This document shows positions 1 through 64,000 of a stretch of 64,000 nucleotides of DNA, in pieces. The DNA is from a bacterium UBP8_UBA817. Its GTDB lineage: Bacteria; Margulisbacteria; Marinamargulisbacteria; CAMDBA01. The position numbers and the translations under genes were made by a program. The number at the start of each line of letters is the position of its first letter. The first letter of the stretch is position 1. The notes beneath the pieces were generated by a model, which had not been told where the DNA came from, ran no database searches, and worked only from the letters and a program-made list of their open reading frames with translations. Where the stretch lies: the NCBI GenBank assembly GCA_945888995.1, contig CAMDBA010000001.1, positions 12,796 to 76,795 on the forward strand, in the 5' to 3' direction.

Positions 1-149
1 TCGTACCGGCCGACAGCTACTTTGCATTAGGTGACAACCGGGGTAACTCAGCGGATTCCAGAGTATGGGGATATGTCCCGCGTCAGGATTTACTTGGGGA
101 AGCCCTCTTTACTTTCTGGCCGCTTAACCGCATGCAGCTTCTTCGCTAG
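1..149 (+). CDS. lepB: Signal peptidase I, 3' end (partial at window edge)
   Basis: Frame from base 3 reads VPADSYFALGDNRGNSADSRVWGYVPRQDLLGKALFTFWPLNRMQLLR*; GDNRxNSxDSR is box E of S26 peptidases; TAG ends at 149. Confidence 0.93.
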   Translation, partial: VPADSYFALGDNRGNSADSRVWGYVPRQDLLGEALFTFWPLNRMQLLR

Positions 150-160
150 TTTCCGAGATT

Positions 161-373
161 ATGGATTTAACCGTTAATGGCGTCCATCAGACCTATGACC
201 TCTCTGAGCTCACCGTAGAGAAGTTGCTGGAGTTATTACAGTTGCCTCCTACAGGTCTGGTCGTAGAAATTAACGGTTACATTTATAAAGAGCCCGATTT
301 CCTGACTGTCGGGCTCAAACCTAAAGACCAAGTTGAATTGATTCATTTTATGGGCGGGGGCTCCGGCTATTAA
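161..373 (+). CDS. thiS: Sulfur carrier protein ThiS (ubiquitin-like)
   Basis: 70 aa, MDLTVNG...VVEING...LKPKDQVELIHFMGGG; three extra residues (SGY) follow the Gly motif. Confidence 0.85.
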   Translation: MDLTVNGVHQTYDLSELTVEKLLELLQLPPTGLVVEINGYIYKEPDFLTVGLKPKDQVELIHFMGGGSGY

Positions 374-387
374 AAATAGGGGATTGT

Positions 388-396
388 TGGTATACT
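388..396 (+). promoter_or_regulatory. Candidate extended -10 promoter for gyrB-gyrA
   Basis: TG-g-TATACT at 388-396; SD-like AGGAG at 466-470 before the gyrB ATG. Confidence 0.4.
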
Positions 397-479
397 ATCG
401 TCTAACTTTTACGTTATAGCTCGCAATTTATAGGCTTAACGGAATATCTTAAGAATTTAGCTCGTAGGAGAAATAAATC

Positions 480-2438
480 ATGCCTCAAAAGTACGGTGCT
501 GAGCAGATAAAAGTCCTAGAAGGTCTGGAAGCCGTCCGCAAAAGACCGAGTATGTATATCGGCTCAACAGGCAAAAACGGACTGAACCATCTTATTTACG
601 AAGTAGTCGACAATAGTATCGACGAAGCCATGGCCGGCTATTGTACGGAAGTCTACGTCACCATCGACCCCGATAATATTGTTACAGTTGTAGACAATGG
701 ACGTGGTATTCCAATAGATACCCATAAAGAAAAAGGTCTTCCGGCCGTTGACGTCGTTATGACGACTTTGCACGCCGGCGGAAAATTCGAAGGTGAAGGA
801 TATAAAGTATCCGGCGGATTGCACGGGGTCGGCGTATCCGTTGTTAACGCATTATCCGAAGAACTAACCGTTATTGTACGACGCGACAGGCGCCAATATA
901 CACAGGTCTACCATAAAGGCGCTCCTGAAACCTTGATCGGGAAATTCATCGATATCGATACCGATGAAACCGGCACCACCGTGATTTTCAAACCGGATGC
1001 CACAATCTTTGAAACCACGGAATTTACCTCTGAAATCATCGATCACCGTTTAAAAGAATTGTCGTTTTTGAACCGTGGTATCAAGATTATTTTCAGAGAT
1101 AATCGCTACGAAACACCGACTGAAAAAATATATCAATTCGAAGGCGGTATTAATGCCTACGTTGAAAACATCAACGAAAGCAAAACCCCGCTTTTCTCAC
1201 CGCCGATTTATATGCAAAAATCGCGCGACGGCTATGAAGTGGAAGTCTCGCTTCAATATGTATCCGATTATTATGATGAGCAGGTCGTCACCTTTGCCAA
1301 TAATATCCGGACGCGTGAAGGTGGTACGCATCTTGTTGGGTTCAGAACCGCGCTAACACGGGTTATTAATAACTTCAGCCGCAAATATGACTTAATTAAA
1401 GATAAAGACCTCTCATTCACCGGTAACGATCTAAGGGAAGGCCTTACCGCGGTTATCAGTGTTCGACTTCAGAATCCTCAGTTTGAAGGTCAAACCAAGA
1501 CCAAGCTCGGTAACTCCGAAGTCAAAGGGATTGTCGACTCACTTGTAGACGAAGGTTTGTCAGACTTCGTTGAAACCAATCCGAAAGTCGGTCGGTTAAT
1601 TGCTAATAAAGCATTGATCGCACAACGGGTTCGGGAAGCCACGCGCAAAGCGCAGGAACTAGCCCGCCGTAAAACCAGCTTAGAAAGCACGACCCTACCA
1701 GGAAAATTAGCAGACTGTTCAGAAAAAGATCCGGCATTATGTGAAATCTTTTTGGTGGAAGGCGATTCCGCTGGCGGTTCTGCTAAACAAGGACGTGATC
1801 GGAACTTTCAGGCGATTCTTCCTTTAAGAGGAAAAGTTCTAAACGTTGAAAAAGCACGGTTAGATAAAATTCTTGCCAACGAAGAAATTCGGTCGCTCAT
1901 CACCGCCATCGGCCCTGAAGCGATTAGCGGACTATCCAGCCGGATGGATGATGATGAAGAAAAATTATCGGACCCTAAAAGCGTCTTAACCAAACTGCGC
2001 TACCATAAAATCGTGATCATGACCGATGCCGACGTAGACGGTGCGCATATCAGAACACTGTTATTAACCTTTTTCTTCCGGTATGCGAGAGAACTCATCG
2101 AAGCAGGTGCCATGTATATTGCGCAGCCGCCGTTATACCTGGTTAAAAAAGGCAATACAAAACGCTATGCCTTTAACGACAAGGAACTGGAAAAAATCCA
2201 AGCTGAAATCGGAAAAGACAACGTTAATATTCAGCGCTATAAAGGGTTGGGAGAAATGAATCCGGATCAATTATGGGAAACCACTATGGATCCTGATAAA
2301 CGATCGATGCTTCAAATCAACCTTGAAGACGCCGAAGAAGCGGATGAAATCTTTACCCTTTTAATGGGAAATAAGGTTGAACCTCGTCGCGAATTCATTG
2401 AAAAATATGCTAAAACTGTCCGCTGGATTGACGTTTAA
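480..2438 (+). CDS. gyrB: DNA gyrase subunit B
   Basis: GHKL motifs [24 protein letters not shown]; TOPRIM EGDSAGG and IMTDADVDG; RYKGLGEM. Confidence 0.99.
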
Positions 2439-2449
2439 AGGAGGCCTGC

Positions 2450-4993
2450 ATGGAAGAACAACCCAATTTATTTATAGAACCTGCTGAAGTCAGAAAAACC
2501 ATTAATATCGATGATGAGATGAAGTCGTCTTATTTGGAATATGCGATGTCTGTTATTGTCGGGCGCGCATTACCCGATGTCCGAGACGGGTTAAAACCGG
2601 TTCACCGCCGAATTTTATATGCGATGTATGATGCGGGATTTACCGCAGGCCGTCCGCATAAAAAGTGCGCTAGAATCGTTGGAGACGTATTAGGGCGATA
2701 CCATCCGCATGGCGATACTGCTGTTTATGATTCCTTGGTTCGTATGGCGCAGTCATTTTCGCTACGATACCCCTTAATCGACGGGCAAGGAAACTACGGA
2801 TCTGTCGATGGTGATAACGCAGCCGCTATGAGATACACCGAAGCGCGTATGTCCAGAATCAGTATGGAATTGCTTCAGGATATCGAAAAAAATACCGTTG
2901 ATTTTGTACCTAACTTTGACGAATCACTGGAAGAGCCGAAGGTATTACCGGCACGTATCCCCACCCTACTTGTCAACGGAACCTCCGGGATTGCCGTCGG
3001 GATGGCGACGAATATCCCGCCTCATAACTTATCCGAAATCGTCGACGGTGTTTGTGCCTTGATCGATAATCCCGAAATCGACATTCTCGATCTGATGGAA
3101 TATATCAAAGGACCGGATTTCCCGACCGGCGGTATTATTTGCGGAACGCAAGGAATCCAGCAGGCCTATCACACCGGAAAAGGGATCATCATCGTTCGAG
3201 GAAAATCCTTTATCGAAGAATCCAAGAAAAAAGGCAAAGAAGCCATTATCATCGAAGAAATTCCGTACCAGGTTAACAAGTCGAATCTGATTATTAAGAT
3301 TGCCGAATTGGTTCACGAGAAGAAAATAACCGGTATCTCAGATCTTCGTGACGAATCCGACCGTAAGGGGATGCGGATTTACATTGAGCTCAAAAAAGAT
3401 GCTCAGTCTGAAGTCATCCTCAACCAACTTTACAAACATACCCAATTACAAACCTCTTTCGGAATTAATATGGTGGCGTTGGTCAATGGTATTCCACGGA
3501 CCCTGAATATCAAAGAAATATTAGCGCCTTATATTGAACATCGGAAAAGCGTCATTATACGCCGTACAACGCATGATATGCTGCAAGCACGTGACCGGCT
3601 GCATATTTTAGAAGGATTACGGATTGCTCTGGATAATATTGATTCGATTATCGAATTAATTAAAGCGTCTCCGAACACCGATTCAGCGCGATCAAGTTTG
3701 ATGAGCGTCTACACGTTAAGCGAACGGCAAGCCAACGCAATCCTAGAAATGCGTCTCCAAAGGTTAACCGGACTTGAGAGAGAAAAAATTGAGAACGAAT
3801 ACCGGGACGTTCAAGCAAAAATCGCTGATTTGGAAGATATCCTGACTAGTGAGCCTCGTATTTTTCAAATTATTAAAGCCGAACATCTAGCCATCAAAGA
3901 AAAATATGGAGATGAACGCCGTACGGAATTGTCAAATATCGATAATGATATGGATATCGAAGATTTGATTCCTCAAGAACAAGTCGCCGTCTTAATTTCT
4001 AAAAAAGGCTTCGTCAAAAGAATGCCGATCTCCCTTTTCCGTAGCCAGCTAAGGGGCGGACGGGGAATCAATAGCATGGCCACTCGCGAAGAAGATATGA
4101 TCGAACAGTTGTTCGTTACCAACACGCATCAATATCTGCTTTGCTTTACCAATAAAGGAAAAGTATTCAAAATCAAGGTTTACCGGATTCCGGAAGCCTC
4201 CCGTCAAAGCAAAGGTCTCTCTATTTCGCATTTCATTAACCTGGATGAGAACGAAACGGTGACGACGACGATTGCGGTTAAAGATTTTGATTCTGATGAA
4301 TTCCTATTTATGACCACCCAAAAAGGAATCGTCAAGAAAACGGAGCTTCGCTCATTTGTCCACCTTAAAAATCGGGCGATTATTGCAATCAACCTTGATG
4401 ACGATGACCAATTGAGATGGGTAAAGCAAACCAACGGTAAAAAAGATGTGATATTAGTGACTTCCGCCGCGATGGTTATTCGCTTTAATGAAGAACAGGT
4501 ACGTCCTATGGGAAGAAGTACACGGGGTGTCAAAGGAATTAATATCAAGCAGCAGGACAACCTGGTAAGTATGGATATTATCGATCATGAAGAATCAGGC
4601 CTTCACCTCTTACTAGTCACCTCCAAAGGTTACGGCAAGAACATTAAAGTCGGTGAATTCAAAGACCAACGCAGAGGCGGTATAGGTGTCCGGTCTATCC
4701 GGTTCCGCAAAACCATTATGGGTGATGAAATCCGTGATGCGATTATTACCAGCAAAGATATGGAGCTGATGCTCGTGACCAAACAAGGAACATTGTGCCG
4801 TCAAAAAATTGCGAACATCTCTATTCAAAAACGGACTTCACAAGGTGTGCGTATCGTTAAATTGGATTCGGATGACGAAGTCGTCGCTATTGATAAGATG
4901 GTGGTCGATGATCAAGTCGATGAGATCGAAACGGCATTAGCCGATTTACCGCCAGCGCCGCAACCGCCGCTCTTACCAGAAATAGACGCCTAA
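2450..4993 (+). CDS. gyrA: DNA gyrase subunit A
   Basis: [21 protein letters not shown], catalytic AAMRYTE; GyrA-box QLRGGRG distinguishes it from ParC. Confidence 0.99.
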
Positions 4994-5011
4994 AACGCTC
5001 CTATTCGGTTC

Positions 5012-5054
5012 AACCCCAAAGCCTCTTGATTCTATTGAGGCTTTGGGGTTTTTT
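5012..5054 (+). terminator. Intrinsic terminator after gyrA
   Basis: 14-bp stem AACCCCAAAGCCTC / GAGGCTTTGGGGTT followed by a T run. Confidence 0.85.
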
Positions 5055-5367
5055 ATTAATAGTCGTTCAACTCTCCAATTTTTCATAATCCTTGTACGTC
5101 TCAAGGATACCAAGAATTGAAAGCGTCCACTGGACTAAATATTAAGTAGATTTCAATTAATCGTCACTGTTTTATAAACATACTTCGCACAGCGGGACCT
5201 CGTAAACGATAGCTCGAATACAAGCAACTCAAAAGATGATGCAATAAGTAGTGCATGGGGATAATCCTGGGAATTGAAATTAGGTACGTAAAATGTGGGA
5301 TTGGGCATGCCGGTCCTCCGCTCAAATAAATTATGTACGAAAACTATCCCTGATTGCATTAGTAAAA

Positions 5368-5404
5368 GCTGGCATGCCAGCCGTAGCTCCGAAGGAGCGA
5401 AGGC
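5368..5404. repeat. REP-like double palindrome
   Basis: Perfect 14-bp palindrome GCTGGCATGCCAGC (5368-5381) plus hairpin GCTCC-GAA-GGAGC (5386-5398), abutting the tmRNA 3'-end duplicate. Confidence 0.55.
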
Positions 5405-5427
5405 TGGTGGAGGTGACCGGAGTTGAA
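5405..5427 (-). repeat. 23-bp exact duplicate of the tmRNA 3' end (attR-like)
   Basis: TGGTGGAGGTGACCGGAGTTGAA at 5405-5427 equals 5693-5715; on the minus strand it runs from the T-loop TTC to CCA. Confidence 0.9.
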
Positions 5428-5692
5428 GTCACTGCTGCGGCTGCCAACGCACCCTTGCTATGACCAAGTCTGCACTCCTGACGTTCCCGCCGTCGCGCTC
5501 ACTTTTCCTCCCTATTCGGTCGGCGGAGCTGGCTGTTCAACTCCGACGAAAAGGTTTTTTGTTACCACTTACTTCGAATGCTACCCATTTCCAAAAAATT
5601 TTAGTGAGATTGGTCATTTCTCGCGGAGGGGATAGTAGCGGAAGCTACAGACCCGCAGCGAAAATGGCCAAGATTGCAAAATTTTTTAGAAA
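5428..5692 (-). mobile_element. Putative gene-less miniature integrative element in tmRNA (265 bp)
   Basis: Bounded by the 23-bp direct repeat; contains a motif shared with the tRNA-Asp insert (5478-5525) and a 50-bp core shared with the tRNA-Tyr trailer (5616-5665). Confidence 0.55.
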
Positions 5693-6072
5693 TGGTGGAG
5701 GTGACCGGAGTTGAACCGGTGTCCGAAGGACCTGAAAGCTAATCCACTACGAGTGTAGTTTCTGTTTTATTTTTTAATAGTCGGGACTCCCAGAAACAGG
5801 ATTCCGTCCTACGAGATCCGGTAAAGTTTCGCTTCAAACCCCGTATCATAGTTTTTCGGCTAGTTGACTAGTTTTACGCCTCCCAGGTCTCATCAACGAA
5901 GACAAGGGCGACGGCTACCTAAATTTAATTAAGCAGCGAGTTTTTGAGAACCGAAGTTCCCGTAAGTAACGTTGTTGTCGTTTACTTTTTTTCTGCCTTT
6001 TTACGAGGCCGGGCAGCTCCTCGACTCGCGTTTTAGCCTCACAATATCCCCCGTCGAAACCATTACACCCCC
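5693..6072 (-). ncRNA. ssrA: tmRNA (one-piece, 380 nt)
   Basis: 5' GGGGGTGTAATGGTTTCGACGGGG; 3' GGACACCGGTTCAACTCCGGTCACCTCCACCA; acceptor stem with G3:U70; internal tag ORF ending LAA*. Confidence 0.97.
5929..5985 (-). other. tmRNA tag reading frame (A)VNDNNVTYGNFGSQKLAA*
   Basis: GTA AAC GAC AAC AAC GTT ACT TAC GGG AAC TTC GGT TCT CAA AAA CTC GCT GCT TAA; resume codon inferred from the usual GNN-AAC-GA context. Confidence 0.8.
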
Positions 6073-6286
6073 TTGTTATTCCCCACCAAAAACACGTTTT
6101 TGGCGGGGGTCCCAATTTCAAATATTAATACCAATACAAATATCAATACTAACAATGGAATACAGGACCGGTTGGAGAGCTCAAATTTTGGTGAATTTGA
6201 GGTGGTTTTTAGAGTTGCCGTGGTGGCACACTATAAAGAACTTTGGCGATTGAGCCATGTCGTATTTTACGCCATAATGAACCCCT

Positions 6287-7237
6287 ATGCAAACCCACTA
6301 CGACCAAATAGAAGACGCCAACTTAAACCGGATTGCCGAGGGGCTTCGGGTGATTGAAGAGTATGTGCGGTTTGTGACCCTAAACAAGAAACAGACAGAT
6401 CAATTGGCCGCTATTCGGAAACAGGTGAACTTATCTGAGACCCGTATTGCGGAGCACCTGGGGATCAGGAATACCGAGAAAGACATGCGGGCTAAAGAAA
6501 CGCCTACGAAGCGCAAGTCGATTCTGGAGCTCTTGAAGGCTAATTTCAAACGGGTCGAAGAAGGGCTTCGAGTATTAGAAGAATACACGGGCAACACGCT
6601 TTACAATCAGCTTCGCTACGATTGCTATTTGCTAGAAAAAGAGATTTTATTACCGCTGGCGCGGCCTCAGATCAAACCGGGCGTATATCTCATTTCAGAT
6701 CAGATTGACGTTCTCAAGCAAGGGCTGGACTGGGGCGTCTCGCTGATACAGTTGCGGGACAAATCGCTTCACAAAGCCGAGTACTTTAACAAGCTAGAAC
6801 ATCTCCAACCGATCGCCAAATCATACGGTATTCCATTTATTGTGAATGATTATGCAGATATTGCCTTGCTACTGGATGCCGATGGGTTTCATACGGGGCA
6901 GGATGACCTTGATATTACGACACTGCGAAATCTCTTTGGGCCGCATAAATTACTGGGGCGCACCACCCACACTCTGGAACAAGGCCTGGAGGCGCAGGCT
7001 CAAGGTGCGGACTATGTCAGCGTGGGCCCCCTCTGGGAAACACCGTCGAAGCCGGGACGAGCGGGTATAGGACTTTCTTATTTAGAAGAGGCACGGGCGA
7101 AGTTGTCTATTCCATATGTTGCGATCGGAAGTATTTCACCTGACACTATTGAGCAAGTGATGCGCTATGAGCCGCCACTCGTGGGACTTATTCGGAGTTA
7201 TGAGATGGTGCCAGGGATTTTGAAGCGGTATTTTTAA
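6287..7237 (+). CDS. thiE: Thiamine-phosphate synthase with N-terminal ThiD2-like domain
   Basis: N-terminal DANLNRIAEGLRVIEEYVRF and ANFKRVEEGLRVLEEY (ThiD2-type); C-terminal QLRDK, FIVND, GFHTGQDD, DYVSVGPLWETPSKP. Confidence 0.92.
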   Translation: MQTHYDQIEDANLNRIAEGLRVIEEYVRFVTLNKKQTDQLAAIRKQVNLSETRIAEHLGIRNTEKDMRAKETPTKRKSILELLKANFKRVEEGLRVLEEYTGNTLYNQLRYDCYLLEKEILLPLARPQIKPGVYLISDQIDVLKQGLDWGVSLIQLRDKSLHKAEYFNKLEHLQPIAKSYGIPFIVNDYADIALLLDADGFHTGQDDLDITTLRNLFGPHKLLGRTTHTLEQGLEAQAQGADYVSVGPLWETPSKPGRAGIGLSYLEEARAKLSIPYVAIGSISPDTIEQVMRYEPPLVGLIRSYEMVPGILKRYF

Positions 7238-7288
7238 AACAGCCCTAAACATAGATTTTTTAAGGCACAAACAGTACAATAGCCACCT

Positions 7289-8536
7289 ATGTCAAAACTG
7301 ATCATCGAAGGCGGACAAACATTAATCGGAGAAGTCACCTCATCGGGCGCCAAAAACGCCGCGTTGCCGATTCTGGCTGCCACCGTTTTATTAGAAGGTG
7401 AATCCGAGCTTCGTAATGTACCGAAGTTAATGGATATTGTGACGATGGTCCGGATGTTGAACGCACTCGGCGTTCGCACGGAATTCGGCCCGAATAATAC
7501 AGTTCGAATTTGGAATAATAAAAAAATACGGCATATTGCGCCGTATGAATTGGTCACTGCGATGCGGGCCTCGTTTTTTGTGGCGGGTCCGTTGCTAGCC
7601 AAAACCGGCTTAGCCAAGGTTCCGCTGCCGGGCGGATGTGCCATCGGATCTCGTCCGATTGACCTTCATTTAAAAGGATTCAAAGCGTTAGGCGCAGAAG
7701 TGTTTGTCGAGCACGGGTTTGTGGAGCTTAAGGCCAAAAGGCTTGTCGGCACCCACATTTATCTGGATTTTCCGTCCGTCGGCGCAACTGAAAATATTAT
7801 GATGGCGGCCTGTCTGGCCGAAGGCACAACAGTCATTGAGAATGCCGCGCTTGAGCCTGAAATTACGGATTTGGGTCATTTTCTGATCAAGGCCGGGGCA
7901 AAAATCGAAGGACTTGATACGCCGAATATCACGATTCATGGCGTTGAAAAACTTCATGGCATTCAATATGACGTCATTCCGGATCGGGTTGAAATTGGCA
8001 CATTGATGATTGCAGGGGCCATTACCGGTGGAGACGTGACTGTTCACAATGTGGTGATTCCTCACTTGGAGCCGCTGATCCGCAAACTCAAGGAATGCGG
8101 TGCTGATATTGTCTGCGAACGAAATCTCATCCAGGTCAAAGGCAATAAAGACCTTATTGCGGTTGACATTGAAACCCAGCCCTTCCCCGGCTTCCCGACC
8201 GACATGCAGGCCCAAATGATGTCGTTGCTATGCGTAGTTAAAGGCAACTCTAAGGTCAAAGAAACCATTTTCGAAAACCGGTTTATGCATGCGCATGAAC
8301 TGATGCGGATGGGTGCTAATATTAAATTAGATAAAAATTATGCGTTTATTTCCGGTGTGGAGACGTTATCGGGCGCGGAAGTGCGGATTACGGATTTGCG
8401 AGCGGGTGCGGCCTTGGTTCTGGCAGGGTTAGCGGCTGAGGGAGAGACCATCGTTTACGGTCTCAAGCACTTGAAGCGCGGCTATGAAAATATGCCGGAG
8501 AAAATCCGGGCCTTAGGCGGCCGTATCGTCGAATAA
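7289..8536 (+). CDS. murA: UDP-N-acetylglucosamine 1-carboxyvinyltransferase
   Basis: GAKNAALPILAA, LPGGCAIGSRPIDLH (catalytic Cys), PGFPTDMQ, DLRAGAAL. Confidence 0.99.
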   Translation: MSKLIIEGGQTLIGEVTSSGAKNAALPILAATVLLEGESELRNVPKLMDIVTMVRMLNALGVRTEFGPNNTVRIWNNKKIRHIAPYELVTAMRASFFVAGPLLAKTGLAKVPLPGGCAIGSRPIDLHLKGFKALGAEVFVEHGFVELKAKRLVGTHIYLDFPSVGATENIMMAACLAEGTTVIENAALEPEITDLGHFLIKAGAKIEGLDTPNITIHGVEKLHGIQYDVIPDRVEIGTLMIAGAITGGDVTVHNVVIPHLEPLIRKLKECGADIVCERNLIQVKGNKDLIAVDIETQPFPGFPTDMQAQMMSLLCVVKGNSKVKETIFENRFMHAHELMRMGANIKLDKNYAFISGVETLSGAEVRITDLRAGAALVLAGLAAEGETIVYGLKHLKRGYENMPEKIRALGGRIVE

Positions 8537-8555
8537 ATTAAAAAGGAGTTTTGAT

Positions 8556-9428
8556 ATGAAACATAAACTTCATTTCACTAAAATGCATGGACTTGGTAAT
8601 GATTTTATCGTCATTGATGCCATCAACCAACGCGTCGAAACCCTTGATTTCACCTACCTTGCGGCGCTGTTATGCGATCGCCATTTAGGGATCGGCGGAG
8701 ACGGCGTGATTCTGGTGCTTGAGTCAGAAACGGCGGACCTGAAAATGCGGATTTTCAATGCAGACGGTTCGGAACCTGAGATGTGCGGCAACGGCATCCG
8801 GTGTTTTGCGAAGTTTGCCTATGAGAATACCTTGATCGAGAAAGAAGTGTTCTCTGTCGAGACATTAGCGGGCAATATTGTGCCTGCATTGGTGATTAAA
8901 TCCGGACGTGTAGAGGCCATCGAAGTCGATATGGGCGAACCGATTTTAGCCCGTCAGCGTATTCCGATGTCAGGCGCTCCGATCGATCAAGTCGTACGAG
9001 AACCTTTGCAAGTCGGGCCATTAGGCTCCACTTATGAAATCACATGTGTTTCAATGGGGAATCCCCATGCGGTTGTTTTTGTCGATGATTTATCTCAAAT
9101 TGATCTCACCGATATCGGCCCCCATTTCGAATGGCATCCGGCGTTTCCTCAACGGATCAACACCGAATTCGTCGAAGTGGCCAGCCGGAGTGAAGCCAGT
9201 CTCAAAGTCTGGGAACGCGGATCGGGTGAAACCCTGGCCTGCGGAACCGGCGCATGTGCGACTTTGGTCGCGGGCGTACTGGCAGACAAGCTGGATCGGA
9301 AGGCATTGATCCATCTTCCCGGCGGAGACTTGTTCATCGAATGGCAGTCCTCCAACAACCACGTTATTATGACCGGACCTGCAATGACCGTTTTTGCAGG
9401 CGAAATCGACATTGCCGACCCTCAATAA
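8556..9428 (+). CDS. dapF: Diaminopimelate epimerase
   Basis: FTKMHGLGNDF, EMCGNGIRC, SMGNPH, ERGSGETLACGTG. Confidence 0.99.
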   Translation: MKHKLHFTKMHGLGNDFIVIDAINQRVETLDFTYLAALLCDRHLGIGGDGVILVLESETADLKMRIFNADGSEPEMCGNGIRCFAKFAYENTLIEKEVFSVETLAGNIVPALVIKSGRVEAIEVDMGEPILARQRIPMSGAPIDQVVREPLQVGPLGSTYEITCVSMGNPHAVVFVDDLSQIDLTDIGPHFEWHPAFPQRINTEFVEVASRSEASLKVWERGSGETLACGTGACATLVAGVLADKLDRKALIHLPGGDLFIEWQSSNNHVIMTGPAMTVFAGEIDIADPQ

Positions 9429-9455
9429 ATTTTTTCAAGGAGTATAGACGCTGTT

Positions 9456-10625
9456 ATGAAGTTAACCGAACGGATTAAAAACATTCCCCCGTATATTTTT
9501 GCCCAAATCGACCAGAAAAAAGCGGAAGCCCGCGCACGAGGCATCGATATTGTCGATTTAGGAATTGGAGATCCCGATCTGCCGACACCGGATTACATTC
9601 TGGACGCGATGACGGAAGCGCTTCGCAATCCTGACAACCACACTTACCCTCCTTATGAAGGCACCAAGCCCTTCCGTCAAGCGGTGGCCGACTGGTACAA
9701 AGACCGGTTCGATGTTGAGTTGGATGCGGATAAGGAAGTCATTTCACTTATCGGATCCAAAGAAGGAATTGCGCATGCCTTCCTTACGTTTTTAGATCCG
9801 GGCGACATCGCGATCCTACCGAATCCGGGATATCCCGTCTATAAAGTCGCCACGTTAATTGCCGGTGGCGTTCCCTACCAATTACCGGTTAACGAAGAAA
9901 ATAACTACCAGATTAACTTATCCGATATTCCTGCTGACATCTGCGAAAAAGCCAACGTTCTCTTTTTAAATTATCCGAACAATCCGACAGGCGCCATTGC
10001 CAGCGATGCGTATCTCGAAGAGTGTATTGCCTTCGGTCTCAAGCACAACATTCTGATCTGTATGGATTTAGCCTATTCCGAAGTGAGCTATGATGGGTAC
10101 CGTCCCAAAAGCATCCTGGAATTCAAAGACGCCAAAAAAATCGCGATCGAATTTCATTCGCTATCTAAGACTTTTAACATGACCGGTTGGAGAATCGGCA
10201 TGGCGGTTGGAAATGCACAAGCCGTTCAGGCATTGGGCAAAATTAAAACCAACATCGATTCCGGCATTTTCAAAGCGATTCAGGTCGCGGGAATCAAAGC
10301 GCTTTCTCACTATAAAGAGTTTGTCCAAGGCCAAAATAAAATTTATCAGGAACGACGCGACATTATCGTCGACGGGCTCAATGAGCTCGGTTGGAACCTG
10401 CCGAAACCGAAAGCGACGTTTTATATCTGGGCAAAAGTCCCTCAAGGATTCACATCCGCATCGTTTGTCATCGAATTACTGGAAAAAACCGGTATTATGG
10501 TGGTGCCCGGCACGGGATATGGCGATTGCGGTGAAGGATATTTCCGGATCTCGATCACCACGCCTAAAGAACGCTTACTCGAAGCTGTGAAGCGGTTACG
10601 CGAGCACAACATCCGGTTTTCTTAA
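9456..10625 (+). CDS. dapL: LL-diaminopimelate aminotransferase (class I/II PLP)
   Basis: PPYIFAQID, DLGIGDPD, NYPNNPTG, EFHSLSKTFNMTGWRIG; directly follows dapF. Confidence 0.8.
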   Translation: MKLTERIKNIPPYIFAQIDQKKAEARARGIDIVDLGIGDPDLPTPDYILDAMTEALRNPDNHTYPPYEGTKPFRQAVADWYKDRFDVELDADKEVISLIGSKEGIAHAFLTFLDPGDIAILPNPGYPVYKVATLIAGGVPYQLPVNEENNYQINLSDIPADICEKANVLFLNYPNNPTGAIASDAYLEECIAFGLKHNILICMDLAYSEVSYDGYRPKSILEFKDAKKIAIEFHSLSKTFNMTGWRIGMAVGNAQAVQALGKIKTNIDSGIFKAIQVAGIKALSHYKEFVQGQNKIYQERRDIIVDGLNELGWNLPKPKATFYIWAKVPQGFTSASFVIELLEKTGIMVVPGTGYGDCGEGYFRISITTPKERLLEAVKRLREHNIRFS

Positions 10626-10631
10626 CCTAAA

Positions 10632-11672
10632 ATGAACACCACTGCGCGAATACTGCTGGTCGGATATTACGGATACGACAATGCCGGGGATGAGCTTCTT
10701 GCCAAAAAATCGATTACGCTGCTCAGCAGTGTCTTTAAACATCCGGTTTTTACCGTCCTATCAACCAAACGGGTCAAACAAGACGGAATATCCTATATTA
10801 AACGTTTCTCGATGCTGTCGCTTATGACTGCGATACTTCGTACTCGGTATATCGTGTTCGGCGGCGGCGGACTCCTACAAGATAAAACCTCTAAAAAAAG
10901 CTTGTTTTACTATCTGGGGATTTTGACTCTGGGCTGGCTTTTTCGAAAGGAGTGCTACCTTATCGGGCAAGGAATCGGACCTTTAGAATCCACTTTTTCC
11001 AAACACTGCTTTGCCTTTTTGATGCGACGGATGACGCATATTTCAGTTCGGGACAAACTTTCTTATGCGCTGCTTCGCCGGATCGGGATTTCGCCGGATC
11101 GTGTCTTGTTAGCGACTGACCTGGCTTATTATCGGGGGGATACGTTTATGCCCCACCCGAAGGCGTCTATGGTCGGGTTTTCATTCAGACCTATGGTCTT
11201 CAGTGATGCGGTGAGTCAGGATCTAAAACGTTTCATCAGCACACTGGATGCGGATATGGCATTTCTTGAGTTTCATAAAACCACCGATTTGTCTGCACTT
11301 AAAACGTTTTATTATCACAGTCTTCCCGGCAATATTAAGTCGGTCTGGGATATGAATAATATATTTCTTAATCCCGGGCCACTTGATCCACAGCTCAAAC
11401 TCGTGATCGGGATGCGGTTTCATGCGTTGGTATTTGCGAGCCTGTATCACTTGCCGTTTCTGGCGCTTGTCTATGATGATAAAGTTAAACAACTCGCCAA
11501 GTTTCTGGGCCAGGAATATGTGGATCTCCGACAAAAAGGGACGGTCTATACCGAATTAACCGAAAAACTTCAAAAAATCGAGCAAAACTATGAACACTAT
11601 CAAAACCAGCTTGTTCTCACAGTGCCAAAGCTGATTGAGCAAGCCAATCTCAATAAGTTAGGATTCAAATGA
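10632..11672 (+). CDS. csaB: Polysaccharide pyruvyl transferase
   Basis: GYYGYDNAGDE, FGGGGLLQDKTS, GQGIGPL, SVRD, GMRFHALVFA. Confidence 0.9.
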   Translation: MNTTARILLVGYYGYDNAGDELLAKKSITLLSSVFKHPVFTVLSTKRVKQDGISYIKRFSMLSLMTAILRTRYIVFGGGGLLQDKTSKKSLFYYLGILTLGWLFRKECYLIGQGIGPLESTFSKHCFAFLMRRMTHISVRDKLSYALLRRIGISPDRVLLATDLAYYRGDTFMPHPKASMVGFSFRPMVFSDAVSQDLKRFISTLDADMAFLEFHKTTDLSALKTFYYHSLPGNIKSVWDMNNIFLNPGPLDPQLKLVIGMRFHALVFASLYHLPFLALVYDDKVKQLAKFLGQEYVDLRQKGTVYTELTEKLQKIEQNYEHYQNQLVLTVPKLIEQANLNKLGFK

Positions 11673-12394
11673 ACACCATCGACGTCCTCTCCTATCCTTT
11701 AGCCGATATTACCTATGATGAAGTCGTCTTCTCCATTCAAAAGCGTCTCACAGAGCCGGGATTCACCTATATTATTACGCTCAATCCTGAAATTCTGATT
11801 CGCGCCGATCAAGATCCTGAAGTCTCGGCAATCATCAAAAATGCGTTTTTATGTCTGGCGGATGGCAGCGGATTGATCTTGGCCAGCCGATTTTTATACA
11901 AAAAAGCGCCCAGCAAAATCACTGGAATGGATTTGACGACGATGTTATTGGAAAAAGGAATTTTCTCGTTTTATTTAGTGGGCGGGCACCCGGATATTTT
12001 GCCGAAGGCCGTCGAGGTGATTGCGAAAGACTACCCAAAAAGCGTGATTAAAGGATCACAGCATGGGTATTTCAAACCTGAGGAAGAAGCCGCGATCATT
12101 GCGGATATCCAGGCCAAGAAACCGGATATCGTATTAGTCGGCCTGGGATTTCCCAAGCAAGAACGATTTTTGAAGTCGCTTGAAACCCAGCTGACCTACG
12201 GTGTCGGTATGGGAGTCGGAGGTGTATTTGATATACTGTCCGGCAGCAAGCCGCGCGCGCCTGAGATCTGGCAAAAACTGCATGTCGAATGGCTCTATCG
12301 CGGCCTGATTGAACCCCAACGGATGAAACGCTGGACGTTTATTCCGACTTTCGGCGTTGCCGTTATGAAAGAGTGGATCAATGGTCGGCGTTGA
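11669..12394 (+). CDS. WecB/TagA/CpsF family glycosyltransferase
   Basis: IITLNPE, ADGSG, KITGMDL, VGLGFPKQE, GVGGVFD, RAPEIWQKLHVEWLYR. Confidence 0.92.
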   Translation: MNTIDVLSYPLADITYDEVVFSIQKRLTEPGFTYIITLNPEILIRADQDPEVSAIIKNAFLCLADGSGLILASRFLYKKAPSKITGMDLTTMLLEKGIFSFYLVGGHPDILPKAVEVIAKDYPKSVIKGSQHGYFKPEEEAAIIADIQAKKPDIVLVGLGFPKQERFLKSLETQLTYGVGMGVGGVFDILSGSKPRAPEIWQKLHVEWLYRGLIEPQRMKRWTFIPTFGVAVMKEWINGRR

Positions 12395-12734
12395 TATTAT
12401 CGAAGTGGATCGAATTGCCAAAGGCATAGAGAAGCACGGCCGAAAATTTATAGAGAAATTATTCACCCCAAATGAAATAGCCTACTGCGAAAATCATGTA
12501 AACAAGTTTCAGCGATATGCGGCCCGGTTTGCGATTAAAGAAGCCGTTGCAAAGGTCATTAAAAAAGGGCCAAAGCCGTATTGGCAGGACATTGCCGTCA
12601 CAAATCGGAAAGACGGCTCTCCCGAGGTTATTTTATCCGAACGGCTTTTGAAAATTTTCCCCCATCCGATCTCGATCTCGATTTCACATGTCAAAGACTA
12701 TGCCGTCGGCATGGCCGTGGCCTATCCCAAATGA
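12381..12734 (+). CDS. acpS: Holo-[acyl-carrier-protein] synthase
   Basis: GVDIIEVDRI, AARFAIKEAVAK, SISISH. Confidence 0.95.
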   Translation: MVGVDIIEVDRIAKGIEKHGRKFIEKLFTPNEIAYCENHVNKFQRYAARFAIKEAVAKVIKKGPKPYWQDIAVTNRKDGSPEVILSERLLKIFPHPISISISHVKDYAVGMAVAYPK

Positions 12735-13492
12735 GCATGATCGAAGCGCTATTAAACTCGCTATACAATCAAACCATCACCCCCGAGCAAGCGACTCAGG
12801 CGCTAAAACGCTATCCGTTCGATGACCTGGACTTTGCCAAATTGGATACACACCGGGAATTACGAAAAGGGTTTCCGGAAGTGGTTTTCGGGCAAAATAA
12901 ATCATTCCCTCATCTTGCCGAGATTACCCGGGCGTATCTGGAATCCGGCACCCCGTTTTTTGCGACTCGTATCGACGAGGCGGTCTTTCTCAAACTAAAA
13001 GACCTATATCCTCAACTCATTTATTATCCCGAGGCCCGAATCGTGTGTTCGACGCCACCGGATCCACCCCGTTATCCCGGCACAATTTTGATTATGTCCG
13101 GTGGCACCTCCGATTTTGCCGTCGCAAAAGAAGCGGCGATTACCGCTCAATATCTGGGCAATCATGTTCAGATGATTATGGATGTCGGCGTTGCGGGACT
13201 ACACAGGCTATTGTCCTATCTCGATGATATTCTGGCGGCCAATGTCATTATTGTTGTGGCAGGCATGGAAGGTGCACTCCCCACCGTAGTCTCCGGCCTA
13301 ACCGATAAACCGCTTATCGGGGTGCCTACCAGCGTGGGATACGGAACAGCGTTTAACGGCCTTACCCCGCTGCTGAGTATGCTGAATAGCTGTTCATCCG
13401 GCATGAGCGTCGTGAATATTGATAATGGATTTGGCGCCGGGTTTATGGCCGCGTCTATTAATCGGGTAAATTTGAAGTCGCTCACTAAATAA
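12731..13492 (+). CDS. larB: Nickel-pincer cofactor biosynthesis protein LarB (PurE-like)
   Basis: DTHRELRKGFPEVVFGQNK, GGTSDFAVAKEA, DVGVAGLHRL, AGMEGALP, PTSVGYG, VNIDNGFGA; start moved to ATG 12731, which overlaps the acpS stop. Confidence 0.92.
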   Translation: MSMIEALLNSLYNQTITPEQATQALKRYPFDDLDFAKLDTHRELRKGFPEVVFGQNKSFPHLAEITRAYLESGTPFFATRIDEAVFLKLKDLYPQLIYYPEARIVCSTPPDPPRYPGTILIMSGGTSDFAVAKEAAITAQYLGNHVQMIMDVGVAGLHRLLSYLDDILAANVIIVVAGMEGALPTVVSGLTDKPLIGVPTSVGYGTAFNGLTPLLSMLNSCSSGMSVVNIDNGFGAGFMAASINRVNLKSLTK

Positions 13493-13534
13493 TTTTTCAC
13501 GTGAAACATTCATCACCTCGAAAAGGGTCTAATC

Positions 13535-13999
13535 ATGAACTATAAGATCGAATCGCTTTGTATTCTTGAGACCAATGTCGATGACATGAATCCGCAGATT
13601 TATGATTATCTGATTGACCGGTTATTTAATGCCGGAGTATTGGATGTGTGGATAGTCCCGATTCAAATGAAAAAAAACCGTCCGGCGCAGATGCTCAAGG
13701 TGCTGATTCTGCCAGCCATGCTTGAGTCAACATTGGAGATCTTATTTAAAGAAACGCACACCCTCGGCGTCCGGGTATCCGACATCCGCCGCTACAGTCT
13801 GCCCCGCTCGGAAAAAATTATTGAGACGCCTTACGGCCCAGTTCGTTTCAAAGCAGTGATCATCGACGATCAATCTGAGCTTCGCGCAGAATATGACGAT
13901 TGCAAGCGGATCGCTCAACAAACCGGGCAGTCGCTTCGGAAGGTGATGGAAGAGGTGAATCGGTTGGGAGATACTCTACACTCCCCCCCCATTTCTTGA
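13535..13999 (+). CDS. larC2: LarC C-terminal domain only (LarC2-like nickel insertase part)
   Basis: LETNVDDMNPQ, DVWIVPIQMKKNRP, FKETHTLGVR, TPYGPVRFK, AEYDDC; the His-rich LarC N-terminal part is absent. Confidence 0.82.
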   Translation: MNYKIESLCILETNVDDMNPQIYDYLIDRLFNAGVLDVWIVPIQMKKNRPAQMLKVLILPAMLESTLEILFKETHTLGVRVSDIRRYSLPRSEKIIETPYGPVRFKAVIIDDQSELRAEYDDCKRIAQQTGQSLRKVMEEVNRLGDTLHSPPIS

Positions 14000-14052
14000 T
14001 ATGATACTACCTTCAAAATCACTCATTCCGATTATTCAAAAAAGGTCCCGAT

Positions 14053-16683
14053 ATGGAAAAAGCATTTAGTCCTGCCGAAAACGAATCAAGGCTCTATGAG
14101 CAATGGGAAAGCGCTCACGCATTTGAGCCGTCCGGGAATGGAGATCCTTTTTCAGTGGTGATCCCACCTCCGAATGTCACAGGCATTTTACATATCGGAC
14201 ATGCACTAAACATCACCTTGCAAGACATCCTCGTCAGGTACCAACGCCAAAAAGGCAAACGGGTGCTCTGGGTTCCGGGGACCGACCATGCCGGAATCGC
14301 AACTCAGAATGTGATCGAAAAACGACTAAATAAAGAAGGCAAAAATCGATTTGATCTCGGCCGCGACGGATTTATCAAGCGGGTCTGGGAATGGAAGGCC
14401 GAATATGGCACCCGCATTACCAATCAGATTAAACGATTAGGGGCGTCAGTCGATTGGACTCATGAGCGCTTTACGATGGATGCCGGATGTGCAGAGGCGG
14501 TGGTTGCGCATTTTGTAAAGCTTTATGAAGCGGGGCTCATTTACCGGGGAAAATATATTATTAACTGGTGCCCACGATGCCAGACCGCCCTCTCGGATAT
14601 CGAAGTCACTCACGAAGAAACCAATGGCCATCTCTGGCATATTCGCTACGATGAAGTCGACGGTAGCGGCAGCATTGTTGTGGCAACGACCAGACCCGAA
14701 ACGATGTTTGGAGACCAGGCAATTGCGGTTCATCCCGAAGATCCCCGCTACCAAGCCTTGATCGGAAAACAGGTTAAAATTCCGCTTACAGATCGCGTGA
14801 TTCCGGTCATTGCTGATGCTGCGGTTGCAATGGACTTCGGAACGGGTGCCGTGAAAGTCACACCGGCGCATGATCCGAATGACTTTGATATGGGGGCTCG
14901 TCATCAGCTTGAACCGCTCTTGATTATGGATGAAAGCGGGGTCATGAATGACAATGTACCGCTAGAATTTCAAAATCTGGACCGTGCTGTGTGCCGCAAG
15001 AATCTAGTGGCACGTCTCGATGACACTAAATCTCTCACCCGGACCCAAGATCACCTTCTCTCAATTGGCCATTGCTATCGTTGTAATACAATTATAGAGC
15101 CGTATTTATCGAACCAATGGTTTATCGACATGAAAGACATTACCGATCCGGCGATCCAAGCCGTTCGGACATCTGAGATCGAATTTATCCCTAAAAGATG
15201 GGAAAAGCTCTATTTCGACTGGATGGAAAATATCCGACCTTGGTGTATTTCCCGCCAAATCTGGTGGGGGCATCAGATCCCTGTCTGGTATTGCGAATGC
15301 GAACCGGACTCTCCTATCGTTGCCAAAACAGCGCCGACATCTTGCCCGAAATGCGGGTCTTCCGACATCAAACAAGATCCCGACGTTTTAGACACCTGGT
15401 TTTCATCAGCGTTATGGCCGTTTTCGACTTTAGGATGGCCCGAAAAAACCCAGGACCTGGCCGATTTTTACCCGACTTCCACGCTGATCACCGGATATGA
15501 CATTATCACCTTTTGGGTGTCGCGAATGATTACGATGGGGCTTTTTCATATGAAAGAGATCCCCTTCTCCAAGGTCTTCATCCATGGGCTTGTCCGGGAT
15601 ATTTCTGGAAAGAAAATGAGTAAGTCGCTGGGCAATGCGCTTGATCCGATGGAGCTTGTCGATGAATTCGGGGCGGATGCCGTGCGATTCAGCCTTGCCT
15701 CACTGATTACATTAGGCGGACAAGACATTAAAATTTCAAAAGAAAAAATCGAAGCCAGCCGTAATTTTGCCAATAAAGTCTGGAATGTCTCACGCTACAT
15801 TCATATGATTCTGGAAAACCATGACGGCCAGATTCATATTGAAACACCGGCCCTATCGGATGATCCGGCACAGAAATGGATTCTTAGTCTGCTTGCAGGG
15901 ACCCTACAGAAATCGGATGAATACTTTGACACCATGAACTTTGCCTATAGTACGGATTTATTGTGGAATTTCATATGGAATCAATTCTGTGACTGGTATA
16001 TTGAGCTAAGCAAACTGAACAAAGAAAACTCGCTTCCAACGCTGATTTTCTCCCTCACTCAGATTCTAAAAATGCTGCATCCAATCATGCCGTTTATCAC
16101 AGAAGAAATCTGGCAAAAGCTCAATGAATCGGGAAAAATAACCGGCCTTTCTCCTCAGCTCATCACTGCGACCTGGCCTGAACCTCTGGATCGGTACCTA
16201 AACCCCGAGATCGAGCGCGATATGGATATGTTGATTCAAGTAATTCGTGAAGCGCGTAACCTGAGAAAACATCTGGGGCTTGCGCCATCCAAGGAATGCG
16301 CGCTCATCTTAGTCGTTCCTAATCCAGCTGAGTACAAAGCCTTGGAATGGGGTCAGCCGTATATTCAAAAATTAGCCAGAATCAGTGATATTAAAATCAC
16401 CGATAAAACAGATCCTGCTGAGCAAGTCACGTCTGCAGTTATCGGGGAAATACAGGTTTTGATTCCTCTAGCAGGTCTGATTGACGTGGACGCCGAAAAA
16501 ACCCGTCTCAAAAAAGAACTGGCGCAAGTAACGCAAGAATTAAGCGAGCTGCACAAAAAGATTTCCAACGACACATTCCTGCAAAAAGCCCCCCAAGCGG
16601 TGGTTCAAGGGGTTCGTGATCAGCAAGGAATTCTAAAGACTGAAAAACAAGCCATTGAAAAGCAGCTTCTGCATCTCAAATAA
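14053..16683 (+). CDS. valS: Valine--tRNA ligase
   Basis: PPPNVTGILHIGH (HIGH), ATTRPETMFGD, WCISRQIWWGH, KMSKS, C-terminal coiled coil. Confidence 0.99.
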   Translation: MEKAFSPAENESRLYEQWESAHAFEPSGNGDPFSVVIPPPNVTGILHIGHALNITLQDILVRYQRQKGKRVLWVPGTDHAGIATQNVIEKRLNKEGKNRFDLGRDGFIKRVWEWKAEYGTRITNQIKRLGASVDWTHERFTMDAGCAEAVVAHFVKLYEAGLIYRGKYIINWCPRCQTALSDIEVTHEETNGHLWHIRYDEVDGSGSIVVATTRPETMFGDQAIAVHPEDPRYQALIGKQVKIPLTDRVIPVIADAAVAMDFGTGAVKVTPAHDPNDFDMGARHQLEPLLIMDESGVMNDNVPLEFQNLDRAVCRKNLVARLDDTKSLTRTQDHLLSIGHCYRCNTIIEPYLSNQWFIDMKDITDPAIQAVRTSEIEFIPKRWEKLYFDWMENIRPWCISRQIWWGHQIPVWYCECEPDSPIVAKTAPTSCPKCGSSDIKQDPDVLDTWFSSALWPFSTLGWPEKTQDLADFYPTSTLITGYDIITFWVSRMITMGLFHMKEIPFSKVFIHGLVRDISGKKMSKSLGNALDPMELVDEFGADAVRFSLASLITLGGQDIKISKEKIEASRNFANKVWNVSRYIHMILENHDGQIHIETPALSDDPAQKWILSLLAGTLQKSDEYFDTMNFAYSTDLLWNFIWNQFCDWYIELSKLNKENSLPTLIFSLTQILKMLHPIMPFITEEIWQKLNESGKITGLSPQLITATWPEPLDRYLNPEIERDMDMLIQVIREARNLRKHLGLAPSKECALILVVPNPAEYKALEWGQPYIQKLARISDIKITDKTDPAEQVTSAVIGEIQVLIPLAGLIDVDAEKTRLKKELAQVTQELSELHKKISNDTFLQKAPQAVVQGVRDQQGILKTEKQAIEKQLLHLK

Positions 16684-16686
16684 CCG

Positions 16687-17871
16687 ATGAATCAGCCGTA
16701 TTCCACCGTTATCGATCAGCTCATCCATCGTGTGATCAAGCGTGGAATACGGTATGACCTTGGCTATTTATCTGATTTTCTGACACAGTTCGGCCACCCA
16801 GAAAAATCCTTACCTCCGATTATTCATGTCGCAGGGACCAACGGGAAAGGCTCAACCGTCACTTATATCGCAAATGCCTTGATGGCTGTCGGATATACTG
16901 TCGGAACCTATACATCACCCCATATTTCTGAGTATACCGAACGGCTCTGTTTGAATTTCTCGCCTATACCACAAGACCTATTCTGTCGGCTTTATAAGCA
17001 GGTTTTCGATGCGCCAGGCTCCGACGGATTATCGGAATTTGAATTCTTAACCGTGATGTCGTTTCTCTATTTTTCTCAAAGCAAGCCGGACTTTATTATC
17101 TACGAAACAGGGCTAGGCGGCCGTCTGGACGCCACCAATGTCGTAAACCCGATCTTATCTGTCATTACCCGAATTGGGATGGACCATCAGAACATTCTCG
17201 GGGACACCGTCGAGCAAATTGCCATGGAAAAAGCGGGCATCATCAAACCGGGGATTCCAGTTATTACCACGGACGCCCAAGAAAAAAGTGTCCACAATGT
17301 CATCTCGGCCAGAGCAATAGAGATGACAGCGCGCTGTCAGTTCATTGCGCCGCTGACACACATCCCCGCAACATACCTCATGCAAGGTATGTATCAGAAA
17401 GAAAATCTCGCGATTTCCCGAGCGGTTATCCGATATCTCTCCGGCTTATATGACATTGATCTTCAAAAAGCTGAAACCGGTTTTGAAACAGCCGTCATCT
17501 GGGGACGCTACCTGCGACTCGACAAAGCCGGCCAAACCATTATTATTGATGCCGCACATAACGCACCCGGCACCCAGTCGCTAATTGAAACCTTGGACAG
17601 AGACTTCCCCGATACGCCGCTCACGTTTGTCATCGGCATTATCCAGACCAAAGATGCAGAAGCCATGCTGCATGTGCTCTCAAAGCGCATCACGACCCTT
17701 TATTATTGTGATTTTGAGCCGGGATTTTCGTTTCCGATTCAAAAAATCCGGGAGTATCTTCCGGATGTAGACTGCCACATCTATTCTGTTGGAACGCCTA
17801 TCCCAAAAGGGCAGATTGTCATCATCACAGGGTCAATCTATTTTATTTCAATGATTAAGTACAACTATTAA
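16687..17871 (+). CDS. folC: Folylpolyglutamate synthase/dihydrofolate synthase
   Basis: HVAGTNGKGST, YTSPH, ETGLGGRLDATNV, EKAGIIK, DAAHN. Confidence 0.95.
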   Translation: MNQPYSTVIDQLIHRVIKRGIRYDLGYLSDFLTQFGHPEKSLPPIIHVAGTNGKGSTVTYIANALMAVGYTVGTYTSPHISEYTERLCLNFSPIPQDLFCRLYKQVFDAPGSDGLSEFEFLTVMSFLYFSQSKPDFIIYETGLGGRLDATNVVNPILSVITRIGMDHQNILGDTVEQIAMEKAGIIKPGIPVITTDAQEKSVHNVISARAIEMTARCQFIAPLTHIPATYLMQGMYQKENLAISRAVIRYLSGLYDIDLQKAETGFETAVIWGRYLRLDKAGQTIIIDAAHNAPGTQSLIETLDRDFPDTPLTFVIGIIQTKDAEAMLHVLSKRITTLYYCDFEPGFSFPIQKIREYLPDVDCHIYSVGTPIPKGQIVIITGSIYFISMIKYNY

Positions 17872-17979
17872 GATATAACCCTTTTTTACTAGGCGCAGGA
17901 GCCTCCGCACCTGACCGTCCGAACGTGAAGAAATTATAGATGCCGAAGCCGAATAATGCTAATATGATCCTAATTTTTT

Positions 17980-18273
17980 ATGAAAAACCCTGTCCCCGCC
18001 CGAACAAAATTTTATATTCTCATGTATTCATTGGCCGCGATCTTTGCCATTATCGGCTTGCTGGTCAATATTAAAACTGTGCCCTTGAATGAAAACATGC
18101 AAAAACTCCTCATCAAAACCCGAGCCCTTCAAGAAGACAATCAAGCGCTCCAGCTGCATCTTCTCCAGGAAACACGGCTAGATAAAATCGAATCAATCGC
18201 CTCTAGAAATCTCCAGATGGTCCCCGAACACAACGTAAAGTATATTCATATTTCCTCTCATGAAAGTCATTAA
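17980..18273 (+). CDS. ftsL: FtsL-like cell division protein
   Basis: 97 aa: basic N-terminus, one TM helix, coiled coil, RLDKIESIASRNLQM; overlaps the ftsI start. Confidence 0.65.
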   Translation: MKNPVPARTKFYILMYSLAAIFAIIGLLVNIKTVPLNENMQKLLIKTRALQEDNQALQLHLLQETRLDKIESIASRNLQMVPEHNVKYIHISSHESH

Positions 18274-19999
18274 ATACCGCCTCATTTTTGTTCAGGTTGT
18301 CTTTCTGATCACGATCAGCTTTTTTATCGGCCGTCTGGCCTATATGCAGATCTATAAGCACCATTTTTACCAGACAAAAGCGGAGATGCAGCTCCAAAAG
18401 ATTATTCTCCTAACGCCTAAGCGCGGGATTATCTACGACCGAAACGGCACACCTCTCGCCATGACGGCACCGGCTTACTCCGTATATGCTATCCCGCCTC
18501 AAATTAAAAATAAGCGGCTTTTCTCGCAACAGATCGCACCTATTGTCCGTCGTCCGTGGACCGCTATCTATCGGGATATTAATGTTCAATCTCCATTTGT
18601 CTGGATCAAGCGCAAAGCCGATGTTCCTGCTCAGCAAAAATTAGCCGCGCTGAAGCTCGACGGCCTTAATTTTATTAAAGAAGAGAAACGCGTCTATCCC
18701 AGAGCCGGAATCGCCAGTCATGTTCTGGGATTTGTCGGAATTGATAATCAAGGTCTCGGCGGTATTGAATATGAATATGATCATTTACTCACCGGAAGCC
18801 CGGGGAAAATTATTGTTGAAGGCGACCCACGGGGATATAGGATCGTCTCCGGAACCCGGAAAATCGATCCGTCGTATGATGGCGGACACATTTTTCTGAC
18901 AATCGACGAATATATTCAGTATGTGACCGAAAAACATTTAAAAGAAGGCGTGCAAAAAACCGGCGCCCAAAGTGGGCAAGCCATCGTGATGGATCCTCAA
19001 ACAGGTGAAATCCTGGCCATGGCCTCATATCCGGCGTTTGATCCGAACCATTGGACAAAATTCACTTCCGGCGAGCTCCGAAACCGCTGTATTTCCGATC
19101 TATATGAACCGGGATCGGTATTCAAAGTCATCACAGTTGCCGCGGCTATTCAGGAACGCATGTTTAACCATGACACCGTATTAAGTGTCCCGAAAAGCAT
19201 AATGATTTCCAAACGGACGATTCGAGAAGCTCATGGCCGTGAACCCGGCGAAACCGACGCCCGTACGGTCAGCGAAATCATTGAAAAATCGTTGAATGTG
19301 GGGACCAGTATTTTATCGATGAAACTCGGCAAAGAAAAATTTCAGCACTACATCCGGGCATTCGGATTCGGGTCATCGACTGACATTGAATTGCCGGGGG
19401 AAGCTGCCGGGATCATCCGTAGTGTCAAGCACACTACGGTTCTGGACAATGCGATGAATTCATTCGGACAGGGGATTAGCACCACGCCCCTCCAAATTGC
19501 TGTCAGCGTTGCCGCCGTTGCAAATGGCGGGGTCTACATTCAACCGCGGATTGTTAAATACACAACGGATTATAACAATCTCACACTTCAAGCCAGACCC
19601 CTCGTTAAAAAAACGATTATTTCAACCAAAACTGCCAATGAAATCACCGAGATTTTGCATAAAGTCGTGGAACAAGGCACCGGTATAGTAACCAAAATCC
19701 CCGGCTATACGATTGCAGGCAAAACCGGAACCGCCCAAAAAACCATCGGGTCAGGCGGGTATATTTCAGGAAAATATATTGCATCATTTGTCGGATACTT
19801 TCCGATTGACAAGCCGCGTGCGGTGATCTTGATCACGGTGGATTCACCGTCTACCACGATTTGGGGCTCGACCGTTGCCGCACCGATCTTCAAAAATATT
19901 ACGACGGATCTAATCCGTTATTGGGATATGGCGCCCCTAAATCCCTCGGCAAATCTTACTGCGCCCAAGCCTACCGACGGGTCACGTCCCAGAGACTAG
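18260..19999 (+). CDS. ftsI: Class B penicillin-binding protein (FtsI-like)
   Basis: RGIIYDRNG, KRVYP, YEPGSVFK (SxxK), SLN (SxN), AGKTGTAQK (KTG). Confidence 0.9.
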   Translation: MKVIKYRLIFVQVVFLITISFFIGRLAYMQIYKHHFYQTKAEMQLQKIILLTPKRGIIYDRNGTPLAMTAPAYSVYAIPPQIKNKRLFSQQIAPIVRRPWTAIYRDINVQSPFVWIKRKADVPAQQKLAALKLDGLNFIKEEKRVYPRAGIASHVLGFVGIDNQGLGGIEYEYDHLLTGSPGKIIVEGDPRGYRIVSGTRKIDPSYDGGHIFLTIDEYIQYVTEKHLKEGVQKTGAQSGQAIVMDPQTGEILAMASYPAFDPNHWTKFTSGELRNRCISDLYEPGSVFKVITVAAAIQERMFNHDTVLSVPKSIMISKRTIREAHGREPGETDARTVSEIIEKSLNVGTSILSMKLGKEKFQHYIRAFGFGSSTDIELPGEAAGIIRSVKHTTVLDNAMNSFGQGISTTPLQIAVSVAAVANGGVYIQPRIVKYTTDYNNLTLQARPLVKKTIISTKTANEITEILHKVVEQGTGIVTKIPGYTIAGKTGTAQKTIGSGGYISGKYIASFVGYFPIDKPRAVILITVDSPSTTIWGSTVAAPIFKNITTDLIRYWDMAPLNPSANLTAPKPTDGSRPRD

Positions 20000-21301
20000 C
20001 TTTAACGCGTTTCTACGTGACGACACTTTGGCTTCCAGTATGGCGACTGTTATTCCGATAAAAGCTGTACTTCGCTTACCTGTAGAATCTATAACGCGAA
20101 CAGTGAGTTCTTTTTCTCCCAGTCCGGCATTAGGCGAGATAATTACCTGACCTGAATACATACCATCTCCGGCAATCTCATCTCCCCAAAGACCCTGATC
20201 ATTTAACTCAAAATTATCCAAACGGCCTAAATCTGACAAATCAACCATTACCCCAGCTGTTTGGACGCCGTCCTTGACCTTAACATACAATGTCACGAGA
20301 GATGCGGAATAAGTCGCTTTATCCGGATTAGCCCAAGCAGAATCGATCATCAGATTATTGGTCGGCACCGATATTGAGGACTGTGCAACCTTGACCGGCC
20401 CCGGAGTCCGATCAAGGCCGGGATAGTATGCGGCATATTGCATCTCGACTTCTGGTAATTTTGATAACGCCCAGATCACATCCGCTCGGCTAGAAAGGGC
20501 GTTATACTTAGCATCCGACGCCCAATAAGCCGGAACTAGATTATATTTACAGGCTAGTTTTATTACGACAGCAGGATCAAGTGACGCAATCGCAGTTTCC
20601 CAACCGGGAGGCTGGACGCATTGCACCATGATCTGAGCCACTTCTACGCGATTTACCAATCCTTCAGGAATAAATTTACGCTTTCCGATTGTCTGAAGAA
20701 GACCTGACTTTAATACCGACTGAATATAAGGCAGCCCCCAATACGTGTCCGACACATCTGCCAGACGAGAAAGATCTGCATATTGAATGGGAAGCGTCCG
20801 GGCTTTTGCCAGAAACCATGCCACTTCAGCTCGTGTCACTGGCATATCCGGCAGAAAATAGGTCCTCACCGTATCATAGGTCTGGAAAAATGTTACAAAT
20901 CGCTCGATTTCGGACTTAGCCCAGTGATTGCTCAAATCGGGAAACGTCTGAGTCGAAAAAATCGGTATTGCGCTCTGGACCTGGGCCCGGCTGTCTAAAT
21001 CTTGTGATAAAACATGAATCACCGACCGGCCCGGTGGGACCTGAATGTCGCATGAGAAATCGCTGTGATTAAGCGCTACGGGAGTGCCATTCACATAGAG
21101 CTGCCTTGCCCCCAGAGCCCTACCCGATACGCGTACGGACTGACCGGAAACCAGTGCATTCGGAAGAGGCTGGAGAACCTCTAGCCTGATTGCAGGAAAA
21201 ACAGGTTCATTAATAAAAAATGAAACGGCAAAAAGACAGAAAACCGCGACACCGACTAATCGGTTACGACGGAGACTGACGGGCCTGATGACGTTTTTCA
21301 A
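19982..21301 (-). CDS. Secreted S-layer-homology (SLH) domain protein with C-terminal anchor-like Ig domain
   Basis: Signal peptide; SLH repeats FPDLSNHWAK...FLPDMPVTRAEVA and LADVSDTYWG...FIPEGLVNRVEVA; NDQGLWGDEIAGDGMYS resembles choice-of-anchor X. TTG start. Confidence 0.75.
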   Translation of the reverse strand: MKNVIRPVSLRRNRLVGVAVFCLFAVSFFINEPVFPAIRLEVLQPLPNALVSGQSVRVSGRALGARQLYVNGTPVALNHSDFSCDIQVPPGRSVIHVLSQDLDSRAQVQSAIPIFSTQTFPDLSNHWAKSEIERFVTFFQTYDTVRTYFLPDMPVTRAEVAWFLAKARTLPIQYADLSRLADVSDTYWGLPYIQSVLKSGLLQTIGKRKFIPEGLVNRVEVAQIMVQCVQPPGWETAIASLDPAVVIKLACKYNLVPAYWASDAKYNALSSRADVIWALSKLPEVEMQYAAYYPGLDRTPGPVKVAQSSISVPTNNLMIDSAWANPDKATYSASLVTLYVKVKDGVQTAGVMVDLSDLGRLDNFELNDQGLWGDEIAGDGMYSGQVIISPNAGLGEKELTVRVIDSTGKRSTAFIGITVAILEAKVSSRRNALKLVSGT

Positions 21302-21566
21302 GGTGATCTACGATGTCTTGGAATGAGAGGCCTTGCTGGCGCAAAAAAACCAATAGATGAAACACTAAGTCCGAGGTTTCATTTTTGATTTCTTCAGCAT
21401 CCTGATTCTTGCCCGCAATAATGACTTCTCCCGATTCTTCCCCTATTTTTTTCAAAATACGGTCGAGGCCGGATGCCATCAGTTTTGATGTGTAGGACGT
21501 ATCCGTCGCATCCGTCGTACGGCTGGCAATAATTGATTCTAAGGTGTGTAAAAATTGATAGTTCAT
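21264..21566 (-). CDS. hisE: Phosphoribosyl-ATP pyrophosphohydrolase (stand-alone)
   Basis: SYTSKLM, ILKKIGEESGEVIIA, ETSDLVFHLLV; ATG 21566 overlaps the dnaE stop (ATGA). Confidence 0.93.
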   Translation of the reverse strand: MNYQFLHTLESIIASRTTDATDTSYTSKLMASGLDRILKKIGEESGEVIIAGKNQDAEEIKNETSDLVFHLLVFLRQQGLSFQDIVDHLEKRHQARQSPS

Positions 21567-24500
21567 GAGCTCATCCATATATGTCCGGATCCAACCAATT
21601 GCTCTAGTGAGAGCTGTGCATCCTGGGAAATCCAGAATTTTTTGTGGGAGAGGACTTTTTGTGCCCCCACGTGAAAATATAGCGGTATATTACCTTTGAA
21701 CTGCCGACAAAGCAACTTAATGTCAGAAAGAACGTCTCTGTCACCCAGGCCTTCTACATCGATATGCAGGGATTTTGCGTGCTGGGTACTGTCGATAATC
21801 CCGATATCTTCACACATCAGCGAAATCTCATCCTGCCCCGCTTTTACCCGGCCTTTCAGATAGACCGTCTGGTCATCTATAAAAAACGGCGCTAATTTTT
21901 CGAACGATTTATTCTGAAACAAAATTACCGGAATCTCCCCAACCAGGTCTTCAAGAATCGCGGAGACCATTTCCCGTTTTGTTTTGGTAATAATCCGGCG
22001 GCAATTGGTTAAGAGTCCAGCAACGACGATAGATTGACCTTCCAGCTCAGCGGTTAAGCTTTCGGAATTATGGGTATATTTTTCCAGCATATCCCGAATC
22101 GGATCTAAGGGATGACCGGAAATATAGAGTCCCAGCAGTTCTTTTTCCATTCTCAATTTATCCTGAACCGACAAATACGGCACTTCAAAATCTTCATGCG
22201 CAGGCAAGCTCGGGCTCAACGACACGTCTCCGAATAATCCGATTTGGCCGTTACTTCGCTCTTTGAGCATAATCTGAGCGGATTCGACCGAGCCTTCATA
22301 ACTACCCATTAAGACTTCACGGGGTCCCAGACTATCCATCGCACCGCATTTTACCAACGATTCGATGACGCGTTTGTTCACCTGCTTCATGTCGACTCGT
22401 ACACAAAAATCTTCGATACTGGTATATGGGCCGTTTTCTTCACGGTTTTGAACGATACTCTCAATGGCACCTTCACCCACGTTTTTGATGGCTTTTAGAC
22501 CGAACCGGATATCATCCCCTTCAATGGAAAAATCCGCTTGCGAATGATTCACGTCCGGCGGCAATACATTGATATTCATCCGTCGACATTCCTGAATATA
22601 AAGCGACGTCTTATCGGAAGTGCCGAGCACACTGGAGAGGAGCGCCGTCAGATATTCCCGCGGATAATTGGCTTTCAGATACGCCGTGTGATATGAAATA
22701 AGGGCGTAAGCCGCACTATGAGATTTGTTAAACCCGTACTCCGCGAATTTATAGCATAAGTCGAAAATTTTACCTGCGGTTGCTTTTGGCACGTCGTTCT
22801 CGGCAGCGCCTTGTAAGAACTCGTCCCTGAGCCGGTCCATTTCTTCTTTTTTCTTTTTTCCCATGGCCCGGCGCAACATGTCCGATTGGCCCAGAGAAAA
22901 TCCGCCAATCGTACTTGCGATCTGCATAACCTGTTCTTGATATACAATCAGCCCGTAGGTTTCTTTGAGAATCGGCTCTAACTGAGTCAGCTCGTACTTC
23001 ACCTGCGTCTGGCCGGATTTATTAGAGATAAACTCACTTACCATCCCCGATCCCAACGGACCCGGACGATAAAGCGCCAATAACGCGATAATGTCTTCGA
23101 ATACCGTCGGCGCCAGGTCTTTGATCAGTGTCCGCATTCCCCGGCTTTCTAGCTGGAATACCCCGCTTGTATGGCCTTCACACAAGAGTTGATAAGTCGC
23201 AGGATCATCGACCGGAAGCTTAGCCACGCTAAACGGTTTACCAGTGGCGTTTCGGATGAGTTTTTCGGCGTCATCGATGACGGTCAGGTTACGCAGTCCC
23301 AAAATATCCATTTTGAGCAATCCGATTTTTTCGAGATCGTTCATCGGATATTGCGTGGCGGACTGGCCTTCATTGGTGACGAGTGGCACGACTTTGGACA
23401 ACGGATCGCGTGAAATCACCACACCGGCTGCATGGGTAGATGTATGACGGGCAAATCCTTCCAAACTACTGCCGATATCGAGTAATTGCTTAATTTCTTC
23501 AGAGCCGTCGTAGAGTTTCTTTAGTTCCGGGACCATCGTGAGCGCTTGATCTATCGAAGTCTGAGTGCCGGGATGGGCAGGGATTAATTTCGCGATGCGA
23601 TCCACGTCACTGAGGGGAACATTCAACACACGGCCTACATCCCTTATAACCCCACGGGCATTCATTGTTCCAAAGGTGATAATCTGCGCCACGTGGTCCG
23701 ACCCATATTTTTGGACAATGTAATCGATGACCTCGTTGCGGCGTCGGATACAAAAATCCAAATCAATATCCGGCATGGAGACCCGTTCCGGATTCAGGAA
23801 TCGTTCAAAAAGCAGTTTATATCGAATCGGGTCAATCTGGGTAATATCGAGGGCATAGGCCACAATTGATCCTGCCGCAGATCCCCGACCGGGTCCGCAA
23901 GGAATCCCGTTACTTTTGGCAAAATTTAAAAAATCATGAATAATCAAAAAGTAGGGTGCATAATTCATCTTATTGATGATATTCATTTCAAATCGAACCC
24001 GTTCTTGAAGTTCATCCGTCACGCCACCGTATTTTTTCTGAATGCCTTCGTCGACTAGTGTCTGAAGATATTCTTCACTTGTCTGATTATTCGGACATTC
24101 AAAATACGGAAGTTTGACTTGCTCGGTTTCGATTTCAAGCTTGCAGCTCTTGGCAATGGCCACGGTATTGGCAATCGCTTCCGGGTAGTCTTTGAAAGCC
24201 TCGATCATCTGTTCGGACGTTTTAAAATATTGTTCTTGCCCCTGGGTTCTGAAGCGCGTGTCGTCTTCTACTTTTTTGCCCATCTGGATGCAGTTCAAAA
24301 TATTTCGCAAAAACGCGCGGTCTTCCTGGAGATAATACACATCGTTCGTCGCCACAATTGGAATCGATAACTCACGTCCCAACTCGACACTTTCTTCTCT
24401 GAGCATATCTTCGAACGGCATATCTAACGCCTGAATGCCCAAGAAAAACCGGTCTTGATAGATTTCTTTTAATTGAACGGCAAATTCCGTCGCAGCGTCT

Positions 24501-24949
24501 TTATTGCCCGACCTGAGGGATGCTGCCACAGGGCCTCGCATTCCCGGAGAAATTGCCACCAGGCCTTTTCCGTATCGGGACAGGTGATCGATATCGATTC
24601 GCGGTTTGTAATAAAAGCCTTTTAGGTTGGAAATGGTGACCAGTTCAATTAAATTCTGATATCCCTCATAATTCTGGCATAGAAGGATAAGACGGTTCCA
24701 TCCCCGTTCTCTGAGAGAAATATCATTCGCCAGAAACATTTCACAGCCGATAATGGGATTGAGATTCCGAGCTTTGGCTTTGAGATAAAACTCAATCGCA
24801 CCAAACATTACCCCGTTGTCCGTCATGGCGCAGCCGGGCATATCGTACTCGACGCAGCGGTCTAACAGATCCGGGATCTGAATAGCCCCGTCAAGCAATG
24901 AATAATGCGTATGGCAGTGAAGGTGAACGAATGAAGGAGATGAGGCCAA
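21563..24949 (-). CDS. dnaE: DNA polymerase III alpha subunit
   Basis: PHP FVHLHCHTHYSLLDGA, GPGRGSAAGS, PDIDLDF, YGFNKSHSAAY, OB fold; TTG start; no intein. Confidence 0.99.
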   Translation of the reverse strand: MASSPSFVHLHCHTHYSLLDGAIQIPDLLDRCVEYDMPGCAMTDNGVMFGAIEFYLKAKARNLNPIIGCEMFLANDISLRERGWNRLILLCQNYEGYQNLIELVTISNLKGFYYKPRIDIDHLSRYGKGLVAISPGMRGPVAASLRSGNKDAATEFAVQLKEIYQDRFFLGIQALDMPFEDMLREESVELGRELSIPIVATNDVYYLQEDRAFLRNILNCIQMGKKVEDDTRFRTQGQEQYFKTSEQMIEAFKDYPEAIANTVAIAKSCKLEIETEQVKLPYFECPNNQTSEEYLQTLVDEGIQKKYGGVTDELQERVRFEMNIINKMNYAPYFLIIHDFLNFAKSNGIPCGPGRGSAAGSIVAYALDITQIDPIRYKLLFERFLNPERVSMPDIDLDFCIRRRNEVIDYIVQKYGSDHVAQIITFGTMNARGVIRDVGRVLNVPLSDVDRIAKLIPAHPGTQTSIDQALTMVPELKKLYDGSEEIKQLLDIGSSLEGFARHTSTHAAGVVISRDPLSKVVPLVTNEGQSATQYPMNDLEKIGLLKMDILGLRNLTVIDDAEKLIRNATGKPFSVAKLPVDDPATYQLLCEGHTSGVFQLESRGMRTLIKDLAPTVFEDIIALLALYRPGPLGSGMVSEFISNKSGQTQVKYELTQLEPILKETYGLIVYQEQVMQIASTIGGFSLGQSDMLRRAMGKKKKEEMDRLRDEFLQGAAENDVPKATAGKIFDLCYKFAEYGFNKSHSAAYALISYHTAYLKANYPREYLTALLSSVLGTSDKTSLYIQECRRMNINVLPPDVNHSQADFSIEGDDIRFGLKAIKNVGEGAIESIVQNREENGPYTSIEDFCVRVDMKQVNKRVIESLVKCGAMDSLGPREVLMGSYEGSVESAQIMLKERSNGQIGLFGDVSLSPSLPAHEDFEVPYLSVQDKLRMEKELLGLYISGHPLDPIRDMLEKYTHNSESLTAELEGQSIVVAGLLTNCRRIITKTKREMVSAILEDLVGEIPVILFQNKSFEKLAPFFIDDQTVYLKGRVKAGQDEISLMCEDIGIIDSTQHAKSLHIDVEGLGDRDVLSDIKLLCRQFKGNIPLYFHVGAQKVLSHKKFWISQDAQLSLEQLVGSGHIWMSS

Positions 24950-24950
24950 T

Positions 24951-26504
24951 TTAATCCTTAATTAATGATTGCAGCGCAACTAAGACCGGATCACGGTCCG
25001 AAGAATCTGCCAATAGCTGCTGGGTCAACACTTTTCCAAGTTGAACCCCTTCCTGATCGAATGAATTAATATGCCACAAAAATCCTTGAAACATCACGAC
25101 GTTTTCGTAAAAGGCAAGCAACGCGCCCAAAACGGCAGGTGTCAGCTGCTCGGCAATCAGAAGTGTCGAGGGCCGGTTGCCGGGAAATTGTTTATTCAAG
25201 TTTACATCGTCTTTTCCGACCGCCAAGGCCACCATTTGGGCCACGAGGTTGGCGATCAGTTTGTCCTGACTGGAAGAGCCGAACGTGGTGATGTCCGATG
25301 CAATTTGAGGCTTTTTAAACGCAATAAATTGTAACGGAATGACATCCGTTCCCTGATGAAGTTTCTGAAAAAATGAATGCTGTCCGTTCGTTCCGGGCTC
25401 TCCGAAAATCACAGGACCTGTTTCATAATCGATGGCGTCGAAGGCCATATTCACGCGCTTGCCATTGCTCTCGCAATCAAGCTGCTGCAAATGAGCGGGG
25501 AAGCGGCTTAGGGCTTCACAATATGGGATCACCCCTTTGGATGAAAACCCTAAGAAGTTCCGTTCCCACAATCCGATCAACGCCGACAACAATGCGATAT
25601 TTCCATAAATATTAGGATCCAGCGCGCATTGATCCATCACGCCTGCACCTTGTAAAAATGACTCGAAAACATCCGCGCCGAATGCCAGCGATAACACCGC
25701 GCCGCCTACTGCGCTGGTTGAGGAATAACGGCCACCGATATTGTCATCAATATAAAATGACGCCAGATATGCAGACGGATCATCCATCGGGCTGCCTTTT
25801 CCCGTCACCGCGATAAAATGCTTTTTAAGATCGACATCGGTGAGGCCGGAGTCTTTAGCGCGTTGTTTGACGAACGCCAGGTTGGTGAGGGTCTCCTGGG
25901 TGGTGCCGCTTTTGGAAACGACGATAAATAACGTGGTTTCAAAATCAACTGAACTCAGGACATGATTCGCATCATCCGGATCCACATTCGCAATAAATGA
26001 CGCGGTTAATGGAAGTGTGCCCTTTAAGGATTTTACATGGCGCTCAAGTGCGATGTACATCGCGCGCGGCCCGAGATCTGATCCGCCGATCCCGATTTGG
26101 ACGACGTGAGTGAAGGGTTTTCCGGTATAGCCGATTAGTTGTTTTGAATGCACTTTTTCACAAAATGCGGCGATTTTTTGTTGTTCTTCCCCGTACATGC
26201 CGCGGTCGGATAGTGACCGGGTCTGGTGGTGCAGCACTTTTCTTTTCTCTCCGACGTTGACGAGGTCGCCCGCTAAAAGACGTTTGTACTTTCCGATCAC
26301 GTCCTGCTCGTCAGATAATTTTTGAAGTGCGTCCAGAACAGGCGTATCTACCAATGCCGTCGCAAATGAAAATTCTAAGGGGCCATTGTGGCGGACATAT
26401 TCTTTAATGCGCTGAGCATTGAGGCTGTCTTTCAAAGAAACCGGGCGGGCTGCCAATTCGGCCAGGCGCGCAAAGGCTTGGGTTTGGGTCAGATTTTGTG
26501 ACAT
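24951..26504 (-). CDS. pgi: Glucose-6-phosphate isomerase
   Basis: IGIGGSDLGP, VSKSGTTQET, GGRYS, QQLDCESNGK, GEPGTNGQHSFFQ, SFDQEGVQLGK. Confidence 0.98.
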   Translation of the reverse strand: MSQNLTQTQAFARLAELAARPVSLKDSLNAQRIKEYVRHNGPLEFSFATALVDTPVLDALQKLSDEQDVIGKYKRLLAGDLVNVGEKRKVLHHQTRSLSDRGMYGEEQQKIAAFCEKVHSKQLIGYTGKPFTHVVQIGIGGSDLGPRAMYIALERHVKSLKGTLPLTASFIANVDPDDANHVLSSVDFETTLFIVVSKSGTTQETLTNLAFVKQRAKDSGLTDVDLKKHFIAVTGKGSPMDDPSAYLASFYIDDNIGGRYSSTSAVGGAVLSLAFGADVFESFLQGAGVMDQCALDPNIYGNIALLSALIGLWERNFLGFSSKGVIPYCEALSRFPAHLQQLDCESNGKRVNMAFDAIDYETGPVIFGEPGTNGQHSFFQKLHQGTDVIPLQFIAFKKPQIASDITTFGSSSQDKLIANLVAQMVALAVGKDDVNLNKQFPGNRPSTLLIAEQLTPAVLGALLAFYENVVMFQGFLWHINSFDQEGVQLGKVLTQQLLADSSDRDPVLVALQSLIKD

Positions 26505-26526
26505 CAGGGGTCTCCTTAACTTAAGT

Positions 26527-27771
26527 TTATTGTGTGGGATAAAGGCCGGTCAGAATATCGCGGTCTGCCTGAGTCAGCTTGAGACCCCGGCGCGCCATCA
26601 CGACTTCGGTAACGGTTAAAAATTTTGGCAATTCATATCGCGTATACTGTCCCGCTTCTCCCCAGCTGAATGCCGGAACATATTTCGGATGAAGCGTGGT
26701 GCCGACCAGATTCGCGCCGACATCGATAATCGTGCCGGTATTGAGCAATGTTCCGATACCGACTTTAACATGGTCTGCGATAATTGAACCGAGAAATGTC
26801 TGGCCGGAGCACCTGCGCTCGGTGCCGGTATCCAGCATGACCGGACCGTACGTATTTTTAAGATTGGACGTTGTGGTATGGGCTCCGAGATTCACCCATT
26901 CTCCTAGATAAGAATGGCCTAGGAATCCTTCGTGGCCTTTATTTGAATAGCCGATCATCACCGAATTGGTGATTTCACCGCCGACTTTACAGCCGGGTCC
27001 GATGGATGACGACTTGATCCGAGTTCCGCCATTCACACGGGATCCGGCACCGATAAATAACGGTCCTTCCAAGCGGCTATGCGCTTCGATGTAGACATCT
27101 TTTCCGATATAGACCGGCCCTGAAGACGCATTAATTAAAACAAAATCTTCTACTACCGTGCCGCTATCAATAAATACGGCGTCGTCGGATTCGATCCGGA
27201 CATACGGGGCCAGACGGCCTTTCGTAACCCCCATCCAGGCGAGCTCCATACAATCGGAGGTGATGACATCGGCATTAAAGCAAATTAAATCCCATAATTC
27301 AGATAGCATCAGCACGTCGTCAACTTCCTGAATCACTGCTTGTTCTAATGTGTTTTTTAAATCTATGTCTGTGAGAAGTGCTTGAGACACCGAAGTTAGA
27401 ATGGCGTTAATATTTTTTGCTGTCGAATACACCGCAACAATTTCGTTTTGATAACTGAAGATACAATCCTGCCCGGCCTGATAGGTCCGTTCAATCCGTC
27501 TGGCTAACGCTGAGGTCCATACGACCCGACCATTTAGAAAAAAAACAGCCTCGGATTCGTCTGCGCTTACAGGTTGTGTCAGCCGCATCATCTGCAGCTT
27601 GTCTGCCAAATTATCCCGGCTCACCAATTGCACATCTGCGGCCGGAAATTGACGGAGTACCCGATCCAATAGCGTTTCAGTGCCTAATAAGAGTTTAAAA
27701 ATCGGCCGTGTTGCAGTTAAAGGCAAAAAACGGCGATATGCGGGATCTTCATATAAATAGAGGGTTTTCAT
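26527..27771 (-). CDS. GlmU-related putative sugar nucleotidyltransferase with hexapeptide repeats
   Basis: FLPLTATRP N-terminus; GPVYIGKDV, GEITNS, HEGFLGHSYLGEWVNLGAHTTTSNLKN; start moved to ATG 27771. Confidence 0.75.
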   Translation of the reverse strand: MKTLYLYEDPAYRRFLPLTATRPIFKLLLGTETLLDRVLRQFPAADVQLVSRDNLADKLQMMRLTQPVSADESEAVFFLNGRVVWTSALARRIERTYQAGQDCIFSYQNEIVAVYSTAKNINAILTSVSQALLTDIDLKNTLEQAVIQEVDDVLMLSELWDLICFNADVITSDCMELAWMGVTKGRLAPYVRIESDDAVFIDSGTVVEDFVLINASSGPVYIGKDVYIEAHSRLEGPLFIGAGSRVNGGTRIKSSSIGPGCKVGGEITNSVMIGYSNKGHEGFLGHSYLGEWVNLGAHTTTSNLKNTYGPVMLDTGTERRCSGQTFLGSIIADHVKVGIGTLLNTGTIIDVGANLVGTTLHPKYVPAFSWGEAGQYTRYELPKFLTVTEVVMARRGLKLTQADRDILTGLYPTQ

Positions 27772-27855
27772 GACGGGTATTTTAACCAAAATGACGCATT
27801 ACAGGAAGTAGCGCAAATCAGAGAGTTCTAAATGGCGATCAATATATGAGTTCGG

Positions 27856-29103
27856 TTATGCAGCCGATTTTTCAGAAGCGCCGATCCATTTATTCACGGC
27901 TAGTGCCCCGACAATATCACCTTCGACATTCACTGTGGTCCGAACCGTGTCTAATATCCGGTCAATCGGCAACAATATCGCAACTGCCTCGACGGGCAAA
28001 CCCACCGATTGAAGCACCATAATCATGGTGACCATCCCTGCCGACGGAATCCCTGGCGCACCGACCGCCGCGACCATCGCCATCGCACAGATAACCAATT
28101 GATGCGTCAAACTCAGGTGCATCCCTACCAGATTGGCAATAAATAAGGCCGCAACGGCTTCGTATAAGGCCGTTCCATCCATATTGACCGTTGCGCCCAG
28201 CGGCAAAACAAACCCGGCCACGCTCTTGTCCACGCCCATCCGGTTTTGGACGGTATCTAGTGAAGTGGGTAAAGTCGCTGAGCTCGAGCTCGTTGAAAAT
28301 GCAGTTAAAAGCGGGCGCTGCAAATCGCCCCAGTAAGAAAATAAATTAATATTCGCGGTGAGCTTCAAAAATATCGGCAGGTTCACAAACCCATGAAAAA
28401 GTGTGCCAAAAATGACCACGCCCATAAACAGACCGAGCTGTTGAAATAAGGCCATATTCTGGGTCGCAACCAATGTAATTAATAACCCCATAATCCCGAT
28501 CGGCGCCACTCGCATAATAAATTGGACCAGTTTCATGACCACTTCCAACGCCTCTTGTAAAAGCGTGATTAACCGCTCAACATTCGGCGCATGAATCAGC
28601 GCCACACCCAGAAAAATCGCAAAAATCACCACGGGGAAAATTTTCCCTTCCGCCATGGCGGCAATCGGATTTTGGAATAACGTGACAATAAACGTATGCA
28701 GAAAATTCCCAACGTCGGCCGTCGGGCTCTGATGGGACGCCATCGCTGACGTAAATAACGATAGATCCGCACCGACACCCGGCTTAAAAATATGGACGAG
28801 CACCATCCCAGTCGCAATCGCCAGCGCCATCGAAAATACAAAATACCCGAACGTCCAGCGCCAGATCTTACCCATATTCACATGCGCTTTAAGACTGGAA
28901 ACACCGACGCTAATCGATAAGAACACCAACGGAATCAGCACCATCTTCAACAGTGCAACAAAAACCGTGCCAGCAAGCCCGGATAAATACAGGATCGAGG
29001 CTTCTTGCGGCACATCTTTCACATTTAAGATCGCCCCGATTCCGACCCCGAATATAGCGGCAAAAATAAGCTGAACATTCAGCGATTTCAGTCGATTTAA
29101 CAT
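27856..29103 (-). CDS. Dicarboxylate/amino acid:cation symporter (DAACS, GltP-like)
   Basis: LKMVLIPLVF, AFSTSSSSATLP, PLGATVNMDGTALY, DRILDTVRTTVNVEGD; start moved to ATG 29103. Confidence 0.93.
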   Translation of the reverse strand: MLNRLKSLNVQLIFAAIFGVGIGAILNVKDVPQEASILYLSGLAGTVFVALLKMVLIPLVFLSISVGVSSLKAHVNMGKIWRWTFGYFVFSMALAIATGMVLVHIFKPGVGADLSLFTSAMASHQSPTADVGNFLHTFIVTLFQNPIAAMAEGKIFPVVIFAIFLGVALIHAPNVERLITLLQEALEVVMKLVQFIMRVAPIGIMGLLITLVATQNMALFQQLGLFMGVVIFGTLFHGFVNLPIFLKLTANINLFSYWGDLQRPLLTAFSTSSSSATLPTSLDTVQNRMGVDKSVAGFVLPLGATVNMDGTALYEAVAALFIANLVGMHLSLTHQLVICAMAMVAAVGAPGIPSAGMVTMIMVLQSVGLPVEAVAILLPIDRILDTVRTTVNVEGDIVGALAVNKWIGASEKSAA

Positions 29104-29143
29104 AGATTCTAGTATATCACAGCAAATTTTCCACAACACAGAA

Positions 29144-29172
29144 TTTACAAACTTCAAATTCGTCCCTATAAT
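29144..29172 (+). promoter_or_regulatory. Sigma70-type promoter of tRNA-Asp
   Basis: TTTACA (29144-49), 17 bp, TATAAT (29167-72), 19 nt before the tRNA. Confidence 0.7.
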
Positions 29173-29191
29173 GCTTAGCACTTACCAGCTT

Positions 29192-29268
29192 GGGGACGTA
29201 GTTCAGTTGGTTAGAACGCCTGCCTGTCACGCAGGAGGTCGCCGGTTCGAGCCCGGTCGTCCCCGCCA
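29192..29268 (+). tRNA. tRNA-Asp(GTC)
   Basis: 77-nt cloverleaf GGGGACG...CGTCCCC-G-CCA, anticodon loop CT-GTC-AC, T-loop TTCGAGC. Confidence 0.98.
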
Positions 29269-29317
29269 CTAAATCATTAAATAACAACTTCACGATAGCC
29301 AAAACCGGTGACCTCCG

Positions 29318-29453
29318 GGAGGGCGCTGTGAGGAGGCCTTAAGCCGACGAAACCGAAGTTGCGCCGACCGAGTAGGGAGGAAAAGTGAAGGCAATAATGC
29401 CTGAACGTCAGCAACGTAGGCTGGGCGGCTTGATCCGCAGGATCAACGAAGCC
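29318..29453 (+). mobile_element. Putative gene-less miniature insert behind tRNA-Asp (136 bp)
   Basis: Lies between two identical 72-bp repeats; carries CGCCGACCGAGTAGGGAGGAAAAGTGA...GAACGTCAG shared with the tmRNA insert. Confidence 0.55.
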
Positions 29454-29525
29454 TTCGAGCCCGGTCGTCCCCGCCACTAAATCATTAAATAACAACTTCA
29501 CGATAGCCAAAACCGGTGACCTCCG
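29454..29525 (+). repeat. 72-bp exact direct repeat of the tRNA-Asp 3' end plus 49 nt of trailer
   Basis: 29246-29317 equals 29454-29525 (TTCGAGCCCGGTCGTCCCCGCCACTAAATC...GGTGACCTCCG). Confidence 0.95.
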
Positions 29526-29557
29526 TGAAAAGGGGTCATAGTCTTTTGCTTAGAAAA

Positions 29558-29599
29558 TGCCAGAGTACATCGAATGACTCTGGCACCTTTATTATTTTA
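29558..29599 (+). terminator. Candidate intrinsic terminator of the tRNA-Asp transcript
   Basis: 9-bp stem TGCCAGAGT / ACTCTGGCA then CCTTTTATTATTTT. Confidence 0.6.
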
Positions 29600-29755
29600 C
29601 CGAGTCCGGCACCGTGCCTGAAATACCGATTATTTACTTCTAAGACTAGCTGCTTTGAGATCTTTTTGGAACCAGATTTCATGGTTGAAAGAACGGGGAA
29701 ATCAATTTTCCGAATAAATTGACCCTCACCCCCTTCCCATAGTATCGTCAAATCC

Positions 29756-30532
29756 ATGCTCACCTACCCCCATATCGACCCCATCTTACTCCACCTCGGT
29801 CCCCTGCAAATCCGCTGGTATGGGATGATGTATATTCTGGGCATCAGCCTGGGATTAGCCGTGGTATGGAAATCACTTCGCACCACTTATACGATGTCAC
29901 GGGATGATATTTTTTCTCTGGTCACGTCTCTAATGATCGGGATCTTACTGGGCGGCAGGCTCGGGTACATTGTCTTTTATGACGCCGTGTTTTACCTTCA
30001 GCACCCATTGGAAGTCTTGTCTTATTGGCATGGTGGGATGTCGTATCATGGCGCAGCCATCGGATGTGTGATTGCCTGTTATCTTTTTTCAAAACGTGCC
30101 AAAAAACCATTCTTAGGATTATTGGACCTACTGGGGCTTAGCTCCACGATCGGCCTTGGGCTGGGGCGCATCGGTAATTTTATCAATGGCGAGCTTTACG
30201 GCAGGGTAACCACTGCACCATGGGGCATGATTTTCCCGTCAGGCGGTCCGCTTCCCCGTCATCCGTCGCAGCTTTATGAAGCCGCCTATGAGGGACTCGC
30301 CCTGTTTTATATTTTAGTTCTTTTATATCGTTACGCACGATTCAAACCCGGGCAACTCTTCGCCTGCTACCTTGTCTTATATGGAATCGGGCGGTTCTGC
30401 ATTGAATTTTTCAGAGAACCGGATGTTCAGATCGGGTTCATTTTACCGGGGGTTACACTCGGGCAACTACTCTGTATGACCATGATTACGGTTGGGATCG
30501 GGGTATTTTATTGGTCTCGGCGGACCGCTTAA
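29756..30532 (+). CDS. lgt: Prolipoprotein diacylglyceryl transferase
   Basis: IRWYG, LGGRLGY, GGMSYHG, GRIGNFINGELYGR, RHPSQLYE, EFFREPD. Confidence 0.98.
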   Translation: MLTYPHIDPILLHLGPLQIRWYGMMYILGISLGLAVVWKSLRTTYTMSRDDIFSLVTSLMIGILLGGRLGYIVFYDAVFYLQHPLEVLSYWHGGMSYHGAAIGCVIACYLFSKRAKKPFLGLLDLLGLSSTIGLGLGRIGNFINGELYGRVTTAPWGMIFPSGGPLPRHPSQLYEAAYEGLALFYILVLLYRYARFKPGQLFACYLVLYGIGRFCIEFFREPDVQIGFILPGVTLGQLLCMTMITVGIGVFYWSRRTA

Positions 30533-31332
30533 AACCGACGATGCTGCAAGCAGGGGAAACTCTGTCTCAGAGCAGAGAGTGCCTCGAAATCCAAGTCAGC
30601 ATATAAAATTTCAGCGCCCATTTCCGACGCCCGGGCTAGAATGACGCCTTCCGGATTGACGATCATGCTATTTCCCCAAGTCGGGACTCTGCCCGATCCG
30701 ATGCCGGATTGATTCGGCGCAAGAACGTAGCATTGATTCTCGATCGCCCGTGCACGCAAAAGGACTTCCCAATGTTTTTTGCCGGTCGGGGTTGTAAAGG
30801 ATGAGGGCGCGCATAAGGCCATAGCACCTTTGGATGAATAGTGACGGTAGAGTTCGGGAAACCGGAGGTCATAACAAATAGACAGGCCGACTGTCGTCGT
30901 ATCGACTGTTCCTAAAACCGGTTGTGATCCGGATAGATAATGCTTGGATTCCTGCATAGTCGCTTGAGCAAGAACGGCATCATAGAGATGCATTTTCCGA
31001 TAAATGGCCTGATTTTGGCCCTGTGGATCAATTAAAACCGAGGTATTGTAATATTTTTGTTCCTGGTCCGATTTTTCGGCTATACTGCCGGCCAATATCC
31101 ACAGTTTATGCTCCGAGGCGATCGCCTGCATAAGTACGATGGAAGGTCCTGAGACTGATTCCGCGACGGTTTCCAGATCAATCGGGTTGCCTTCACTTCG
31201 GAAATTAAAGGTTTCGGGAAATAGCAGAAATTTTGCCTCTGCCCGAGCAGCTTCATTCGCCAGGCGAATGGCCTGTTCCAAATTAGCAGATTTATCCGAC
31301 GTACTATTCATCTGGATAACGGCAACTTTCAT
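30529..31332 (-). CDS. Carbon-nitrogen hydrolase (Nit1-like amidase)
   Basis: Catalytic triad FPE, YRKMHL, ICYDLRFPE; LLRARAIENQ. Confidence 0.93.
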   Translation of the reverse strand: MKVAVIQMNSTSDKSANLEQAIRLANEAARAEAKFLLFPETFNFRSEGNPIDLETVAESVSGPSIVLMQAIASEHKLWILAGSIAEKSDQEQKYYNTSVLIDPQGQNQAIYRKMHLYDAVLAQATMQESKHYLSGSQPVLGTVDTTTVGLSICYDLRFPELYRHYSSKGAMALCAPSSFTTPTGKKHWEVLLRARAIENQCYVLAPNQSGIGSGRVPTWGNSMIVNPEGVILARASEMGAEILYADLDFEALSALRQSFPCLQHRRF

Positions 31333-31484
31333 GCTCTTAGCGCTTCCTTCACGGCATATTGGCGTACTTATATATAAGAAAAGGGTACTTCCGACGCCTT
31401 ATTTATTCAAGAGTCTTGCGTAACCATTCTAAAAATTCGATTTTTTTCGACAAACCGGCCCTTTTTCCTCTATAATCGGTCACA

Positions 31485-32360
31485 ATGATTACGAATGACC
31501 TTGTTTCAAATCTTGACCTTCTCTTAAAGGCGGCGTTGTCTGAAGACTGCCCGTCAGAAGACCTTACGACAGCGCTCGTAGTAGGCCCTTGGTTGGATCC
31601 GGTTTCAAAAGGTCACTTAATCGCCAAAGAATCCGGCATTTTTTTTGGTGCGGATATTATTGATCGAATTTTTACCGTGCTAGGCGTGCCTGTGACAATC
31701 ACTCACTTTATATCGGACGGAGAAACGTTCAGTAATCAATCTGTCATCACCTCTATCGAAGGACCGCTATCCGCGTTATTGAAGGCTGAACGTGTTCTTC
31801 TAAACCTTCTACAACATCTCTCCGGTATTGCGACCAAAACCGCGCGCTATAAAAAAGCACTGGGAAATGACCGCATCCAACTTCTGGATACCCGAAAAAC
31901 GACACCGTTATTGCGGTTCCTGGAACGCAAAGCCGTGATCGCGGGGGGCGGACATAATCACCGAGAAAATCTCTCGACTATGGTGCTGATCAAAGAAAAT
32001 CATTTACGTCACCTGGAACAGACCGGCCAACTCGGTGAGTTAGACACCTTGCTTTCAAATCAAAAGGCAAAATCACAGGATATTCTCATCGAAATAGAAA
32101 TCGAAACACTAGAACAGCTTCGTCAGTTGCCGCTGGGGCACGCCGACATTATTCTGCTGGATAATTTTGACACAGCGCTTGTCTCTCAAGCCGTTGAAAT
32201 CTGTCGGGAACGCGGATACACAGCCGCTATCGAAGTTTCCGGCAATATTACATTGGATACGATTCATGCCTATCGGGAGTTGCCGGTCGATCGGATTTCC
32301 TGCGGGAGCCTGACGCATTCTGTGGACTCTATCGATATTAGTTTTCTTATTGTTTCATAG
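31485..32360 (+). CDS. nadC: Quinolinate phosphoribosyltransferase
   Basis: ALSEDCP..DLTT, ERVLLN, DTRKTTP, HRENL, LIKENH, ILLDN, EVSGNI, GSLTHS. Confidence 0.95.
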   Translation: MITNDLVSNLDLLLKAALSEDCPSEDLTTALVVGPWLDPVSKGHLIAKESGIFFGADIIDRIFTVLGVPVTITHFISDGETFSNQSVITSIEGPLSALLKAERVLLNLLQHLSGIATKTARYKKALGNDRIQLLDTRKTTPLLRFLERKAVIAGGGHNHRENLSTMVLIKENHLRHLEQTGQLGELDTLLSNQKAKSQDILIEIEIETLEQLRQLPLGHADIILLDNFDTALVSQAVEICRERGYTAAIEVSGNITLDTIHAYRELPVDRISCGSLTHSVDSIDISFLIVS

Positions 32361-32372
32361 AAAGATACCCCC

Positions 32373-33014
32373 ATGTTAGATCTTAATGCCAAAACTGAGT
32401 TTGATTCACTGGACTATGATACCCTCTACCAAACCTGCCGCAGCTGTGTTCGCTGTGGACTAGCTGATACCCGTACCCAGGTTGTGGTCGGATACGGGCC
32501 TGTTCCATGCGATCTGATGATCATCGGCGAAGGCCCCGGTCAGCAGGAAGATGTTGAAGGGCGACCCTTTGTCGGGAAGGCGGGTCAGCTCCTGACCAAG
32601 ATTCTAGAATCCGTTAATATCGATCGTGAAAAAGAAGTCTACATCAGCAATGTGGTTAAATGCCGACCCCCTCAAAACAGAACCCCGTTCCCCAGTGAAA
32701 TCGAGGCGTGCAAGCCATATCTTCTTCGGCAGATTCAGATCGTTAAACCTAAAATCATCCTGCTTTTAGGCGCACCGTCCCTCAAAACCGTTCTGGAAGA
32801 AAGCCTCAGTATCTCAAAAGTTCGCGGCAAGTGGTACCGGGCCAGCGTCGACTACATGACGGACGAGCTCTATATTATGCCGCTGTTTCATCCGTCTTAT
32901 CTTTTACGTAATCAGGATAAAAGCAAAGGCGCACCTAAATGGCTGACCTGGCAGGATATCCAGGAAGTAAAAACCGCCCTGACCTTCTACCGGCAGGATG
33001 ATAAAGCCGACTAA
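32373..33014 (+). CDS. Uracil-DNA glycosylase family 4 (Fe-S)
   Basis: CxxCxL, IGEGPG, GRPFVGKAG, NVVKCRPPQNR, HPSYLLR. Confidence 0.95.
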   Translation: MLDLNAKTEFDSLDYDTLYQTCRSCVRCGLADTRTQVVVGYGPVPCDLMIIGEGPGQQEDVEGRPFVGKAGQLLTKILESVNIDREKEVYISNVVKCRPPQNRTPFPSEIEACKPYLLRQIQIVKPKIILLLGAPSLKTVLEESLSISKVRGKWYRASVDYMTDELYIMPLFHPSYLLRNQDKSKGAPKWLTWQDIQEVKTALTFYRQDDKAD

Positions 33015-33151
33015 ACACGCTATCTCCAACCTGAATATCGTCGTTAAAAAAGATGCATCTTTATAAGTCCATTTTAATTGAGTATAATCTGGTTACTTTA
33101 AAAAGAAGCCTTATTCGACTATAAGTACACGCTTCAGGAAAGGATCCTCCC

Positions 33152-33610
33152 ATTAACAAGCGAACAAAAAAACCTAAAAAATCCAACCGCATTTCCGATC
33201 ATTTTTCCAATAAAGATTTCTTATGCAAATGCGGAAACTGCCAAAATAAGATCAAAGTCAGCCTCGGGCTTGTCGGCGGTCTTGAGCTTTTGCGCACCAA
33301 ATCCGGCAACCGGGTAAATATCTTAAAAGGGTACATCTGCCCCGAAGCCAAAGAAGCCCTCGGACACCGCAAAAGCTACCACTCTCAGGGAATTGCGGCC
33401 GATGTTACCATCGATAATATGGAAGTAGCCAAAGCGTTTAAAATTGCAGAAGAAATCCCTGAATTCAAGGGAATCGGCATTAATTTTACCGAGAAGTTTT
33501 TGCATGTCGACACCCGAAAAGACGCGACTCGCACATGTTGGGTCGTGGAATTCGGGAAACGCGTTGAGCTCACGGATGAAAATCGAGCCAAATATCTCAG
33601 TGACACCTAG
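33152..33610 (+). CDS. Peptidase M15A (D-Ala-D-Ala carboxypeptidase-like), probable ATT start
   Basis: Open frame from the stop at 33122-24 has ISDHFSNKDFLCKCGNC upstream of the first TTG (33290); Zn ligands SYHSQGIAAD and FLHVD; AGGAAAGGA 7 nt before ATT 33152. Confidence 0.75.
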   Translation: MNKRTKKPKKSNRISDHFSNKDFLCKCGNCQNKIKVSLGLVGGLELLRTKSGNRVNILKGYICPEAKEALGHRKSYHSQGIAADVTIDNMEVAKAFKIAEEIPEFKGIGINFTEKFLHVDTRKDATRTCWVVEFGKRVELTDENRAKYLSDT

Positions 33611-34490
33611 TTTTCTTGCAGCCTATACCCGTTTTTTAACGTTTTTAGAGCAAGAACGTCAGTATTCCACCCATACGATTAGCAGCTACAAGCGGGATCT
33701 AAGAACTTTTGGGGAGCACAGCGCTACCATCCCTGAATGGGAACAGCTTTCTCATCCGGAATGCAAGACTTACTTATATTTTCTTGAGTCAAAAGGGTAT
33801 AGCCGGAAGACGATTGCCAGGATGATCGCGACCATGCGGTCGTTTTGGCGATATCTGTCCGCACACAAAAACGTGACGCATAATCCTTGGGAATTTCTTA
33901 TCATCCCGAAACTCAAACCTAAATTACCGCAGTTTTTACTCAAAGATGAAATGGCCCGTTTTCTAAGTCAGATCGACACCAGTGAATCCGCAGGGTTGAG
34001 AGACCGCGCTATTTTTGAACTTCTGTATAGTTCCGGGCTTCGGGTTTCCGAGCTTGTCGCACTGGATATCGATGACGTCGACTTCGAAAATGACGAGATT
34101 AAAGTTCTCGGAAAAGGAAAAAAAGAGCGCATCGTTTTATTCGGTGGGATCGCCAAAGACGTGCTAATCCGATATATCAACAGCGCACGACCCGAATGGC
34201 TCACAGAACCTACCGACGCCTTATTTTTAAATCAACGAGGAAATCGACTGACGTCTCGCAGTATCCAGCGTATACTAAGGGTTCGTTCAGGATCTCTGTA
34301 TACCGGCAAATCCATTACGCCGCATACACTACGACATTCCTTTGCGACTGATTTATTAAACGGAGGCGCGGATTTACGAATCGTTCAGGATTTATTGGGG
34401 CATTCGAGTCTTTCAACGACTCAGATTTACACCCATATTTCTAAAGAAAAACTTCTGAAATCCTACAAAAAAGCCCATCCACATGCCTAA
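33600..34490 (+). CDS. xerC: Tyrosine recombinase XerC/XerD-type
   Basis: YSSGLRVSEL, GKGKKER, HTLRHSFATDLL, LGHSSLSTTQIY; start GTG 33600 (or ATG 33576). Confidence 0.88.
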   Translation: MTPSFLAAYTRFLTFLEQERQYSTHTISSYKRDLRTFGEHSATIPEWEQLSHPECKTYLYFLESKGYSRKTIARMIATMRSFWRYLSAHKNVTHNPWEFLIIPKLKPKLPQFLLKDEMARFLSQIDTSESAGLRDRAIFELLYSSGLRVSELVALDIDDVDFENDEIKVLGKGKKERIVLFGGIAKDVLIRYINSARPEWLTEPTDALFLNQRGNRLTSRSIQRILRVRSGSLYTGKSITPHTLRHSFATDLLNGGADLRIVQDLLGHSSLSTTQIYTHISKEKLLKSYKKAHPHA

Positions 34491-34540
34491 ATTTTTGTTA
34501 TAGTGATACTACAAAAGAGAAAGAGAGAATCCAGTTCACC

Positions 34541-35812
34541 ATGTCCGACCTACTCCAACGCGCCAGCGCAGTTTTGTCCCCTGTTATTGGGCACTACACC
34601 AGTCTAGAGGTCAAATCCGGCAGCGGATGTTATCTCTATGGCTTAGATGACACGGCGTATTTAGACCTTGCCGCAGGGATTGCGGTGACGGCTACCGGAC
34701 ATTGTCATCCCAAAGTCGTTGAGGCTATTCAGGCGCAAGCCGCGACCTTAATTCATGCCTGTATCGGGATTGTGTATTATGAACCGCCGATTAGACTCGC
34801 GGAAAAACTCGGGGAATTATTAGGTGCGGATCTGACCAGCGTTTTTTTCTGCCAAAGCGGTACCGAGGCCATCGAAGCTTCCATGAAACTCGCCAAATAT
34901 GTCACTAAAAAATCTAAATTGCTGGTTTTTTCCGGTGGATTTCACGGCCGAACTTTGGGCGCATTGTCCCTGACCACATCCAAAGAAAAATACCGTGAAA
35001 ACTATGAACCGCTAATACCAGGCATTAAAGTCCTCCCTTATCCGAATCTCTATCGGCATTCATCGGCAGATTCCGCTACGGCCGAACGTCAGTACATCGC
35101 CGACCTGGAAGCCTATTTTTCGACGTTGGATGACGATATTGCCGCCGTTGTAATCGAACCGATGCTCGGTGAGGGTGGTTATGTAAGCGCTCCTGCCGCT
35201 TTTTTACAAAAGCTGGAATCGCTTTGTCGTCAAAAAAACATTCTGGTCATCCTGGATGAAATTCAGACAGGATTCGGACGAACCGGACACTGGTTTATGT
35301 TTCAGGAAGCCGGACTCAAGCCGGACATCATCGCACTGGCCAAAGGCATCGCCTCAGGAATGCCGCTCGGGGCTTGCGTGGCCCGCAAAGCCCTGATGGA
35401 ACAATGGACCACTGGCTCGCATGGCGGCACCTACGGGTCAAACCCAGTTACATGCGCTGCGGCTTTGGCCTCCATTGACGTGGTCGGTGACTGCTTGCCC
35501 GGTATTTCCGAGCTAGGCGAGTATGCACTGACGTTTTTAAAAGCCGCGCTAAAAGACCATCCTTATGTCGGTGATATTCGTGGCAAAGGCCTGATGATCG
35601 GCATCGAGCTGGTCTCCGACCGAATCACCAAAGAACCGCATACAGCCTTACTCAAAACCGTCTTATCCGAGGCGCTGGCCCGCCAGGTCATCGTCATTTC
35701 ATGCGGCGTTTTTGACAACGTTATCCGAATCATGCCGCCGCTTATTATCACTAAACCCGAATTAACCGACGGATTAACCGTCATCACGGAGGTTCTTAAT
35801 GCTCACTGTTAA
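34541..35812 (+). CDS. Class III PLP aminotransferase (GabT/ArgD-like)
   Basis: GHCHPKVV, SGTEAIE, FHGRT, EPMLGEGG, DEIQTGFGRTG, AKGIASG, GGTY. Confidence 0.85.
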   Translation: MSDLLQRASAVLSPVIGHYTSLEVKSGSGCYLYGLDDTAYLDLAAGIAVTATGHCHPKVVEAIQAQAATLIHACIGIVYYEPPIRLAEKLGELLGADLTSVFFCQSGTEAIEASMKLAKYVTKKSKLLVFSGGFHGRTLGALSLTTSKEKYRENYEPLIPGIKVLPYPNLYRHSSADSATAERQYIADLEAYFSTLDDDIAAVVIEPMLGEGGYVSAPAAFLQKLESLCRQKNILVILDEIQTGFGRTGHWFMFQEAGLKPDIIALAKGIASGMPLGACVARKALMEQWTTGSHGGTYGSNPVTCAAALASIDVVGDCLPGISELGEYALTFLKAALKDHPYVGDIRGKGLMIGIELVSDRITKEPHTALLKTVLSEALARQVIVISCGVFDNVIRIMPPLIITKPELTDGLTVITEVLNAHC

Positions 35813-36524
35813 AGGAAAACACGCGGTTCTGGAAGCCGTTAAATCTGATGCTAAAATTGACCGGATTCTGGTCGATCATAAGCTCCAGCAGGATCAGGAA
35901 ATTCAATATATCGTCCGGCTTGCCCACAGTAAAAAAATCAAAACCCAGATTTTGAGCTCCGAGCAATTCGCCAAAATCACCAACCAAACCCAGACCCAGG
36001 GCGTCTTTGCGTACCAACATGCCAAAGAAGCGCCGCAACTGGAATCCATTCTGGCTAACCCTGCGGATTATCCGTTTATTGTCGTGGTGGATCATATTGA
36101 AGACCCCTATAATTTCGGGGCGATTATCCGGACATGCGAAGCATTGGGCGTGAATGCGATATTGTATCCGAAAGACCGGAACTGCCAATTTACACCGGGA
36201 GTCTTAAAAGTCGCGTCGGGGGCTACTCAGTATATTCCGTTAGTCAAAGTCACCAACTTATCCAGAAGCCTCGAAAAGCTGAAGGCCATCGGATTTTGGG
36301 TGTATTCCGCTGAAGTTCACCGGGGTGAAAAACTAGGGGACATCGAACCGAATTTCCCACTCATATTGGTCATCGGAAACGAACATAAAGGGGTCTCCCA
36401 TGGTATCAGCAAACTGATCGACCAAGGTATCAATATTGAAATGTTCGGCAAAACCGAGTCTCTTAACGTCTCTGTCGCGACCGGAATTTTGGTGTACCAG
36501 CTTGCAATGAGGAACCGCCGTTGA
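35799..36524 (+). CDS. rlmB: TrmH/SpoU family RNA methyltransferase (RlmB-like)
   Basis: QTQGV, DPYNFGAIIRT, GNEHKGVS, ESLNVSVA. Confidence 0.85.
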   Translation: MLTVKGKHAVLEAVKSDAKIDRILVDHKLQQDQEIQYIVRLAHSKKIKTQILSSEQFAKITNQTQTQGVFAYQHAKEAPQLESILANPADYPFIVVVDHIEDPYNFGAIIRTCEALGVNAILYPKDRNCQFTPGVLKVASGATQYIPLVKVTNLSRSLEKLKAIGFWVYSAEVHRGEKLGDIEPNFPLILVIGNEHKGVSHGISKLIDQGINIEMFGKTESLNVSVATGILVYQLAMRNRR

Positions 36525-38689
36525 TCGATCGAATTCGGCAGTTCTTTTCTTTTAGCCCGCTTACTAAAAGAGCCAACCTCAGGACTCAAATCCTCCTGCC
36601 GTTCATTATTATTACCACGTTCATGACACTTATTTCGATGTTGGGCGCGATTGCGTTTATCTCTGACACCATCGAAAAACGGCTGGCGGATCAGCTCGAA
36701 AAGCATCGTCTTTTTGTTCACAAAAGCATCGAAGAACGTCTTCACAAATCTCAATTTTATACACAACTAGTCGCAGATATGAAGAAAAATGTGGATAAAA
36801 TTCACAATCAAAAAGTCCTGTCCGGCGTTAAATCGATTCTGATTCAAGCATTGGCCCAAGATCGCACTAAGATTTACTGGACCCTCAAAGATATTCCCTA
36901 CCAAAAACGAGATCTTTATGCCGATTTGATCAGCACAGGATATTCGGGGAAGTCTAAGATTCAATATATGATTAACCAGGAAGGCGATCGGGTTCTTGAT
37001 ACGGACATCGTCGCCGTCACGCCGCTCAAAAATCATGGCTATTACTATCCCGTCATTTCCGAATTCCCAATTAACGATGCGTTTTTGATCGACATTAAAA
37101 GTAAGTACAAATCTGAAATCGCCATTATTTACCATGGATTTTTCAAGAATTCTCCTTACACCGAGATCGTTACATCCACCCAGCTTTTAACTGAAAACAA
37201 AGAAATCAAAAATCAAGTCATCCGGCTCATGAATGCCTACCCTATCGACGGAACTCCAAGTCCCTTGACGGGCAGTATTGATATCGATCACAAATCATAT
37301 AAAGTCATTTTTGAACGGCTCGATCTGAATCCGTCTCTGTATGTCGCGGTTATCATTACCGCTGAAGATATTTTTATCGCCAAGCGTAACATTATTATTG
37401 GAACCGTGATTATTCTGATGCTGGTGATGGGGCTCATCATGACTATTTATTCAGTCATTGTCGGCAAAATCACAGCGTCGCTCGATATTCTGATGGAGGT
37501 TATCCAGAAAGTGACCAAAGGCGACCTGGAACAAAAAGTGCCGATTCTCTCTCACGATGAGATCGGGGAGTTGTCTTCAATGTTTAACCAAATGGTAACG
37601 AGCTTAAAAGAGTCCAGTGCGAACGTTATTTATGAAAAAAATCGGTCGGAGGCCATTATCGCGAACCTCCCAGAAGGTATTATCGTCACCGACTCCCAAA
37701 ACCGGCTTATCCTGGCCAACCAGAGAGCCGAGGAAATGTTTAACTTCTCGATGCAGGAAAATCTCGGCAAATTTATCCTGGAATGCATTAATAATCAGGA
37801 ACTTCTCAACTTTATTAAAGAGCAGCTTCAACACGCCAAGCCTTATATCACCCGTGAAGTCCGGATGCATAAAGACAAAGGCAAAAATAAGATTTATCTT
37901 CTGACCTCCAATCTGGCCAAAAACAAAAATGATCAGAATATCGGCGTTATCACGATACTCAGGGACATTACCCGAGAACGGGAATTAGAAGAGCTTCGCG
38001 AAGGATTTTTACGAACGGTTTCGCATGAATTACGTACGCCGTTGACGGCGGTGATCGGATTTATCGATCTGATTTATCGCGGTACCGCAGGACCTATTAA
38101 CGATCAGCAAAAAGAGTACCTCGATATTTCGCTCAACAGCGCCATTACACTCAAAAATCTGATTAATGATCTTCTGGATCTCTCCCGCATCGAAGCCGGA
38201 AAGGTCAAACTGCTGTATTCCTCAGTCAAAGTTCATGAATTTTTGGAAAACATCGCCGCTTCGTTTTTCCCATTGGTTCACACCAAGCATCTGGAGCTCC
38301 AGATTATGAGCATCGATCCGGACCTGGTTATGATGGCCGACATCGAAAAACTTCGCAGAATTTTTGTGAACCTGATCTCAAATGCTATCAAATTCACCGA
38401 AACCGGACATATCACCGTCTCATGCAAAGACGTCGAGGATTCCCTCCACTTTTCGGTCAAAGACACCGGCATCGGATTACTAGACGAAGAAAAAGAGATT
38501 ATTTTCGATAAGTTCCAACAGGTCGACTATTCCTCAACCCGTAAATACGAAGGAATCGGGCTCGGTCTTTCAATCGTCAGAGAACTCGTCGAGCTGCATC
38601 GCGGAAAAATCTGGGTGGAGAGCCAACATAAAGTCGGTTCTACCTTCTCGTTCTCTATTCCAAAGGAGCAGCCGGAGTCAGAGGAATAG
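36521..38689 (+). CDS. Membrane sensor histidine kinase (periplasmic sensor, HAMP, PAS, HisKA, HATPase)
   Basis: Two TM segments, DEIGELSSMFNQM, SHELRTPL, NLISNAIKF, DTGIG, GIGLGLSI. Confidence 0.93.
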   Translation: MIDRIRQFFSFSPLTKRANLRTQILLPFIIITTFMTLISMLGAIAFISDTIEKRLADQLEKHRLFVHKSIEERLHKSQFYTQLVADMKKNVDKIHNQKVLSGVKSILIQALAQDRTKIYWTLKDIPYQKRDLYADLISTGYSGKSKIQYMINQEGDRVLDTDIVAVTPLKNHGYYYPVISEFPINDAFLIDIKSKYKSEIAIIYHGFFKNSPYTEIVTSTQLLTENKEIKNQVIRLMNAYPIDGTPSPLTGSIDIDHKSYKVIFERLDLNPSLYVAVIITAEDIFIAKRNIIIGTVIILMLVMGLIMTIYSVIVGKITASLDILMEVIQKVTKGDLEQKVPILSHDEIGELSSMFNQMVTSLKESSANVIYEKNRSEAIIANLPEGIIVTDSQNRLILANQRAEEMFNFSMQENLGKFILECINNQELLNFIKEQLQHAKPYITREVRMHKDKGKNKIYLLTSNLAKNKNDQNIGVITILRDITRERELEELREGFLRTVSHELRTPLTAVIGFIDLIYRGTAGPINDQQKEYLDISLNSAITLKNLINDLLDLSRIEAGKVKLLYSSVKVHEFLENIAASFFPLVHTKHLELQIMSIDPDLVMMADIEKLRRIFVNLISNAIKFTETGHITVSCKDVEDSLHFSVKDTGIGLLDEEKEIIFDKFQQVDYSSTRKYEGIGLGLSIVRELVELHRGKIWVESQHKVGSTFSFSIPKEQPESEE

Positions 38690-38700
38690 CAAGAAAGCCT

Positions 38701-39675
38701 TTAATCCCCTAATTTCCGATCAGCCTTATCCAGATATTCGGTCACATAGTCATAGACCCCATCTTCCAATGACAGGAAAGACCCGGTATAGCCTTGCTGG
38801 TTCAATTTTGTCATATCAGCCTTGGTGTAGTATTGATATTGCCTTTTGAGACCTTCAGGCATCTCGATGTAGTCAATTTGAGCGGGCAACTCCAAGGCTT
38901 TAAAAATCGCGCGCGCCAAGTCATTCCAACTCCGGGCATGACTGGTGCCGACATTGTAGAGGCCGTTGACCCTGGGATGCTGCAGAAGCCACCACATGAC
39001 GTCCACGCAATCCTTGATATACACGAAGTCTCGCATTTGTTCCCCGTCGGCATAATCGGGAAGGTAAGATTTAAATAAAGAGAGGCGTTGGGTATCAAAA
39101 ATTTGCTGGTAGGCTTTACACACGACGCTGCGCATATCTTGTTTGTGGTATTCATTCGGACCAAAAACATTAAAGAACTTCAGGCCGACAATCTTGTCCA
39201 GTAAATCATTATCCCGGGCCCAGAGATCAAAAAACTGCTTTGAATAGCCATAACGGTTAATCGGGCGCAGCGGCGAGATATCCATCATATCGCTGAAACC
39301 CAACTCACCGTTTCCATAAGTAGCGGCGCTGCTAGCGTAGATAAAGCGGGCATGGTGATCCGCACACCACTTGGCTAACTGACATGTATAGTGAACATTA
39401 TTGTGAAATAGGTAGTCCATATCCAGCTCGGTCGTGGCTGAACATGCGCCCATATGAATAATCGCGGTTGTGGTTTGAGGAAGCTCATCCCGTTCAACGA
39501 GTTTGAGAAAATCGTCTTTATGAATATATTCCCGGTATTTGAGCGGAACGAGATTTTTCCATTTTTCGGTGGTATTGAGATTGTCTACAATCCAAATGTC
39601 GGTAATCCCCTCCTGGTTCAATTTCCAGGCCATTGCACTGCCGATCAATCCGGCGCCTCCCGTGATAATAATCAT
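38701..39675 (-). CDS. hldD: ADP-L-glycero-D-manno-heptose 6-epimerase
   Basis: [51 protein letters not shown]. Confidence 0.93.
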
Positions 39676-40526
39676 GCCGATTTTCCTTTCGTTGAGAGTG
39701 CTTCTAAACGTCTGATTCTTTCTTCTACCGGTGGATGGGTGCTAAAGAGATTGAGCATACCGGACGGGCTGAACGGGAACACGATAAATAAATGTGCGGT
39801 CGCAGGTGGCGCTTGGGTCAACGGGACTTGCGCCACGCCTTCGTGTAATTTTCTGAGGGCCGATGCCAGATATAAAGGATTCTGACATAATCTTGCGCCC
39901 GTTTCATCGGCCAAGTATTCCCTCGACCGTGAAATCGCCATCTGAATTAACGAGGCGGCAATCGGCGCGAAAATCATCATAAGAATGCCGGATGGACCGG
40001 ACTCGTTGCCGTTGTCTCGGCTGCCCCTGAAAATCATGTTCCACTGCGCCATATTGGCTAACATCGAAATGGCCCCTGCAAATGTGGCGGCGATTGTGCC
40101 GATTAACATGTCCTGGTTGCGAATATGGCCGAGTTCATGCCCGATCACGCCGGCCAGCTCTTCCTGAGACAAAAGCTGCAGGATGCCTTGTGTGACCGCG
40201 ATGGCGGCATGATGTTCGTCACGGCCGGTCGCAAACGCATTGGGAGAATAGTCGGGAATCACATAGACTTTCGGCATCGGAAGCGAGGCTTTCTTGGCCA
40301 GGACGCGGACCATAGCCAGGAGTTGAGGATCGTCTTGTGAGGTGACTTCCCTGGCCCGGTACATCGACAAAATCAGCTTATCGCTAAACCAATACGTGCC
40401 CAAATTCATCGCCGCTGCTATCATCAATGCCGTCAGCATACCTTGAGGACCGCCTAAAACACGGCCGACAAAGACCAAAAACAAGGTCAGAAATCCCATT
40501 AATAGGGTGAGTCGTAATGCATTCAT
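39672..40526 (-). CDS. htpX: Zinc metalloprotease HtpX (M48)
   Basis: [28 protein letters not shown]. Confidence 0.96.
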
Positions 40527-40629
40527 GTGCGCTCCCCCTCTATTTGAAGCTGGTATTTTCTAGCGTTATTATAGAAGGTCGTGCGGGAGATTTCCAGTGC
40601 CTGGGCGGCTTGGCCAAGATCAAGCCTGA

Positions 40630-41508
40630 TTACACCAGCTGTTCGGGAGCCAGAAAAAATAATCGCATCTTTTCATACAAAGAGACCGGTTTGGCCAAAG
40701 CACTCGGATCATGCCCGCCTAATTTGGCCGTGATATAGGACAAAAGCCGGGTCCGGGTCATTTGTTTAACCTTCTTGAACTCCGCATAATTTTGCTTAAA
40801 AAATGCGTGTCCGGAATGACTATCCGGACCTCTTCTGTGATGAAGGTGAAGGCATGGATAATCGGTCACCCGTTTTGCTAAATACCCTAATTTGGCGAAT
40901 CGTGTCATGATTTCATTGTCTTCCCATCCCCAGGAAATAAAGCGCCGATTATAACCGCCGAATGCCTGGAATATCGTCCGGCGGAACATCACAAGACCGC
41001 CCAAAGCCCGAGTATGAACACATTTCACATCTCCGGCTACCACACCGACTTTCGGATGAGCCGGAATCGGAACCGCCGAAAAATTAAAGGTTGCCGCCAA
41101 CAGGGCTTTGGTCTCACCATCGATGTCCAGAAAAACCCCATTATAGGGAAAAACCATCGCCAGATCAGGATCATCATGAAACATCGATATGGCCGTCTTG
41201 AGGGCTTCCGGATCAACCAGGACGTCTGTGTCATACGACACCACAATCTGGCGGTCAGACAGCGACGCGCCTATATTGAGCAATTGTGTTCGGTGCATCG
41301 GCTCTTCCGATGGGAAAAATTGATAGTGCGCCACCGTCGGCGCTTCTTCCGGCCGGAAGTGCTGTGACGGACCGGTTTCCAGGACCATAATATCTGTATC
41401 TTTAAACCAGGTATGAAAGTATCTCAACACCGTGTTCAGGTTTTCGGTCCGATCGTCGGTATCATATTGAAACGGAATAATAATACTAAGCGTGTGTAGC
41501 GAAATCAT
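40630..41508 (-). CDS. GT-A glycosyltransferase with GT7-like C-terminal motif
   Basis: LNIGA, YDTD (DxD), GGYNRRFISWGWEDNE, LHLHH. Confidence 0.8.
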   Translation of the reverse strand: MISLHTLSIIIPFQYDTDDRTENLNTVLRYFHTWFKDTDIMVLETGPSQHFRPEEAPTVAHYQFFPSEEPMHRTQLLNIGASLSDRQIVVSYDTDVLVDPEALKTAISMFHDDPDLAMVFPYNGVFLDIDGETKALLAATFNFSAVPIPAHPKVGVVAGDVKCVHTRALGGLVMFRRTIFQAFGGYNRRFISWGWEDNEIMTRFAKLGYLAKRVTDYPCLHLHHRRGPDSHSGHAFFKQNYAEFKKVKQMTRTRLLSYITAKLGGHDPSALAKPVSLYEKMRLFFLAPEQLV

Positions 41509-42214
41509 AGAGTGGATATTCCCGTGTCTCGGCCGATCTTAAATGGGTTGCTTCGCAGCCATTGAGATAGCCGAGCTTTAAGCCTGAACGCTTGAGTTTG
41601 TCATACAAGAAAGCATCATCCGGGTAATAGACTTTCCCGGTGGAGTGGGGATAGAGTTCATAGCGCAGCTGATCCCGCAATACCGCGCCTCTAAGTGCCA
41701 AAAGCCCCCCCGCGACATTACACAGAAACGGCACGCTGAGCAAATATGACTTTCCGTTGGTACCGACGACTTTTTTGGGCCGGAAAAAGAGGTTACTCTC
41801 CGGGTTACACAGATTCGGCGTATACCGCATTCCCAGCAGTCCGGAATCCGGGATCATGTCCACAGCTTCGATCAAAAGATCCAAACTCTTAATCGAAAAA
41901 ATGATATCCGAGTCAATCGAGATAAGGATTCTAGGCAAGTTATGGTCGCTAATCGTTGTTTCGATAAAGGTGTTCATTGCATTCGCCTTGCCGTAATTCC
42001 GATCGAGCAAGCGCACTTCCAGTTGCGGATGAGACAATGTGTTTAAATAGGCTTGGGTTTCAGCATCCGATTGATTATCTAAAATGACCAGAAACACATC
42101 CGACCGGTGATTCAGAATTCTGAGCATACAGTCCGCAAAAAGCCGTAATTCCGGCTGGTAATTATACGACGGGCTGAGAAGAAGAATCTGATTATGATAG
42201 GCCGAAGCGGTCAT
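41486..42214 (-). CDS. GT2-like glycosyltransferase
   Basis: VILDNQSD, RNYGKANAMN, SIDSD (DxD); lies in the GT cluster. Confidence 0.65.
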   Translation of the reverse strand: MTASAYHNQILLLSPSYNYQPELRLFADCMLRILNHRSDVFLVILDNQSDAETQAYLNTLSHPQLEVRLLDRNYGKANAMNTFIETTISDHNLPRILISIDSDIIFSIKSLDLLIEAVDMIPDSGLLGMRYTPNLCNPESNLFFRPKKVVGTNGKSYLLSVPFLCNVAGGLLALRGAVLRDQLRYELYPHSTGKVYYPDDAFLYDKLKRSGLKLGYLNGCEATHLRSAETREYPLYDFATHA

Positions 42215-43053
42215 GGCCGGTCCTCCAATTGGGCAGTGATCGCCGCAATCACGCGGGGCGGATAGTGAATATACGGCTTTGCAAGCTCATAGTTTTCTTC
42301 GATTGCGGGACTCATTTTGGCATAATCTTCAGGCGTTAAGCGAGAGACCTTTTCAATCAGATCGTCGCAAGAAGAGACTTGGATTATCCCCTCCGGGTTA
42401 AAATAACGGTCGATATTCGGGCATCCCCAATATACCGGCACTGTCTTTGTCACCAGGCAATCCAGCAGCTTTTCCGAAAAATAAAATCGGTCGCGGCAAT
42501 TTTCGATCGCGATATGAAACTGGGTATCAAACAGCGGCATTTTGGACGCGCCCAGCGTCGGCGACCCGGCGGATTTCCTGAAATGCGACAATAATTTCCA
42601 CCAAAGCCCCGCGCCCATACTGCTCACATAAAATGTCTTTGGAATGCGGATCGATTGCTGCACCCGCCAGATCCGGTGGCGTAATTTATGGCCTTCGGTA
42701 TAATTTTTAAACCCACACACCATCGACACTCCGAAGATTTTGTCGGGAAATGAATGGTCCGCAATCCAGGTCGTGCCGAATTCAAATAACACCGCTTTTT
42801 CCGGCAGCATCTCCAGCAATACATCATCATACGTTAAGATCACATCGAAATAGTCGTGATGTTTCATGGTCTTTTCACGGAGCCCCAAAATAGAATTTGG
42901 CTCGATTAACAGGAGAATCTTGATGCTGGGACCGGGTTTCGGTAAGTCACGCAGACTATCGACCCATATCTCGATAGGATGGTTAAACTCCGTCTCGGCA
43001 ACGGAATCTAGAAACTCAATATTGGCGCCGGTGTGAAAGATCGGTTTTGTCAT
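42211..43053 (-). CDS. GT10 (fucosyltransferase-like) glycosyltransferase
   Basis: FHIAIENCRDRFYFSEKLLDCLVTKTVPVYWG matches the GT10 donor-binding motif. Confidence 0.75.
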   Translation of the reverse strand: MTKPIFHTGANIEFLDSVAETEFNHPIEIWVDSLRDLPKPGPSIKILLLIEPNSILGLREKTMKHHDYFDVILTYDDVLLEMLPEKAVLFEFGTTWIADHSFPDKIFGVSMVCGFKNYTEGHKLRHRIWRVQQSIRIPKTFYVSSMGAGLWWKLLSHFRKSAGSPTLGASKMPLFDTQFHIAIENCRDRFYFSEKLLDCLVTKTVPVYWGCPNIDRYFNPEGIIQVSSCDDLIEKVSRLTPEDYAKMSPAIEENYELAKPYIHYPPRVIAAITAQLEDRP

Positions 43054-43055
43054 GT

Positions 43056-43889
43056 CTAAAATCCACCTACCGCGTCTGCCGCCATGACCTCATAATCCGG
43101 AAAAATCGATTGAACCGAGGGAAGAAAGCGGTCCCGTGCTTCACGAGCTTTAAACGAAATAAAGACGGTCGCTCCTGATCCGGATAAATAAAGTGACTGC
43201 CCAAGATCCCGCACTTTTTGTTCGATTTGGCCAAATATCGGATATAAAGAAAACAACGGATCTTTTAGAGAATTTTCGCCTAATTGTTCGGTCAATAACG
43301 TCACAGGTGTTCTTCCCGCACGTTTTTGCGCGGCAGGGCTTTGATCGAAGGCTTTAAACACAGGGCCGGTGTGTACCGTTAAATTTGGGTTAATCAGAAT
43401 AAAATACCGATACTCGCCCGGCGCAATCGGCCGTAATTTTTCGCCGATCCCTCTGACCAGCATAGTGCCGCCATGTAAAAAAAACGGAACATCCGCGCCG
43501 ATTTTTTTGGCGATTCCGATTAGGCGCTGGGGTGAAAACGGAGACGGGACAATTCCGTTCAAGTAAGTTAATAATACTGCGGCATTCGAACTTCCGCCGC
43601 CAAGGCCGCCCCCGATGGGAATGCGTTTTTGGATATGAACGGACAGGCCATGAGACAATTGAGCCTCAAAGGCCCGATAGGCTTTTGTAATAATATTACC
43701 GGGACCTGTCGGCACATCTTCCCGGGATGAGGTTATCACCAGTTTTTTTTCGGCAATGTGTTCGATTGTCAGGTCGTCATGCAGGGAAATCAACTGAAAA
43801 ACCGAGCAGATCGGATGGTAGCCATCAGATCTTGCCCGGTATACGAATAAAGATAAATTAAGTTTTGCAAAAGACGCTAAAAGAGGCAC
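43056..43889 (-). CDS. ispE: 4-diphosphocytidyl-2-C-methyl-D-erythritol kinase
   Basis: AKLNLSL, DGYHPI, KRIPIGGGLGGGSSNAA, GADVPFF, LSGSG. Confidence 0.95.
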   Translation of the reverse strand: MPLLASFAKLNLSLFVYRARSDGYHPICSVFQLISLHDDLTIEHIAEKKLVITSSREDVPTGPGNIITKAYRAFEAQLSHGLSVHIQKRIPIGGGLGGGSSNAAVLLTYLNGIVPSPFSPQRLIGIAKKIGADVPFFLHGGTMLVRGIGEKLRPIAPGEYRYFILINPNLTVHTGPVFKAFDQSPAAQKRAGRTPVTLLTEQLGENSLKDPLFSLYPIFGQIEQKVRDLGQSLYLSGSGATVFISFKAREARDRFLPSVQSIFPDYEVMAADAVGGF

Positions 43890-43915
43890 AATGACGCTTT
43901 CGAAATGGTCCTCGT

Positions 43916-44770
43916 TTACTTAATCAAAGACACGTCACGTGTAATTTTGATGGTTTTTTTAACGCTGTCCAGATAATTCGCCATCACTTTTCTTTGTGCC
44001 TCGACCAATAATCCTTTACGGATTTCTTCTTTAACACTGGCGAAAGCAATTTTAGGACGGGTCCGAATATCGACTAATTGAATAATATGATAACCGAATG
44101 TGGTCTTAACTACAGGCGAGAGGTTATTTTTCTTCGTCAAGGCCAAGGCTGCATTTTCAAATGCCGGAACAAAGTCTCCTTTGGTGATATATCCGAGGTC
44201 CCCGCCATTGGCAGCAGACGGATCAATCGAGCTCTTACGTGCTACATCCGCGAACTTCGCGCCACGTTTAAGATCTGCCAAGGCCTTTTTTGCCGCAGCT
44301 TCGGTTTTGATCAGAATATGACTGACGCGACGTTGTTCAGTGGAGCTGAATCGGGCGGCGTTTTTATTGTAATAATCCAGAACCTGTTTATCTGTCACAC
44401 GGATTTTATTTTCGACATTGTCCCGGAGCAAAATTGCGACGAGAAGGCGTTTGCGCTGAGCATCGAGCTGTTCTTTAAATTCAGGGGTCTTTTCGTACCC
44501 TTTTTTATCCGCTTCAACCAGCAGGACTTCTTCATCGATCATTTGATTGAGGACGCGGACTTTGTTTTCACGGTTATTCAGAATGGACGCATATTCTTTA
44601 GGATATGCGGCTAAGCGTGCCTGAAACTGGCTGAGCCTGATTTCTTCATCGCCGACTTTGGCTAATACATCGTTTTTATAAACCGCAGATTGCGAAGGAA
44701 GCGGCATTGCGCCTTGACTTGAGTAAATTGAAATTGCGAGTAAGGCTAAAATCCACAGGTATCGTTGCAT
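43916..44770 (-). CDS. Exported parvulin-type peptidyl-prolyl isomerase (PrsA/SurA-like)
   Basis: Signal peptide; VSHILI, FADVARKSSIDP, NGGDLG, FENAA, TTFGYHII. Confidence 0.9.
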   Translation of the reverse strand: MQRYLWILALLAISIYSSQGAMPLPSQSAVYKNDVLAKVGDEEIRLSQFQARLAAYPKEYASILNNRENKVRVLNQMIDEEVLLVEADKKGYEKTPEFKEQLDAQRKRLLVAILLRDNVENKIRVTDKQVLDYYNKNAARFSSTEQRRVSHILIKTEAAAKKALADLKRGAKFADVARKSSIDPSAANGGDLGYITKGDFVPAFENAALALTKKNNLSPVVKTTFGYHIIQLVDIRTRPKIAFASVKEEIRKGLLVEAQRKVMANYLDSVKKTIKITRDVSLIK

Positions 44771-44834
44771 ATCAGATAGTCCTTCCGGGGTCTTTTGAAA
44801 TTATTCTAATTTGTTTTATGTGATTATGCAATTA

Positions 44835-45034
44835 AGGGTGGGAGGCACAATTCACGCCTCTCAATTCACGCCCTCAATTCACCCCTCCCTCCTACGCTAA
44901 AGCTTCTGCGGATAAACCAAACCTCCCCTTATCAAGGGCAGGCTTTACTTTCGGATCACAAAGTCACCGAAGATCCGCTGCTGGGGGGGGGTCCCTCTGC
45001 CCTTACCAAGGGGGGAGGTTAGGTGGGGGTGGGC
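44835..45034. repeat. Composite intergenic repeat cluster
   Basis: Three tandem CAATTCAC(G)CC units (44848-44886), CCTACGCTAAAGCTTCTGCGG (44891-44911), inverted pair AACCTCCCCTTATCAAGGGCAG (44920-41) / CTGCCCTTACCAAGGGGGGAGGTT (44997-45020). Confidence 0.7.
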
Positions 45035-45093
45035 TATTTAACAACCTCTACCCTTTGTCCAAAGATAACGCTAAAATAGGTCTCCCTATAAAT

Positions 45094-45140
45094 GGGCAAA
45101 AAAAAGGAAGCAACATAATTGCTCCCTTTTTTCGGTGCCC
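45094..45140. terminator. Terminator-like hairpin upstream of purC
   Basis: A8-GGAAGCAA-cataa-TTGCTCC-C-T6 with outer GGGCA/TGCCC. Confidence 0.45.
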
Positions 45141-45216
45141 CCCACCATAATGTTTAATACCCCTCTTATCAACGGTCTAAACCATATTAATTTTATTTCT
45201 TTTATAAGGAGCCGAT

Positions 45217-46077
45217 ATGACCTCAAAACCATTACCAGGATTGTCACTATTTAAGACGGGTAAAGTGCGGGACGTGTATGATTTCGGGAGTGAATTGCTG
45301 ATTGTCGCGTCCGACAGGATCTCGGCATTCGATTATATTTTACCGACACTGATTCCGAATAAAGGCAAAATTCTGACACAGGTTTCAGCGTTTTGGTTCG
45401 AGAGGACAGGTCACATTGTACCGAATCATATGATCTCGATTGAGACGGCGGACTTCCCTGCCTCGGCTCAGCCCTATGCTGCGGAGTTAGCCGGACGGTC
45501 GATGCTGGTCAAAAAAACCGACCTGATTGAAATCGAATGCGTTGTACGCGGCTATCTGATCGGCACCGGCTGGAAAGAGTATCAGGCTACGGGCGAGGTC
45601 TGCGGTATTCGCCTTCCTAAAGATCTAAACCTGGCAGACAAACTTCCTGAGCCGATCTTCACCCCGGCGATCAAAGCCCGGACAGGGCATGATGAAAATG
45701 TCTCATTCGACGTCGTCGCTGATCAAATCGGAACCGATCTTGCGGCCCATCTCAGATCCACCAGCCTCGCGCTGTATGAGTACGCGAGAGTCTACGCCTT
45801 ATCTAAAGGGATTATTATCGCCGACACAAAATTCGAGTTCGGACTCCTCGACGGTCAGCTCATCCTCATCGATGAAGCACTAACGCCCGATTCTTCCCGG
45901 TTCTGGCCATTAGAGACCTATCTCCCGGGCATTTCTCCACCGAGTTTTGACAAACAAATCGTCAGAGATTACCTCGAAGCCAACTGGGACAAAAACCCAC
46001 CGGTGCCGGGGCTTCCTGAAGAAATTGTGGCAAAGACGGTGAGGGAATATGAGAGATTGCAGGGGTTGTTGGGGTAA
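45217..46077 (+). CDS. purC: SAICAR synthetase
   Basis: GKVRDVY, SDRISAFD, ECVVRGYL, FTPAIK, DTKFEFG, DEALTPDSSRFW, DKQIVRDY. Confidence 0.98.
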   Translation: MTSKPLPGLSLFKTGKVRDVYDFGSELLIVASDRISAFDYILPTLIPNKGKILTQVSAFWFERTGHIVPNHMISIETADFPASAQPYAAELAGRSMLVKKTDLIEIECVVRGYLIGTGWKEYQATGEVCGIRLPKDLNLADKLPEPIFTPAIKARTGHDENVSFDVVADQIGTDLAAHLRSTSLALYEYARVYALSKGIIIADTKFEFGLLDGQLILIDEALTPDSSRFWPLETYLPGISPPSFDKQIVRDYLEANWDKNPPVPGLPEEIVAKTVREYERLQGLLG

Positions 46078-47527
<1,450 letters not shown>

Positions 47528-47674
47528 TTGGTACCACAATTAAATAGACCATCACCAACATAGCCGGGCGAGATGAATTATAGCAAAACCCACGACAGAA
47601 AAAAACCTATTATTTCTGATCGCAGACACACCGGCTAGTCCGGCTTACCTCATATCATTTATAAAGAGAAATTT

Positions 47675-47896
47675 TTAGATATAAAACTTCTTCTTATCAT
47701 CCGGAGATGGCTTCACGGGAATCGGCTTAATAACCGGCGCTTTCGGCACCATGCGTTCCATATAACTTTTATACACAGGGCAGTCGTAAGCACTCCGAAA
47801 ACAATGCACCCGAAGCTCCGAAATCGTCGGCGGCGCATTTCCCTTTGCCTTACACACCTTCACATAACCGAATTCCTCAAGATAGTGACATTTCAT
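47675..47896 (-). CDS. Small Cys-rich hypothetical protein (possible metal binder)
   Basis: 73 aa, C3-x11-C15-x16-C32-x6-C39-P; GGAG SD 7 nt before ATG; Pro/Lys tail. Confidence 0.65.
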   Translation of the reverse strand: MKCHYLEEFGYVKVCKAKGNAPPTISELRVHCFRSAYDCPVYKSYMERMVPKAPVIKPIPVKPSPDDKKKFYI

Positions 47897-47988
47897 TGCG
47901 TTACTCCGTGACCATTATGCCAAGAGTTATACCGAGATTTCAATCTCGATCTATAAGAGATATGTTAAATTTATTGAAAGTATCTCAA

Positions 47989-48070
47989 TTTTTTATCATG
48001 TGCAATTTCTCGCGAAGGGGATAGTCGCAGACGCTACAGACCCGAAGCGAAAATTGTACATGGAAAAAAA
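47989..48070 (-). repeat. Long hairpin directly 3' of tRNA-Tyr, with 50-bp core shared with the tmRNA trailer
   Basis: 48005-48054 matches 5616-5665 at 45/50 positions; flanked by locus-specific inverted arms. Confidence 0.85.
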
Positions 48071-48071
48071 T

Positions 48072-48158
48072 TGGTGGAGGGAGCTGGATTCGAACCAACG
48101 TAGCGCGTAGCGCGGCAGATTTACAGTCTGCTACCATTAACCACTCGGCCATCCCTCC
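48072..48158 (-). tRNA. tRNA-Tyr(GTA)
   Basis: 87-nt GGAGGGA...TCCCTCC-A-CCA, anticodon loop CT-GTA-AA, long variable arm, T-loop TTCGAAT. Confidence 0.98.
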
Positions 48159-48178
48159 ACGAAGTGGAAGTGGGGAAA

Positions 48179-48207
48179 AGGATAGCCCTTAATCGACCTC
48201 ATGTCAA
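48179..48207 (-). promoter_or_regulatory. Sigma70-type promoter of tRNA-Tyr
   Basis: TTGACA (48207-02), 17 bp, TATCCT (48184-79). Confidence 0.7.
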
Positions 48208-48235
48208 TTAAGAGCCGCTTTTTCCCGATCACAAG

Positions 48236-49330
48236 TTAGTCACCCAGACACATGCCCATATTACGCGCAGTCTGAAGTAAATAATTATCGTCAGTCACAA
48301 ATTTATAATAGGAAATCGCTTCTTTAATCGGCACACTTGTAAAGGCAAACCGAGAATACGACACCATATGTCCGAACTGTCCGCTCTGAACCAGATCAAA
48401 GGCCTTCGCCCCGAACTGAGTCGCCAAAACCCGGTCAAACGCCACAGGAATCCCGCCACGCTGAACATGTCCTAGCACGGTCACGCGCATATCAATGTCG
48501 ATCCGATCCTGTAAATCCGCCATCAAATGATACCCAATGCCACCGAGCCGGACGTTCTGGTAGCCGATCTCTTTGCTCTTTTGGCTCACCACGACGCCAT
48601 CTTTGGGACGTGCGCCTTCGGCGACGACCATAATGGCAAAACCGCGATTGTTGACCACGCGACTTTGGATTTTGTCGACAAGTTTATCGAGGTCGTAAGG
48701 AATCTCTGGAATCAAAGCGATCTCTGCGCCCGCCGCCACCGCAGTGTGCAGACAAATCCATCCTGCATCCCGTCCCATGACTTCCGCAATCATGACGCGA
48801 TTGTGACTCTCGGCTGTTGTGACCAGCTTGTCCACCGCTTCGGTCGCGATCTCCACCGCCGTCTGGAATCCGAAAGTCAGATCGGTGGCGAATAAGTCGT
48901 TATCGATGGTTTTGGGGACCCCGACGATATTCACGCCTTTTTCAAACAGCTTTTGTGAAATTTTTTGAGATCCATCGCCGCCGATACTCACTACCGCATC
49001 GATATCGAGGTCGTTGAGCCGCCGGATTAGATCATCGGATCGATCCACGATCACCCAATTTCCGGACTCATCCTGAATCGGATAGGCAAAAGGATCGCCT
49101 TTATTCACCGTCTCGAGGATTGTACCGCCTTTGACGTGAATACCGGAGACACTGTGATAATCCAGTGTTACCAAGTCCTGAGGGTCTTCCAATACGCCAT
49201 TAAACGCTCGCTTACTTCCGATCACTTCCCAACCACCGGCACAATACGCACTGCGAACTACTGCGCGAATCACCGTATTCAAACCTGGACAGTCTCCGCC
49301 ACCTGTTAGTACTAATAGTCGTTTTTTCAT
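48236..49330 (-). CDS. pfkA: 6-phosphofructokinase (group III type, probably ATP-dependent)
   Basis: GGGDCPGLN, GGTIL, GGDGS (Gly rather than Asp at the donor-specificity position), PKTIDND, EVMGRDAGW, LGHVQRGG. Confidence 0.93.
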   Translation of the reverse strand: MKKRLLVLTGGGDCPGLNTVIRAVVRSAYCAGGWEVIGSKRAFNGVLEDPQDLVTLDYHSVSGIHVKGGTILETVNKGDPFAYPIQDESGNWVIVDRSDDLIRRLNDLDIDAVVSIGGDGSQKISQKLFEKGVNIVGVPKTIDNDLFATDLTFGFQTAVEIATEAVDKLVTTAESHNRVMIAEVMGRDAGWICLHTAVAAGAEIALIPEIPYDLDKLVDKIQSRVVNNRGFAIMVVAEGARPKDGVVVSQKSKEIGYQNVRLGGIGYHLMADLQDRIDIDMRVTVLGHVQRGGIPVAFDRVLATQFGAKAFDLVQSGQFGHMVSYSRFAFTSVPIKEAISYYKFVTDDNYLLQTARNMGMCLGD

Positions 49331-49427
49331 AGTATATTTAGTGTAGAAGATGCCTATAGGCTTTGCAAATAATTTAGACTCGCATCAGCGATTGGATATC
49401 CGACGCTGAGTTAGTAAAGGACTCCTG

Positions 49428-50123
49428 ATGAAAAAAGCACCTTATTATGCCTTACTCGGCTTCTGTCTCTTGCTCATCCCATTCGGATTTTGGCTTCAAC
49501 AGACATTAAGCAACCCCGTTCCCAAAGGCCCCATCGGGTTTCTATACCAAAAAGCGGGCGATAAACCGGCCAAATATGCGGATAGATTATCACTCTCGTC
49601 ATTTTCAACCTCCCAATACGAAGCCCTGATCAAAGCCGCCGGCGAAGTCCATGAATTCCGGACCGTCGATAATGAATGTGCCTGGTATGCCCTGTTTTAC
49701 ACGCTTTATACCTATTATTACGATCATCCGAACAGCACCCTTTATGCCGACTTCAAAGAGACCCTGTATTCGCCGAATTTTCTCCAATACTCTGTCATCG
49801 TCCATCACTTTCTGAGCAAACTGCCGGACACCCTCATGGCGTATAGGTCCATTGCCCAGCTTACCGTGGGTAATGACGGATCCCGGTTGAGATTCGTCTC
49901 GCCCCGGTTTCGAAGTGACGTCAATGTCGTATTAACCGCCGTCCAGCAAAACGGGTTCAGCCTCAAATACGCCTCTCCCAGGCTGCGGGATAATGAACAA
50001 GTCTTCAAAGCGGCCATTCATCAGAATGCGAAAGCCCGCCAATATGGCTCTGAGCGATTGAAAGTCGAGTTCGGAATGATGGATAATGGGGGCGATGTGA
50101 AGGCGCCTCCGAATCTGTTGTAA
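49428..50123 (+). CDS. Membrane-anchored/exported protein with DUF4116-like repeats
   Basis: N-terminal hydrophobic segment; FVSPRFRSDVNVVLTAVQQNGFSLKYASPRLRDNEQV. Confidence 0.7.
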   Translation: MKKAPYYALLGFCLLLIPFGFWLQQTLSNPVPKGPIGFLYQKAGDKPAKYADRLSLSSFSTSQYEALIKAAGEVHEFRTVDNECAWYALFYTLYTYYYDHPNSTLYADFKETLYSPNFLQYSVIVHHFLSKLPDTLMAYRSIAQLTVGNDGSRLRFVSPRFRSDVNVVLTAVQQNGFSLKYASPRLRDNEQVFKAAIHQNAKARQYGSERLKVEFGMMDNGGDVKAPPNLL

Positions 50124-50126
50124 ATT

Positions 50127-50153
50127 CTAGATTTCCGTCTTCACGGGAATGAC
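50127..50153. repeat. dRS3/REP-like half element
   Basis: CTAGATTTCC-GTCTTCAC-GGGAATGAC, one mismatch from ATTCCC-N8-GGGAAT. Confidence 0.55.
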
Positions 50154-50282
50154 AGGTCTGTGTCAAATCTATGGTATTAATCGAAATTTTCGGATCATTG
50201 GTTTAAAGACCGGACAATATTGGGTATTATAAGCAGCGCAGATATATTGATGCCGGGTTTATACCACAGGAGGCTGACTATT

Positions 50283-51485
50283 ATGGAAAAAATGACCCTT
50301 GCGACCTTTATCGTTGAGCCCGAGCATCGCCTCAAACAGGCGCTTGATCCGCTGTTAGGTCCCGACTATCCGATTATTAGTGTGCCGAATAAAGACCTGC
50401 TGTTCAAAGCCTTGCAAGAACATGCCTGCTTTTTACCCGCTGTTATCCTGATCGATTCTAAAATTAAAGAATCTCCGATTCAGCTTCTCCGTGATATCAA
50501 ACGCGACACCTATTGCCATGACGTCATCGTCCTGGCCGATAAAGTCGCCCACGAAGTCGCCATCGACGCCATGCAATCCTGTGCTTCCGACTATCTGACG
50601 CCCCCGCACGAAATCACCCAGCTCTCCGACCTGATCCGGACCCGGGTCGATAATCTGTTGTATCAAAGCAGCATTAACTTATTTGAGTACACCATTAAGC
50701 ACGGCGTCATCGAACGCCAACGCGAAAAACGCGAGCGGCTGATCCATTCCCGCATCTGGGCCATGAAAGCTCAAAATTCGGCTGAGTATCAACGTCTGGA
50801 AGCCGACTTCGACACTCGCGCCCGCTTCTCACTCAAAGGAACCGTCCTAATCGTTGATGACGAGCTGTATTTCCGCCGGACGTTGCAGTTTTTTCTGAAG
50901 CCTAATTTTACAATTCTGGTGGCCGAAGACGGGCTGGATGCCTTGGACGTCCTCAAAGCCCATCCTGAAACCGACGTTGTCCTGCTGGATGTCCGCATGC
51001 CGCGCCTCAATGGCAACGAAGCCATTCCTCAGATCCGCGCGCTTAACCCGCATGTCCAAGTCGTGATGCTCACCGCGTTTAGAGATACCGACATCGCCAT
51101 CCAATCCATGAAACTCGGCGCTTGCGATTACCTGAATAAACCGTCCAAACAATCGATTATTATGGAAAAAGTCCAAAACGCCCTTAAAATCAAACAACTC
51201 TCTATTAATCACGAAACCGAAGTGCCGTATTACGAACGCATCAAGCTATTCGATGACCTCTGGGAATCTGCCGAAGAACATGGCAAAACCTTGCTGTACC
51301 ACGATCTCTATCTCTTCTTCCCCGAAGCCTCACACTACCCGATTGCCGCAACCATGCGTATTACCGATGCGGATATGCACCGTGGCGCTGAGCCGTTGGT
51401 GGATGCAATTATTCATAAATCTAAAGAGATTGAATCGTTGGAAGAAAAAGCCTTAATGGCGAAGTTTTTGAATGGGGCTTTATAA
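50283..51485 (+). CDS. Response regulator with degenerate and canonical receiver domains
   Basis: Second REC is canonical (VLIVDDE, LLDVRMP, MLTA, DYLNKP); first is degenerate (IVEPE, ILID, DYLTPP); start uncertain (50220 or 50283). Confidence 0.8.
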   Translation: MEKMTLATFIVEPEHRLKQALDPLLGPDYPIISVPNKDLLFKALQEHACFLPAVILIDSKIKESPIQLLRDIKRDTYCHDVIVLADKVAHEVAIDAMQSCASDYLTPPHEITQLSDLIRTRVDNLLYQSSINLFEYTIKHGVIERQREKRERLIHSRIWAMKAQNSAEYQRLEADFDTRARFSLKGTVLIVDDELYFRRTLQFFLKPNFTILVAEDGLDALDVLKAHPETDVVLLDVRMPRLNGNEAIPQIRALNPHVQVVMLTAFRDTDIAIQSMKLGACDYLNKPSKQSIIMEKVQNALKIKQLSINHETEVPYYERIKLFDDLWESAEEHGKTLLYHDLYLFFPEASHYPIAATMRITDADMHRGAEPLVDAIIHKSKEIESLEEKALMAKFLNGAL

Positions 51486-51822
51486 ACCCCCATTCCCTCA
51501 CAGACTTTCAGTTTAACAGTGATAAAGTGAAACTATGTTTCAACGATGACTACACATTGAGGCTGACAAAAACGTCGGCATCAGAGTCTTGACTATCGAA
51601 CTCCCAACATGGTCTATTACGGTCATTCTGGTCTCTTGAAAACCGCATGATTTTATTCGGTTTTCCACTTAAAATTTACCGACTTCTGTCATAACTTACA
51701 CGGCCAGCTCTTTGAATCTTCATCCGTTAGGGCCGGGAGGATTTCAATGATAGAATCATAAACAAAAAAAACACGGTCTACGATGGATTTAAAGCCAGAG
51801 TGGAACCAAAAGAGGATTTCCA

Positions 51823-52353
51823 ATGAAAAAGATCACATTTTTTACAAGTATTCTTTTTGCGATGTGTGTAAGTTGTATTTATGCATCAGATCCGGTGACG
51901 GTCCAAGAGGTAGACTTGAGCAAATATTTGGGAAAATGGCACGAAATTGCGCGGCTACCCAATGCCTTTGAAGCAGCCGATGCCCAAGAAATTACCGCAA
52001 CCTATTCGTTAAATTCAGATAACACCCTGAGGGTTGAAAATAGTTGCTATGTAAATGGAAAGCTAGAAAAAGTAGTTGGCGTCGCTCGAATTGAGGATCC
52101 AAAATCAAAAGCCAAACTGGGTGTGAGCTTCTTCGATATTTTGGGATTTCGGCCGATTTGGGGAGATTATTGGATCTTGGGGTTGGGGCCCAACTATTCG
52201 TATAGTGTCGTAGGAGATCGCGCGCGAAAATACGCATGGATTCTGAGCCGCACACCGGCATTGGGTGAAAAAGAAATGGACGAAGCCATCACCATTCTAA
52301 AAAACAATGGATTTGATGTCACGCGGTTGCTGATAGTAAGCAAAAACAAGTAA
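51823..52353 (+). CDS. blc: Bacterial lipocalin (Blc-like)
   Basis: Signal peptide; VDLSKYLGKWHEIARLPN, ITATYSL, GDYWIL, YAWILSRTP. Confidence 0.92.
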   Translation: MKKITFFTSILFAMCVSCIYASDPVTVQEVDLSKYLGKWHEIARLPNAFEAADAQEITATYSLNSDNTLRVENSCYVNGKLEKVVGVARIEDPKSKAKLGVSFFDILGFRPIWGDYWILGLGPNYSYSVVGDRARKYAWILSRTPALGEKEMDEAITILKNNGFDVTRLLIVSKNK

Positions 52354-52355
52354 AA

Positions 52356-53810
52356 ATGGCCCCTAAAATAACCAGAGGCTTTGTTTGGATCAGAAGAGAT
52401 ATACGGTTGCATGATCATCCGGCGTTGAGTCACGCATTAGAGGCATGTAGTGAAGTTCATGTGGGTTTTATTTTTGATGACACCATCTTGGCTCCGCTTA
52501 AAACCAGACCTCCATTGGGAATCGATCGGCGTGTTCAATTTATAGCCGAATCTTTAGCCGAATGCGACACACAGCTTCGCCAATACGGAAGTCGTTTGCA
52601 TATCCGATATGGAAACCCGTCCTTAGAAATCCCAGAATTAGTTCGCGCTTTGAATATCGATCGAGTTTACTTTAATCGGGATTATTCTCCTTATGCCGTT
52701 TCAAGAGATACAGACATGACCGAACAACTTGAAAGTATGGGTGCTTCGGTTCATTCATTTCGAGACCATGTTATATTCGAACCTGAAGAAATTCTCAATA
52801 ATGCGAAAAAGCCCTATGGTGTATTTACGCCTTATTCCAAGGCATGGAGGGATCGCTTAAGCATTTCGGAAGATCGTTTGACCCCATTTTCTACAAAATG
52901 GAGTCACCTCGCAAAATCTTTTGACGAGCCCCCTTTGAAAGTGGGGTTTTTATTAGAATTGGCGGGTTTCGAACACATTAAAAATGACTTAAAGGGCGGA
53001 TCAGCTGCTGGCTTATTGCGACTTAACCAATTTACAGAAAAAATGCAGCACTATGACCAGGCAAGAGATTTTTTTGGCGAGGAAGGAACCTCTAAATTAT
53101 CGGTTTACTTGCGCCATGGGTGTATCTCGATTAGAGATATGGTAAATGTCGCATTATCTTACCCATCTTTGGGGGCTGAAAAATGGTTATCTGAACTGAT
53201 TTGGCGGGAATTTTATCAGATGATTTTCCACTTTCACCCTTGGGTAAATGATCGTCCCTATCAAAATAAATTTCGAGATATGCAATGGCCAACTTCTGAA
53301 GTATATTTTGAAGCGTTTAAAAATGGCCATACCGGATTCCCAATCATTGATGCCGCAATGCGATGTCTTAACCAAACGGGTTGGATGCCTAATCGCCTAC
53401 GCATGGTGACGGCATCGTTTTTGACTAAGATTTTATTGGTCGACTGGAAACGTGGCGAGCGATATTTCTCTTGGAAATTACTTGATTATGAACTTCAATC
53501 CAATAACGGCGGGTGGCAATGGGCGGCGGGAATCGGCTGTGATGCAGCCCCATATTTTCGAATTTTCAATCCTATTACGCAATCGAAAACTTATGACACT
53601 GAGGGTGGCTTTATTCGACAATATTGTCCGGAACTCAGTGTACTTTCCCATGCACAAATTCATTTTCCGGCAGGTGAAAAACAGCTCCCGCTTTCATTTC
53701 AACTTGGGGTTCATTATCCCATGCCAATTGTGGATTATGCATCCCAGAGGATAAAGGCTTTGGAACTATTTTCACACGCATCCGCGAGTGCGCTTGTCCC
53801 CAAAAACTAG
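52356..53810 (+). CDS. phrB: Class I deoxyribodipyrimidine photolyase
   Basis: WIRRDIRLHDHPAL, TSKLSVYL, WREFY, TGFPIIDAAMR, NRLRMVTASFL, LDYELQSNNGGWQW, FRIFNP. Confidence 0.93.
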   Translation: MAPKITRGFVWIRRDIRLHDHPALSHALEACSEVHVGFIFDDTILAPLKTRPPLGIDRRVQFIAESLAECDTQLRQYGSRLHIRYGNPSLEIPELVRALNIDRVYFNRDYSPYAVSRDTDMTEQLESMGASVHSFRDHVIFEPEEILNNAKKPYGVFTPYSKAWRDRLSISEDRLTPFSTKWSHLAKSFDEPPLKVGFLLELAGFEHIKNDLKGGSAAGLLRLNQFTEKMQHYDQARDFFGEEGTSKLSVYLRHGCISIRDMVNVALSYPSLGAEKWLSELIWREFYQMIFHFHPWVNDRPYQNKFRDMQWPTSEVYFEAFKNGHTGFPIIDAAMRCLNQTGWMPNRLRMVTASFLTKILLVDWKRGERYFSWKLLDYELQSNNGGWQWAAGIGCDAAPYFRIFNPITQSKTYDTEGGFIRQYCPELSVLSHAQIHFPAGEKQLPLSFQLGVHYPMPIVDYASQRIKALELFSHASASALVPKN

Positions 53811-53990
53811 ACCAGGGCCAGAGATAGAAAAAGAGTATAAAACCCTATCAAATGGAGGGTCAAAAATATGGGACGAGGACGGACATTCAATGCTAAATTC
53901 AATGCAAAAGTCGCACTGCAAACTCATTATCAGTATGATTACTTTCGAAAGTGGGAAGCGCCATTCTAGCATTCCGCATGAGATTTCTCA

Positions 53991-55262
53991 TTAAGCGGAT
54001 ACCGGCATCCTCACCACAAACGTCGTCCCCGCCTCTACCTCAGAATCTGACAGGACTTCGATCGCGCCATGGTGATCGGCGACGAGTTTGAAGACCATGG
54101 AGAGGCCGAGTCCGTGGCTTTCGTGCTTCGTGGTGTAAAAGGTGTCAAAAATTTTGAGTTGGATGTCTTTGGGAATGCCGGGGCCGGTGTCTTTTATTCG
54201 GATGCAGATGCTGTTTTTCTGGGTGTCGAGGTCTGTGAGGGTGCACGTGCGGATCGTGATAGTGCCGATGCGTTCGGTGGCGGCGATGGCCTCGATGGCG
54301 TTGAGGATTAGGTTAGTGAAAATCTGGGAGAGGGCAGTTGCATCAGCCTTAATCATCGGGATTTTTTCGGGCTCGAAGACGAAGGTGACGCCATGGATGC
54401 CGGCTTTGGCTTTGGCGAGGTCGATGGTTTTTTGGATTTCTTTGTTGAGATCGAGGTCTTTTTTCTCGCGTGCGCCGGTGCGTCCGTAGTCGAGCATGGT
54501 GTCGGTGATATTGAGGACGCGGTCGATATTTTCTTCGATTCCAGTGGAGAACTCGGCGACGACTTCGGGGCGGTGGAGGTTTTGGGAGACAATTTCCCAG
54601 CAGGAGAGGATCATGCCGATGGGATTGCGGATTTCGTGGGCGATGCCTCGGGTTAGGGTGGCGTAGGAGGCTTGTTGTTGGAGGCGTTCGATGGTTAGTT
54701 TGTTTTCTTTTAAATCATTATATGCATCTTGAAGGAGGTGCTTTTCGGTTGATAATTCGTTATTGGCCTCTTCAAGCCGGGATTTTGCTTTCATTGTCTC
54801 AATATAAAAAAATAAAACCCCCAAAAAATTAATCAAAAAAGTTGTAATAATTAACAAAAAATAGAAGAACTTTTGAAAAACAGGATTCAAAAAAACAGGA
54901 GAAAACAGCTCATAATCAGTTATTTCCAGCAATATGTAACACATAACTGAAAGAAAGGAACAAATGAGAATACGCTTCTTTTGACTTATTTCAAATAGAA
55001 CCAATGGCAACCAAGCAGCAGCGTAATAAACCATTTGCGCACCTGAACGTTGACCCAAAACTGAAGAGTAATAAAAAATTCCAAAGTTCATGCAAAAAAT
55101 AGTTGAAAATTTTGAAACTGCATAAAACCCCCCTCGGTTGAGTACAATTGCAACTAAAAAAACAGAGCCAATTAAAGCCATAGTCGGAACTAAGGAAGTA
55201 AGACCAATTGCACAGAAAATAATAACGTAGGCAAAGGCTACCGTACCAAGAATACCATTCAC
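53991..55262 (-). CDS. Multi-TM sensor histidine kinase
   Basis: About 5 TM helices; AHEIRNP, NLILNAIEA, DTGPGI, FYTTK, GLGLS; 5' end uncertain. Confidence 0.9.
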   Translation of the reverse strand: MNGILGTVAFAYVIIFCAIGLTSLVPTMALIGSVFLVAIVLNRGGFYAVSKFSTIFCMNFGIFYYSSVLGQRSGAQMVYYAAAWLPLVLFEISQKKRILICSFLSVMCYILLEITDYELFSPVFLNPVFQKFFYFLLIITTFLINFLGVLFFYIETMKAKSRLEEANNELSTEKHLLQDAYNDLKENKLTIERLQQQASYATLTRGIAHEIRNPIGMILSCWEIVSQNLHRPEVVAEFSTGIEENIDRVLNITDTMLDYGRTGAREKKDLDLNKEIQKTIDLAKAKAGIHGVTFVFEPEKIPMIKADATALSQIFTNLILNAIEAIAATERIGTITIRTCTLTDLDTQKNSICIRIKDTGPGIPKDIQLKIFDTFYTTKHESHGLGLSMVFKLVADHHGAIEVLSDSEVEAGTTFVVRMPVSA

Positions 55263-55341
55263 ATAATATGTTAATGTGATTTGAAGACTAGACGAAGCGT
55301 GTTGTCTATGGAATCTTTTTAAAATTAGCGAACCTCAAACT

Positions 55342-57294
55342 TTAAATAAAATATCTTGCTCGGGCATTTAACATGGTTTCAAAATTACCTTGCACGCAGG
55401 TTTCTAAGAAATGTAAATATTTTGAAAGATTAGAGTTAGCGATATAAACGGTTCTACGGATATCTGCTATTTTACTTTTAAATTCTTCAACTTTTCTCCT
55501 ATGAATGGATTTAACTTCCAGTTTTGAGAAATCTCTAGTCTTTCCATTCTCCACTTCGTAAACAAAAATAAGATTAGGCTTACCCTTTACTTTATCTTGG
55601 TGTTCCGACCCAAGATCGTTAATCAAATAAATAATCTCACAGGCTAATTCTTCAATCTGTTGGATACAAGTCGCAGTTTCTAGGGTCAAATTAATTGGAA
55701 AAATCCCCAGAATTTTCCAAAGTTCTTGATACGGCCGGACTCCAATATCCACAAAGCGATATTCCATATAGTCCGATACAGAAGTTGCAGGCTCTTTTAT
55801 TATCCATTTTTTACAAAAAGACTTCATCATGTCATGTAATTGGTGATCGAATTCGGCAAGCGCTACACCATTTCGTTTGGAATAGTCCTCTAGTTCATCT
55901 CTAAACGCCTGCACTGCAGACAAAATAGATGGAGATGGAGGGTATGCGATGCTACTTTTTGTTAAAATGCCTAACATATCATCAAGGAGCGTATTAAAAC
56001 CTTCACGAGGGTGATAATCATTATAATCATTTAGAAAATAAAAAATGGTTAAATATCTTGCTGCAATTTCAAGAGCTTGCGTATTGGCTCCCTCTGGAGA
56101 ACAATATTTAAGGTAAGTAGCGATTAGCTTAGAATATACGGGTCGCATTTCAGGGAATAATTCATGCTCACTCATAAAGGTAGTTAAATAGCTCGTTAAT
56201 TCTCCAACGGTCTCATTGTTAAGAAATGCTTTGGGAAAATCATAATCTTCCTTGAAAGATTCTCCCGATATCTTTTTCTCTTCTAATGCAGCAACTGCAA
56301 ATGCGGTAGTAAGCGATTCTCCTCCAAAAAACAAGGTATCACGCGCACATCGAAAAAAAGCATCTGCAGGCCAATTACCTTCTCCTGCTTGGGCCTCGAG
56401 CAACTGGCGAGTATCGACTTCATTTGAGATCTTGTAACGGCTACATAAAATTATTCTTACCGCAAGATCTATAGGATAGGTTGTACAACCAATTCTCTGA
56501 GCAATACGCGCCTCTAGAAGGGGATCAAATCTTTCGCCGAGTTCTGGAGAAACCATAACCGCACGGGATAAAAAATATAAAAACATATCGGGCGATGGGT
56601 AATATCTGGTCCCTTCTAAATAGGCTCCATCTTCAAGCACTTTATAAACGAAATCCTCCGTCGCCTTAATTTCGTCTCCCCGACCTACTAAATGCACGAA
56701 ATACATCGCATTCGCACATACAATTGGATCAAGTCTATTTTCTCGTTCTCCCCTCGGAGGAAAATAGACTTGGATAACGCCATCCTCATTCACATTATCA
56801 ATGACATTATCTGCCACTGACCTTATAACGGCTGTGGAAGCAATCCCTTCAGTCAAAAGGATTGAAGCGCCTATTGAGGTACAATCTACATCTGCAGGAA
56901 ATTTCATTCTTAATCGCGGCTCTTCAAAAAAATAAAATAGGCCGTCTTCATGGTGAGTAGATACAAAATCTCTTAAAGAAGCCATTACTTTACCATTAAT
57001 TGAAGTTCCACTCAGTAAATCAAAAATAACTAAAGTCGAAAAAATCTCAAATGGGCTCCCCTTATGGGAGCTAAACTCTCGATTACGTGAAATTCTACCT
57101 TGAAACCCATCTGAAACACTTGCCCTCGACCGAAGAAATTTATGAGCATTTTCAACTGGAGTCATAGCCTCGCTCGTAAAATGTCGAAAAATTCCAACCA
57201 TCGGAGACAAGCTCTCTGTTCGCACAGGGGTATCTACAACTACTATCGGTGGGATTTCGCGGAGTGAAACAATTTTGTATTTGTGAGTTTTCAT
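55342..57294 (-). CDS. Putative bifunctional terpene cyclase/synthase (class II beta domain plus class I alpha domain)
   Basis: Beta: PADVDCTS (aa133-140), DPIVCAN, YYPSPDMFLYFLSR, QAGEGNW, GESLTTAFA. Alpha: NDYND (422-426), YMEYRFVDIG, NDLGSEHQD (559-567), PNLI, RY (647-648). Confidence 0.8.
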   Translation of the reverse strand: MKTHKYKIVSLREIPPIVVVDTPVRTESLSPMVGIFRHFTSEAMTPVENAHKFLRSRASVSDGFQGRISRNREFSSHKGSPFEIFSTLVIFDLLSGTSINGKVMASLRDFVSTHHEDGLFYFFEEPRLRMKFPADVDCTSIGASILLTEGIASTAVIRSVADNVIDNVNEDGVIQVYFPPRGERENRLDPIVCANAMYFVHLVGRGDEIKATEDFVYKVLEDGAYLEGTRYYPSPDMFLYFLSRAVMVSPELGERFDPLLEARIAQRIGCTTYPIDLAVRIILCSRYKISNEVDTRQLLEAQAGEGNWPADAFFRCARDTLFFGGESLTTAFAVAALEEKKISGESFKEDYDFPKAFLNNETVGELTSYLTTFMSEHELFPEMRPVYSKLIATYLKYCSPEGANTQALEIAARYLTIFYFLNDYNDYHPREGFNTLLDDMLGILTKSSIAYPPSPSILSAVQAFRDELEDYSKRNGVALAEFDHQLHDMMKSFCKKWIIKEPATSVSDYMEYRFVDIGVRPYQELWKILGIFPINLTLETATCIQQIEELACEIIYLINDLGSEHQDKVKGKPNLIFVYEVENGKTRDFSKLEVKSIHRRKVEEFKSKIADIRRTVYIANSNLSKYLHFLETCVQGNFETMLNARARYFI

Positions 57295-57667
57295 AATCTA
57301 TACACCCGAAAACCTTATGGTTGCAAAAAAGGTTAGTTAAAGTAATGAACCGGCTAACATCAATAAAACCTTAGCATTATACCTCTAAGGTTTCAACAAT
57401 TGCTAACACAACTTCGCCCCCCCCAACTTAGAACTCAAGCGAAAATTCGATAATAAACACACTCTGAGCGAGAGGCGCGTGCTTATTTATGCTCGCAATC
57501 GAAATTAAAACGGCATCCAAAGTGCATGACCGCCGAACATCGCGCGGGAGGTGATACCGGGTGGGGGTGCATTCGTAAGGCTTTTCTTTTCAATATAGTC
57601 TACCGTTATCGTAAGAGGTAGGGGGTGGGTGTAGTAATGTCCATTTCCAAAACGACCTGAAAACCGT

Positions 57668-58846
57668 ATGATTTGGAAATATATGCGACTAGATATTTCG
57701 AAAAACGATCATACCCTTTCCTCCCCTCCCAAACGTCACCTTCGCCCCGAACAAACCCGTTCAAAAGGAAAGTTATTGATTCATGGCATCGCCCATGATG
57801 ATTTTTCGTCGAATGATTATCTCGGGTATGCGTGGGATGAGCAACTGATTGCGATTGGGAAAGAGGCATTGGATACTTACGGTACGGGATCGACGGGATC
57901 TCGGCTTTTAACGGGGGACCAGTCGCTTTTTCATGAGCTGGAATCTGCGGTTGCGGACTTTAAAAACAAAGAAGCATCGCTACTCTTCAATTCGGGCTAT
58001 CAGGCCAATCTCAGCATTCTCGACACCCTCACAGGGGCGGAAGATGTGATTTTTGCGGACAAATTGGCGCATGCCAGCTTGATCGACGGCGCGCGCATGA
58101 GCGGGGCGAAGCTCATCCGATTTGCTCATAACGATGCTGGACATCTTCGGATCCTGCTCGAAAAACACCGACCGCAGTATCAAAACGCGATGATCGTCAC
58201 CGAATCCGTCTTTAGTATGGACGGAGACCGTGCACCGCTGGCGGAATTAGTCGACTTAAAATACACCTATGAGTGCGCATTATTAGTGGACGAAGCCCAT
58301 GCGACGGGCCTATTTGGGCCTACCGGGGCCGGATGGGTGGAGGCGCTTGGACTGTCAGCTGACGTGGATCTGATCATGGGTACATTCGGGAAGGCGCTGG
58401 GAAGTGCGGGGGCGTATCTGGCATGTCCGCAGGCGGTTAAAGATCAATTTATTCAAACTTGCCGCGGGTTTATTTATACGACGGCCTTACCGCCTGCCAC
58501 TGTAGCGGTGAATCTGGCAGCAATCCGGCTGGTTCAATCGGAAGCATTCCGACGAACTGAATTGATCGATCGAACCGTTTGGCTCAGAGAAGCGCTGACT
58601 CAGACAGGACTCACACTTCTGGGTGATACGCACATTATTCCGATTGTCGTGGGTGATGAATCCGACGCTCTCAGGCTCTCCGATAGGCTGAAGTCTCATC
58701 GGTTCTGGATATTGCCCATTCGATATCCCACCGTTCCTCGCGGACAGGCCCGTTTGCGCCTTTCACTCACCCACCGGCATACGCCTGAGGTACTGGAACG
58801 ATTGGTCGATGTGATGACTCAAATCTATCGGGACACACAGCCATGA
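57668..58846 (+). CDS. bioF: 8-amino-7-oxononanoate synthase
   Basis: FSSNDYLG, GSTGSRLLTG, FNSGYQAN, HASLIDG, ESVFSMDGD, DEAHATG, GTFGKALG; exact start uncertain. Confidence 0.95.
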   Translation: MIWKYMRLDISKNDHTLSSPPKRHLRPEQTRSKGKLLIHGIAHDDFSSNDYLGYAWDEQLIAIGKEALDTYGTGSTGSRLLTGDQSLFHELESAVADFKNKEASLLFNSGYQANLSILDTLTGAEDVIFADKLAHASLIDGARMSGAKLIRFAHNDAGHLRILLEKHRPQYQNAMIVTESVFSMDGDRAPLAELVDLKYTYECALLVDEAHATGLFGPTGAGWVEALGLSADVDLIMGTFGKALGSAGAYLACPQAVKDQFIQTCRGFIYTTALPPATVAVNLAAIRLVQSEAFRRTELIDRTVWLREALTQTGLTLLGDTHIIPIVVGDESDALRLSDRLKSHRFWILPIRYPTVPRGQARLRLSLTHRHTPEVLERLVDVMTQIYRDTQP

Positions 58847-59493
58847 CCGCCGCTATCCCTCTGATTGCGATACCCGGATGGGCGATGGACGAAGCGATTT
58901 TTTCCGGAGTGCAATTGCCGGGTATGGTGACGATTTTGTCCTCCGACACCATGCACTTTGAGGAGCGGTTACTCACACGTATAGCCTATCTCCAGGCACC
59001 AAAAATCGACTTACTGGGATTTTCGATGGGGGGATTTCTGGCTCAGGCATTCGCGCTGAAACACCCGGAGAAGATCAACCGGCTTTTTCTCGCGGGTATT
59101 CGGTCGCATTATCCCGACACTGCCATCATTAAACGGTATCTGACGAAAAATAAGGCGCTTTATTTGGAAAAATTCTACACGGCTTGTCTTCCGTCACCAC
59201 CGGATGCAACATTAAATGGGTTATTCTCCCGCTACATCATCGACTGGCCGATAGATGCCCTCTTACAAAGCTTGGCGTATCTGGCCCAAGCCCGCATTCA
59301 AGGTGACGTAAAACCGCCATTTGAAACGGTTCTGTTTCACGGGAAACAAGATGTCATTGCGCCGCTGTCAGAAGCTCAAACAATTGCGGAAACGCTCGGC
59401 AGCGCTCTGCATATTTTTGAGGAGGCGGGGCACTTAGTGGTCGTTGATCCGGATTTTTGTGGCACACTCGCCCGTTATCGGAGCAACCCATGA
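58843..59493 (+). CDS. bioH: Pimeloyl-ACP methyl ester esterase (BioH-like alpha/beta hydrolase)
   Basis: PGWAM, GFSMGG nucleophile elbow, QDVIAP, AGH; between bioF and bioC. Confidence 0.7.
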   Translation: MTAAIPLIAIPGWAMDEAIFSGVQLPGMVTILSSDTMHFEERLLTRIAYLQAPKIDLLGFSMGGFLAQAFALKHPEKINRLFLAGIRSHYPDTAIIKRYLTKNKALYLEKFYTACLPSPPDATLNGLFSRYIIDWPIDALLQSLAYLAQARIQGDVKPPFETVLFHGKQDVIAPLSEAQTIAETLGSALHIFEEAGHLVVVDPDFCGTLARYRSNP

Positions 59494-60254
59494 CACCCCA
59501 TCGCGTCCGCGCCAATTTCTCAAAACACGCCGCCCACTATAATGACTATGCCATCGTGCAATCCCATGTCGGTGACCGGTTATGGCAGAGTTTAGACGGA
59601 GACTCTCCCCGACACATTTTGGACCTCGGGTGCGGGACCGGCAGATGGACCGCCGGTTTAGCTGAGGCGTTTGCCGAAGCGGATATTACCGCCATCGATT
59701 TTTCAGCAGCCATGATCGAACAAGCTAAAAAAACCTTAAAAAACACGGCGATCCGCTTTGAAGTCGGAGATATTCGTGAGGTCTCGTTTGACCGGCCATT
59801 TGACTTGATCGTCTCGAATGCGTCGCTTCATTGGTGCCATCCCATTGCACCTCTCTTCAAAAAATACGCGGCCCAATTAACACCGAACGGCACAATGGCG
59901 GCCTCCCTTTACGGACCCGGGACATTTTGCGAATTAAGCGCCAGCATGGCTGAGCTCTCTGAAGCCCCGATTGAAATCAGCGCCGTGCAATTCGCATCCA
60001 TAGAGACGTTATCAGCGGCATTTCGCCCTCTTTTTTCCACCGTCGACATCTGGCAAGAAATCATCACCCAGGTCTACCCGGATCTACGCACGTTATTGCG
60101 TCATATCAAAAAAACCGGCACACAAGGAACAGGCTTGAAAAATCGAGGACTATGGACGCCACGGTTTTTGGATCGCTTATCCAAACAGTATCTTCATGAC
60201 CACGGTCAATTTCGATGCTCCTCCCAAATTTTTTATCTGAAAGGCCGCCGATGA
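59490..60254 (+). CDS. bioC: Malonyl-ACP O-methyltransferase
   Basis: FSKHAAHYNDYAIVQ, LDLGCGTG, SNASLHW, GPGTFCEL; start moved to ATG 59490. Confidence 0.9.
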   Translation: MTPHRVRANFSKHAAHYNDYAIVQSHVGDRLWQSLDGDSPRHILDLGCGTGRWTAGLAEAFAEADITAIDFSAAMIEQAKKTLKNTAIRFEVGDIREVSFDRPFDLIVSNASLHWCHPIAPLFKKYAAQLTPNGTMAASLYGPGTFCELSASMAELSEAPIEISAVQFASIETLSAAFRPLFSTVDIWQEIITQVYPDLRTLLRHIKKTGTQGTGLKNRGLWTPRFLDRLSKQYLHDHGQFRCSSQIFYLKGRR

Positions 60255-60928
60255 CCCCGATTTTTGTAACCGGCACCGACACAAACGTCGGCAAATCAAC
60301 CGTCACGGCACTGATCGCAGGCTATCTGGCGCAAAAGGGCCATACCGTGACCACCCAAAAATGGATTCAGACCGGCTGCTCTGACAAAACGTGGGATCTA
60401 GATCGGCATAATCGGTGGTTAGGTGAGGTTTATCCGCATGATGATCGGTACGCCTATGCGTTTGACCCGGCCGTATCGCCCCACCTCGCAGCGAAAGAAG
60501 CCGGTGTTGCCATCGATCCTGCTCGGATTTCAGACCAGACTCGCGCCCTCGCGACGCGCTTTGAGTACGTGATCATTGAAGGAAGTGGCGGATGGTATGT
60601 GCCCTATTCGGAGTCGGGCCTCATGGCGGACCTTGTTCAAGACTTAAACCTTCCCGTTTTATTGGTCGCCGCTAACCGCCTTGGCGCGATCAACCATACG
60701 CTTCTCACCATCGAATCTATTCAAAATCGCAGACTTCCCTTTATCGGCACACTCTTCACCTCACCTTCTGCGAACGAAAACCCGGCGGTTTCGGCCGATA
60801 ATCCCGCGATTATCGCCTCTATTTCGGGCACAAAAACAATCGGAATCCTCCCATTTTGCACCTCGGAGGAACAGCTCTCTCACGCCTTTTCCAGTATTGG
60901 TGACAGGCTTTACAAAACCCTTCGTTAA
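60251..60928 (+). CDS. bioD: Dethiobiotin synthase
   Basis: FVTGTDTNVGKS, QTG, SPHLAA, IEGSGG, LGAINHTLLT; start moved to ATG 60251. Confidence 0.95.
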   Translation: MTPIFVTGTDTNVGKSTVTALIAGYLAQKGHTVTTQKWIQTGCSDKTWDLDRHNRWLGEVYPHDDRYAYAFDPAVSPHLAAKEAGVAIDPARISDQTRALATRFEYVIIEGSGGWYVPYSESGLMADLVQDLNLPVLLVAANRLGAINHTLLTIESIQNRRLPFIGTLFTSPSANENPAVSADNPAIIASISGTKTIGILPFCTSEEQLSHAFSSIGDRLYKTLR

Positions 60929-61006
60929 ATTTCCTGACTACCTAGTCAGCTTCTCACATGCTATCCTAACGTAAGAGTTTTCAAACGATTGGGAGAGATA
61001 CTACAT

Positions 61007-62122
61007 ATGAAAAATAAAGAACGCAAGCTCTATAAGATTGGACATCTCACCAAAATATTGGGAATTACCCATCGTTCGATCCGCTACTATGATCAATACG
61101 GATTGCTTCCTCACGTTAAACGAAGTTCCGGTAATGTGCGGCTATTTGATGAAGAAGATGTCGAGCTCATCAAAAAAATCCGAAAAATGCAAAGCGAAGA
61201 ATTTCTTCCCTTAAACGTTATTAAAGAGAAATTATTTGGCAAAAAATCAGATATCACGTCGGGAGATAAAGCGATTGTCACCGATAGTACCGCGCTTCTA
61301 TCTGAAGCAGTGAAAGCCGCGGCTCCAATTCATATCTTGCCGCTCTCCATTTCCATCGAAGGACAAACTTACCTGGACGGCATCGATATTACGCCGAGCG
61401 AACTCTGGGATAAAAGCCAGCAGCTTGAAATCGATACCCTGACCAGCCCACCTGCCGAAGATGTCTTTGTTAAAAAATATCTGGAACTTCACCAACAAGG
61501 TATTAAAGAAATTTATTCGATTCATCTATCATCCAAATTATCCGCCACCTACCAGATCGCACTTCAGGCGTCCCACAAAGTCGCCGACAAAGTCAAAGTC
61601 GTCGTTATCGATTCAAAATCCACGGGAGCCGGACTGGGATTATTCGTTCAACTGATCGGCGAAGCAATTCACGAACAAAATTCCAGCAAAGAAATCCAGC
61701 TTCTGATCTCAAAAAATTTACCGCTCATCTTCGATATGATGGTCGTAAACTCGCTCCAGTTTCTGGCCAATAAAGGCAAGCTATCCGATCTGAGCCCGAC
61801 TCAAATGACGTTTATGGGCAAGCTCTTTGAGCTCAAACCCGTTATGACGCTCAAAAACGGGGAACTTGAGATCCTGGAATGCTCTAAAACCAAACAAGAT
61901 GCAGTCGACCTGATGATCGACTTACTGGACCGGGAAATTCAATCCCGTGGCGGCTACGTCAAACAGATTTCGGTTATTTACAATTATTTATATGGCGAAG
62001 CCCTGGAAATCATTAACCGCATTAAAAGCAGCTACCCGTATATTCCGCTTTATATGGACGAAGGCAGCTCGATTCTTTCGGTATATGTCGGAAACGAATC
62101 CATAGGCATCTCTATTATTTAA
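61007..62122 (+). CDS. MerR-type HTH fused to a DegV (FakB-like fatty-acid-binding) domain
   Basis: N-terminal YKIGHL..LGITHRSIRYYDQYGLL..RSSGNVRLF; DegV IVTDST, TSPP, LSSKLSATY, IDSKS, LKPVM. Confidence 0.85.
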   Translation: MKNKERKLYKIGHLTKILGITHRSIRYYDQYGLLPHVKRSSGNVRLFDEEDVELIKKIRKMQSEEFLPLNVIKEKLFGKKSDITSGDKAIVTDSTALLSEAVKAAAPIHILPLSISIEGQTYLDGIDITPSELWDKSQQLEIDTLTSPPAEDVFVKKYLELHQQGIKEIYSIHLSSKLSATYQIALQASHKVADKVKVVVIDSKSTGAGLGLFVQLIGEAIHEQNSSKEIQLLISKNLPLIFDMMVVNSLQFLANKGKLSDLSPTQMTFMGKLFELKPVMTLKNGELEILECSKTKQDAVDLMIDLLDREIQSRGGYVKQISVIYNYLYGEALEIINRIKSSYPYIPLYMDEGSSILSVYVGNESIGISII

Positions 62123-62139
62123 TCATCGTCGTGGAAACG

Positions 62140-62165
62140 AGAGACGCGATTTATCGCGTCTCTAC
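62140..62165 (-). repeat. GTAG-type REP palindrome between convergent genes
   Basis: Minus strand GTAG-AGACGCGAT-AA-ATCGCGTCTCT; its TAG is the stop codon of the ligase gene. Confidence 0.75.
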
Positions 62166-62767
62166 AATCTTTCTTTGATAGCGGTTCGTATCTCATCAAT
62201 GAACCGCTTCTCGGCCGGAATGCCCCGACTAAAAAAGTCCCCGTAGGCGGCCTGTAAATCGGCAAAAGTCAGGCAGTTGTCATAGAGATGAATAATCCCC
62301 TGAATGATAAATCGATATCGCTGTTTTCTGAGCGTCAGAGCCACGATTTTTTCGTTTTCATAATAGAGCTCGAATGGGTTGTGATAGGTGTTGCAGAAGT
62401 CCAAATTCTGAGGCCCTGACGCAGCTGATGGCATAAGCGCAATCCCACAATCCGAAAAAGCCGCGGCAAAGAGATCCGAAAACCATCCCATTTTCCCTCG
62501 AAGGGATTTTGGGAACAAGTGATCATCTAGGCCGGCGCTACAACTAAATACCAAGTCTCCCTGACTGTGAAAAACAATCCCGCCTCCGGTAAGTCGCTTG
62601 GCATGATCAATCGCCATTAAGTCTTCCGGCAGCGTTTGCTTGTAACTATAGGTTAGTCCCGGTGTTTGCCAGTCATAGAGCCTGAAGCACCGGTCTGAGG
62701 CATGAAGGAGCGAGTCATCGAATGCCATATTCTCGGCAGCGGTCGGGAATGATATCTCACTCACCAT
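62162..62767 (-). CDS. Lipoate-protein ligase family protein (LipM/LplA catalytic domain)
   Basis: ENMAFDDSLL, RLYDW..PGLTYSYKQ, KRLTGGGIVFH, NFC-like LDFC, EKIVA. Confidence 0.8.
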   Translation of the reverse strand: MVSEISFPTAAENMAFDDSLLHASDRCFRLYDWQTPGLTYSYKQTLPEDLMAIDHAKRLTGGGIVFHSQGDLVFSCSAGLDDHLFPKSLRGKMGWFSDLFAAAFSDCGIALMPSAASGPQNLDFCNTYHNPFELYYENEKIVALTLRKQRYRFIIQGIIHLYDNCLTFADLQAAYGDFFSRGIPAEKRFIDEIRTAIKERL

Positions 62768-63459
62768 CAGAGCAACGGCGTTCGCACACGCGGCGTCTCA
62801 TCATCGTCTTCATCGGCATCGTCATCCAAGATCAGTTTACGCGGAATACTAAACGCGCCAACCGCAAAAAACGCTGCTTCGATAGACCGGACTTTGACAG
62901 CCCGGGGCGTGACTTGCTTCACACCAAGTGTGTTTAGCTCGGCCTTAGCGAGATACCCTTCGACATGTTGGTCTACGATTTTTTTCAGGTCGTCTACTTT
63001 TTGAGGTGAAATAGTCGTCGTATCCTCGGCTTGAAGAAACGTTTCCATGACCAGGTCGACGATCGCTTTTATTTTTTCGTCCGGCAGATCTACTTTCACC
63101 GATTTAGTCAGCATCGTCTTCAGATCGGCTAACAAATTCAGCTTATACTTAAACTTCGCAAAAAACGCGAGCTGAAGCTCTGAGAGGAGGTCCTGAATCC
63201 GACCCAGATGACTAAATCCGAAAAAGATAATCAGCTCCAACAACCGGAACATCTTTAGTTTCGCGCTGCCCTCCGAAATCAAGCCGTTACGGATTTGATA
63301 AATCAGAACTTCGACCAGCCGCATGACTGCCAACAGATTTTTATTCAGGACCGCGAGACGAATCTTCTCGAGGTCCTGAGGCGTTACAACACCATAGCCC
63401 GGTGTCTTGTCGGGATCAAAGCCATTAACTCGGCGGATCTTCTCCGGAGGGTAGCCCAT
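62767..63459 (-). CDS. Hypothetical protein (helical, acidic tail)
   Basis: 230-aa ORF packed between neighbours on the same strand; no family recognised. Confidence 0.7.
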   Translation of the reverse strand: MGYPPEKIRRVNGFDPDKTPGYGVVTPQDLEKIRLAVLNKNLLAVMRLVEVLIYQIRNGLISEGSAKLKMFRLLELIIFFGFSHLGRIQDLLSELQLAFFAKFKYKLNLLADLKTMLTKSVKVDLPDEKIKAIVDLVMETFLQAEDTTTISPQKVDDLKKIVDQHVEGYLAKAELNTLGVKQVTPRAVKVRSIEAAFFAVGAFSIPRKLILDDDADEDDDETPRVRTPLL

Positions 63460-63468
63460 GGAAGTAGG

Positions 63469-64000
63469 CTACTGCATCAGACGACCGTTCCTAATCAATA
63501 CTTTGACGACATTGACAAAAGAGCCTTCTGCAGAGCTCACCACCACCCGAATCAAATACTCATCGTCCTGAACTTTTTTCTTTGTAGTAGAGGTTAAATC
63601 CCAATTAACCTGATAATCCCCGGCCGGCATGATTTTTTCCGCAACCAGGTCTTTTACTTTCATTCCATATGCATCCCGGACATAGACACCGACGACGTAC
63701 TCGGCATCCGATTTTCCCCCTTTAAGGACATAATGCGTCACCATGCCGTTCGGCGCATCAGACGCGGTCACAGAAACACTCAACGGTTCCGCTACAATCG
63801 AAGGAGCGGGCGTCGGTTCAGTGACAGGGGCAGGAGTCGCCGGAATAGACTCACTAACGGTCGCGACTTTGATGGGCTGATCTTCGATTACAACGGACGG
63901 AGTCACCACCGGCGCTTCGATAATCGTCGGGGTCACGACAATCGGCTCAGGTTGAACCGCTGCTACCGGCTCGGTTGGCGCAACCGGTGGCATCGGAACG
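63469..64000 (-). CDS. Protein with Pro/Thr-rich linker and C-terminal FlgD-like Ig domain (partial at window edge)
   Basis: VYVRDAYGMKVKDLV...AGDYQVNWD...DDEYLIRV is typical of FlgD_ig; 5' end lies outside the window. Confidence 0.65.
   Translation of the reverse strand, partial: VPMPPVAPTEPVAAVQPEPIVVTPTIIEAPVVTPSVVIEDQPIKVATVSESIPATPAPVTEPTPAPSIVAEPLSVSVTASDAPNGMVTHYVLKGGKSDAEYVVGVYVRDAYGMKVKDLVAEKIMPAGDYQVNWDLTSTTKKKVQDDEYLIRVVVSSAEGSFVNVVKVLIRNGRLMQ

Follow-up and report, generated by a model that had tools for sequence, protein, structure and literature searches.

A conserved non-coding core behind tRNA and tmRNA genes in many bacterial phyla: a possible family of miniature mobile modules with target-matched arms

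Genes for tRNA and tmRNA are classic landing sites of mobile DNA, and all insertions into such genes known to us require an integrase. The closest described systems are the integrative elements of tRNA and tmRNA genes and the CIMEs, which lodge in the 3' end of the gene, leave it intact, produce a direct repeat starting in the T-loop and accrete in tandem. The module described here shares these features, but the whole element measures only 130-290 bp, bears no gene and has no integrase, either within it or as an extra one in the genome. Its direct repeats, of 18-90 nt, often run past the CCA end, and it carries an inverted arm matched to its target. Neither such an arm nor a folded core shared across phyla is known from integrative elements or CIMEs. 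We face a gene-less unit with a conserved fold that repeatedly occupies tRNA and tmRNA sites in streamlined genomes. We give a probability of about one half to the reading that its core defines a family of miniature, widely distributed DNA modules, mobile or selfish but not autonomous, which insert at tRNA T-arms. This is the best supported of the readings that we weighed, and a functional RNA is its main rival.

Two copies lie in the window, that is, the whole stretch of 64,000 nucleotides that we analyzed. The first follows the tmRNA gene (5693..6072, minus strand; tag DNNVTYGNFGSQKLAA), recognized by ARAGORN and by Rfam family RF00023 with 188.9 bits. Repeat mapping identifies the last 23 nt of this gene (TTCAACTCCGGTCACCTCCACCA, 5715-5693, minus strand) as the left copy of a direct repeat; the distal copy (5405..5427, minus strand) reproduces the 23-nt tmRNA 3' part from T54 to CCA and is followed by hairpins and a T-run (5404-5361, minus strand) resembling a native terminator. 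Between the two lies the conserved core, of subtype 2 (5428..5538, minus strand; nhmmer and covariance model), which ends ...CAGACTTGGTCATAGCAAGG...GCAGCAGTGAC. A proximal inverted repeat, CGGAGTTGAA (5536..5545, minus strand), is the complement of TTCAACTCCG, the first 10 nt of the tail copy, and the two segments form a closing helix, P1, with 10 Watson-Crick pairs, or 12 if G-T pairs are allowed. As its loop sequence proves, the inverted segment is a true antisense of the T-arm and not the 5' strand of the T-stem. Within the core, and on the same strand, a 27-mer (5499..5525) contains a mini-hairpin with tandem G-A pairs, CC-GA-CC-GAAUA-GG-GA-GG; then come a hairpin supported by covariation, P3 (CGC-GACG-GCG, 5488..5497), and GAACGTCAG plus GAGT (5474..5486), corresponding to a junction and the 3' strand of helix P2. 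The latter helix was obtained from an alignment (A5) and read onto the sequence: GGAGT (5478-5474) pairs with GCTCC (5529-5525).

The second copy follows the tRNA-Asp(GTC) gene (29192..29268, plus strand, as are all features of this locus), which is preceded by a strong promoter-like site (29144-29172). The left copy of its 72-nt direct repeat (29246-29317) is matched perfectly by a distal copy (29454..29525) running from T54 to 49 nt past CCA. The insert as a whole covers 29318-29453, of which 29349..29453 is the conserved core. The distal repeat reaches a terminator-like hairpin (29516-29539) that is complete there only. The core again comprises the 27-mer (29362..29388), hairpin P3 (AGGCA-ATAA-TGCCT, 29389..29402) and GAACGTCAG, here plus CAAC (29403..29415); in P2, GCAAC (29411-29415) pairs with GTTGC (29358-29362), two U-A pairs taking the place of the tandem G-A pairs seen elsewhere. 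At the left junction (29305-29335), the end of the 72-nt repeat (…GACCTCCG) directly abuts its near-complement (GGAGGGCGC…), giving a local palindrome, CCTCC-G-GGAGG, and the inverted arm of this copy resembles a degraded long arm. A 353-aa frame encoding a Xer-like tyrosine recombinase (about 33933-34448, plus strand) is located 4.5 kb downstream of the insert.

A preliminary description of the window had singled out what it called a right-end motif of the two inserts. Its individual observations hold: the two 27-mers, CGCCGACCGA(A/G)TAGGGAGGAAAAGTGA, are identical at 26 of 27 positions (5525-5499, minus strand, against 29362-29388, plus strand), where 100 shuffles give a chance expectation of 0 matches; each is followed by a hairpin of unlike sequence; and GAACGTCAG recurs unchanged 3' of the hairpin (5486-5478 and 29403-29411), at exactly 50 nt (tmRNA) or 42 nt (Asp) from a duplicated TTC, which is the start of the tmRNA or tRNA-Asp 3'-part copy. 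That the motif is shared by both inserts thus stands, but it is more than an end: a non-coding core of 105-115 nt, conserved and belonging to a repeated module, has the 27-mer, the hairpin and GAACGTCAG as its 5' half. Likewise, a common orientation relative to the upstream tRNA-like gene is observed throughout the present genome but not in a Firmicutes subfamily described below.

The genome amounts to 1.04 Mb in 15 contigs and is 76% complete. A pattern search and an nhmmer profile found six copies of the core, each just 3' of a tRNA or tmRNA gene: tmRNA, tRNA-Asp, tRNA-Val(gac), an initiator-like tRNA-Met, tRNA-Lys(ctt) and tRNA-Arg(tcg). Exactly six of the 31 tRNA and tmRNA genes have a downstream duplicate of their tail, and these are exactly the core-bearing ones. 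The duplicate starts at T54 (tmRNA, Asp), C56 (Val, Met, Arg) or A59 (Lys); it finishes at CCA in two cases (tmRNA, 23 nt; Lys, 18 nt) and continues well past it in the others (Val, 33 nt; Arg, 66 nt; Asp, 72 nt; Met, 31 nt exact, or 59 nt with one mismatch). In all six copies, the conserved stretch between the repeats has the same length range of 105-115 nt. About 10-12 nt before the GCGCC of each core, a short inverted arm complements the start of the tail copy at its own locus, for example GGGAATCG/CGATTCCC in the Val copy; with G-T pairs allowed, the arm reaches 16 pairs against its tRNA in the Lys copy and 11 in the Arg copy. No inverted repeat of this kind was found at the tRNA genes that have no core. 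The order of the module is therefore tRNA, spacer, inverted arm (T-loop and 3' part of the T-stem), a linker of about 10 nt, core and direct arm, where the direct and inverted arms pair and close the core.

A repeat unrelated to the core family, repeat X (…ATTTTCGCTnCGGGTCTGTAGC..GCTACTATCCCCTnCGCGAGAAAT…, with an inner hairpin GTAGC-TTCC-GCTAC), separates the tmRNA CCA from the core (5591..5683, minus strand). It was found by nhmmer in three genomic copies, of which the second lies directly behind tRNA-Tyr (48004..48057, minus strand), a gene having neither core nor tail duplication, and the third directly 3' of the duplicated tRNA-Lys tail (C9:8259-8353, minus strand). Repeat X is thus always directly 3' of a CCA end and seems to target this end, whether that of a real gene or of a mere tail copy.

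The preliminary description had also suggested selection on the fold of the hairpin and had proposed to look for covariation in a larger alignment. Larger alignments bear this suggestion out, and they show that the motif is part of a multi-helix core rather than a single hairpin. In 74 model-aligned copies, the structure pairs 84.5% of cells, with a covariation score of 0.229 against 0.068 for shuffles and at most 0.037 for slid partners, and P3 has double changes at all six of its pairs. The hairpin is kept in 65 further copies; extracted directly, these present 41 different P3 stems, whose 432 pairs include 429 Watson-Crick, 3 G-U and no A-C. When 30 diverse copies are aligned by MAFFT alone, RNAalifold finds four elements, namely P2, the mini-hairpin in the 27-mer, P3 and a P4/P5 arm, with double changes at 18 of 25 pairs. 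Altogether, four further helices covary besides P3. P2 has the form NN-GA-GC...GC-GA-NN (GCUCC/GGAGU in the tmRNA copy, GUUGC/GCAAC in the Asp copy); its 3' strand begins within GAACGTCAG, which is thus a junction and the start of a covarying strand. The mini-hairpin shows compensatory variants, CCGACU..AAGGAGG in the Val and Arg copies and CCGAGC..GCGAGG at locus L154. In well-aligned helices, G-U is no more frequent than A-C. Such a lack of G-U enrichment is unusual for RNA and typical of structures selected in DNA. As the stems contain almost no G-U, the fold may be selected at the DNA level, instead of or alongside the RNA level, and the same counts speak against a purely functional RNA.

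The core extends far beyond this genome. Using a covariance model built from six cores, we found it in 15 of 61 class-level relatives, at 1-9 copies each. An exact scan for a 21-mer, GCGCCGACYGANNARGGAGGA, in one genome per species returned 108 public contigs, with about twenty matches within GC-rich ORFs that we attribute to chance. These contigs come from Treponema and other Spirochaetota, Nitrospirales (Nitrospirota), Deltaproteobacteria, Armatimonadetes (Armatimonadota), Lachnospiraceae/Firmicutes, Omnitrophota, Verrucomicrobiota and others; two belong to the genomes of isolates, namely Treponema sp. C6A8, with a single copy following its tmRNA gene, and Dethiosulfatibacter aminovorans DSM 17477. 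At 69 of 119 instances, a tRNA or tmRNA gene on the same strand ends at most 600 nt upstream, and the genes concerned represent 14 tRNA types plus tmRNA. Nearly all copies have a direct repeat that begins within T-arm positions 52-59, at a distance of 18-26 nt from the tRNA 3' end, and it is often continued for 30-60 nt past CCA. The inverted arm measures 7-31 bp, is almost purely Watson-Crick, matches its own tRNA and pairs from the first base of the repeat. The longest, 31 bp at L015, includes the complement of 10 nt of the 3' trailer, and was therefore templated on DNA or on a precursor, not on the mature tRNA. Vehicles of transfer are less apparent: a blastn search of plasmid and phage collections produced no match to the core, and only one of 2.9 million viral contigs matched the 21-mer, so that no vehicle is known. 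This single contig (L150, IMG/VR, 32 kb) has two core-like hairpins.

Sequence relationships among copies resemble those of a mobile family. The Val, Met, Lys and Arg cores of the present genome are mutually 83-93% identical; the Asp core shares about 72% identity with these four and 61% with the tmRNA core. The latter has 57-61% identity to the other five and 80% to a tRNA-Val(tac) copy in a class-level relative. The presence of distinct subfamilies in one genome argues against simple concerted evolution. One Armatimonadetes MAG has five copies at different tRNA loci that are 90-99% alike, with arms altered to match; even a one-base difference between the T-loops of adjacent tRNA-Arg genes is mirrored in both the inverted and direct arms. 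Distribution is patchy within a single genus: of about 28 Treponema tmRNA loci, three have the core and two have remnants, and the closest relatives of one carrier have no core.

Tandem arrays occur, for example at L015, L010, L112 and L113, and their ends are arbitrary: they may follow CCA, fall within the spacer or the core, or coincide with the first core bases. Solo remnants at two Treponema tmRNA genes (L160, L163) retain spacer, inverted arm and linker with no core, and the tail copy has decayed at L113. Remnants or second units at L160, L163 and C11 (tRNA-Arg) end no more than a few bases from the G that opens GCGCC, as do the second units of L044, L049 and L099, which suggests a preferred breakpoint at the hairpin base. 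In the Firmicutes subfamily (L083:700-1060, L071:4330-4680), tRNA-Gly is located on the strand opposite the core and no promoter was seen; an 18-nt antisense tRNA tail abuts the motif side, and the other side pairs over 5 nt only. This subfamily would be the same module integrated via its other arm. Its units have no hairpin P3, and each repeats the tRNA terminator. A variant core is found in two tandem units upstream of tRNA-Ser(gct) in one relative (G044, L086:2000-2540), where every unit contains, once more, the promoter region together with the tRNA's first 26 nt; this is the sole case seen of a repeat from the tRNA 5' part.

We searched for known families and enzymes that may account for the core. 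No Rfam 15 family matches it, with gathering or E-value thresholds, in the window, three other loci of the same genome (E-value mode) and 16 loci from diverse phyla; matches at these loci are limited to tRNA, tmRNA and one CRISPR array. A literature search by motif letters and descriptive terms retrieved no such element, and two papers on bulk structured-RNA discovery make no mention of a tRNA-linked motif of this kind. The conserved positions of the junctions, compared by eye, do not fit hammerhead or hairpin ribozyme cores. A small ORF was rejected as well, since P3 stem swaps and differences in loop length shift the frame between copies, and no start codon is conserved across the family. 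A Shine-Dalgarno-like GGAGG stands 4 nt before a GTG in the Asp copy (29377-29388) and in the tRNA-Val copy (C2), with a frame that enters the tail copy; as this frame is not conserved between copies, it is probably fortuitous.

Clustering of ORFs at 108 loci shows only housekeeping neighbors, such as a histidine kinase, an ABC transporter, RNase PH and Ham1, and no integrase-type ORF beside the copies. Truncated copies at L040 and L115 were considered as ends of cargo-bearing elements, an idea we rejected on examining both loci. Reverse transcriptase (PF00078) is absent from the present genome and present in 10 of the 61 relatives, only one of them a carrier. TnpB (PF07282) and the IS110 transposase (PF01548), found in two and four of the 61 genomes, respectively, are both absent from the present one and have no association with the core. 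The IS200-type Y1 transposase (PF01797) is present here, but does not track the core (5 of 15 carriers, 23 of 46 non-carriers). The only tyrosine recombinases of this genome, as in many carrier relatives, are two Xer-like proteins, and tyrosine recombinases show no association with the core across the 61 genomes. At 76% completeness, absences from the present genome are strong hints, not proof. We saw neither circles nor excised forms, nor any orthologous site with conserved flanks in both an empty and a filled state, and two metagenome scans for population variants of this lineage gave no match.

Subfamily identities, matched arms, patchiness, arrays, remnants and reversed orientation together look like the behavior of a mobile entity; the absence of G-U enrichment and the extension of the L015 arm into the trailer complement hint at action on the DNA level. 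We infer mobility, the route of insertion and action as DNA or RNA from these observations, and envisage the following course. Within the T-arm of a tRNA gene, the module would insert by recombination or template switching, via its own tRNA-like arms, leaving an intact gene with a duplicated tail: a Campbell-type product made of tail, spacer, inverted arm, core and tail. Entry would be possible in either orientation; tandem arrays would build up, and copies would be lost by repeat- or hairpin-mediated deletion. Such an insertion explains why the gene stays intact and why repeat length varies, and also the occurrence of both orientations, arrays and solo remnants. The inverted arm would be kept perfectly complementary by templated copying, in the manner of quasipalindrome correction, which fits arms of near-perfect pairing and variable length; deletions with end points at the base of the hairpin agree with its extrusion at the DNA level. 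The arm-closed fold may be recognized by some factor, either as folded single-stranded DNA or as an RNA read through from the tRNA promoter. The Xer recombinases or RecA of the host might act, as might template switching during replication or some new factor; for Xer, this is pure conjecture. Against mobility stand the lack of an enzyme, of a circle or empty/filled pair and of a transfer vehicle. Furthermore, 21 nt shared unchanged between phyla and a fold of five helices containing tandem G-A pairs are more suggestive of a functional RNA than of junk DNA.

A bolder version of the mobile reading, which we hold tentatively and below even odds, is that of a previously undescribed class of selfish or symbiotic entities: a protein-less core of about 110 nt that re-templates its flanks from each new tRNA or tmRNA target, across phyla, via the host machinery of replication, recombination or RNA processing or via a factor reading the fold.

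The one serious alternative, albeit on the unlikely side, is a functional structured RNA gene that does not move. It would be transcribed by read-through from the tRNA or tmRNA, freed by tRNA 3' processing and bound by a conserved partner; its five helices would include a closing helix made from tRNA-derived sequence, with repeats and arrays as by-products of recombination. Multi-helix covariation, conserved unpaired purine-rich stretches and the tandem G-A motifs argue for such an RNA. So do the position of the core upstream of a terminator-like hairpin at the Asp and tmRNA loci, the promoter-like site before tRNA-Asp, the repetition of the tRNA promoter in each L086 unit, and the copy kept at the tmRNA gene in three Treponema species. 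Since the core lies between the tRNA and an apparent native terminator, it is probably transcribed in the present genome. However, stems have almost no G-U pairs (3 of 432 in P3), with no enrichment over A-C, the Firmicutes subfamily is antisense to the tRNA with no promoter in sight, and patchiness within a genus, truncated copies, remnants and the decaying tail of L113 are poorly accommodated; nor is it obvious why an RNA would require a repeat starting in the T-loop.

Where the host encodes CsrA, the RNA might serve as a Csr/Rsm-type protein sponge by means of its two CA-NGGA-UG hairpin loops and several single-stranded GGA motifs. Outside the present class (for example, L104, L042, L040 and L113), P3 and P5 loops indeed read CA-NGGA-UG and CAGGAUG, with dense GGA, and match CARGGAUG, the selection consensus of CsrA; CsrA is encoded in 8 of 8 tested hosts with GGA loops, one of which is a MAG labeled Prevotella, and loops and gene occur together in several other phyla. 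In the CsrA-free class, such loops are missing: the copies of the present genome have loops ATAA, TCTGG, GCTGG and TGAT, with no GGA, and CsrA is absent from this genome and from 59 of the 61 relatives. The core is nonetheless conserved there, and Nitrospira hosts have CsrA but no GGA loops; CsrA fits the lineages with GGA loops but fails as an account of the core. The mobile-DNA and functional-RNA readings are not mutually exclusive.

Two other readings fit worse than these. The first, which we deem improbable, is a guide-type RNA, comparable to omega RNAs, bridge RNAs or trans-splicing ribozymes, whose T-arm antisense, scaffold and sense tail would steer an effector to tRNAs or their genes. 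It would explain the homing to tRNA genes, and agrees with the succession of antisense tRNA 3' part, linker of about 10 nt and conserved scaffold, invariant in both orientations, and with arms that follow the tRNA even where cores are 99% alike. Against it, the neighbors are housekeeping genes with no effector among them, TnpB and IS110 are absent from the present genome and from almost all relatives, no Rfam omega RNA, bridge RNA or ribozyme matches, and the guide would be mostly sequestered by its own tail copy. The second, att scars left in these tRNA genes by deleted larger, integrase-borne islands or prophages, is close to refuted: direct repeats starting in the T-loop are the classic footprint of tyrosine integrases, but neither cargo nor integrase accompanies the same core of about 110 nt, intact at six loci here and at more than 100 elsewhere. 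Nor do scars explain an inverted arm matched to its target; many repeats extend for 30-60 nt beyond CCA, and viral contigs yield one match in 2.9 million and phage and plasmid collections none.

If the module is mobile, it would represent a new kind of site-specific insertion, possibly enzyme-independent or driven by host enzymes, together with spread between phyla; if it is an RNA, it would be a widespread, unannotated class of structured RNA tied to tRNA transcription units. Were the protein-less class to prove real, it would amount to a "viroid-sized" genomic parasite or commensal of tRNA genes. The module also explains why, in many MAGs, tRNA genes are followed by "att-like scars" and partial tRNA calls, and its core offers a compact fold for structural and biochemical study.

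Among other known systems, MITEs and REP/PATE sequences resemble the module in their small size, non-coding nature, multiple copies, flanking inverted repeats, folding and coexisting subfamilies. However, inverted repeats of the module are copied from its own target tRNA, whereas those of MITEs are encoded by the element; its long "target duplication" varies in length, our searches revealed neither a parent IS nor a transposase for it, and the Y1 transposase is uncorrelated. Csr/Rsm sponges (CsrB, RsmY/Z) are comparable to the cores of many carriers in their CA-NGGA-UG loops, dense GGA and unit of about 100 nt, but the present genome and its class keep the core with neither CsrA nor GGA loops, and no Csr-type Rfam family matches.

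The integrated layout resembles that of the CTX-phage attP(+) hairpin used by XerCD and of integron attC sites: a copy of the site, the rest of the element, an inverted half-site, a loop and another copy of the site. In these as in the module, structure is conserved over stem sequence and G-U is not favored. Unlike them, the module targets the T-arm of tRNA rather than dif or attI, has a conserved multi-helix loop and bears no cargo. An AT-rich, dif-like 28-mer, as expected of IMEX elements, is not visible by eye in the GC-rich core. With no integrase, inverted repeats derived from the target, and a location other than dif or attI, the module departs from each of these systems in a defining property. 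Template-switch rearrangements (quasipalindromes, DUP-TRP/INV-DUP) share with it a tail present three times, the middle one inverted, perfectly complementary arms of variable length, and deletions ending at the hairpin base; yet such rearrangements are sporadic mutations, whereas the module is a family with a conserved core across phyla.

Follow-up and report, generated by a model that had tools for sequence, protein, structure and literature searches.

Integrases classically land at the 3' ends of tRNA and tmRNA genes. In the stretch of DNA analysed here, hereafter the window (64,000 nucleotides, C1:12796-76795 of a 1.04-Mb, 15-contig assembly that is 76% complete and is labelled G000), two such ends, those of tmRNA and tRNA-Tyr, are followed by copies of one 50-nt core, each set in a long hairpin. 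What kind of element is this, and does it serve the RNA genes that it follows or use them as a place to land? The original prediction, made from the letters of the window, had named an element end, a terminator-like trailer and a 3'-processing signal. Throughout, H denotes the hairpin repeat with the 50-nt core, X a second, neighbouring repeat, T a terminator module and R1 the covariance model of H.

Results

A shared hairpin behind tmRNA and tRNA-Tyr

The two cores (Table 1) are identical at 45 of 50 positions and lie 27 nt (tmRNA) and 17 nt (tRNA-Tyr) from the CCA, both 3' of the gene and on the tRNA strand, exactly as first described. Each half-motif of the core is found exactly twice in the window, against an expectation of about 0.01. 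The surrounding hairpins, of about 111 nt at tmRNA and about 90 nt at tRNA-Tyr, take the CCA or CA of the tRNA into their bases; at tmRNA the base of the stem consists of the CCA (5693-5695) and the trailer, paired with the 3' arm. The earlier claim that the flanking arms are locus-specific and yet self-pairing holds at both loci, the outer arms being unlike one another and each locus self-complementary. H carries no ORF.

Table 1. Coordinates of the features discussed (window positions unless a contig or locus is named)
Feature	Position	Strand	Remarks
tmRNA gene	5693-6072	-	ARAGORN; Rfam RF00023, 188.9 bits; CCA end is the base of the hairpin
tRNA-Tyr(GTA) gene	48072-48158	-	ARAGORN and Rfam; CA end is the base of the hairpin
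tRNA-Asp gene	29192-29268	+	from the tRNA calls in the window
H behind tmRNA, long subtype	5585-5695	-	core 5616-5665; MFE -45 kcal/mol; R1 89.7 bits
H behind tRNA-Tyr, short subtype	47985-48074	-	core 48005-48054; apical stem degenerate (GTAGCGTCTGCGAC)
X core and 5' arm	5428-5545	-	arm (5536-5545) complementary to T-loop/T-stem of tail copy; right-hand part of the 288-bp insert
tmRNA 3'-end copy, 23 nt (TTCAACTCCGGTCACCTCCACCA)	5405-5427	-	right boundary of the insert; partner 5693-5715
T module	5364-5404	-	small hairpin and canonical terminator (GGCTGGCATGCCAGC TTTT); original tmRNA trailer in the empty allele
X locus	5405-5545	-	
X locus	29342-29476	+	
X locus	C2:54387-54531		
X locus	C4:33054-33201		
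X locus	C9:8354-8499		
X locus	C11:39604-39747		
Xer-like gene of G000	~33933-34448	+	
Xer-like gene of G000	C3:95415-95927		
Non-tRNA subfamily of H	L210, L213, L215, L216, L218, L246-L249, L251, L254, L256-L259		

A third copy in the same assembly, at C9:8265-8354, shares 89% identity over 90 nt with the tmRNA copy and lies directly 3' of the CCA of a copied tRNA-Lys tail, which places H directly behind a CCA in all three copies of this genome. By our own arithmetic, given 31 tRNA/tmRNA ends in the 1.04 Mb of G000, the chance that a random site lies no more than 5 nt from one of them on the right strand is about 7e-5; the observed figure is three of three. The shared core is therefore confirmed as real and far beyond chance.

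Placement at encoded CCA ends

A pattern search of 146 genomes of the phylum finds the strict core in G000 (three copies), G007 (four) and G031 (one), and in no other genome. Scanning of metagenome contigs adds eight further strict copies, all from seawater, while a scan of viral contigs returned 0 matches to H. Seawater samples with this lineage include those of ERZ19401112, ERZ19568166 and ERZ27280xxx. All 16 copies in this sample begin 0-3 nt past an encoded CCA, on the tRNA strand. Their hosts are tmRNA (three times), tRNA-Met (three times), the tRNA-Lys tail copy at the end of an X element and, once each, tRNA-Tyr, Ala, Gln, Lys, Glu, Gly(GCC), Gly(UCC), Pro and Arg, counted as 12 kinds of tRNA or tmRNA plus one tRNA-tail copy. 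Only a minority of tRNAs is occupied in any case; in G000, H follows 2 of the 31 tRNA/tmRNA genes.

The 3' arm of H is the antisense of the trailer plus CA or CCA, and in several copies it extends into the acceptor strand by up to 6 nt, as in GCTCCA/TGGAGC at tRNA-Gly(UCC) and CACCA/TGGTG at tRNA-Lys. Long and short subtypes of H group by the type of arm and not by the identity of the tRNA. The G000 copy at the tRNA-Lys tail and the G007 copy at tRNA-Ala are near-identical over about 90 nt, in genomes of different families and at loci that are not orthologous. At the tRNA-Glu of a seawater contig (L148), the tRNA end occurs inverted once more past the 3' arm of H, 3 nt behind the first inverted copy and longer than it (GTTGGTAGC, complementary to GCTACCAAC), which has the appearance of a tRNA end copied twice.

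A class-wide family of covarying hairpins

A covariance model, R1, was built from the 16 strict copies. It matches 28 of the 55 genomes of class Marinamargulisbacteria and 0 of the 91 other genomes of the phylum, so the family is restricted to the class and the strict-core copies are one subfamily of it. The number of copies per genome runs from 0 to 17, with G005 the richest (17). Roughly 79 matches were obtained: about 38 directly behind a tRNA or tmRNA, about 11 that are further units of tandem arrays begun at a tRNA, about 5 behind tail copies or partial tRNAs at contig ends, and about 25 away from tRNAs. About two thirds are thus anchored on a tRNA. The architecture of H is an imperfect hairpin of 80-110 bp with an almost invariant apex of 30 nt (CGGGTCTGTAGC-ttcc-GCTACTATCCCCT), a mid-stem that is kept across the matches (ATCTGCAC-AATTTTCGC / GCGAGAAATT-GCACATCT) and outer arms that are locus-specific. 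The apex varies among subfamilies with its pairing retained.

As measured on 41 independent sequences, compensatory changes occur in 22 of the 23 model pairs, and the covariation score of 0.346 compares with 0.102 for shuffled alignments (0 of 500 reach the observed value) and 0.06-0.09 for slid controls. Base pairs are thus kept by compensatory change in independent copies, as expected of a structured element. Pairing with the CCA and acceptor nucleotides likewise recurs in independent lineages, for instance CTACCA/TGGTAG at tRNA-Met of G005, CGCCA/TGGCG at tRNA-Asp of G043 and GCCA/TGGC at tRNA-Ser of G013. In at least four families of the class, tRNA-fMet is followed by a hairpin of the H type whose arms have diverged and still pair, and H stands behind tmRNA in three lineages.

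Tandem amplification is seen in G005 (L222-L227), where arrays of two to four H-like units of about 100-280 nt each lie directly behind tRNA-Pro, Leu, Met, Glu, Ser and Gly; no tRNA-tail copies are present between the units of these arrays. Most of the approximately 25 matches away from tRNAs form a subfamily with conserved outer arms of its own (GGCTCTGTCGCGAAATA ... CATTTGGCGACATCG; loci in Table 1), which looks like an ordinary dispersed MITE.

The tmRNA insert and the neighbouring X repeats

Behind tmRNA, the modules follow in the order tmRNA, H, a spacer of about 40 nt, X, the 23-nt copy of the tmRNA end, and T. H, spacer, X core and tail copy together make up an insert of 288 bp, flanked by 23-bp direct repeats of the tmRNA end. 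A sister-strain contig, L173, joins the CCA of tmRNA straight to T and has neither H nor X; a second one, L170, carries the same T allele in the filled form. The 288-bp unit therefore behaves as a single insertion or deletion bounded by the 23-bp direct repeats; an assembly artefact is unlikely for a repeat of 23 nt. Several contigs end at the tmRNA end, inside H or inside X. Elsewhere in the assembly, at C9:38861-38877 (-) and away from called tRNAs, there is a 17-mer that matches the tmRNA 3' end at all but 2 nt (TCAGGTCATCTCCACCA).

X itself follows six tRNA/tmRNA genes of G000 and has a core of about 110-130 nt. Every X opens with an arm that is complementary to the T-loop/T-stem of its tail copy; the tail copy, at the other end, repeats exactly the final ~20 nt of the upstream tRNA. 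The X motif, CGCCGACCGAATAGGGAGGA, is widespread behind tRNAs in many phyla, and in the form CGCCGACYGANNARGGAGG was found behind tRNAs at more than 117 loci, again in many phyla. In two loci (L004, at about 1300-1410, and L121) the X core is hidden by withheld sequence, shown as runs of N. One G007 locus (L244, G007:C21:16506-16999) has the X motif reversed (TCCTCCCTACTCGGTCGGCG) beside tail-like sequence and an H-like hairpin.

At tRNA-Lys the order is tRNA-Lys, T, X, tail copy and H. Two sister contigs, L264 and L269, are identical to G000 (C9:8354) through tRNA-Lys, T, X and the tail copy, and diverge exactly past the tail CCA, where unrelated DNA takes the place that H has in G000. This replacement DNA holds an ORF of 242 aa that is absent from the G000 assembly. 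At tRNA-Tyr, H is present in 10 of 10 sister-strain contigs and is followed by core genes. Its apical stem is broken, and in the sister strains 2-4 SNPs, none of them compensated, fall within 95 nt and in part alter otherwise invariant positions, next to a tRNA that does not vary; this copy is decaying in the population. No clean pair of filled and empty alleles that differ by H alone was found among the sister contigs.

The direct repeats bear on the element end of the original prediction, which stood in part. A tRNA-end repeat at the far end, as attL and attR would give, is present at tmRNA, and there the 288-bp insert, its 23-bp repeats and the empty allele in a sister strain uphold the idea. 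As a general island end, H finds no such backing: no attR copy of the tRNA-Tyr 3' end exists anywhere in the assembly (76% complete), and the H-only loci, over the downstream stretches of 80 nt to 7 kb (mostly about 1.5 kb) that were examined, show no tail copy.

The hairpin folds better on the strand opposite the tRNA

Folding of the two strands gives a consistent asymmetry. The fold antisense to the tRNA (the + strand of the window) is the more stable one in 15 of 15 full copies, with a mean gap of 8.4 kcal/mol under RNA parameters and 4.7 kcal/mol under DNA parameters, and in 39 of 41 sequences of the independent set. Transition mismatches between the arms would read as G.U or G.T on the antisense strand in 34 cases and on the sense strand in 6, and the mid-stem of the 41 independent sequences, read on the sense strand, has 54 A.C oppositions and 0 G.T. 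Controls show the opposite, the sense fold being better for X (6/6) and for tRNAs (27/29). The antisense apical loop is of the GNRA type, GGAA or GAAA, in 11 of the 15 strict copies, with GCAA and GCGA in other subfamilies. Such a superior antisense fold argues against a role for the hairpin in the tRNA transcript and fits either a folded single strand of DNA or an antisense RNA. Part of the asymmetry could reflect mutation, through deamination of the copied arm, rather than selection. An argument from the replication strand, drawn from GC skew, was discarded, as contigs C1 and C9 are inconsistent.

Known element types and candidate enzymes

A search of Rfam 15, at the gathering threshold and at E<=10, returned only tmRNA and tRNAs and no match to H. 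An HDV-like, theta or other known ribozyme was rejected on this ground, no model matching even at E<=10, and because the fold is a colinear hairpin. The terminator-like trailer of the original prediction gained no support: a U-tract is missing, the terminator scan makes no call on either strand, T-runs precede the hairpin and A-runs follow it, and ordinary terminators of a GC-hairpin and a T-run are found nearby. A 3'-end hairpin of convergent mRNAs was likewise set aside, the next gene being convergent in 9 of 20 loci, which implies no convergent bias. Phage origin was rejected with the 0 matches in viral contigs. An msDNA-like antisense hairpin, made by tRNA-primed reverse transcription, was rejected because the H-bearing genomes lack a reverse transcriptase (PF00078 is absent from G000, G005, G007 and G031).

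No transposase or nuclease gene tracks the H family. Y1 genes (RAYT-type, PF01797) occur once each in G000 (C2:89613-89939) and G007 and not at all in G031 or in G005 with its 17 copies, and the flanks of both Y1 genes have no R1 match with filters off. A RAYT association was rejected for want of a correlation and of H at the RAYT flanks. The tyrosine recombinases of G000, G005 and G031 number two in each genome, all of them Xer-like (Table 1 for G000). Small GIY-YIG genes are present at two loci. At the sister-strain tmRNA/H/X locus, an 80-aa GIY-YIG ORF (L170, 718-960) lies about 190 nt beyond T; behind tRNA-Met in G027, another of 80 aa (L190, 1471-1710) lies about 190 nt past T and is 64% identical to the first. 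The T module beside these ORFs (GCCTTCGC...GGCTGGCAnGCCAGC TTTT) abuts the CCA end. In G000, T follows the tmRNA tail copy and tRNA-Lys, and the GIY-YIG ORF is missing; no such gene is found in the G000, G007 and G031 assemblies or at other H loci. A small GIY-YIG nuclease as the driver of H is a lead only.

Discussion

What H is most likely to be

We read H, with middling confidence, as a class-specific palindromic element of the REP/MITE-like kind that is tied to tRNA 3' ends, spreads as DNA and is folded on the strand opposite the tRNA. Since H folds best on that strand, it looks like a small mobile DNA and not like a tRNA terminator or processing signal. It would spread as non-autonomous mobile DNA whose active form is the folded single strand opposite the tRNA, and it would land at, or travel with, tRNA 3' ends. 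Signs of mobility are the near-identical copies at non-orthologous tRNAs of different families, subtypes that do not follow tRNA identity, the tandem arrays and the range of copy numbers; the placement at CCA ends, the filled and empty tmRNA alleles, the covarying stems, the strand of the better fold, the decay at tRNA-Tyr and the lack of a match to known functional elements also speak for this reading. Against it stand the lack of a correlated enzyme gene, of a target-site duplication and of a filled/empty pair for H alone. The outer arms may be made or repaired by copying of the flank, through fold-back or template-switch synthesis in the quasi-palindrome, a step suggested by the known behaviour of quasi-palindromes in fold-back repair and template switching. 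Arm copying would explain the locus-fitting arms, their reach into the tRNA end and the symmetrically shortened arms of the copy at the X-borne tRNA-Lys tail. Any effect of H on the tRNA transcript would be secondary.

An alternative is that H is a functional part of the tRNA or tmRNA primary transcript, one that sequesters the CCA, directs 3' maturation (for instance by an RNase III-type cut within the long stem), blocks exonucleases or stops transcription without a U-tract. This would account well for the strict position immediately 3' of the CCA on the tRNA strand, for a stem base that pairs with the CCA and acceptor nucleotides in many independent lineages while the arms covary, and for the copies at tmRNA in three lineages and at tRNA-fMet in at least four families; the fMet recurrence with its pairing arms fits long-term conservation, and hence function, as well as it fits repeated insertion. 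We nevertheless consider a trailer function unlikely, given that the sense fold is the weaker one in both sets of sequences and that its mismatches are A.C, which is not tolerated in RNA, and not G.U, whereas the tRNA and X controls behave as sense RNAs. Such a function is also difficult to square with the missing U-tract, with H on so few of the G000 genes, with tandem arrays and a subfamily away from tRNAs, and with an H-less allele at tmRNA and a decaying copy at tRNA-Tyr. The 3'-processing signal of the original prediction is unlikely for the same better fold opposite the transcript, the decay at tRNA-Tyr and the minority of tRNAs with H. If the relevant molecule were instead an RNA from the strand opposite the tRNA, be it a cis-antisense sRNA or a structured element at the 5' or 3' end of convergent transcripts, the better RNA fold of that strand, with G.U where the sense strand has A.C, and the GNRA character of most of its apical loops would follow naturally. 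Yet no promoter-like site is directed into H on the antisense strand, no U-tract comes after the antisense hairpin, fewer than half of the next genes are convergent, and both G.T wobbles and GNRA-type loops stabilise single-stranded DNA too, the asymmetry persisting with DNA parameters. We regard an antisense RNA as improbable.

H might also be the attachment-site-proximal (left) end of small integrative elements at tRNA 3' ends, that is, a structure next to attP that binds a recombinase or an accessory protein. At tmRNA, H is indeed the first module of the 288-bp insert, with its 23-bp repeats and the empty allele in a sister strain; at tRNA-Lys it stays with the displaced tail copy, as expected from the integration of X into a tRNA-Lys|H junction, and strain-specific DNA starts exactly at the CCA of that tail. 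The apex, moreover, is an imperfect palindrome of 30 bp, which is as long as the core site of a recombinase. Against this, the H-only loci have no second tail copy downstream over the distances examined, and tRNA-Tyr has none in the whole assembly and is followed behind H by core genes. G000, G005 and G031 also hold no integrase beyond two Xer-like genes, and the conserved zone is in the middle of the hairpin and not at the junctions, where a crossover site would split. This explanation is rather doubtful. As for the two points on which the original prediction had staked itself, H is not a generic terminator and it does have further copies.

A wider reading, which is tentative and on balance unlikely, would make H, X and the CCA-abutting cassette of T module and mini-GIY-YIG gene parts of one undescribed mobile-DNA system aimed at tRNA 3' ends, in which a small conserved scaffold gains a helix copied from its target and H works as single-stranded DNA, folded from the strand opposite the tRNA. 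The helix of H would be an inverted copy of CCA and trailer, that of X an inverted copy of the T-loop/T-stem, and the choice of target would lie in the nucleic acid itself and not with a dedicated integrase.

Whichever of these applies, a hairpin repeat without genes occupies the landing junction of integrases in genomes whose own integrases are limited to Xer. Arms copied from the target would point to an undescribed way of targeting or healing tRNA ends; if H serves the tRNA instead, it would be a lineage-specific signal for tRNA maturation. In practice, H and X break metagenome contigs at tRNA genes and mark strain-variable junctions in an uncultured marine lineage.

Relation to known repeats and folded substrates

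REPs are palindromes of 20-40 nt, one end of which is tagged GTAG or CGTC (PMC3733652). H resembles REP and BIME sequences in that its copies are short, non-coding, imperfect palindromes, in several subfamilies, of variable copy number and arranged in part as dimers or arrays, with conserved mismatches and bulges, a strand-specific fold and an apical stem that opens with GTAG; one Y1-type gene in each of G000 and G007 extends the likeness to REP/RAYT systems. However, H is 80-110 nt long and is conserved in the centre, not at the ends. Only two subfamilies have the GTAG, and there it is internal to the apical stem; there is no terminal tag, and no cognate RAYT flanked by H, as in a REPtron, was found, the richest genome (G005) being without Y1. 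Anchoring on tRNA CCA ends is not known for REPs. MITEs and other palindromic repeats, such as Correia/NEMIS, ERIC and the Rickettsia RPE, are like H non-autonomous, hairpin-forming and intergenic, with subfamilies and with presence or absence among strains, and one Rickettsia RPE sits in tmRNA. Unlike a MITE, H has no conserved TIRs and no target-site duplication flanking its hairpins, its arms are locus-specific and complementary to the flank, and its orientation and position relative to tRNA genes are strict.

Integrative elements that target tRNA or tmRNA, and their derivatives without an integrase, abut the tRNA 3' end as H does, and H plus X at tmRNA has direct repeats and an empty allele, but most copies of H have neither a direct repeat nor cargo, and the genomes checked have no integrase beyond Xer-like ones. 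Theta (minimal HDV-like) ribozymes lie directly downstream of phage tRNAs (PMC10879173). Like H, they are small, conserved, structured elements immediately behind tRNA genes; H, in contrast, is a colinear hairpin without a nested double pseudoknot, has no HDV-like Rfam match, is found in no viral contig and folds better on the other strand. Several recombination systems use folded single strands as substrates, among them the bottom strand of integron attC, the attP hairpin of CTX phage (XerCD) and the end hairpins of IS200/IS605. H would resemble these systems in its strand-specific imperfect hairpin with conserved bulges or internal loops, and the H genomes checked (G000, G005, G031) hold only Xer-type tyrosine recombinases; the site of H, however, is a tRNA end and not dif or attI, and no likeness in sequence to dif, to the attC R/L boxes or to IS608 ends was noticed. 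Two traits of H were not found in the literature searched, namely strict anchoring at CCA ends with arms complementary to the target, and a fold opposite the tRNA. Although it is without their defining features, H is closest to the REP/BIME and MITE-like palindromes.

Follow-up and report, generated by a model that had tools for sequence, protein, structure and literature searches.

We lean towards the reading that a minus-strand gene in the window, the 64,000-nucleotide stretch of DNA analysed here, encodes a cytosolic bifunctional sesquiterpene synthase of gamma-less beta-alpha architecture. In this reading, which draws on sequence comparison, the beta domain would convert FPP into a drimane-type diphosphate and the alpha domain would remove the diphosphate. 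Established here are the identity of the two domains, their fold, their conserved residues and the genomic coupling of both domain types. Catalogued terpene synthase architectures comprise alpha, alpha-alpha, alpha-beta, alpha-beta-gamma, beta-gamma, single beta and HAD-beta; if active, the enzyme would be a new entry among them and the smallest known class II/class I tandem enzyme. The preliminary description of this DNA had taken the architecture to be uncharacterised, and we found no description of a gamma-less beta-alpha class II/I enzyme in the literature searched, which covers few subscription journals. A search for terpenes in the literature on Chlamydiae and Margulisbacteria returned nothing relevant.

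The two domains and their predicted catalytic residues

The reading frame claimed in the preliminary description is present and uninterrupted, and every motif quoted there was found in its place, with DVDC read from 56892 to 56881. The features of the gene are as follows.

55342..57294 (−): two-domain terpene synthase ORF, 650 aa, no interruption
56263..57162 (−): beta domain, aa 45-344, AstC/AsDMS-type single-barrel class II terpene cyclase, PF28380 (AstC-like_C)
aa 133-140, beta domain: PADVDCTS
56881..56892 (−): D135-V-D137-C138 motif, placed by alignment to 9mhs
aa 189-199, beta domain: DPIVCANAMYF
aa 231-244, beta domain: YYPSPDMFLYFLSR
aa 302-308, beta domain: QAGEGNW
aa 325-333, beta domain: GESLTTAFA
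55345..56262 (−): alpha domain, aa 345-650, bacterial class I terpene synthase fold, PF19086
56017..56031 (−): N422-D-Y-N-D426, aa 422-426, non-canonical first metal motif at the DDxxD position
aa 509-518, alpha domain: YMEYRFVDIG
55756..55758 (−): R513, putative diphosphate-sensor Arg, 46 residues upstream of N559
55594..55620 (−): N559-D-L-G-S563-E-H-Q-D567, aa 559-567, NSE/DTE-type second metal motif, Asp for Glu
55351..55356 (−): R647-Y648, C-terminal RY diphosphate-binding pair, nearly invariant in the family

An AlphaFold2 model of the protein has a mean pLDDT of 87.1 and a pTM of 0.61, and does not predict the relative orientation of beta and alpha. Ahead of the beta domain lie about 44 residues of low conservation, and residues 1-40 are modelled as disordered (pLDDT <50). 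Initiation at M44 (nucleotide 57165) would give a protein of 607 aa; near-identical copies are called at either 607 or 650 aa, and because other gene callers begin such copies at M44, nucleotide 57165 may be the true start.

Residues 67-337 match the TC-beta domain of the drimenol synthase AsDMS (9mhs_B, E 1.9e-50), and the beta domain also matches AstC (22ty_A, E 8e-29). In Foldseek the model superposes on 9mhs_A with an rmsd of 1.8 Å over 298 columns at 36% identity, and pLDDT exceeds 90 across most of residues 45-344; the PF28380 assignment is taken from precomputed labels on homologues. The domain is a single (alpha/alpha)6 barrel without a gamma domain, and Pfam returned no SQHop_cyclase or gamma match. 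By residue alignment, D137 is the counterpart of the general acid D323 of AsDMS and D273 of AstC, and D135 that of AstC D271, the proposed base, so that D135-V-D137-C-T aligns with D321-L-D323-T-T of AsDMS; the roles of acid, base, clamp and aromatics are those described for AsDMS and AstC (PMC13684600, PMC13244436, PMC12232559). Both aspartates are retained in 61 of 63 aligned homologues. The preliminary description had placed DVDC between the SHC motif DxDD and the OSC motif DCTAE, an idea that we rejected: DVDC is the commonest motif in the clade, with cysteine the most frequent fourth residue (40/63 aligned sequences, mostly single-beta).

The Arg/Tyr diphosphate clamp of this Mg-independent class and its cation-pi aromatics are likewise present, with conservation examined in the 63 homologues. 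R184/R187/R230/Y231/R318 align with AsDMS R368/R370/R415/Y416/R503, and F85/F122/Y232 with F271/F308/Y417, a correspondence drawn by alignment only, in which the R184-R368 pairing rests on an ambiguous gap. Judged by these alignments, the beta domain is an AstC-like/TC-beta class II cyclase with its catalytic residues kept.

In the C-terminal half, residues 418-603 match PF19086 at 47.7 bits against a cut-off of 23.7. A profile built from 13 family alpha domains (21-31% identity) finds T-muurolol synthase (E 4.5e-21), and Foldseek places the alpha half among bacterial class I sesquiterpene synthases at a target TM of about 0.8 (9hqm_B, 0.80). The NSE/DTE triad, the sensor Arg and the RY pair are all found: in the second metal motif N, D and S do not vary among the 13 domains, of which at least 90% keep the final D, and R513 stands in at least 90% of family alpha domains. 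A spacing of 46 residues from sensor Arg to NSE is usual for bacterial class I synthases. The domain also carries a CSP motif (C398) peculiar to the family.

The first metal motif departs from the canon. Where DDxxD would stand on helix D, the aligned position reads NDYND, 137 residues upstream of N559, and in the profile alignment the family 'LND' falls on the FFMDDQCD motif of T-muurolol synthase. In some relatives the Asp-rich motif is gone altogether (LNIFVFG in P0003, LIEARSR in P0096, FLHGVGIL in unfused Myxococcota partners), so the alpha subfamily may not use the classical trinuclear Mg cluster. The missing DDxxD makes a fully canonical mechanism less certain and leaves confidence in the fold and in score-based family membership as it was.

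Much of the preliminary description is upheld by these results. Its two domain assignments, to a class II beta and a class I alpha domain, hold by sequence, profile and fold (9mhs_B at E 1.9e-50; PF19086 at 47.7 bits), and the same tests are consistent with the residues that it proposed as catalytic, D137 and D423/N559. The lack of a gamma domain is borne out by the Pfam search and the fold comparison, and the likeness to HAD-fused drimenol/AstC cyclases by the AsDMS and AstC matches and the 1.8 Å superposition. The fold check that it had suggested for each half returned AsDMS for beta, at the same rmsd, and class I synthases for alpha, at a TM of about 0.8.

Three established groups were considered as homes for the protein and rejected. 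Unlike the HAD-TCbeta enzymes (AsDMS, AstC, AncC, DrtB, AacA), it carries no N-terminal HAD-like phosphatase, and neither Pfam nor NCBIfam gave a HAD match. It falls outside the gamma-beta-alpha group in having no gamma domain, no PF13243 or PF13249 match, a length of only 650 aa and a TM of about 0.3 to 7wat and 3s9v. Plant-type beta-alpha synthases were set aside because PF01397 is absent, the PF03936 score of 17.9 bits misses the cut-off of 26.3, and the catalytic DxD is kept.

Proposed order of catalysis, relatives and probable substrate

We propose that the two active sites would act in sequence. [quoted passage not shown] The alpha domain would take up this cyclic diphosphate with N559/S563/D567, N422/D423/D426, R513 and R647/Y648 as putative ligands, and Mg2+-assisted ionisation would remove the diphosphate to leave an olefin or alcohol of drimane type, perhaps after rearrangement. 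Among the isomers only the drim-8-enyl form is allylic, the drimenyl and albicanyl diphosphates being homoallylic; we are aware of no class I enzyme that ionises homoallylic drimane diphosphates. Chemically, the second step would be least demanding if beta, like AstC, produced the allylic drim-8-en-11-yl isomer. On this proposal the alpha domain would be a third kind of diphosphate-removing TC-beta partner, after the HAD domain of AsDMS and the histidine phosphatase of the homologue P0103, in which a TC-beta domain is paired with His_Phos_1. It would supply the missing partner of single-beta sesquiterpene cyclases, and a subfamily with a degenerate DDxxD may show unusual handling of a cyclic, possibly non-allylic, diphosphate.

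Genomic context lends support to this predicted two-step enzyme, which the preliminary description had already put forward together with a search for further cases of the architecture. At least 17 clusters (50% identity) contain both domain types, in both orders. On the beta tree, branches with SH-aLRT ≥95 separate at least three beta-alpha and at least two alpha-beta origins, and a single beta-alpha clade fails an AU test (p 0.0036); in these phylogenies the two domain types have been fused independently several times, in both orders. Unfused beta-then-alpha genes lie 8 and 36 nt apart, beside a P450 gene, in a Myxococcales MAG, at about 165.4-167.4 kb of JACKDV010000006.1, and in a JGI contig, and the nearest fusion homologue (39% identity) has a P450 gene directly upstream, neighbours which imply that a dephosphorylated terpene is released. 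The nearest alpha-only relative has the same NDYND motif and stands 1.2 kb from a homologue (E 2.4e-58) of SsDMS, a class II drimenyl diphosphate synthase. The alpha-domain relatives were found only by exhaustive HMMER search: the alpha domain alone gave none in a word-index search, and an alignment of the fusion proteins scanned against the genome collection found no relative.

The likely supply of substrate points to C15. A single PF00348 gene was found in the genome, in an xseA-ispA-dxs arrangement; its product scores 318 bits on the NCBIfam FPPsyn model (cut-off 275), falls below the CrtE cut-off and has Tyr at position −5 of the first Asp-rich motif. These features mark the sole prenyl synthase detected as one that makes FPP; at a genome completeness of 76%, a GGPP synthase may have escaped notice. 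Eight related loci with Pfam-labelled called genes hold no prenyl diphosphate synthase gene, a GGPP synthase gene included. Of the drimane- or labdane-type product suggested previously, the drimane (C15) is favoured and the labdane (C20) less so.

That distinction bears on a reading that we consider quite improbable, in which the beta domain would turn GGPP into a copalyl-type diphosphate and the alpha domain would convert this to a labdane-related diterpene, or the product would be larger still, making the protein a gamma-less analogue of the gamma-beta-alpha enzymes. The allylic diphosphate left after class II cyclisation of GGPP is a textbook class I substrate, Foldseek also matches the bifunctional miltiradiene and abietadiene synthases at low TM, and the incompleteness of the genome leaves room for a missed gene. 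The prenyl synthase evidence above runs the other way, as does the use of FPP by all the characterised TC-beta relatives (AsDMS, AstC, AacA and the Sorangium single-beta enzyme); in AsDMS, moreover, the distance from clamp to acid fits FPP (PMC13684600), and both are conserved here at 36-40% identity. If FPP is accepted as substrate, the order of the steps could still be reversed, with the alpha domain ionising FPP to an acyclic or monocyclic terpene that the beta domain would protonate and cyclise. Both domain orders occur in the family, and class I-then-class II pathways exist, the Bacillus precedent being tetraprenyl-beta-curcumene synthase followed by SqhC. The full AsDMS-type Arg/Tyr clamp of the beta domain nevertheless argues that its substrate still carries the diphosphate, and the Sorangium single-beta enzyme uses FPP directly; we hold a reversed order to be very unlikely.

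The remaining alternatives turn on what the alpha domain, or either domain, does. With the order beta-then-alpha kept, alpha could act as a diphosphate hydrolase or hand-off module, yielding a drimane alcohol that retains the ester oxygen, as with the HAD domain of AsDMS. Such a role would suit a subfamily whose Asp-rich motif is degenerate or absent while the NSE-type triad, sensor Arg and RY pair are kept; the known TC-beta partners are phosphatases (HAD in AsDMS, His_Phos_1 in P0103), and the two homoallylic drimane diphosphates ionise poorly. We nonetheless judge it unlikely: NDYND keeps two acidic residues and an Asn at the metal-binding positions, NDxxD works in a plant germacrene D synthase, and we know of no class I alpha-fold enzyme that hydrolyses P-O bonds. 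The non-canonical NDYND could instead mark a domain that is catalytically dead, one half serving as a structural cap or as a ligand-binding module signalling to the adjacent kinase, with a single terpene-forming step remaining. The beta domain of plant beta-alpha synthases is inactive, and the HAD-like domain fused in AstC is inactive yet structurally required (PMC13244436). Against loss of either activity, the catalytic residues of both domains are conserved in relatives at 24-39% identity and across independent fusions, and the P450 neighbours in relatives imply release of a dephosphorylated terpene; a dead domain therefore seems to us improbable. Our preference stays with FPP cyclisation by beta followed by ionisation in alpha.

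A sensor kinase beside the synthase gene

The fusion gene is an AT-rich outlier in its genome and is carried by 2 of the 146 genomes of the phylum; it was probably acquired horizontally. Comparison with the 99%-identical strain L026 gives a dN/dS of 0.84, calculated from 20 differences only (5 synonymous, 15 non-synonymous), a number too small to be informative. In the upstream region 57295-57667 we sought a gene for a small Trp-containing, ComX-like peptide and found no credible candidate. Downstream, the synthase gene is followed by a histidine kinase gene with which it is probably co-transcribed.

55263..55341 (−): synthase-kinase spacer, 79 nt, no terminator- or promoter-like site on the coding strand, identical in the sister strain
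53991..55262 (−): sensor histidine kinase directly downstream of the synthase, Pfam HisKA and HATPase_c
50220..51485 (+): response regulator, Pfam Response_reg, degenerate and canonical receiver domains, no output domain

From the terminator scan, only the absence of a minus-strand terminator-like site between synthase and kinase was used, as promoter and terminator counts were no better than in shuffled sequence. By eye, six hydrophobic helices can be read close together in kinase residues 1-155, ahead of HisKA and HATPase_c; a crude hydropathy script reports the N-terminal region as hydrophobic and does not resolve it into six helices. Given probable co-transcription with this 6-TM kinase, the product or the expression of the synthase would be tied to two-component signalling.

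The kinase family is expanded in this bacterial class, whose genomes are small and probably host-associated. Full-length kinase homologues lie downstream of the fusion genes in G018, L022, L029 and L026, and across the class a kinase gene of this family directly follows 46 of 65 class I synthase genes. A tree of synthase-linked kinases and their paralogues gave no resolution, neither favouring nor rejecting a single origin. A lipocalin gene and a photolyase gene stand between the kinase and the response regulator. The regulator aligns collinearly with the one convergent to the L029 kinase (E 8e-14), and its receiver domain matches both receivers of the regulator convergent to the G018 kinase; these alignments make the double-receiver protein the probable partner of the kinase.

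We advance tentatively, as a conjecture that may well prove wrong, that synthase, 6-TM kinase and output-less double-receiver regulator form a terpenoid signal synthase/receptor circuit. The class would then have up to seven such circuits per 1.4-Mb genome, each with its own type of synthase, and the beta-alpha fusion would be a horizontally acquired module swapped in for a drimane-type signal. If true, this would be terpene-based chemical signalling read by two-component sensors, of which we know no description; the roles of bacterial terpenes are, to our knowledge, largely unknown. The 46/65 pairing makes terpenes as signals a concrete and testable hypothesis.

Comparison with known systems

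A signal synthase gene beside that of a 6-TM sensor kinase is found in CqsA/CqsS of Vibrio and LqsA/LqsS/LqsR of Legionella, and the present locus resembles these systems in layout, which is all that the comparison covers. The Lqs system also shares a receiver-type regulator without a classical output domain. The Cqs/Lqs synthase, however, is a PLP-dependent acyltransferase that makes alpha-hydroxyketones and has no sequence relationship to the terpene synthase here, and whereas their kinases detect the small hydrophobic product, terpene sensing is a hypothesis suggested by gene layout.

The closest characterised counterpart of the enzyme is the HAD-TCbeta drimenol synthase AsDMS of Aquimarina spongiae (PDB 9MHS, 9M7D-F), which has the same beta barrel (36-40% identity, 1.8 Å), DxD acid/base motif, Mg-independent clamp and aromatics. 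In AsDMS, as predicted here, the cyclase is joined to a domain that handles the diphosphate of the cyclised intermediate; there the partner is an N-terminal HAD phosphatase and the motif reads DLDTT, whereas here it is a C-terminal class I alpha domain, with no HAD, and the motif reads DVDCT. The fungal HAD-like cyclases AstC and AacA (PDB 22TY, 22TZ) have a homologous beta domain (E 8e-29), with D271/D273 equivalent to D135/D137, and AstC yields drim-8-en-11-yl diphosphate, the isomer whose allylic character would allow ionisation by a class I domain. They differ in being fungal, HAD-fused and lower in identity to the fusion, with separate phosphatases completing the pathway.

The mono-beta cyclase of Sorangium cellulosum (WP_129572421) belongs to the same bacterial beta clade and stands alone rather than fused. 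It cyclises FPP without Mg2+ into a diphosphate that depends on an external phosphatase, and no dephosphorylating partner enzyme was identified (bioRxiv 10.1101/2025.09.20.677545). The Myxococcota relatives analysed here have a class I alpha gene immediately downstream, an arrangement that the accessible part of the Sorangium report does not mention.

Class II and class I sites also share one chain in abietadiene synthase (3S9V), miltiradiene synthase (7WAT) and the bacterial CseDCS/ChjDCS (PMC11469919), gamma-beta-alpha diterpene enzymes in which, as in the fusion, the class II part is N-terminal and alpha C-terminal. In contrast to them, the fusion lacks gamma and its beta domain, from the AstC-like clade, is unrelated in sequence and probably acts on FPP. 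T-muurolol synthase (9HQI), 1-epi-cubenol synthase (9HQ2) and pentalenene synthase (1PS1) have the same alpha fold (TM about 0.8), NSE-type triad, sensor Arg and RY pair; the alpha domain here is 18-19% identical to such bacterial class I synthases and differs in NDYND for DDxxD, the CSP motif (C398) and the class II fusion. Drimane clusters of Streptomyces (SsDMS; cav) divide the activities among separate proteins, have a cyclase of beta-gamma type and have dephosphorylation assigned to a Nudix hydrolase (PMC11035983). The cav cluster pairs the class II DMS CavC with the Nudix hydrolase CavB, beside the class I cyclase CavF and P450s, so that there too an FPP cyclase of class II shares its cluster with an enzyme that removes the diphosphate (PMC11035983).

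Domain architecture and active sites of the synthase

The synthase is encoded by a single gene:
55342-57294 (−): two-domain terpene synthase ORF, 650 aa, uninterrupted

The preliminary description proposed this ORF as a class II beta domain fused to a class I alpha domain. On translation it is intact, and every motif quoted for it lies at its expected residue, with the DVDC codons at 56892-56881. Public data contain near-identical copies called with a length of either 650 or 607 aa, so the true start may be M44 (nt 57165). A search of solved structures matched aa 67-337 to the class II TC-beta domain of the drimenol synthase AsDMS (9mhs_B, E 1.9e-50) and to fungal AstC (22ty_A, E 8e-29), and a Pfam scan matched aa 418-603 to PF19086 (Terpene_syn_C_2; 47.7 bits, gathering score 23.7). 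PF28380 (AstC-like_C) is a newer Pfam family outside the set scanned, and its assignment was precomputed on homologues. An AlphaFold2 model built from an alignment of 63 sequences has a mean pLDDT of 87.1. Most of either half exceeds 90, the N-terminus (aa 1-40) is disordered, and a short linker at aa 344-348 is of low confidence. In Foldseek comparisons with the PDB, the N-terminal half superposes on AsDMS (rmsd 1.8 Å over 298 columns, 36% identity) and the C-terminal half on class I sesquiterpene synthases of bacteria, among them the T-muurolol and 1-epi-cubenol enzymes (target TM about 0.8, 18-19% identity). Because of these superpositions, the possibility that the halves lack the claimed barrel and isoprenoid-synthase folds falls away, and profile and fold matches together confirm the fusion; the main claim of the preliminary description is also supported.

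The synthase shows the defining sequence and fold features of the AstC-like beta family. In the printed alignment to 9mhs, numbered by chain as in the Christianson papers, D137 corresponds to the AsDMS general acid D323 (D333 in Takahashi numbering), and D135 aligns with AstC D271, the Asp proposed as base. The AsDMS diphosphate ligands R368/R370/R415/Y416/R503 align with R184/R187/R230/Y231/R318, and the cation-pi residues F271/F308/Y417 with F85/F122/Y232; these roles, including Mg-independent diphosphate binding, are described in PMC13684600, PMC12232559 and PMC13244436. Across the 63 aligned homologues the active-site positions hardly vary, R187 and R318 excepted, each of which is present in about half. 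The earlier placement of DVDC between the SHC and OSC motifs did not hold up: Cys occupies the fourth position of the DxDxT motif more often than any other residue (40 of 63), making DVDC the clade norm and not a hybrid.

Thirteen alpha domains of the family, 21-31% identical to this one, conserve R513 (46 residues ahead of the NSE-type triad), the residues N559/D560/S563/D567, the R647-Y648 pair, a GN pair and, at C398, a CSP motif peculiar to the family. Aligned with a profile of these domains, the family 'LND' falls on the DDxxD of T-muurolol synthase, which identifies NDYND as the first metal motif here; the motif at this position is weaker or absent in relatives. Of the features defining PF19086, only DDxxD is missing.

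Substrate and proposed mechanism

The source genome (15 contigs totalling 1.04 Mb; 76% complete) contains one PF00348 gene, set within an xseA-ispA-dxs arrangement. Its product scores 318 bits against NCBIfam FPPsyn (cut-off 275), falls under the CrtE cut-off and carries a Tyr five residues ahead of the first Asp-rich motif; Tyr at this position is the chain-length determinant of FPP synthases. No prenyl diphosphate synthase occurs in any of the eight related loci whose called genes have Pfam labels, and according to the AsDMS, AstC and Sorangium (bioRxiv 10.1101/2025.09.20.677545) papers, all characterised TC-beta enzymes act on FPP. On these grounds we favour a C15 over a C20 substrate. No P450 was found in the 76% complete source genome.

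We infer every catalytic step of the following mechanism. FPP would be held metal-free in the beta barrel, where D137 would protonate C10=C11 and bicyclisation would yield a drimane-type diphosphate. The alpha domain would bind this cyclised diphosphate through the NSE-type triad, sensor Arg, RY and NDYND, and then remove the diphosphate. Drim-8-en-11-yl diphosphate, the isomer that AstC itself produces, is the only allylic drimane isomer here and hence an orthodox class I substrate; drimenyl and albicanyl diphosphates are homoallylic, and this, together with the degenerate Asp-rich motif, leaves room for a rival, less likely reading in which the alpha domain would remove diphosphate without classical ionisation. 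Overall, we lean slightly towards a sequential two-step synthase converting FPP to a drimane.

Kinase pairing, genomic setting and origin

Genes around the synthase, and response regulators at related loci, are as follows:
Window 53991-55262 (−): histidine kinase, 79 nt downstream of the synthase
Window 50220-51485 (+): response regulator, double-receiver, no recognisable output domain
Window 51823-52353 (+): Blc-type outer-membrane lipocalin lipoprotein, between kinase and regulator
Window 52356-53810 (+): photolyase-like ORF, 2 nt from the lipocalin, call read from translation
Window 57295-57420: two short inverted repeats upstream of the synthase, CCTTAG...CTAAGG followed by T's, and AACCTT...AAGGTT
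Window 57668-60928 (+): biotin biosynthesis-like block, four co-directional ORFs, divergent from the synthase
L007 (genome G018) 12437-13684 (−): response regulator, two receiver-like regions, convergent to the kinase
L029 (locus of homologue P0092) 3844-4839 (−): response regulator, double-receiver, no recognisable output domain, convergent to the kinase
L038 (genome G050) 653-1801 (−): response regulator, single receiver match seen, same strand as the kinase

The 79-nt gap between synthase and kinase contains no terminator-like or promoter-like site on the coding strand. Read from sequence, the N-terminal 155 residues of the kinase hold six putative hydrophobic helices set close together; in a crude hydropathy scan this stretch proved hydrophobic, but the six helices were not resolved individually. 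A fusion followed by a kinase recurs in G018 (with a 4-nt overlap), L022 (the P0093 locus) and L029, and the window kinase aligns with these kinases from end to end, across the sensor region as well (E 9e-42, 1e-48 and 6e-60, respectively). In three genomes (G024, G052 and G050), the same position upstream of same-family kinases is held by canonical class I synthases whose DDxxD, NSE and RY motifs are intact, so the pairing is not confined to the fusion.

Across the class, 46 of 65 PF19086 matches (32 of 55 genomes have matches) are followed directly on the same strand by a kinase of this family, and the median distance between the Pfam match's end and the beginning of the kinase N-terminal match is 492 nt; the reverse order occurs three times. 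Of the 55 genomes, 25 have such pairs, and one 1.4-Mb genome has as many as seven; carriers include G024, G027, G014, G019, G030, G007 and G052. A genome has no more than about ten such kinases; by our own rough estimate, which assumes about 1,500 genes per genome, well under one pair is expected by chance. The pair of class I synthase and 6-TM histidine kinase is expanded lineage-wide. We found no description of it in the literature searched, and this systematic pairing constitutes a second, possibly more important lead.

A response regulator goes with the synthase-kinase pairs at these loci. The L029 regulator is collinear in alignment with that of the window, where two genes separate kinase and regulator. 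The lipocalin could bind a terpenoid; the photolyase-like gene has a low GC3 (38%). Translations of the biotin block read as putative bioF-, bioH-, bioC- and bioD-like genes. The inverted repeats are kept in the sister strain (L026) save for point changes.

Within the phylum, beta-alpha relatives are confined to 2 of 146 genomes, and within the class to 2 of 55. The synthase gene is AT-rich, as first described (38.6% GC, 30% GC3), against 53-57% GC3 in housekeeping neighbours and 52% in the downstream kinase, and homologues at L022 8001-10088 and L020 (the P0090 locus) 5136-7118 repeat this contrast with their surroundings. These few carriers and repeated contrasts point to horizontal acquisition. 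The three synthase genes keep about 36-39% GC and 26-30% GC3 whatever the host composition. Kinases behind the synthases in the window and L022 look native in composition while the synthases are outliers, which suggests that the slot ahead of the kinase is refilled through horizontal transfer. Comparison of L038 (G050:C15) 3286-4698 (−) with L022 8001-10088 reveals two near-orthologous kinases (E 2e-153) whose upstream synthases differ: G050 has a canonical class I enzyme of 470 aa, L022 a beta-alpha fusion of 695 aa. An exchange of synthases ahead of a conserved kinase seems to have taken place. Beside P0090, the closest homologue among the matches listed, lie a 2117-aa ORF (L020 7525-13878, −) and a 754-aa ORF running off the locus (13914-15118, −), neither with a Pfam match, and an IS240-type transposase fragment lies upstream.

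Recurrent domain coupling and relation to known enzymes

When 1.84 billion representatives were searched exhaustively with HMMER, 866 relatives were recovered, nearly all of single-beta or HAD-beta type. Both domain types occur in at least 17 clusters among the 150 matches listed plus one from G018, a genome of the same class. The order is beta-alpha in P0090 (39%), P0091-93, P0003, P0096, P0099, P0138, P0193 and the 967-aa G018 protein, and alpha-beta in P0004/P0094, P0006, P0097, P0098, P0118, P0202 and P0101. In the beta-domain tree, fusions are scattered among single-beta proteins, and branches with good support (SH-aLRT 95 or higher) require three or more origins of beta-alpha and no fewer than two of alpha-beta. 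A single clade of eight beta-alpha proteins, a group named after the tree was inspected, is rejected by an AU test (p 0.0036).

Unfused counterparts are also found:
L023/L030 6001-9323 (Myxococcales MAG GCA_020633315.1, JACKDV010000006.1): P450 + single-beta + alpha cluster
L024 4701-7997 (JGI contig): P450 + single-beta + alpha cluster
L037 5667-6653 (+): alpha-only NDYND-type synthase
L037 7874-9649 (−): SsDMS-like beta-gamma class II cyclase, 591 aa, motif DTDTS

In the first two, the single-beta gene is followed after 8 or 36 nt by a stand-alone PF19086 gene belonging to this same subfamily of alpha domains, and this alpha protein is a likely natural partner of single-beta sesquiterpene cyclases such as the Sorangium enzyme. 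It lacks any Asp-rich motif (FLHGVGIL), yet keeps NDxxTxxxD. P0090 has a P450 immediately upstream. Among the matches listed, the closest alpha-only relative, P0186/P0237, shares the NDYND motif and lies, at L037, 1.2 kb from the homologue of the drimenyl diphosphate synthase SsDMS (7xq4, E 2.4e-58). P0103, a 590-aa metagenomic protein, joins TC-beta (DVDDT) to a C-terminal His_Phos_1 domain (E 5e-15), a further undescribed cyclase-phosphatase architecture parallel to HAD-TCbeta. From these fusions, unfused operons and neighbours, and from P0103, TC-beta emerges as repeatedly paired with a diphosphate-removing module; the same fusions, operons and neighbours repeatedly pair this alpha subfamily with class II FPP cyclases. 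At L025 6001-8272, a single-beta cyclase gene precedes one for a UbiA prenyltransferase, a pairing of another kind and a hint of meroterpenoid or cyclised-lipid chemistry. Downstream of the alpha-beta fusion P0004, on a JGI contig, lie a gene for a SpoIIE/PP2C phosphatase and a weak P450 match, a signalling protein again adjoining a synthase.

The synthase belongs to none of three known classes: HAD-TCbeta enzymes, gamma-beta-alpha cyclase/synthases and plant-type beta-alpha synthases. We found no TC-beta plus class I alpha enzyme in the literature searched, which leaves most subscription journals outside, or in passages of papers on AsDMS, AstC, the Sorangium enzyme and bacterial gamma-beta-alpha cyclase/synthases. 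The bacterial gamma-beta-alpha survey (PMC11469919) searched with gamma-beta profiles and would therefore have missed this family. The enzyme joins catalytic domains that are individually known, in an arrangement that appears not to have been described.

Follow-up and report, generated by a model that had tools for sequence, protein, structure and literature searches.

The window analysed here, the whole stretch of 64,000 nucleotides of DNA from a member of the Marinamargulisbacteria, contains a complete gene whose predicted product joins a MerR-type winged helix-turn-helix (HTH) head to a DegV/FakB-like domain (Table 1). This fusion gene is preceded by a co-directional biotin cluster (57668..60928), which ends 78 nt before it, and is followed by a convergent gene encoding a 201-aa protein with the LplA/LipB catalytic fold. 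The earlier note on this DNA had described these neighbours as bioFHCD and a lipoate/octanoyl ligase. The biotin genes were indeed recognised on the forward strand, in the order bioF, bioH-like gene, bioC and bioD, whereas the ligase identity holds at the level of the fold only, because no NCBIfam equivalog matched the 201-aa protein.

Table 1. Genes, domains and sequence elements at the MerR-DegV fusion locus (positions in the window)
Feature	Position	Strand	Evidence
bioF	57668-58846	+	TIGR00858, 418 bits
Short alpha/beta hydrolase in bioH position	58843-59493	+	Position in the bio cluster
bioC	59457-60254	+	TIGR02072, 177 bits
bioD	60215-60928	+	TIGR00347, 140 bits
Perfect palindrome, arms CTGACTA and TAGTCAG around cc, CTGACTAccTAGTCAG	60934..60949	+	Just 3' of the bioD stop, 58 nt before the start codon
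Shine-Dalgarno-like GGGAGAG	60991..60997	+	9 nt 5' of ATG 61007; read from the sequence
MerR-HTH/DegV fusion gene, complete	61007..62122	+	ORF without internal stops, 371 aa plus stop
MerR-type winged HTH, residues 9-76	61031..61234	+	Pfam MerR_1, E 7.4e-15
Variable short linker, residues 77-88	61235..61270	+	No conservation in the alignment; mean pLDDT 84 in block 81-90
DegV/FakB-like fold, residues 89-371	61271..62119	+	Pfam DegV, E 8.1e-51
LplA/LipB-catalytic-fold protein, 201 aa, convergent	62162-62767	-	PF21948, E 8e-10, 39 bits

Translation more likely starts at ATG 61007 than at the alternative TTG 60989, since the Shine-Dalgarno-like element is well placed for the former and the N-termini of homologues align there. 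In the predicted protein, PF13411 (MerR_1) matched residues 9-76 with 55 bits (cut-off 21.6) and PF00376 (MerR) matched residues 10-47 (E 1.7e-09), and PF02645 (DegV) covered profile positions 3-278 of 280 in residues 89-371 with 173 bits (cut-off 27). The DegV assignment was repeated by NCBIfam (TIGR00762, 185 bits, cut-off 99.7) and by a phmmer match between the DegV part and PDB 4x9x (FakB2; E 1e-31). The claim of a MerR winged HTH fused to a full DegV domain was thus borne out by the Pfam and NCBIfam matches. By profile and by fold the protein is a member of the DegV family, and by its head it belongs to the MerR superfamily, though without the coiled coil that defines the latter.

An assembly artefact could be ruled out as the source of the fusion, since a search of 5.8 billion proteins recovered about 90 clusters built in the same way. 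These clusters contain proteins of 344-427 aa that are 29-63% identical to the query, and their named sources are Candidatus Margulisiibacteriota or unclassified 'bacterium' MAGs. The ESM Atlas cluster of the fusion is likewise commonest in Margulisiibacteriota. Within the phylum of the window, 71 of the 146 species-representative genomes had a match, and nearly every family in its class had one, mostly at full length; dozens of representative genomes yielded full-length matches, and so did the majority of genomes in the class. When every GTDB species representative was scanned by pattern, the full-length protein was detected only in Marinamargulisbacteria-type genomes and a few oddly labelled MAGs. 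Two matches in cultured bacteria were rejected, the one in Fictibacillus being an ordinary 249-aa MerR protein and the one in Paucisalibacillus a standalone 298-aa DegV protein. In a phylogenetic tree of the DegV parts, all 88 fusions grouped together to the exclusion of the 30 nearest standalone DegV proteins (support 1.0), which indicates that one fusion event gave rise to the family, with limited sampling of the outgroup. A full-text literature search found neither a characterised example of nor a paper on the MerR-HTH plus DegV architecture, in agreement with the earlier note, which knew of no characterised example.

The two parts of the protein have been conserved to very different degrees. 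Mean identity to the query was 70% for the head and 39% for the DegV part, and all 13 invariant columns of a 69-member alignment fell within residues 10-69, among them K10, I11, R23, R26, Y27, Y28, K38, R39, G42, R45, L46 and D51. Because conservation is concentrated in the head in this way, DNA binding at a conserved operator appears to be the best supported part of the regulator reading. Such an operator is also implied by the recognition helix, which is nearly invariant. In some families the DegV part even falls below Pfam detection and the head is still 43-64% identical. Both the architecture and this pattern of conservation fit the proposal, already made from the sequence, that the protein is a one-component regulator.

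An AlphaFold2 model of the fusion, calculated with the family alignment as input, had a pLDDT of 93.5 and a pTM of 0.91, values high enough for a two-domain protein to suggest that the head is docked onto the DegV domain. In the models the head consists of helices at residues 11-18, 22-30, 49-64 and 69-77 and a beta wing at residues 37-47. The long alpha-5 coiled-coil helix of MerR dimers is absent from the head in these models, because the last head helix is short (residues 69-77 in the full-length model, 69-81 in the head-only model) and the first DegV strand already begins at residue 88. The description of the head as a complete MerR therefore applies to the HTH, which is matched by profile, and not to the coiled-coil dimerisation helix, which is missing. 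It is on this long antiparallel coiled coil that canonical MerR regulators rely for dimerising and for distorting DNA. A homodimer prediction with two copies and the family alignment stayed below the mark of 0.42 needed for an answer in either direction (scores 0.26 and 0.24).

When the head was folded alone, the best Foldseek match was the GlnR-DNA structure (4r4e; TM 0.78/0.81), followed by NmlR, MtaN, CadR, TnrA and CarH. At the sequence level, phmmer matched the head to GlnR (E 3.6e-06), and the matches to the heads of CadR, ZntR and CueR were also significant. Two NCBIfam models reached 25 bits each, well below their cut-offs: NF053740 (TnrA, cut-off 140) and NF052513 (CarH, cut-off 400, matched over the head only). 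Like BmrR, BrlR, CueR, CadR and SoxR, the fusion begins with a MerR HTH and has its effector-binding part at the C-terminus; unlike these canonical regulators, it has no long alpha-5 antiparallel coiled coil. GlnR and TnrA share with it a head of about 80 residues without coiled coil and bind DNA as dimers, but where they have a C-terminal tail that is bound by glutamine synthetase the fusion has a DegV domain of 283 residues. The closest in layout are CarH/LitR, in which a coiled-coil-less MerR-type HTH is connected, over a linker of few residues, with a large domain that binds a small molecule, and by analogy it would be the ligand domain of the fusion, and not a coiled coil, that governs oligomerisation and DNA binding. 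On the other hand, the sensor of CarH/LitR is a B12-binding Rossmann domain plus helical bundle; no B12-binding family was among the Pfam matches of the fusion protein, which has DegV instead and shows no sign of light sensing. This likeness would accordingly concern a possible way of working and not family membership.

The DegV part matched more than 30 DegV/FakB structures in Foldseek with target-normalised TM-scores of 0.82-0.90, and most of the matched DegV-family structures carry titles that describe them as fatty-acid-loaded or lipid-binding. Examples of these fatty-acid-binding proteins are Staphylococcus aureus FakB2 (PDB 4X9X), FakB1 (5UTO) and Thermotoga maritima TM841 (1MGP). The C-terminal 283 residues of the fusion share with FakB/DegV proteins the two-lobed fold, the motifs TDS, HLSSxLSxT and IDSKS and the carboxylate-binding Ser, as well as the carboxylate-binding Thr in the subclade of the query.

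In FakB, T61, S93 and H264 hold the carboxylate of the fatty acid, R170 lies at the mouth of the tunnel, where the substitution R170A abolishes Fak activity, and the loop around R170 docks FakA (PMC10848957). We mapped these residues by a phmmer alignment to 4x9x and a MAFFT alignment of the 88 fusions with the 30 standalone DegV proteins. T61 corresponds to T146 of the query, with Thr in 39 of 88 fusions and in all 30 standalone proteins, and S93 to S179, with Ser in 71 of 88 and again in 30 of 30. The histidine (H264/H266), found in 27 of 30 standalone proteins, is Y360 in the query and mainly Tyr or Phe in the family (Y in 52, F in 10 and H in 2 of 88), and the Thr-Ser-His network of FakB is thus incomplete in the query. 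A further change concerns R170, which is Arg in 30 of 30 standalone proteins. The query has K258 in this place and lacks the tunnel-mouth arginine (R170-R173); in the 88 fusions the column is not conserved, the six commonest residues being I, K, V, N, D and F, and in only six fusions does an Arg occur there or up to two columns away. The GGR motif has been lost and is followed by an insertion of 6-10 residues, so that the arginine of FakB is replaced by Lys258 or a non-basic residue in a lengthened loop, and this remodelled loop is the lowest-confidence stretch of the AlphaFold2 model. The Thr and Tyr of the head-group site have also given way to hydrophobic residues in the more distant members. 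Eight positions, W134, Y170, G207, K236, E310, R314, Y317 and Y325, are conserved in the fusions and lacking in the 30 standalone proteins, and may represent a surface in contact with the head or a new interaction site.

Besides carrying a DNA-binding domain, the fusion differs from FakB in that the FakA partner is absent from its class. A search for Dak2 (FakA), a check also named in the earlier note, found none in the source genome. As that assembly is 76% complete, its absence there is judged from the pattern across the phylum: only 2 of 146 genomes encode Dak2, neither of them from the class of the window, and control genomes responded as expected. In one of these two (G112), fakA and fakB form a normal pair of neighbouring genes, and the fusion is missing. 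PlsX and fab genes were not found in the source assembly, to which the same completeness of 76% applies. The fusion also scored only 99.2 bits against the FakB1 equivalog NF038249 (cut-off 350) and therefore departs from FakB in four respects, namely the Thr-Ser-His network, the arginine, a FakA in the genome and the equivalog score. Because Dak2 is missing from nearly all genomes of the phylum and the R170 arginine has been replaced in a remodelled loop, formation of acyl-phosphate on the fusion DegV domain appears very unlikely, and the sensing of acyl-phosphate pools suggested in the earlier note is not supported, given the lack of FakA in 144 of 146 genomes and the replacement of the arginine needed for phosphorylation. 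The fold, the motifs and the polar Ser, Thr and Tyr in the subclade of the query are nevertheless compatible with fatty-acid binding without phosphorylation.

We consider it rather probable that the fusion is a FakA-independent, lipid-binding one-component regulator, in which a DegV domain serves as sensor for a short, coiled-coil-less MerR-type HTH. After a single fusion event, the family would have been inherited across Margulisiibacteriota. Because these genomes lack fatty acid kinase A, the DegV domain would no longer be a kinase substrate carrier, and the arginine and the loop used by FakA have disappeared. Where FakB holds the carboxylate, Ser179 is still present, as are Thr146 in the subclade of the query and a Tyr replacing His. 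The acyl-chain tunnel would be filled by a fatty acid in free form or by a related lipid, and its occupancy would alter either the presentation of the docked HTH or the oligomeric state, and in turn DNA binding. Control would thus be exerted by the ligand domain rather than by a coiled coil, as in CarH.

Some points speak against this regulator reading. The sensor could have a ligand that is not a fatty acid, or its main role could be that of a scaffold, because distant members lose the polar Thr and Tyr and some DegV parts are no longer detectable by Pfam. FakB proteins are monomers (PMC10848957), and the fusion would have no MerR coiled coil for dimerising. In addition, our searches of the DNA 5' of the fusion genes revealed no conserved operator. 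Counting exact dyads in 30 non-redundant upstream regions gave A/T runs only, and the information content reached by a palindromic Gibbs sampler (7.3) was barely higher than in shuffled sequences (6.4-6.7). The motifs TNACGTNA and TGACG were over-represented upstream (7 of 29 regions against 1.1 expected, and 11 of 29 against 4.0, respectively), and TAACGTAA occurs in the window at 60967-60974; this weak ACGT-core motif was derived post hoc from the same data and should be regarded as a lead only. MerR-type operators are palindromes inside promoters with an over-long spacer of 19-20 bp. No long-spacer promoter with an operator of this type was identified for the fusion gene; a consensus scan revealed no promoter-like site in the spacer between bioD and the fusion gene, and the promoter and terminator scan of 57200-62900 gave nothing informative near the gene.

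The genomic context in relatives of the fusion is different from that in the window. Among 29 species-representative loci, an AsnC/Lrp regulator gene lay directly 3' of the fusion in 21, mostly together with a class-I aminotransferase gene, and the genes of this string were separated by 9-35 nt or overlapped; of the remaining loci, seven had no AsnC regulator and one was truncated. CvpA usually belonged to the string as well, and a thioredoxin gene often lay 5' of the fusion. Loci with longer flanks agreed with this order. For eight distant homologues on long contigs, the fusion was followed in five by AsnC/Lrp, class-I aminotransferase and CvpA, and three of these five loci had a thioredoxin gene just 5' of the fusion. 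NCBIfam assigns the aminotransferase to the PRK07682 type (aspartate/alanine class) rather than to the BioF-like oxoamine synthases. AsnC, aminotransferase, two thymidylate-kinase-like genes and CvpA follow the fusion in a relative of 52% identity, and in the source genome these same genes are found away from it, at C5:14183-17815 on a different contig. ABC permeases come after the fusion in the closest relative (63% identity), whose upstream DNA could not be aligned with that of the window. Neither bio nor LplA-like genes were found near the fusion in any of the 29 species-representative loci (1.5-kb flanks) or of about 25 loci with 5-8-kb flanks. The ancestral position of the fusion is apparently that of the first gene of a tight string with AsnC/Lrp, class-I aminotransferase and CvpA. 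Its place behind bioD in the source genome would be a recent, lineage-specific relocation, because the bio neighbourhood is absent elsewhere and the AsnC string lies on another contig. A fatty-acid-synthesis cluster is present upstream of the fusion in at least two loci (L003 and L040), which is not a general feature.

It is conceivable, with a rather low probability, that the DegV part acts as a non-lipid domain for oligomerisation, scaffolding or partner docking, and that the protein is an amino-acid or nitrogen regulator working with the AsnC/Lrp regulator and the aminotransferase. A model is provided by glutamine synthetase, which controls GlnR and TnrA by docking, and the isolated HTH is most like the heads of these two regulators; however, the TnrA/GlnR box (TGTNAN7TNACA) was not enriched upstream of the fusions, being present in 5 of 30 regions against 4.4 expected. 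The AsnC/Lrp and aminotransferase genes are the most conserved neighbours, and their tight spacing suggests a single transcript, although gene order within one phylum may reflect inheritance rather than shared function. The DegV part itself has changed rapidly, its distant members having lost the polar residues of the head-group site, and the fusion-specific W134, K236, E310, R314, Y317 and Y325 suggest a new surface. Such a role fits less well with a predicted two-lobed fold that is intact and closely similar to lipid-loaded structures, with the retention of Ser179 and the three DegV motifs, and with the fact that most matched structures are titled as fatty-acid-bound or lipid-binding.

A fatty-acid or acyl-phosphate sensor that regulates the adjacent bioFHCD and lipoate-ligase genes, as the earlier note had proposed, now looks very improbable. 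Points in its favour are the same-strand position close behind bioD, with no clear terminator seen between the two genes, the gene with LplA/LipB fold that converges on the fusion and the perfect palindrome in the spacer; BioC/BioH pimelate synthesis, moreover, draws on fatty-acid synthesis. However, bio and LplA-like genes were absent beside the fusion in about 50 other loci, the closest relative included, and the neighbourhoods of homologues turned out to be unrelated to lipid cofactors. Acyl-phosphate would be impossible on a domain without FakA and the arginine. As for the palindrome, a protein might bind there, but the 1.04-Mb assembly contains no second perfect copy and no family of similar sequences, and the element is not conserved, being absent upstream of homologues including the closest relative. 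The RNA fold of the spacer was not significant either (z -0.89). The link to biotin/lipoate cofactor genes was attractive but is unsupported and is hereby corrected. It can hardly be true that the protein is an ordinary FakB with an N-terminal extension that mainly activates fatty acids for phospholipid synthesis, since its top sequence and structure matches are indeed FakB1 and FakB2 but the FakB1 equivalog score is far below the cut-off, FakA is absent from nearly all genomes of the phylum, the arginine whose loss kills Fak activity (PMC10848957) has been replaced and the FakA-docking loop remodelled, and conservation is highest in just the region that would be the extension.

Returning to the lipid-binding one-component regulator, a precedent exists in the DhaQ-DhaS system of Lactococcus lactis, where an EDD-fold ligand binder acts as co-activator of a TetR regulator (PMC7590123). 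PDB 2iu4 from this system was among the structural matches to the fusion DegV part. In both cases a member of the EDD-fold superfamily (DhaQ being a DhaK paralogue) would be the ligand sensor of a transcription switch and not a kinase subunit, whereas DhaQ and DhaS are not fused, the DNA-binding partner is of the TetR type and the ligand is dihydroxyacetone. If the ligand of the fusion is a fatty acid, it would resemble FadR, DesT, FabT, FabR and FapR in coupling lipid status to transcription. These regulators sense acyl-CoA, acyl-ACP or malonyl-CoA on GntR-, TetR-, MarR- or DeoR-type scaffolds, which are the routes by which bacterial lipid status is read, and to our knowledge none of them is built on a DegV fold or senses a free fatty acid inside a tunnel like that of FakB.

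It is possible, though we would not expect it, that the family represents a new class of direct sensors of free fatty acids or membrane lipids, in which a kinase-less FakB module gates a MerR-like head and serves as the lipid-homeostasis regulator of the phylum. After loss of the kinase, such a module may still load lipid from the membrane. If true, this would be the first known transcription factor that reads a lipid through a DegV tunnel. We know of DegV/FakB proteins solely as carriers of fatty acid kinase, and many DegV proteins from FakA-less genomes have no assigned role; the fusion family offers the fold a specific role outside the kinase that can be tested, namely ligand sensing, and provides a candidate regulator for uncultured Margulisbacteria. 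Its link to lipid cofactors fails, but the family exists, has been conserved and can be tested at little cost. The protein itself is small and soluble-looking, and its model is of high confidence.

The DNA upstream of the MerR-DegV fusion gene contains a perfect 7+7 palindrome that was found as a single perfect copy in the whole 1.04-Mb assembly of the window's own genome, and no conservation of this element was observed in the DNA upstream of fusion-gene homologues. Between a quarter and a third of the fusion genes have ACGT-core palindromic octamers (TNACGTNA and TGACGTCA-like) in their upstream DNA. These octamers are commoner than in shuffles, an enrichment counted in the same upstream sequences from which the pattern was derived; because of this common origin, they are considered only a lead for an operator.

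Features of the window and of related genomes
Feature	Location	Strand	Remark
Palindrome CTGACTA-cc-TAGTCAG	window 60934-60949		directly after bioD stop
ACGT-core octamers	window 60967-60974; upstream of loci L005, L007, L016, L033, L034, L037, L038
Hydrolase in bioH position	window 58843-59493		216 aa
LplA/LipB-fold protein, then two proteins	window 62162-63993	-	201 aa; 230 and 174 aa
AsnC-aminotransferase-CvpA string	G000 (window's genome), contig C5:14183-17815, outside window; locus L123:7130-10656
547-594-aa DegV protein (example)	locus L120:1305-3068 (genome G050, contig C34)

In relatives, the MerR-DegV gene is directly followed by a conserved gene string made up of an AsnC/Lrp regulator and a class-I aminotransferase, together with two thymidylate-kinase-like genes in tandem and CvpA. 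In the window's own genome this string is separate from the MerR-DegV gene and lies behind divergent genes. For the three minus-strand proteins encoded beyond the fusion gene in the window, the neighbourhoods of the fusion gene in other genomes include no counterpart. The 230-aa and 174-aa proteins had no Pfam match over the curated cut-off, and their sole NCBIfam match was a weak one to FlgD (18 bits, cut-off 230).

Besides the fusion, another DegV architecture is present in relatives, in proteins of 547-594 aa, with ORFs similar to the tabulated example in G004, G006, G049 and G051-G056; it is absent in the window's own genome. Their C-terminal ~220 residues match the latter half of the DegV profile (E 1.5e-23), and the ~365 N-terminal residues matched no Pfam family. 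No Dak2 domain was found in the genomes carrying these proteins, which were therefore ruled out as FakA, the fatty acid kinase.

Within the biotin genes, the short hydrolase gene overlaps bioF on one side and bioC on the other, and its product matches BioH (30 bits vs. cut-off 207) and BioV (24 bits vs. cut-off 150) weakly. The product could be a divergent pimeloyl-ACP methyl esterase. The BioC/BioH pathway relies on type II fatty-acid synthesis. Although neither tblastn nor the PF02504 profile found PlsX, FabH, FabD, AcpP or FabF in this assembly, bioC and the bioH-like gene are present in the window, and the fatty-acid synthesis cluster probably lies in the ~24% of the genome that the assembly lacks.
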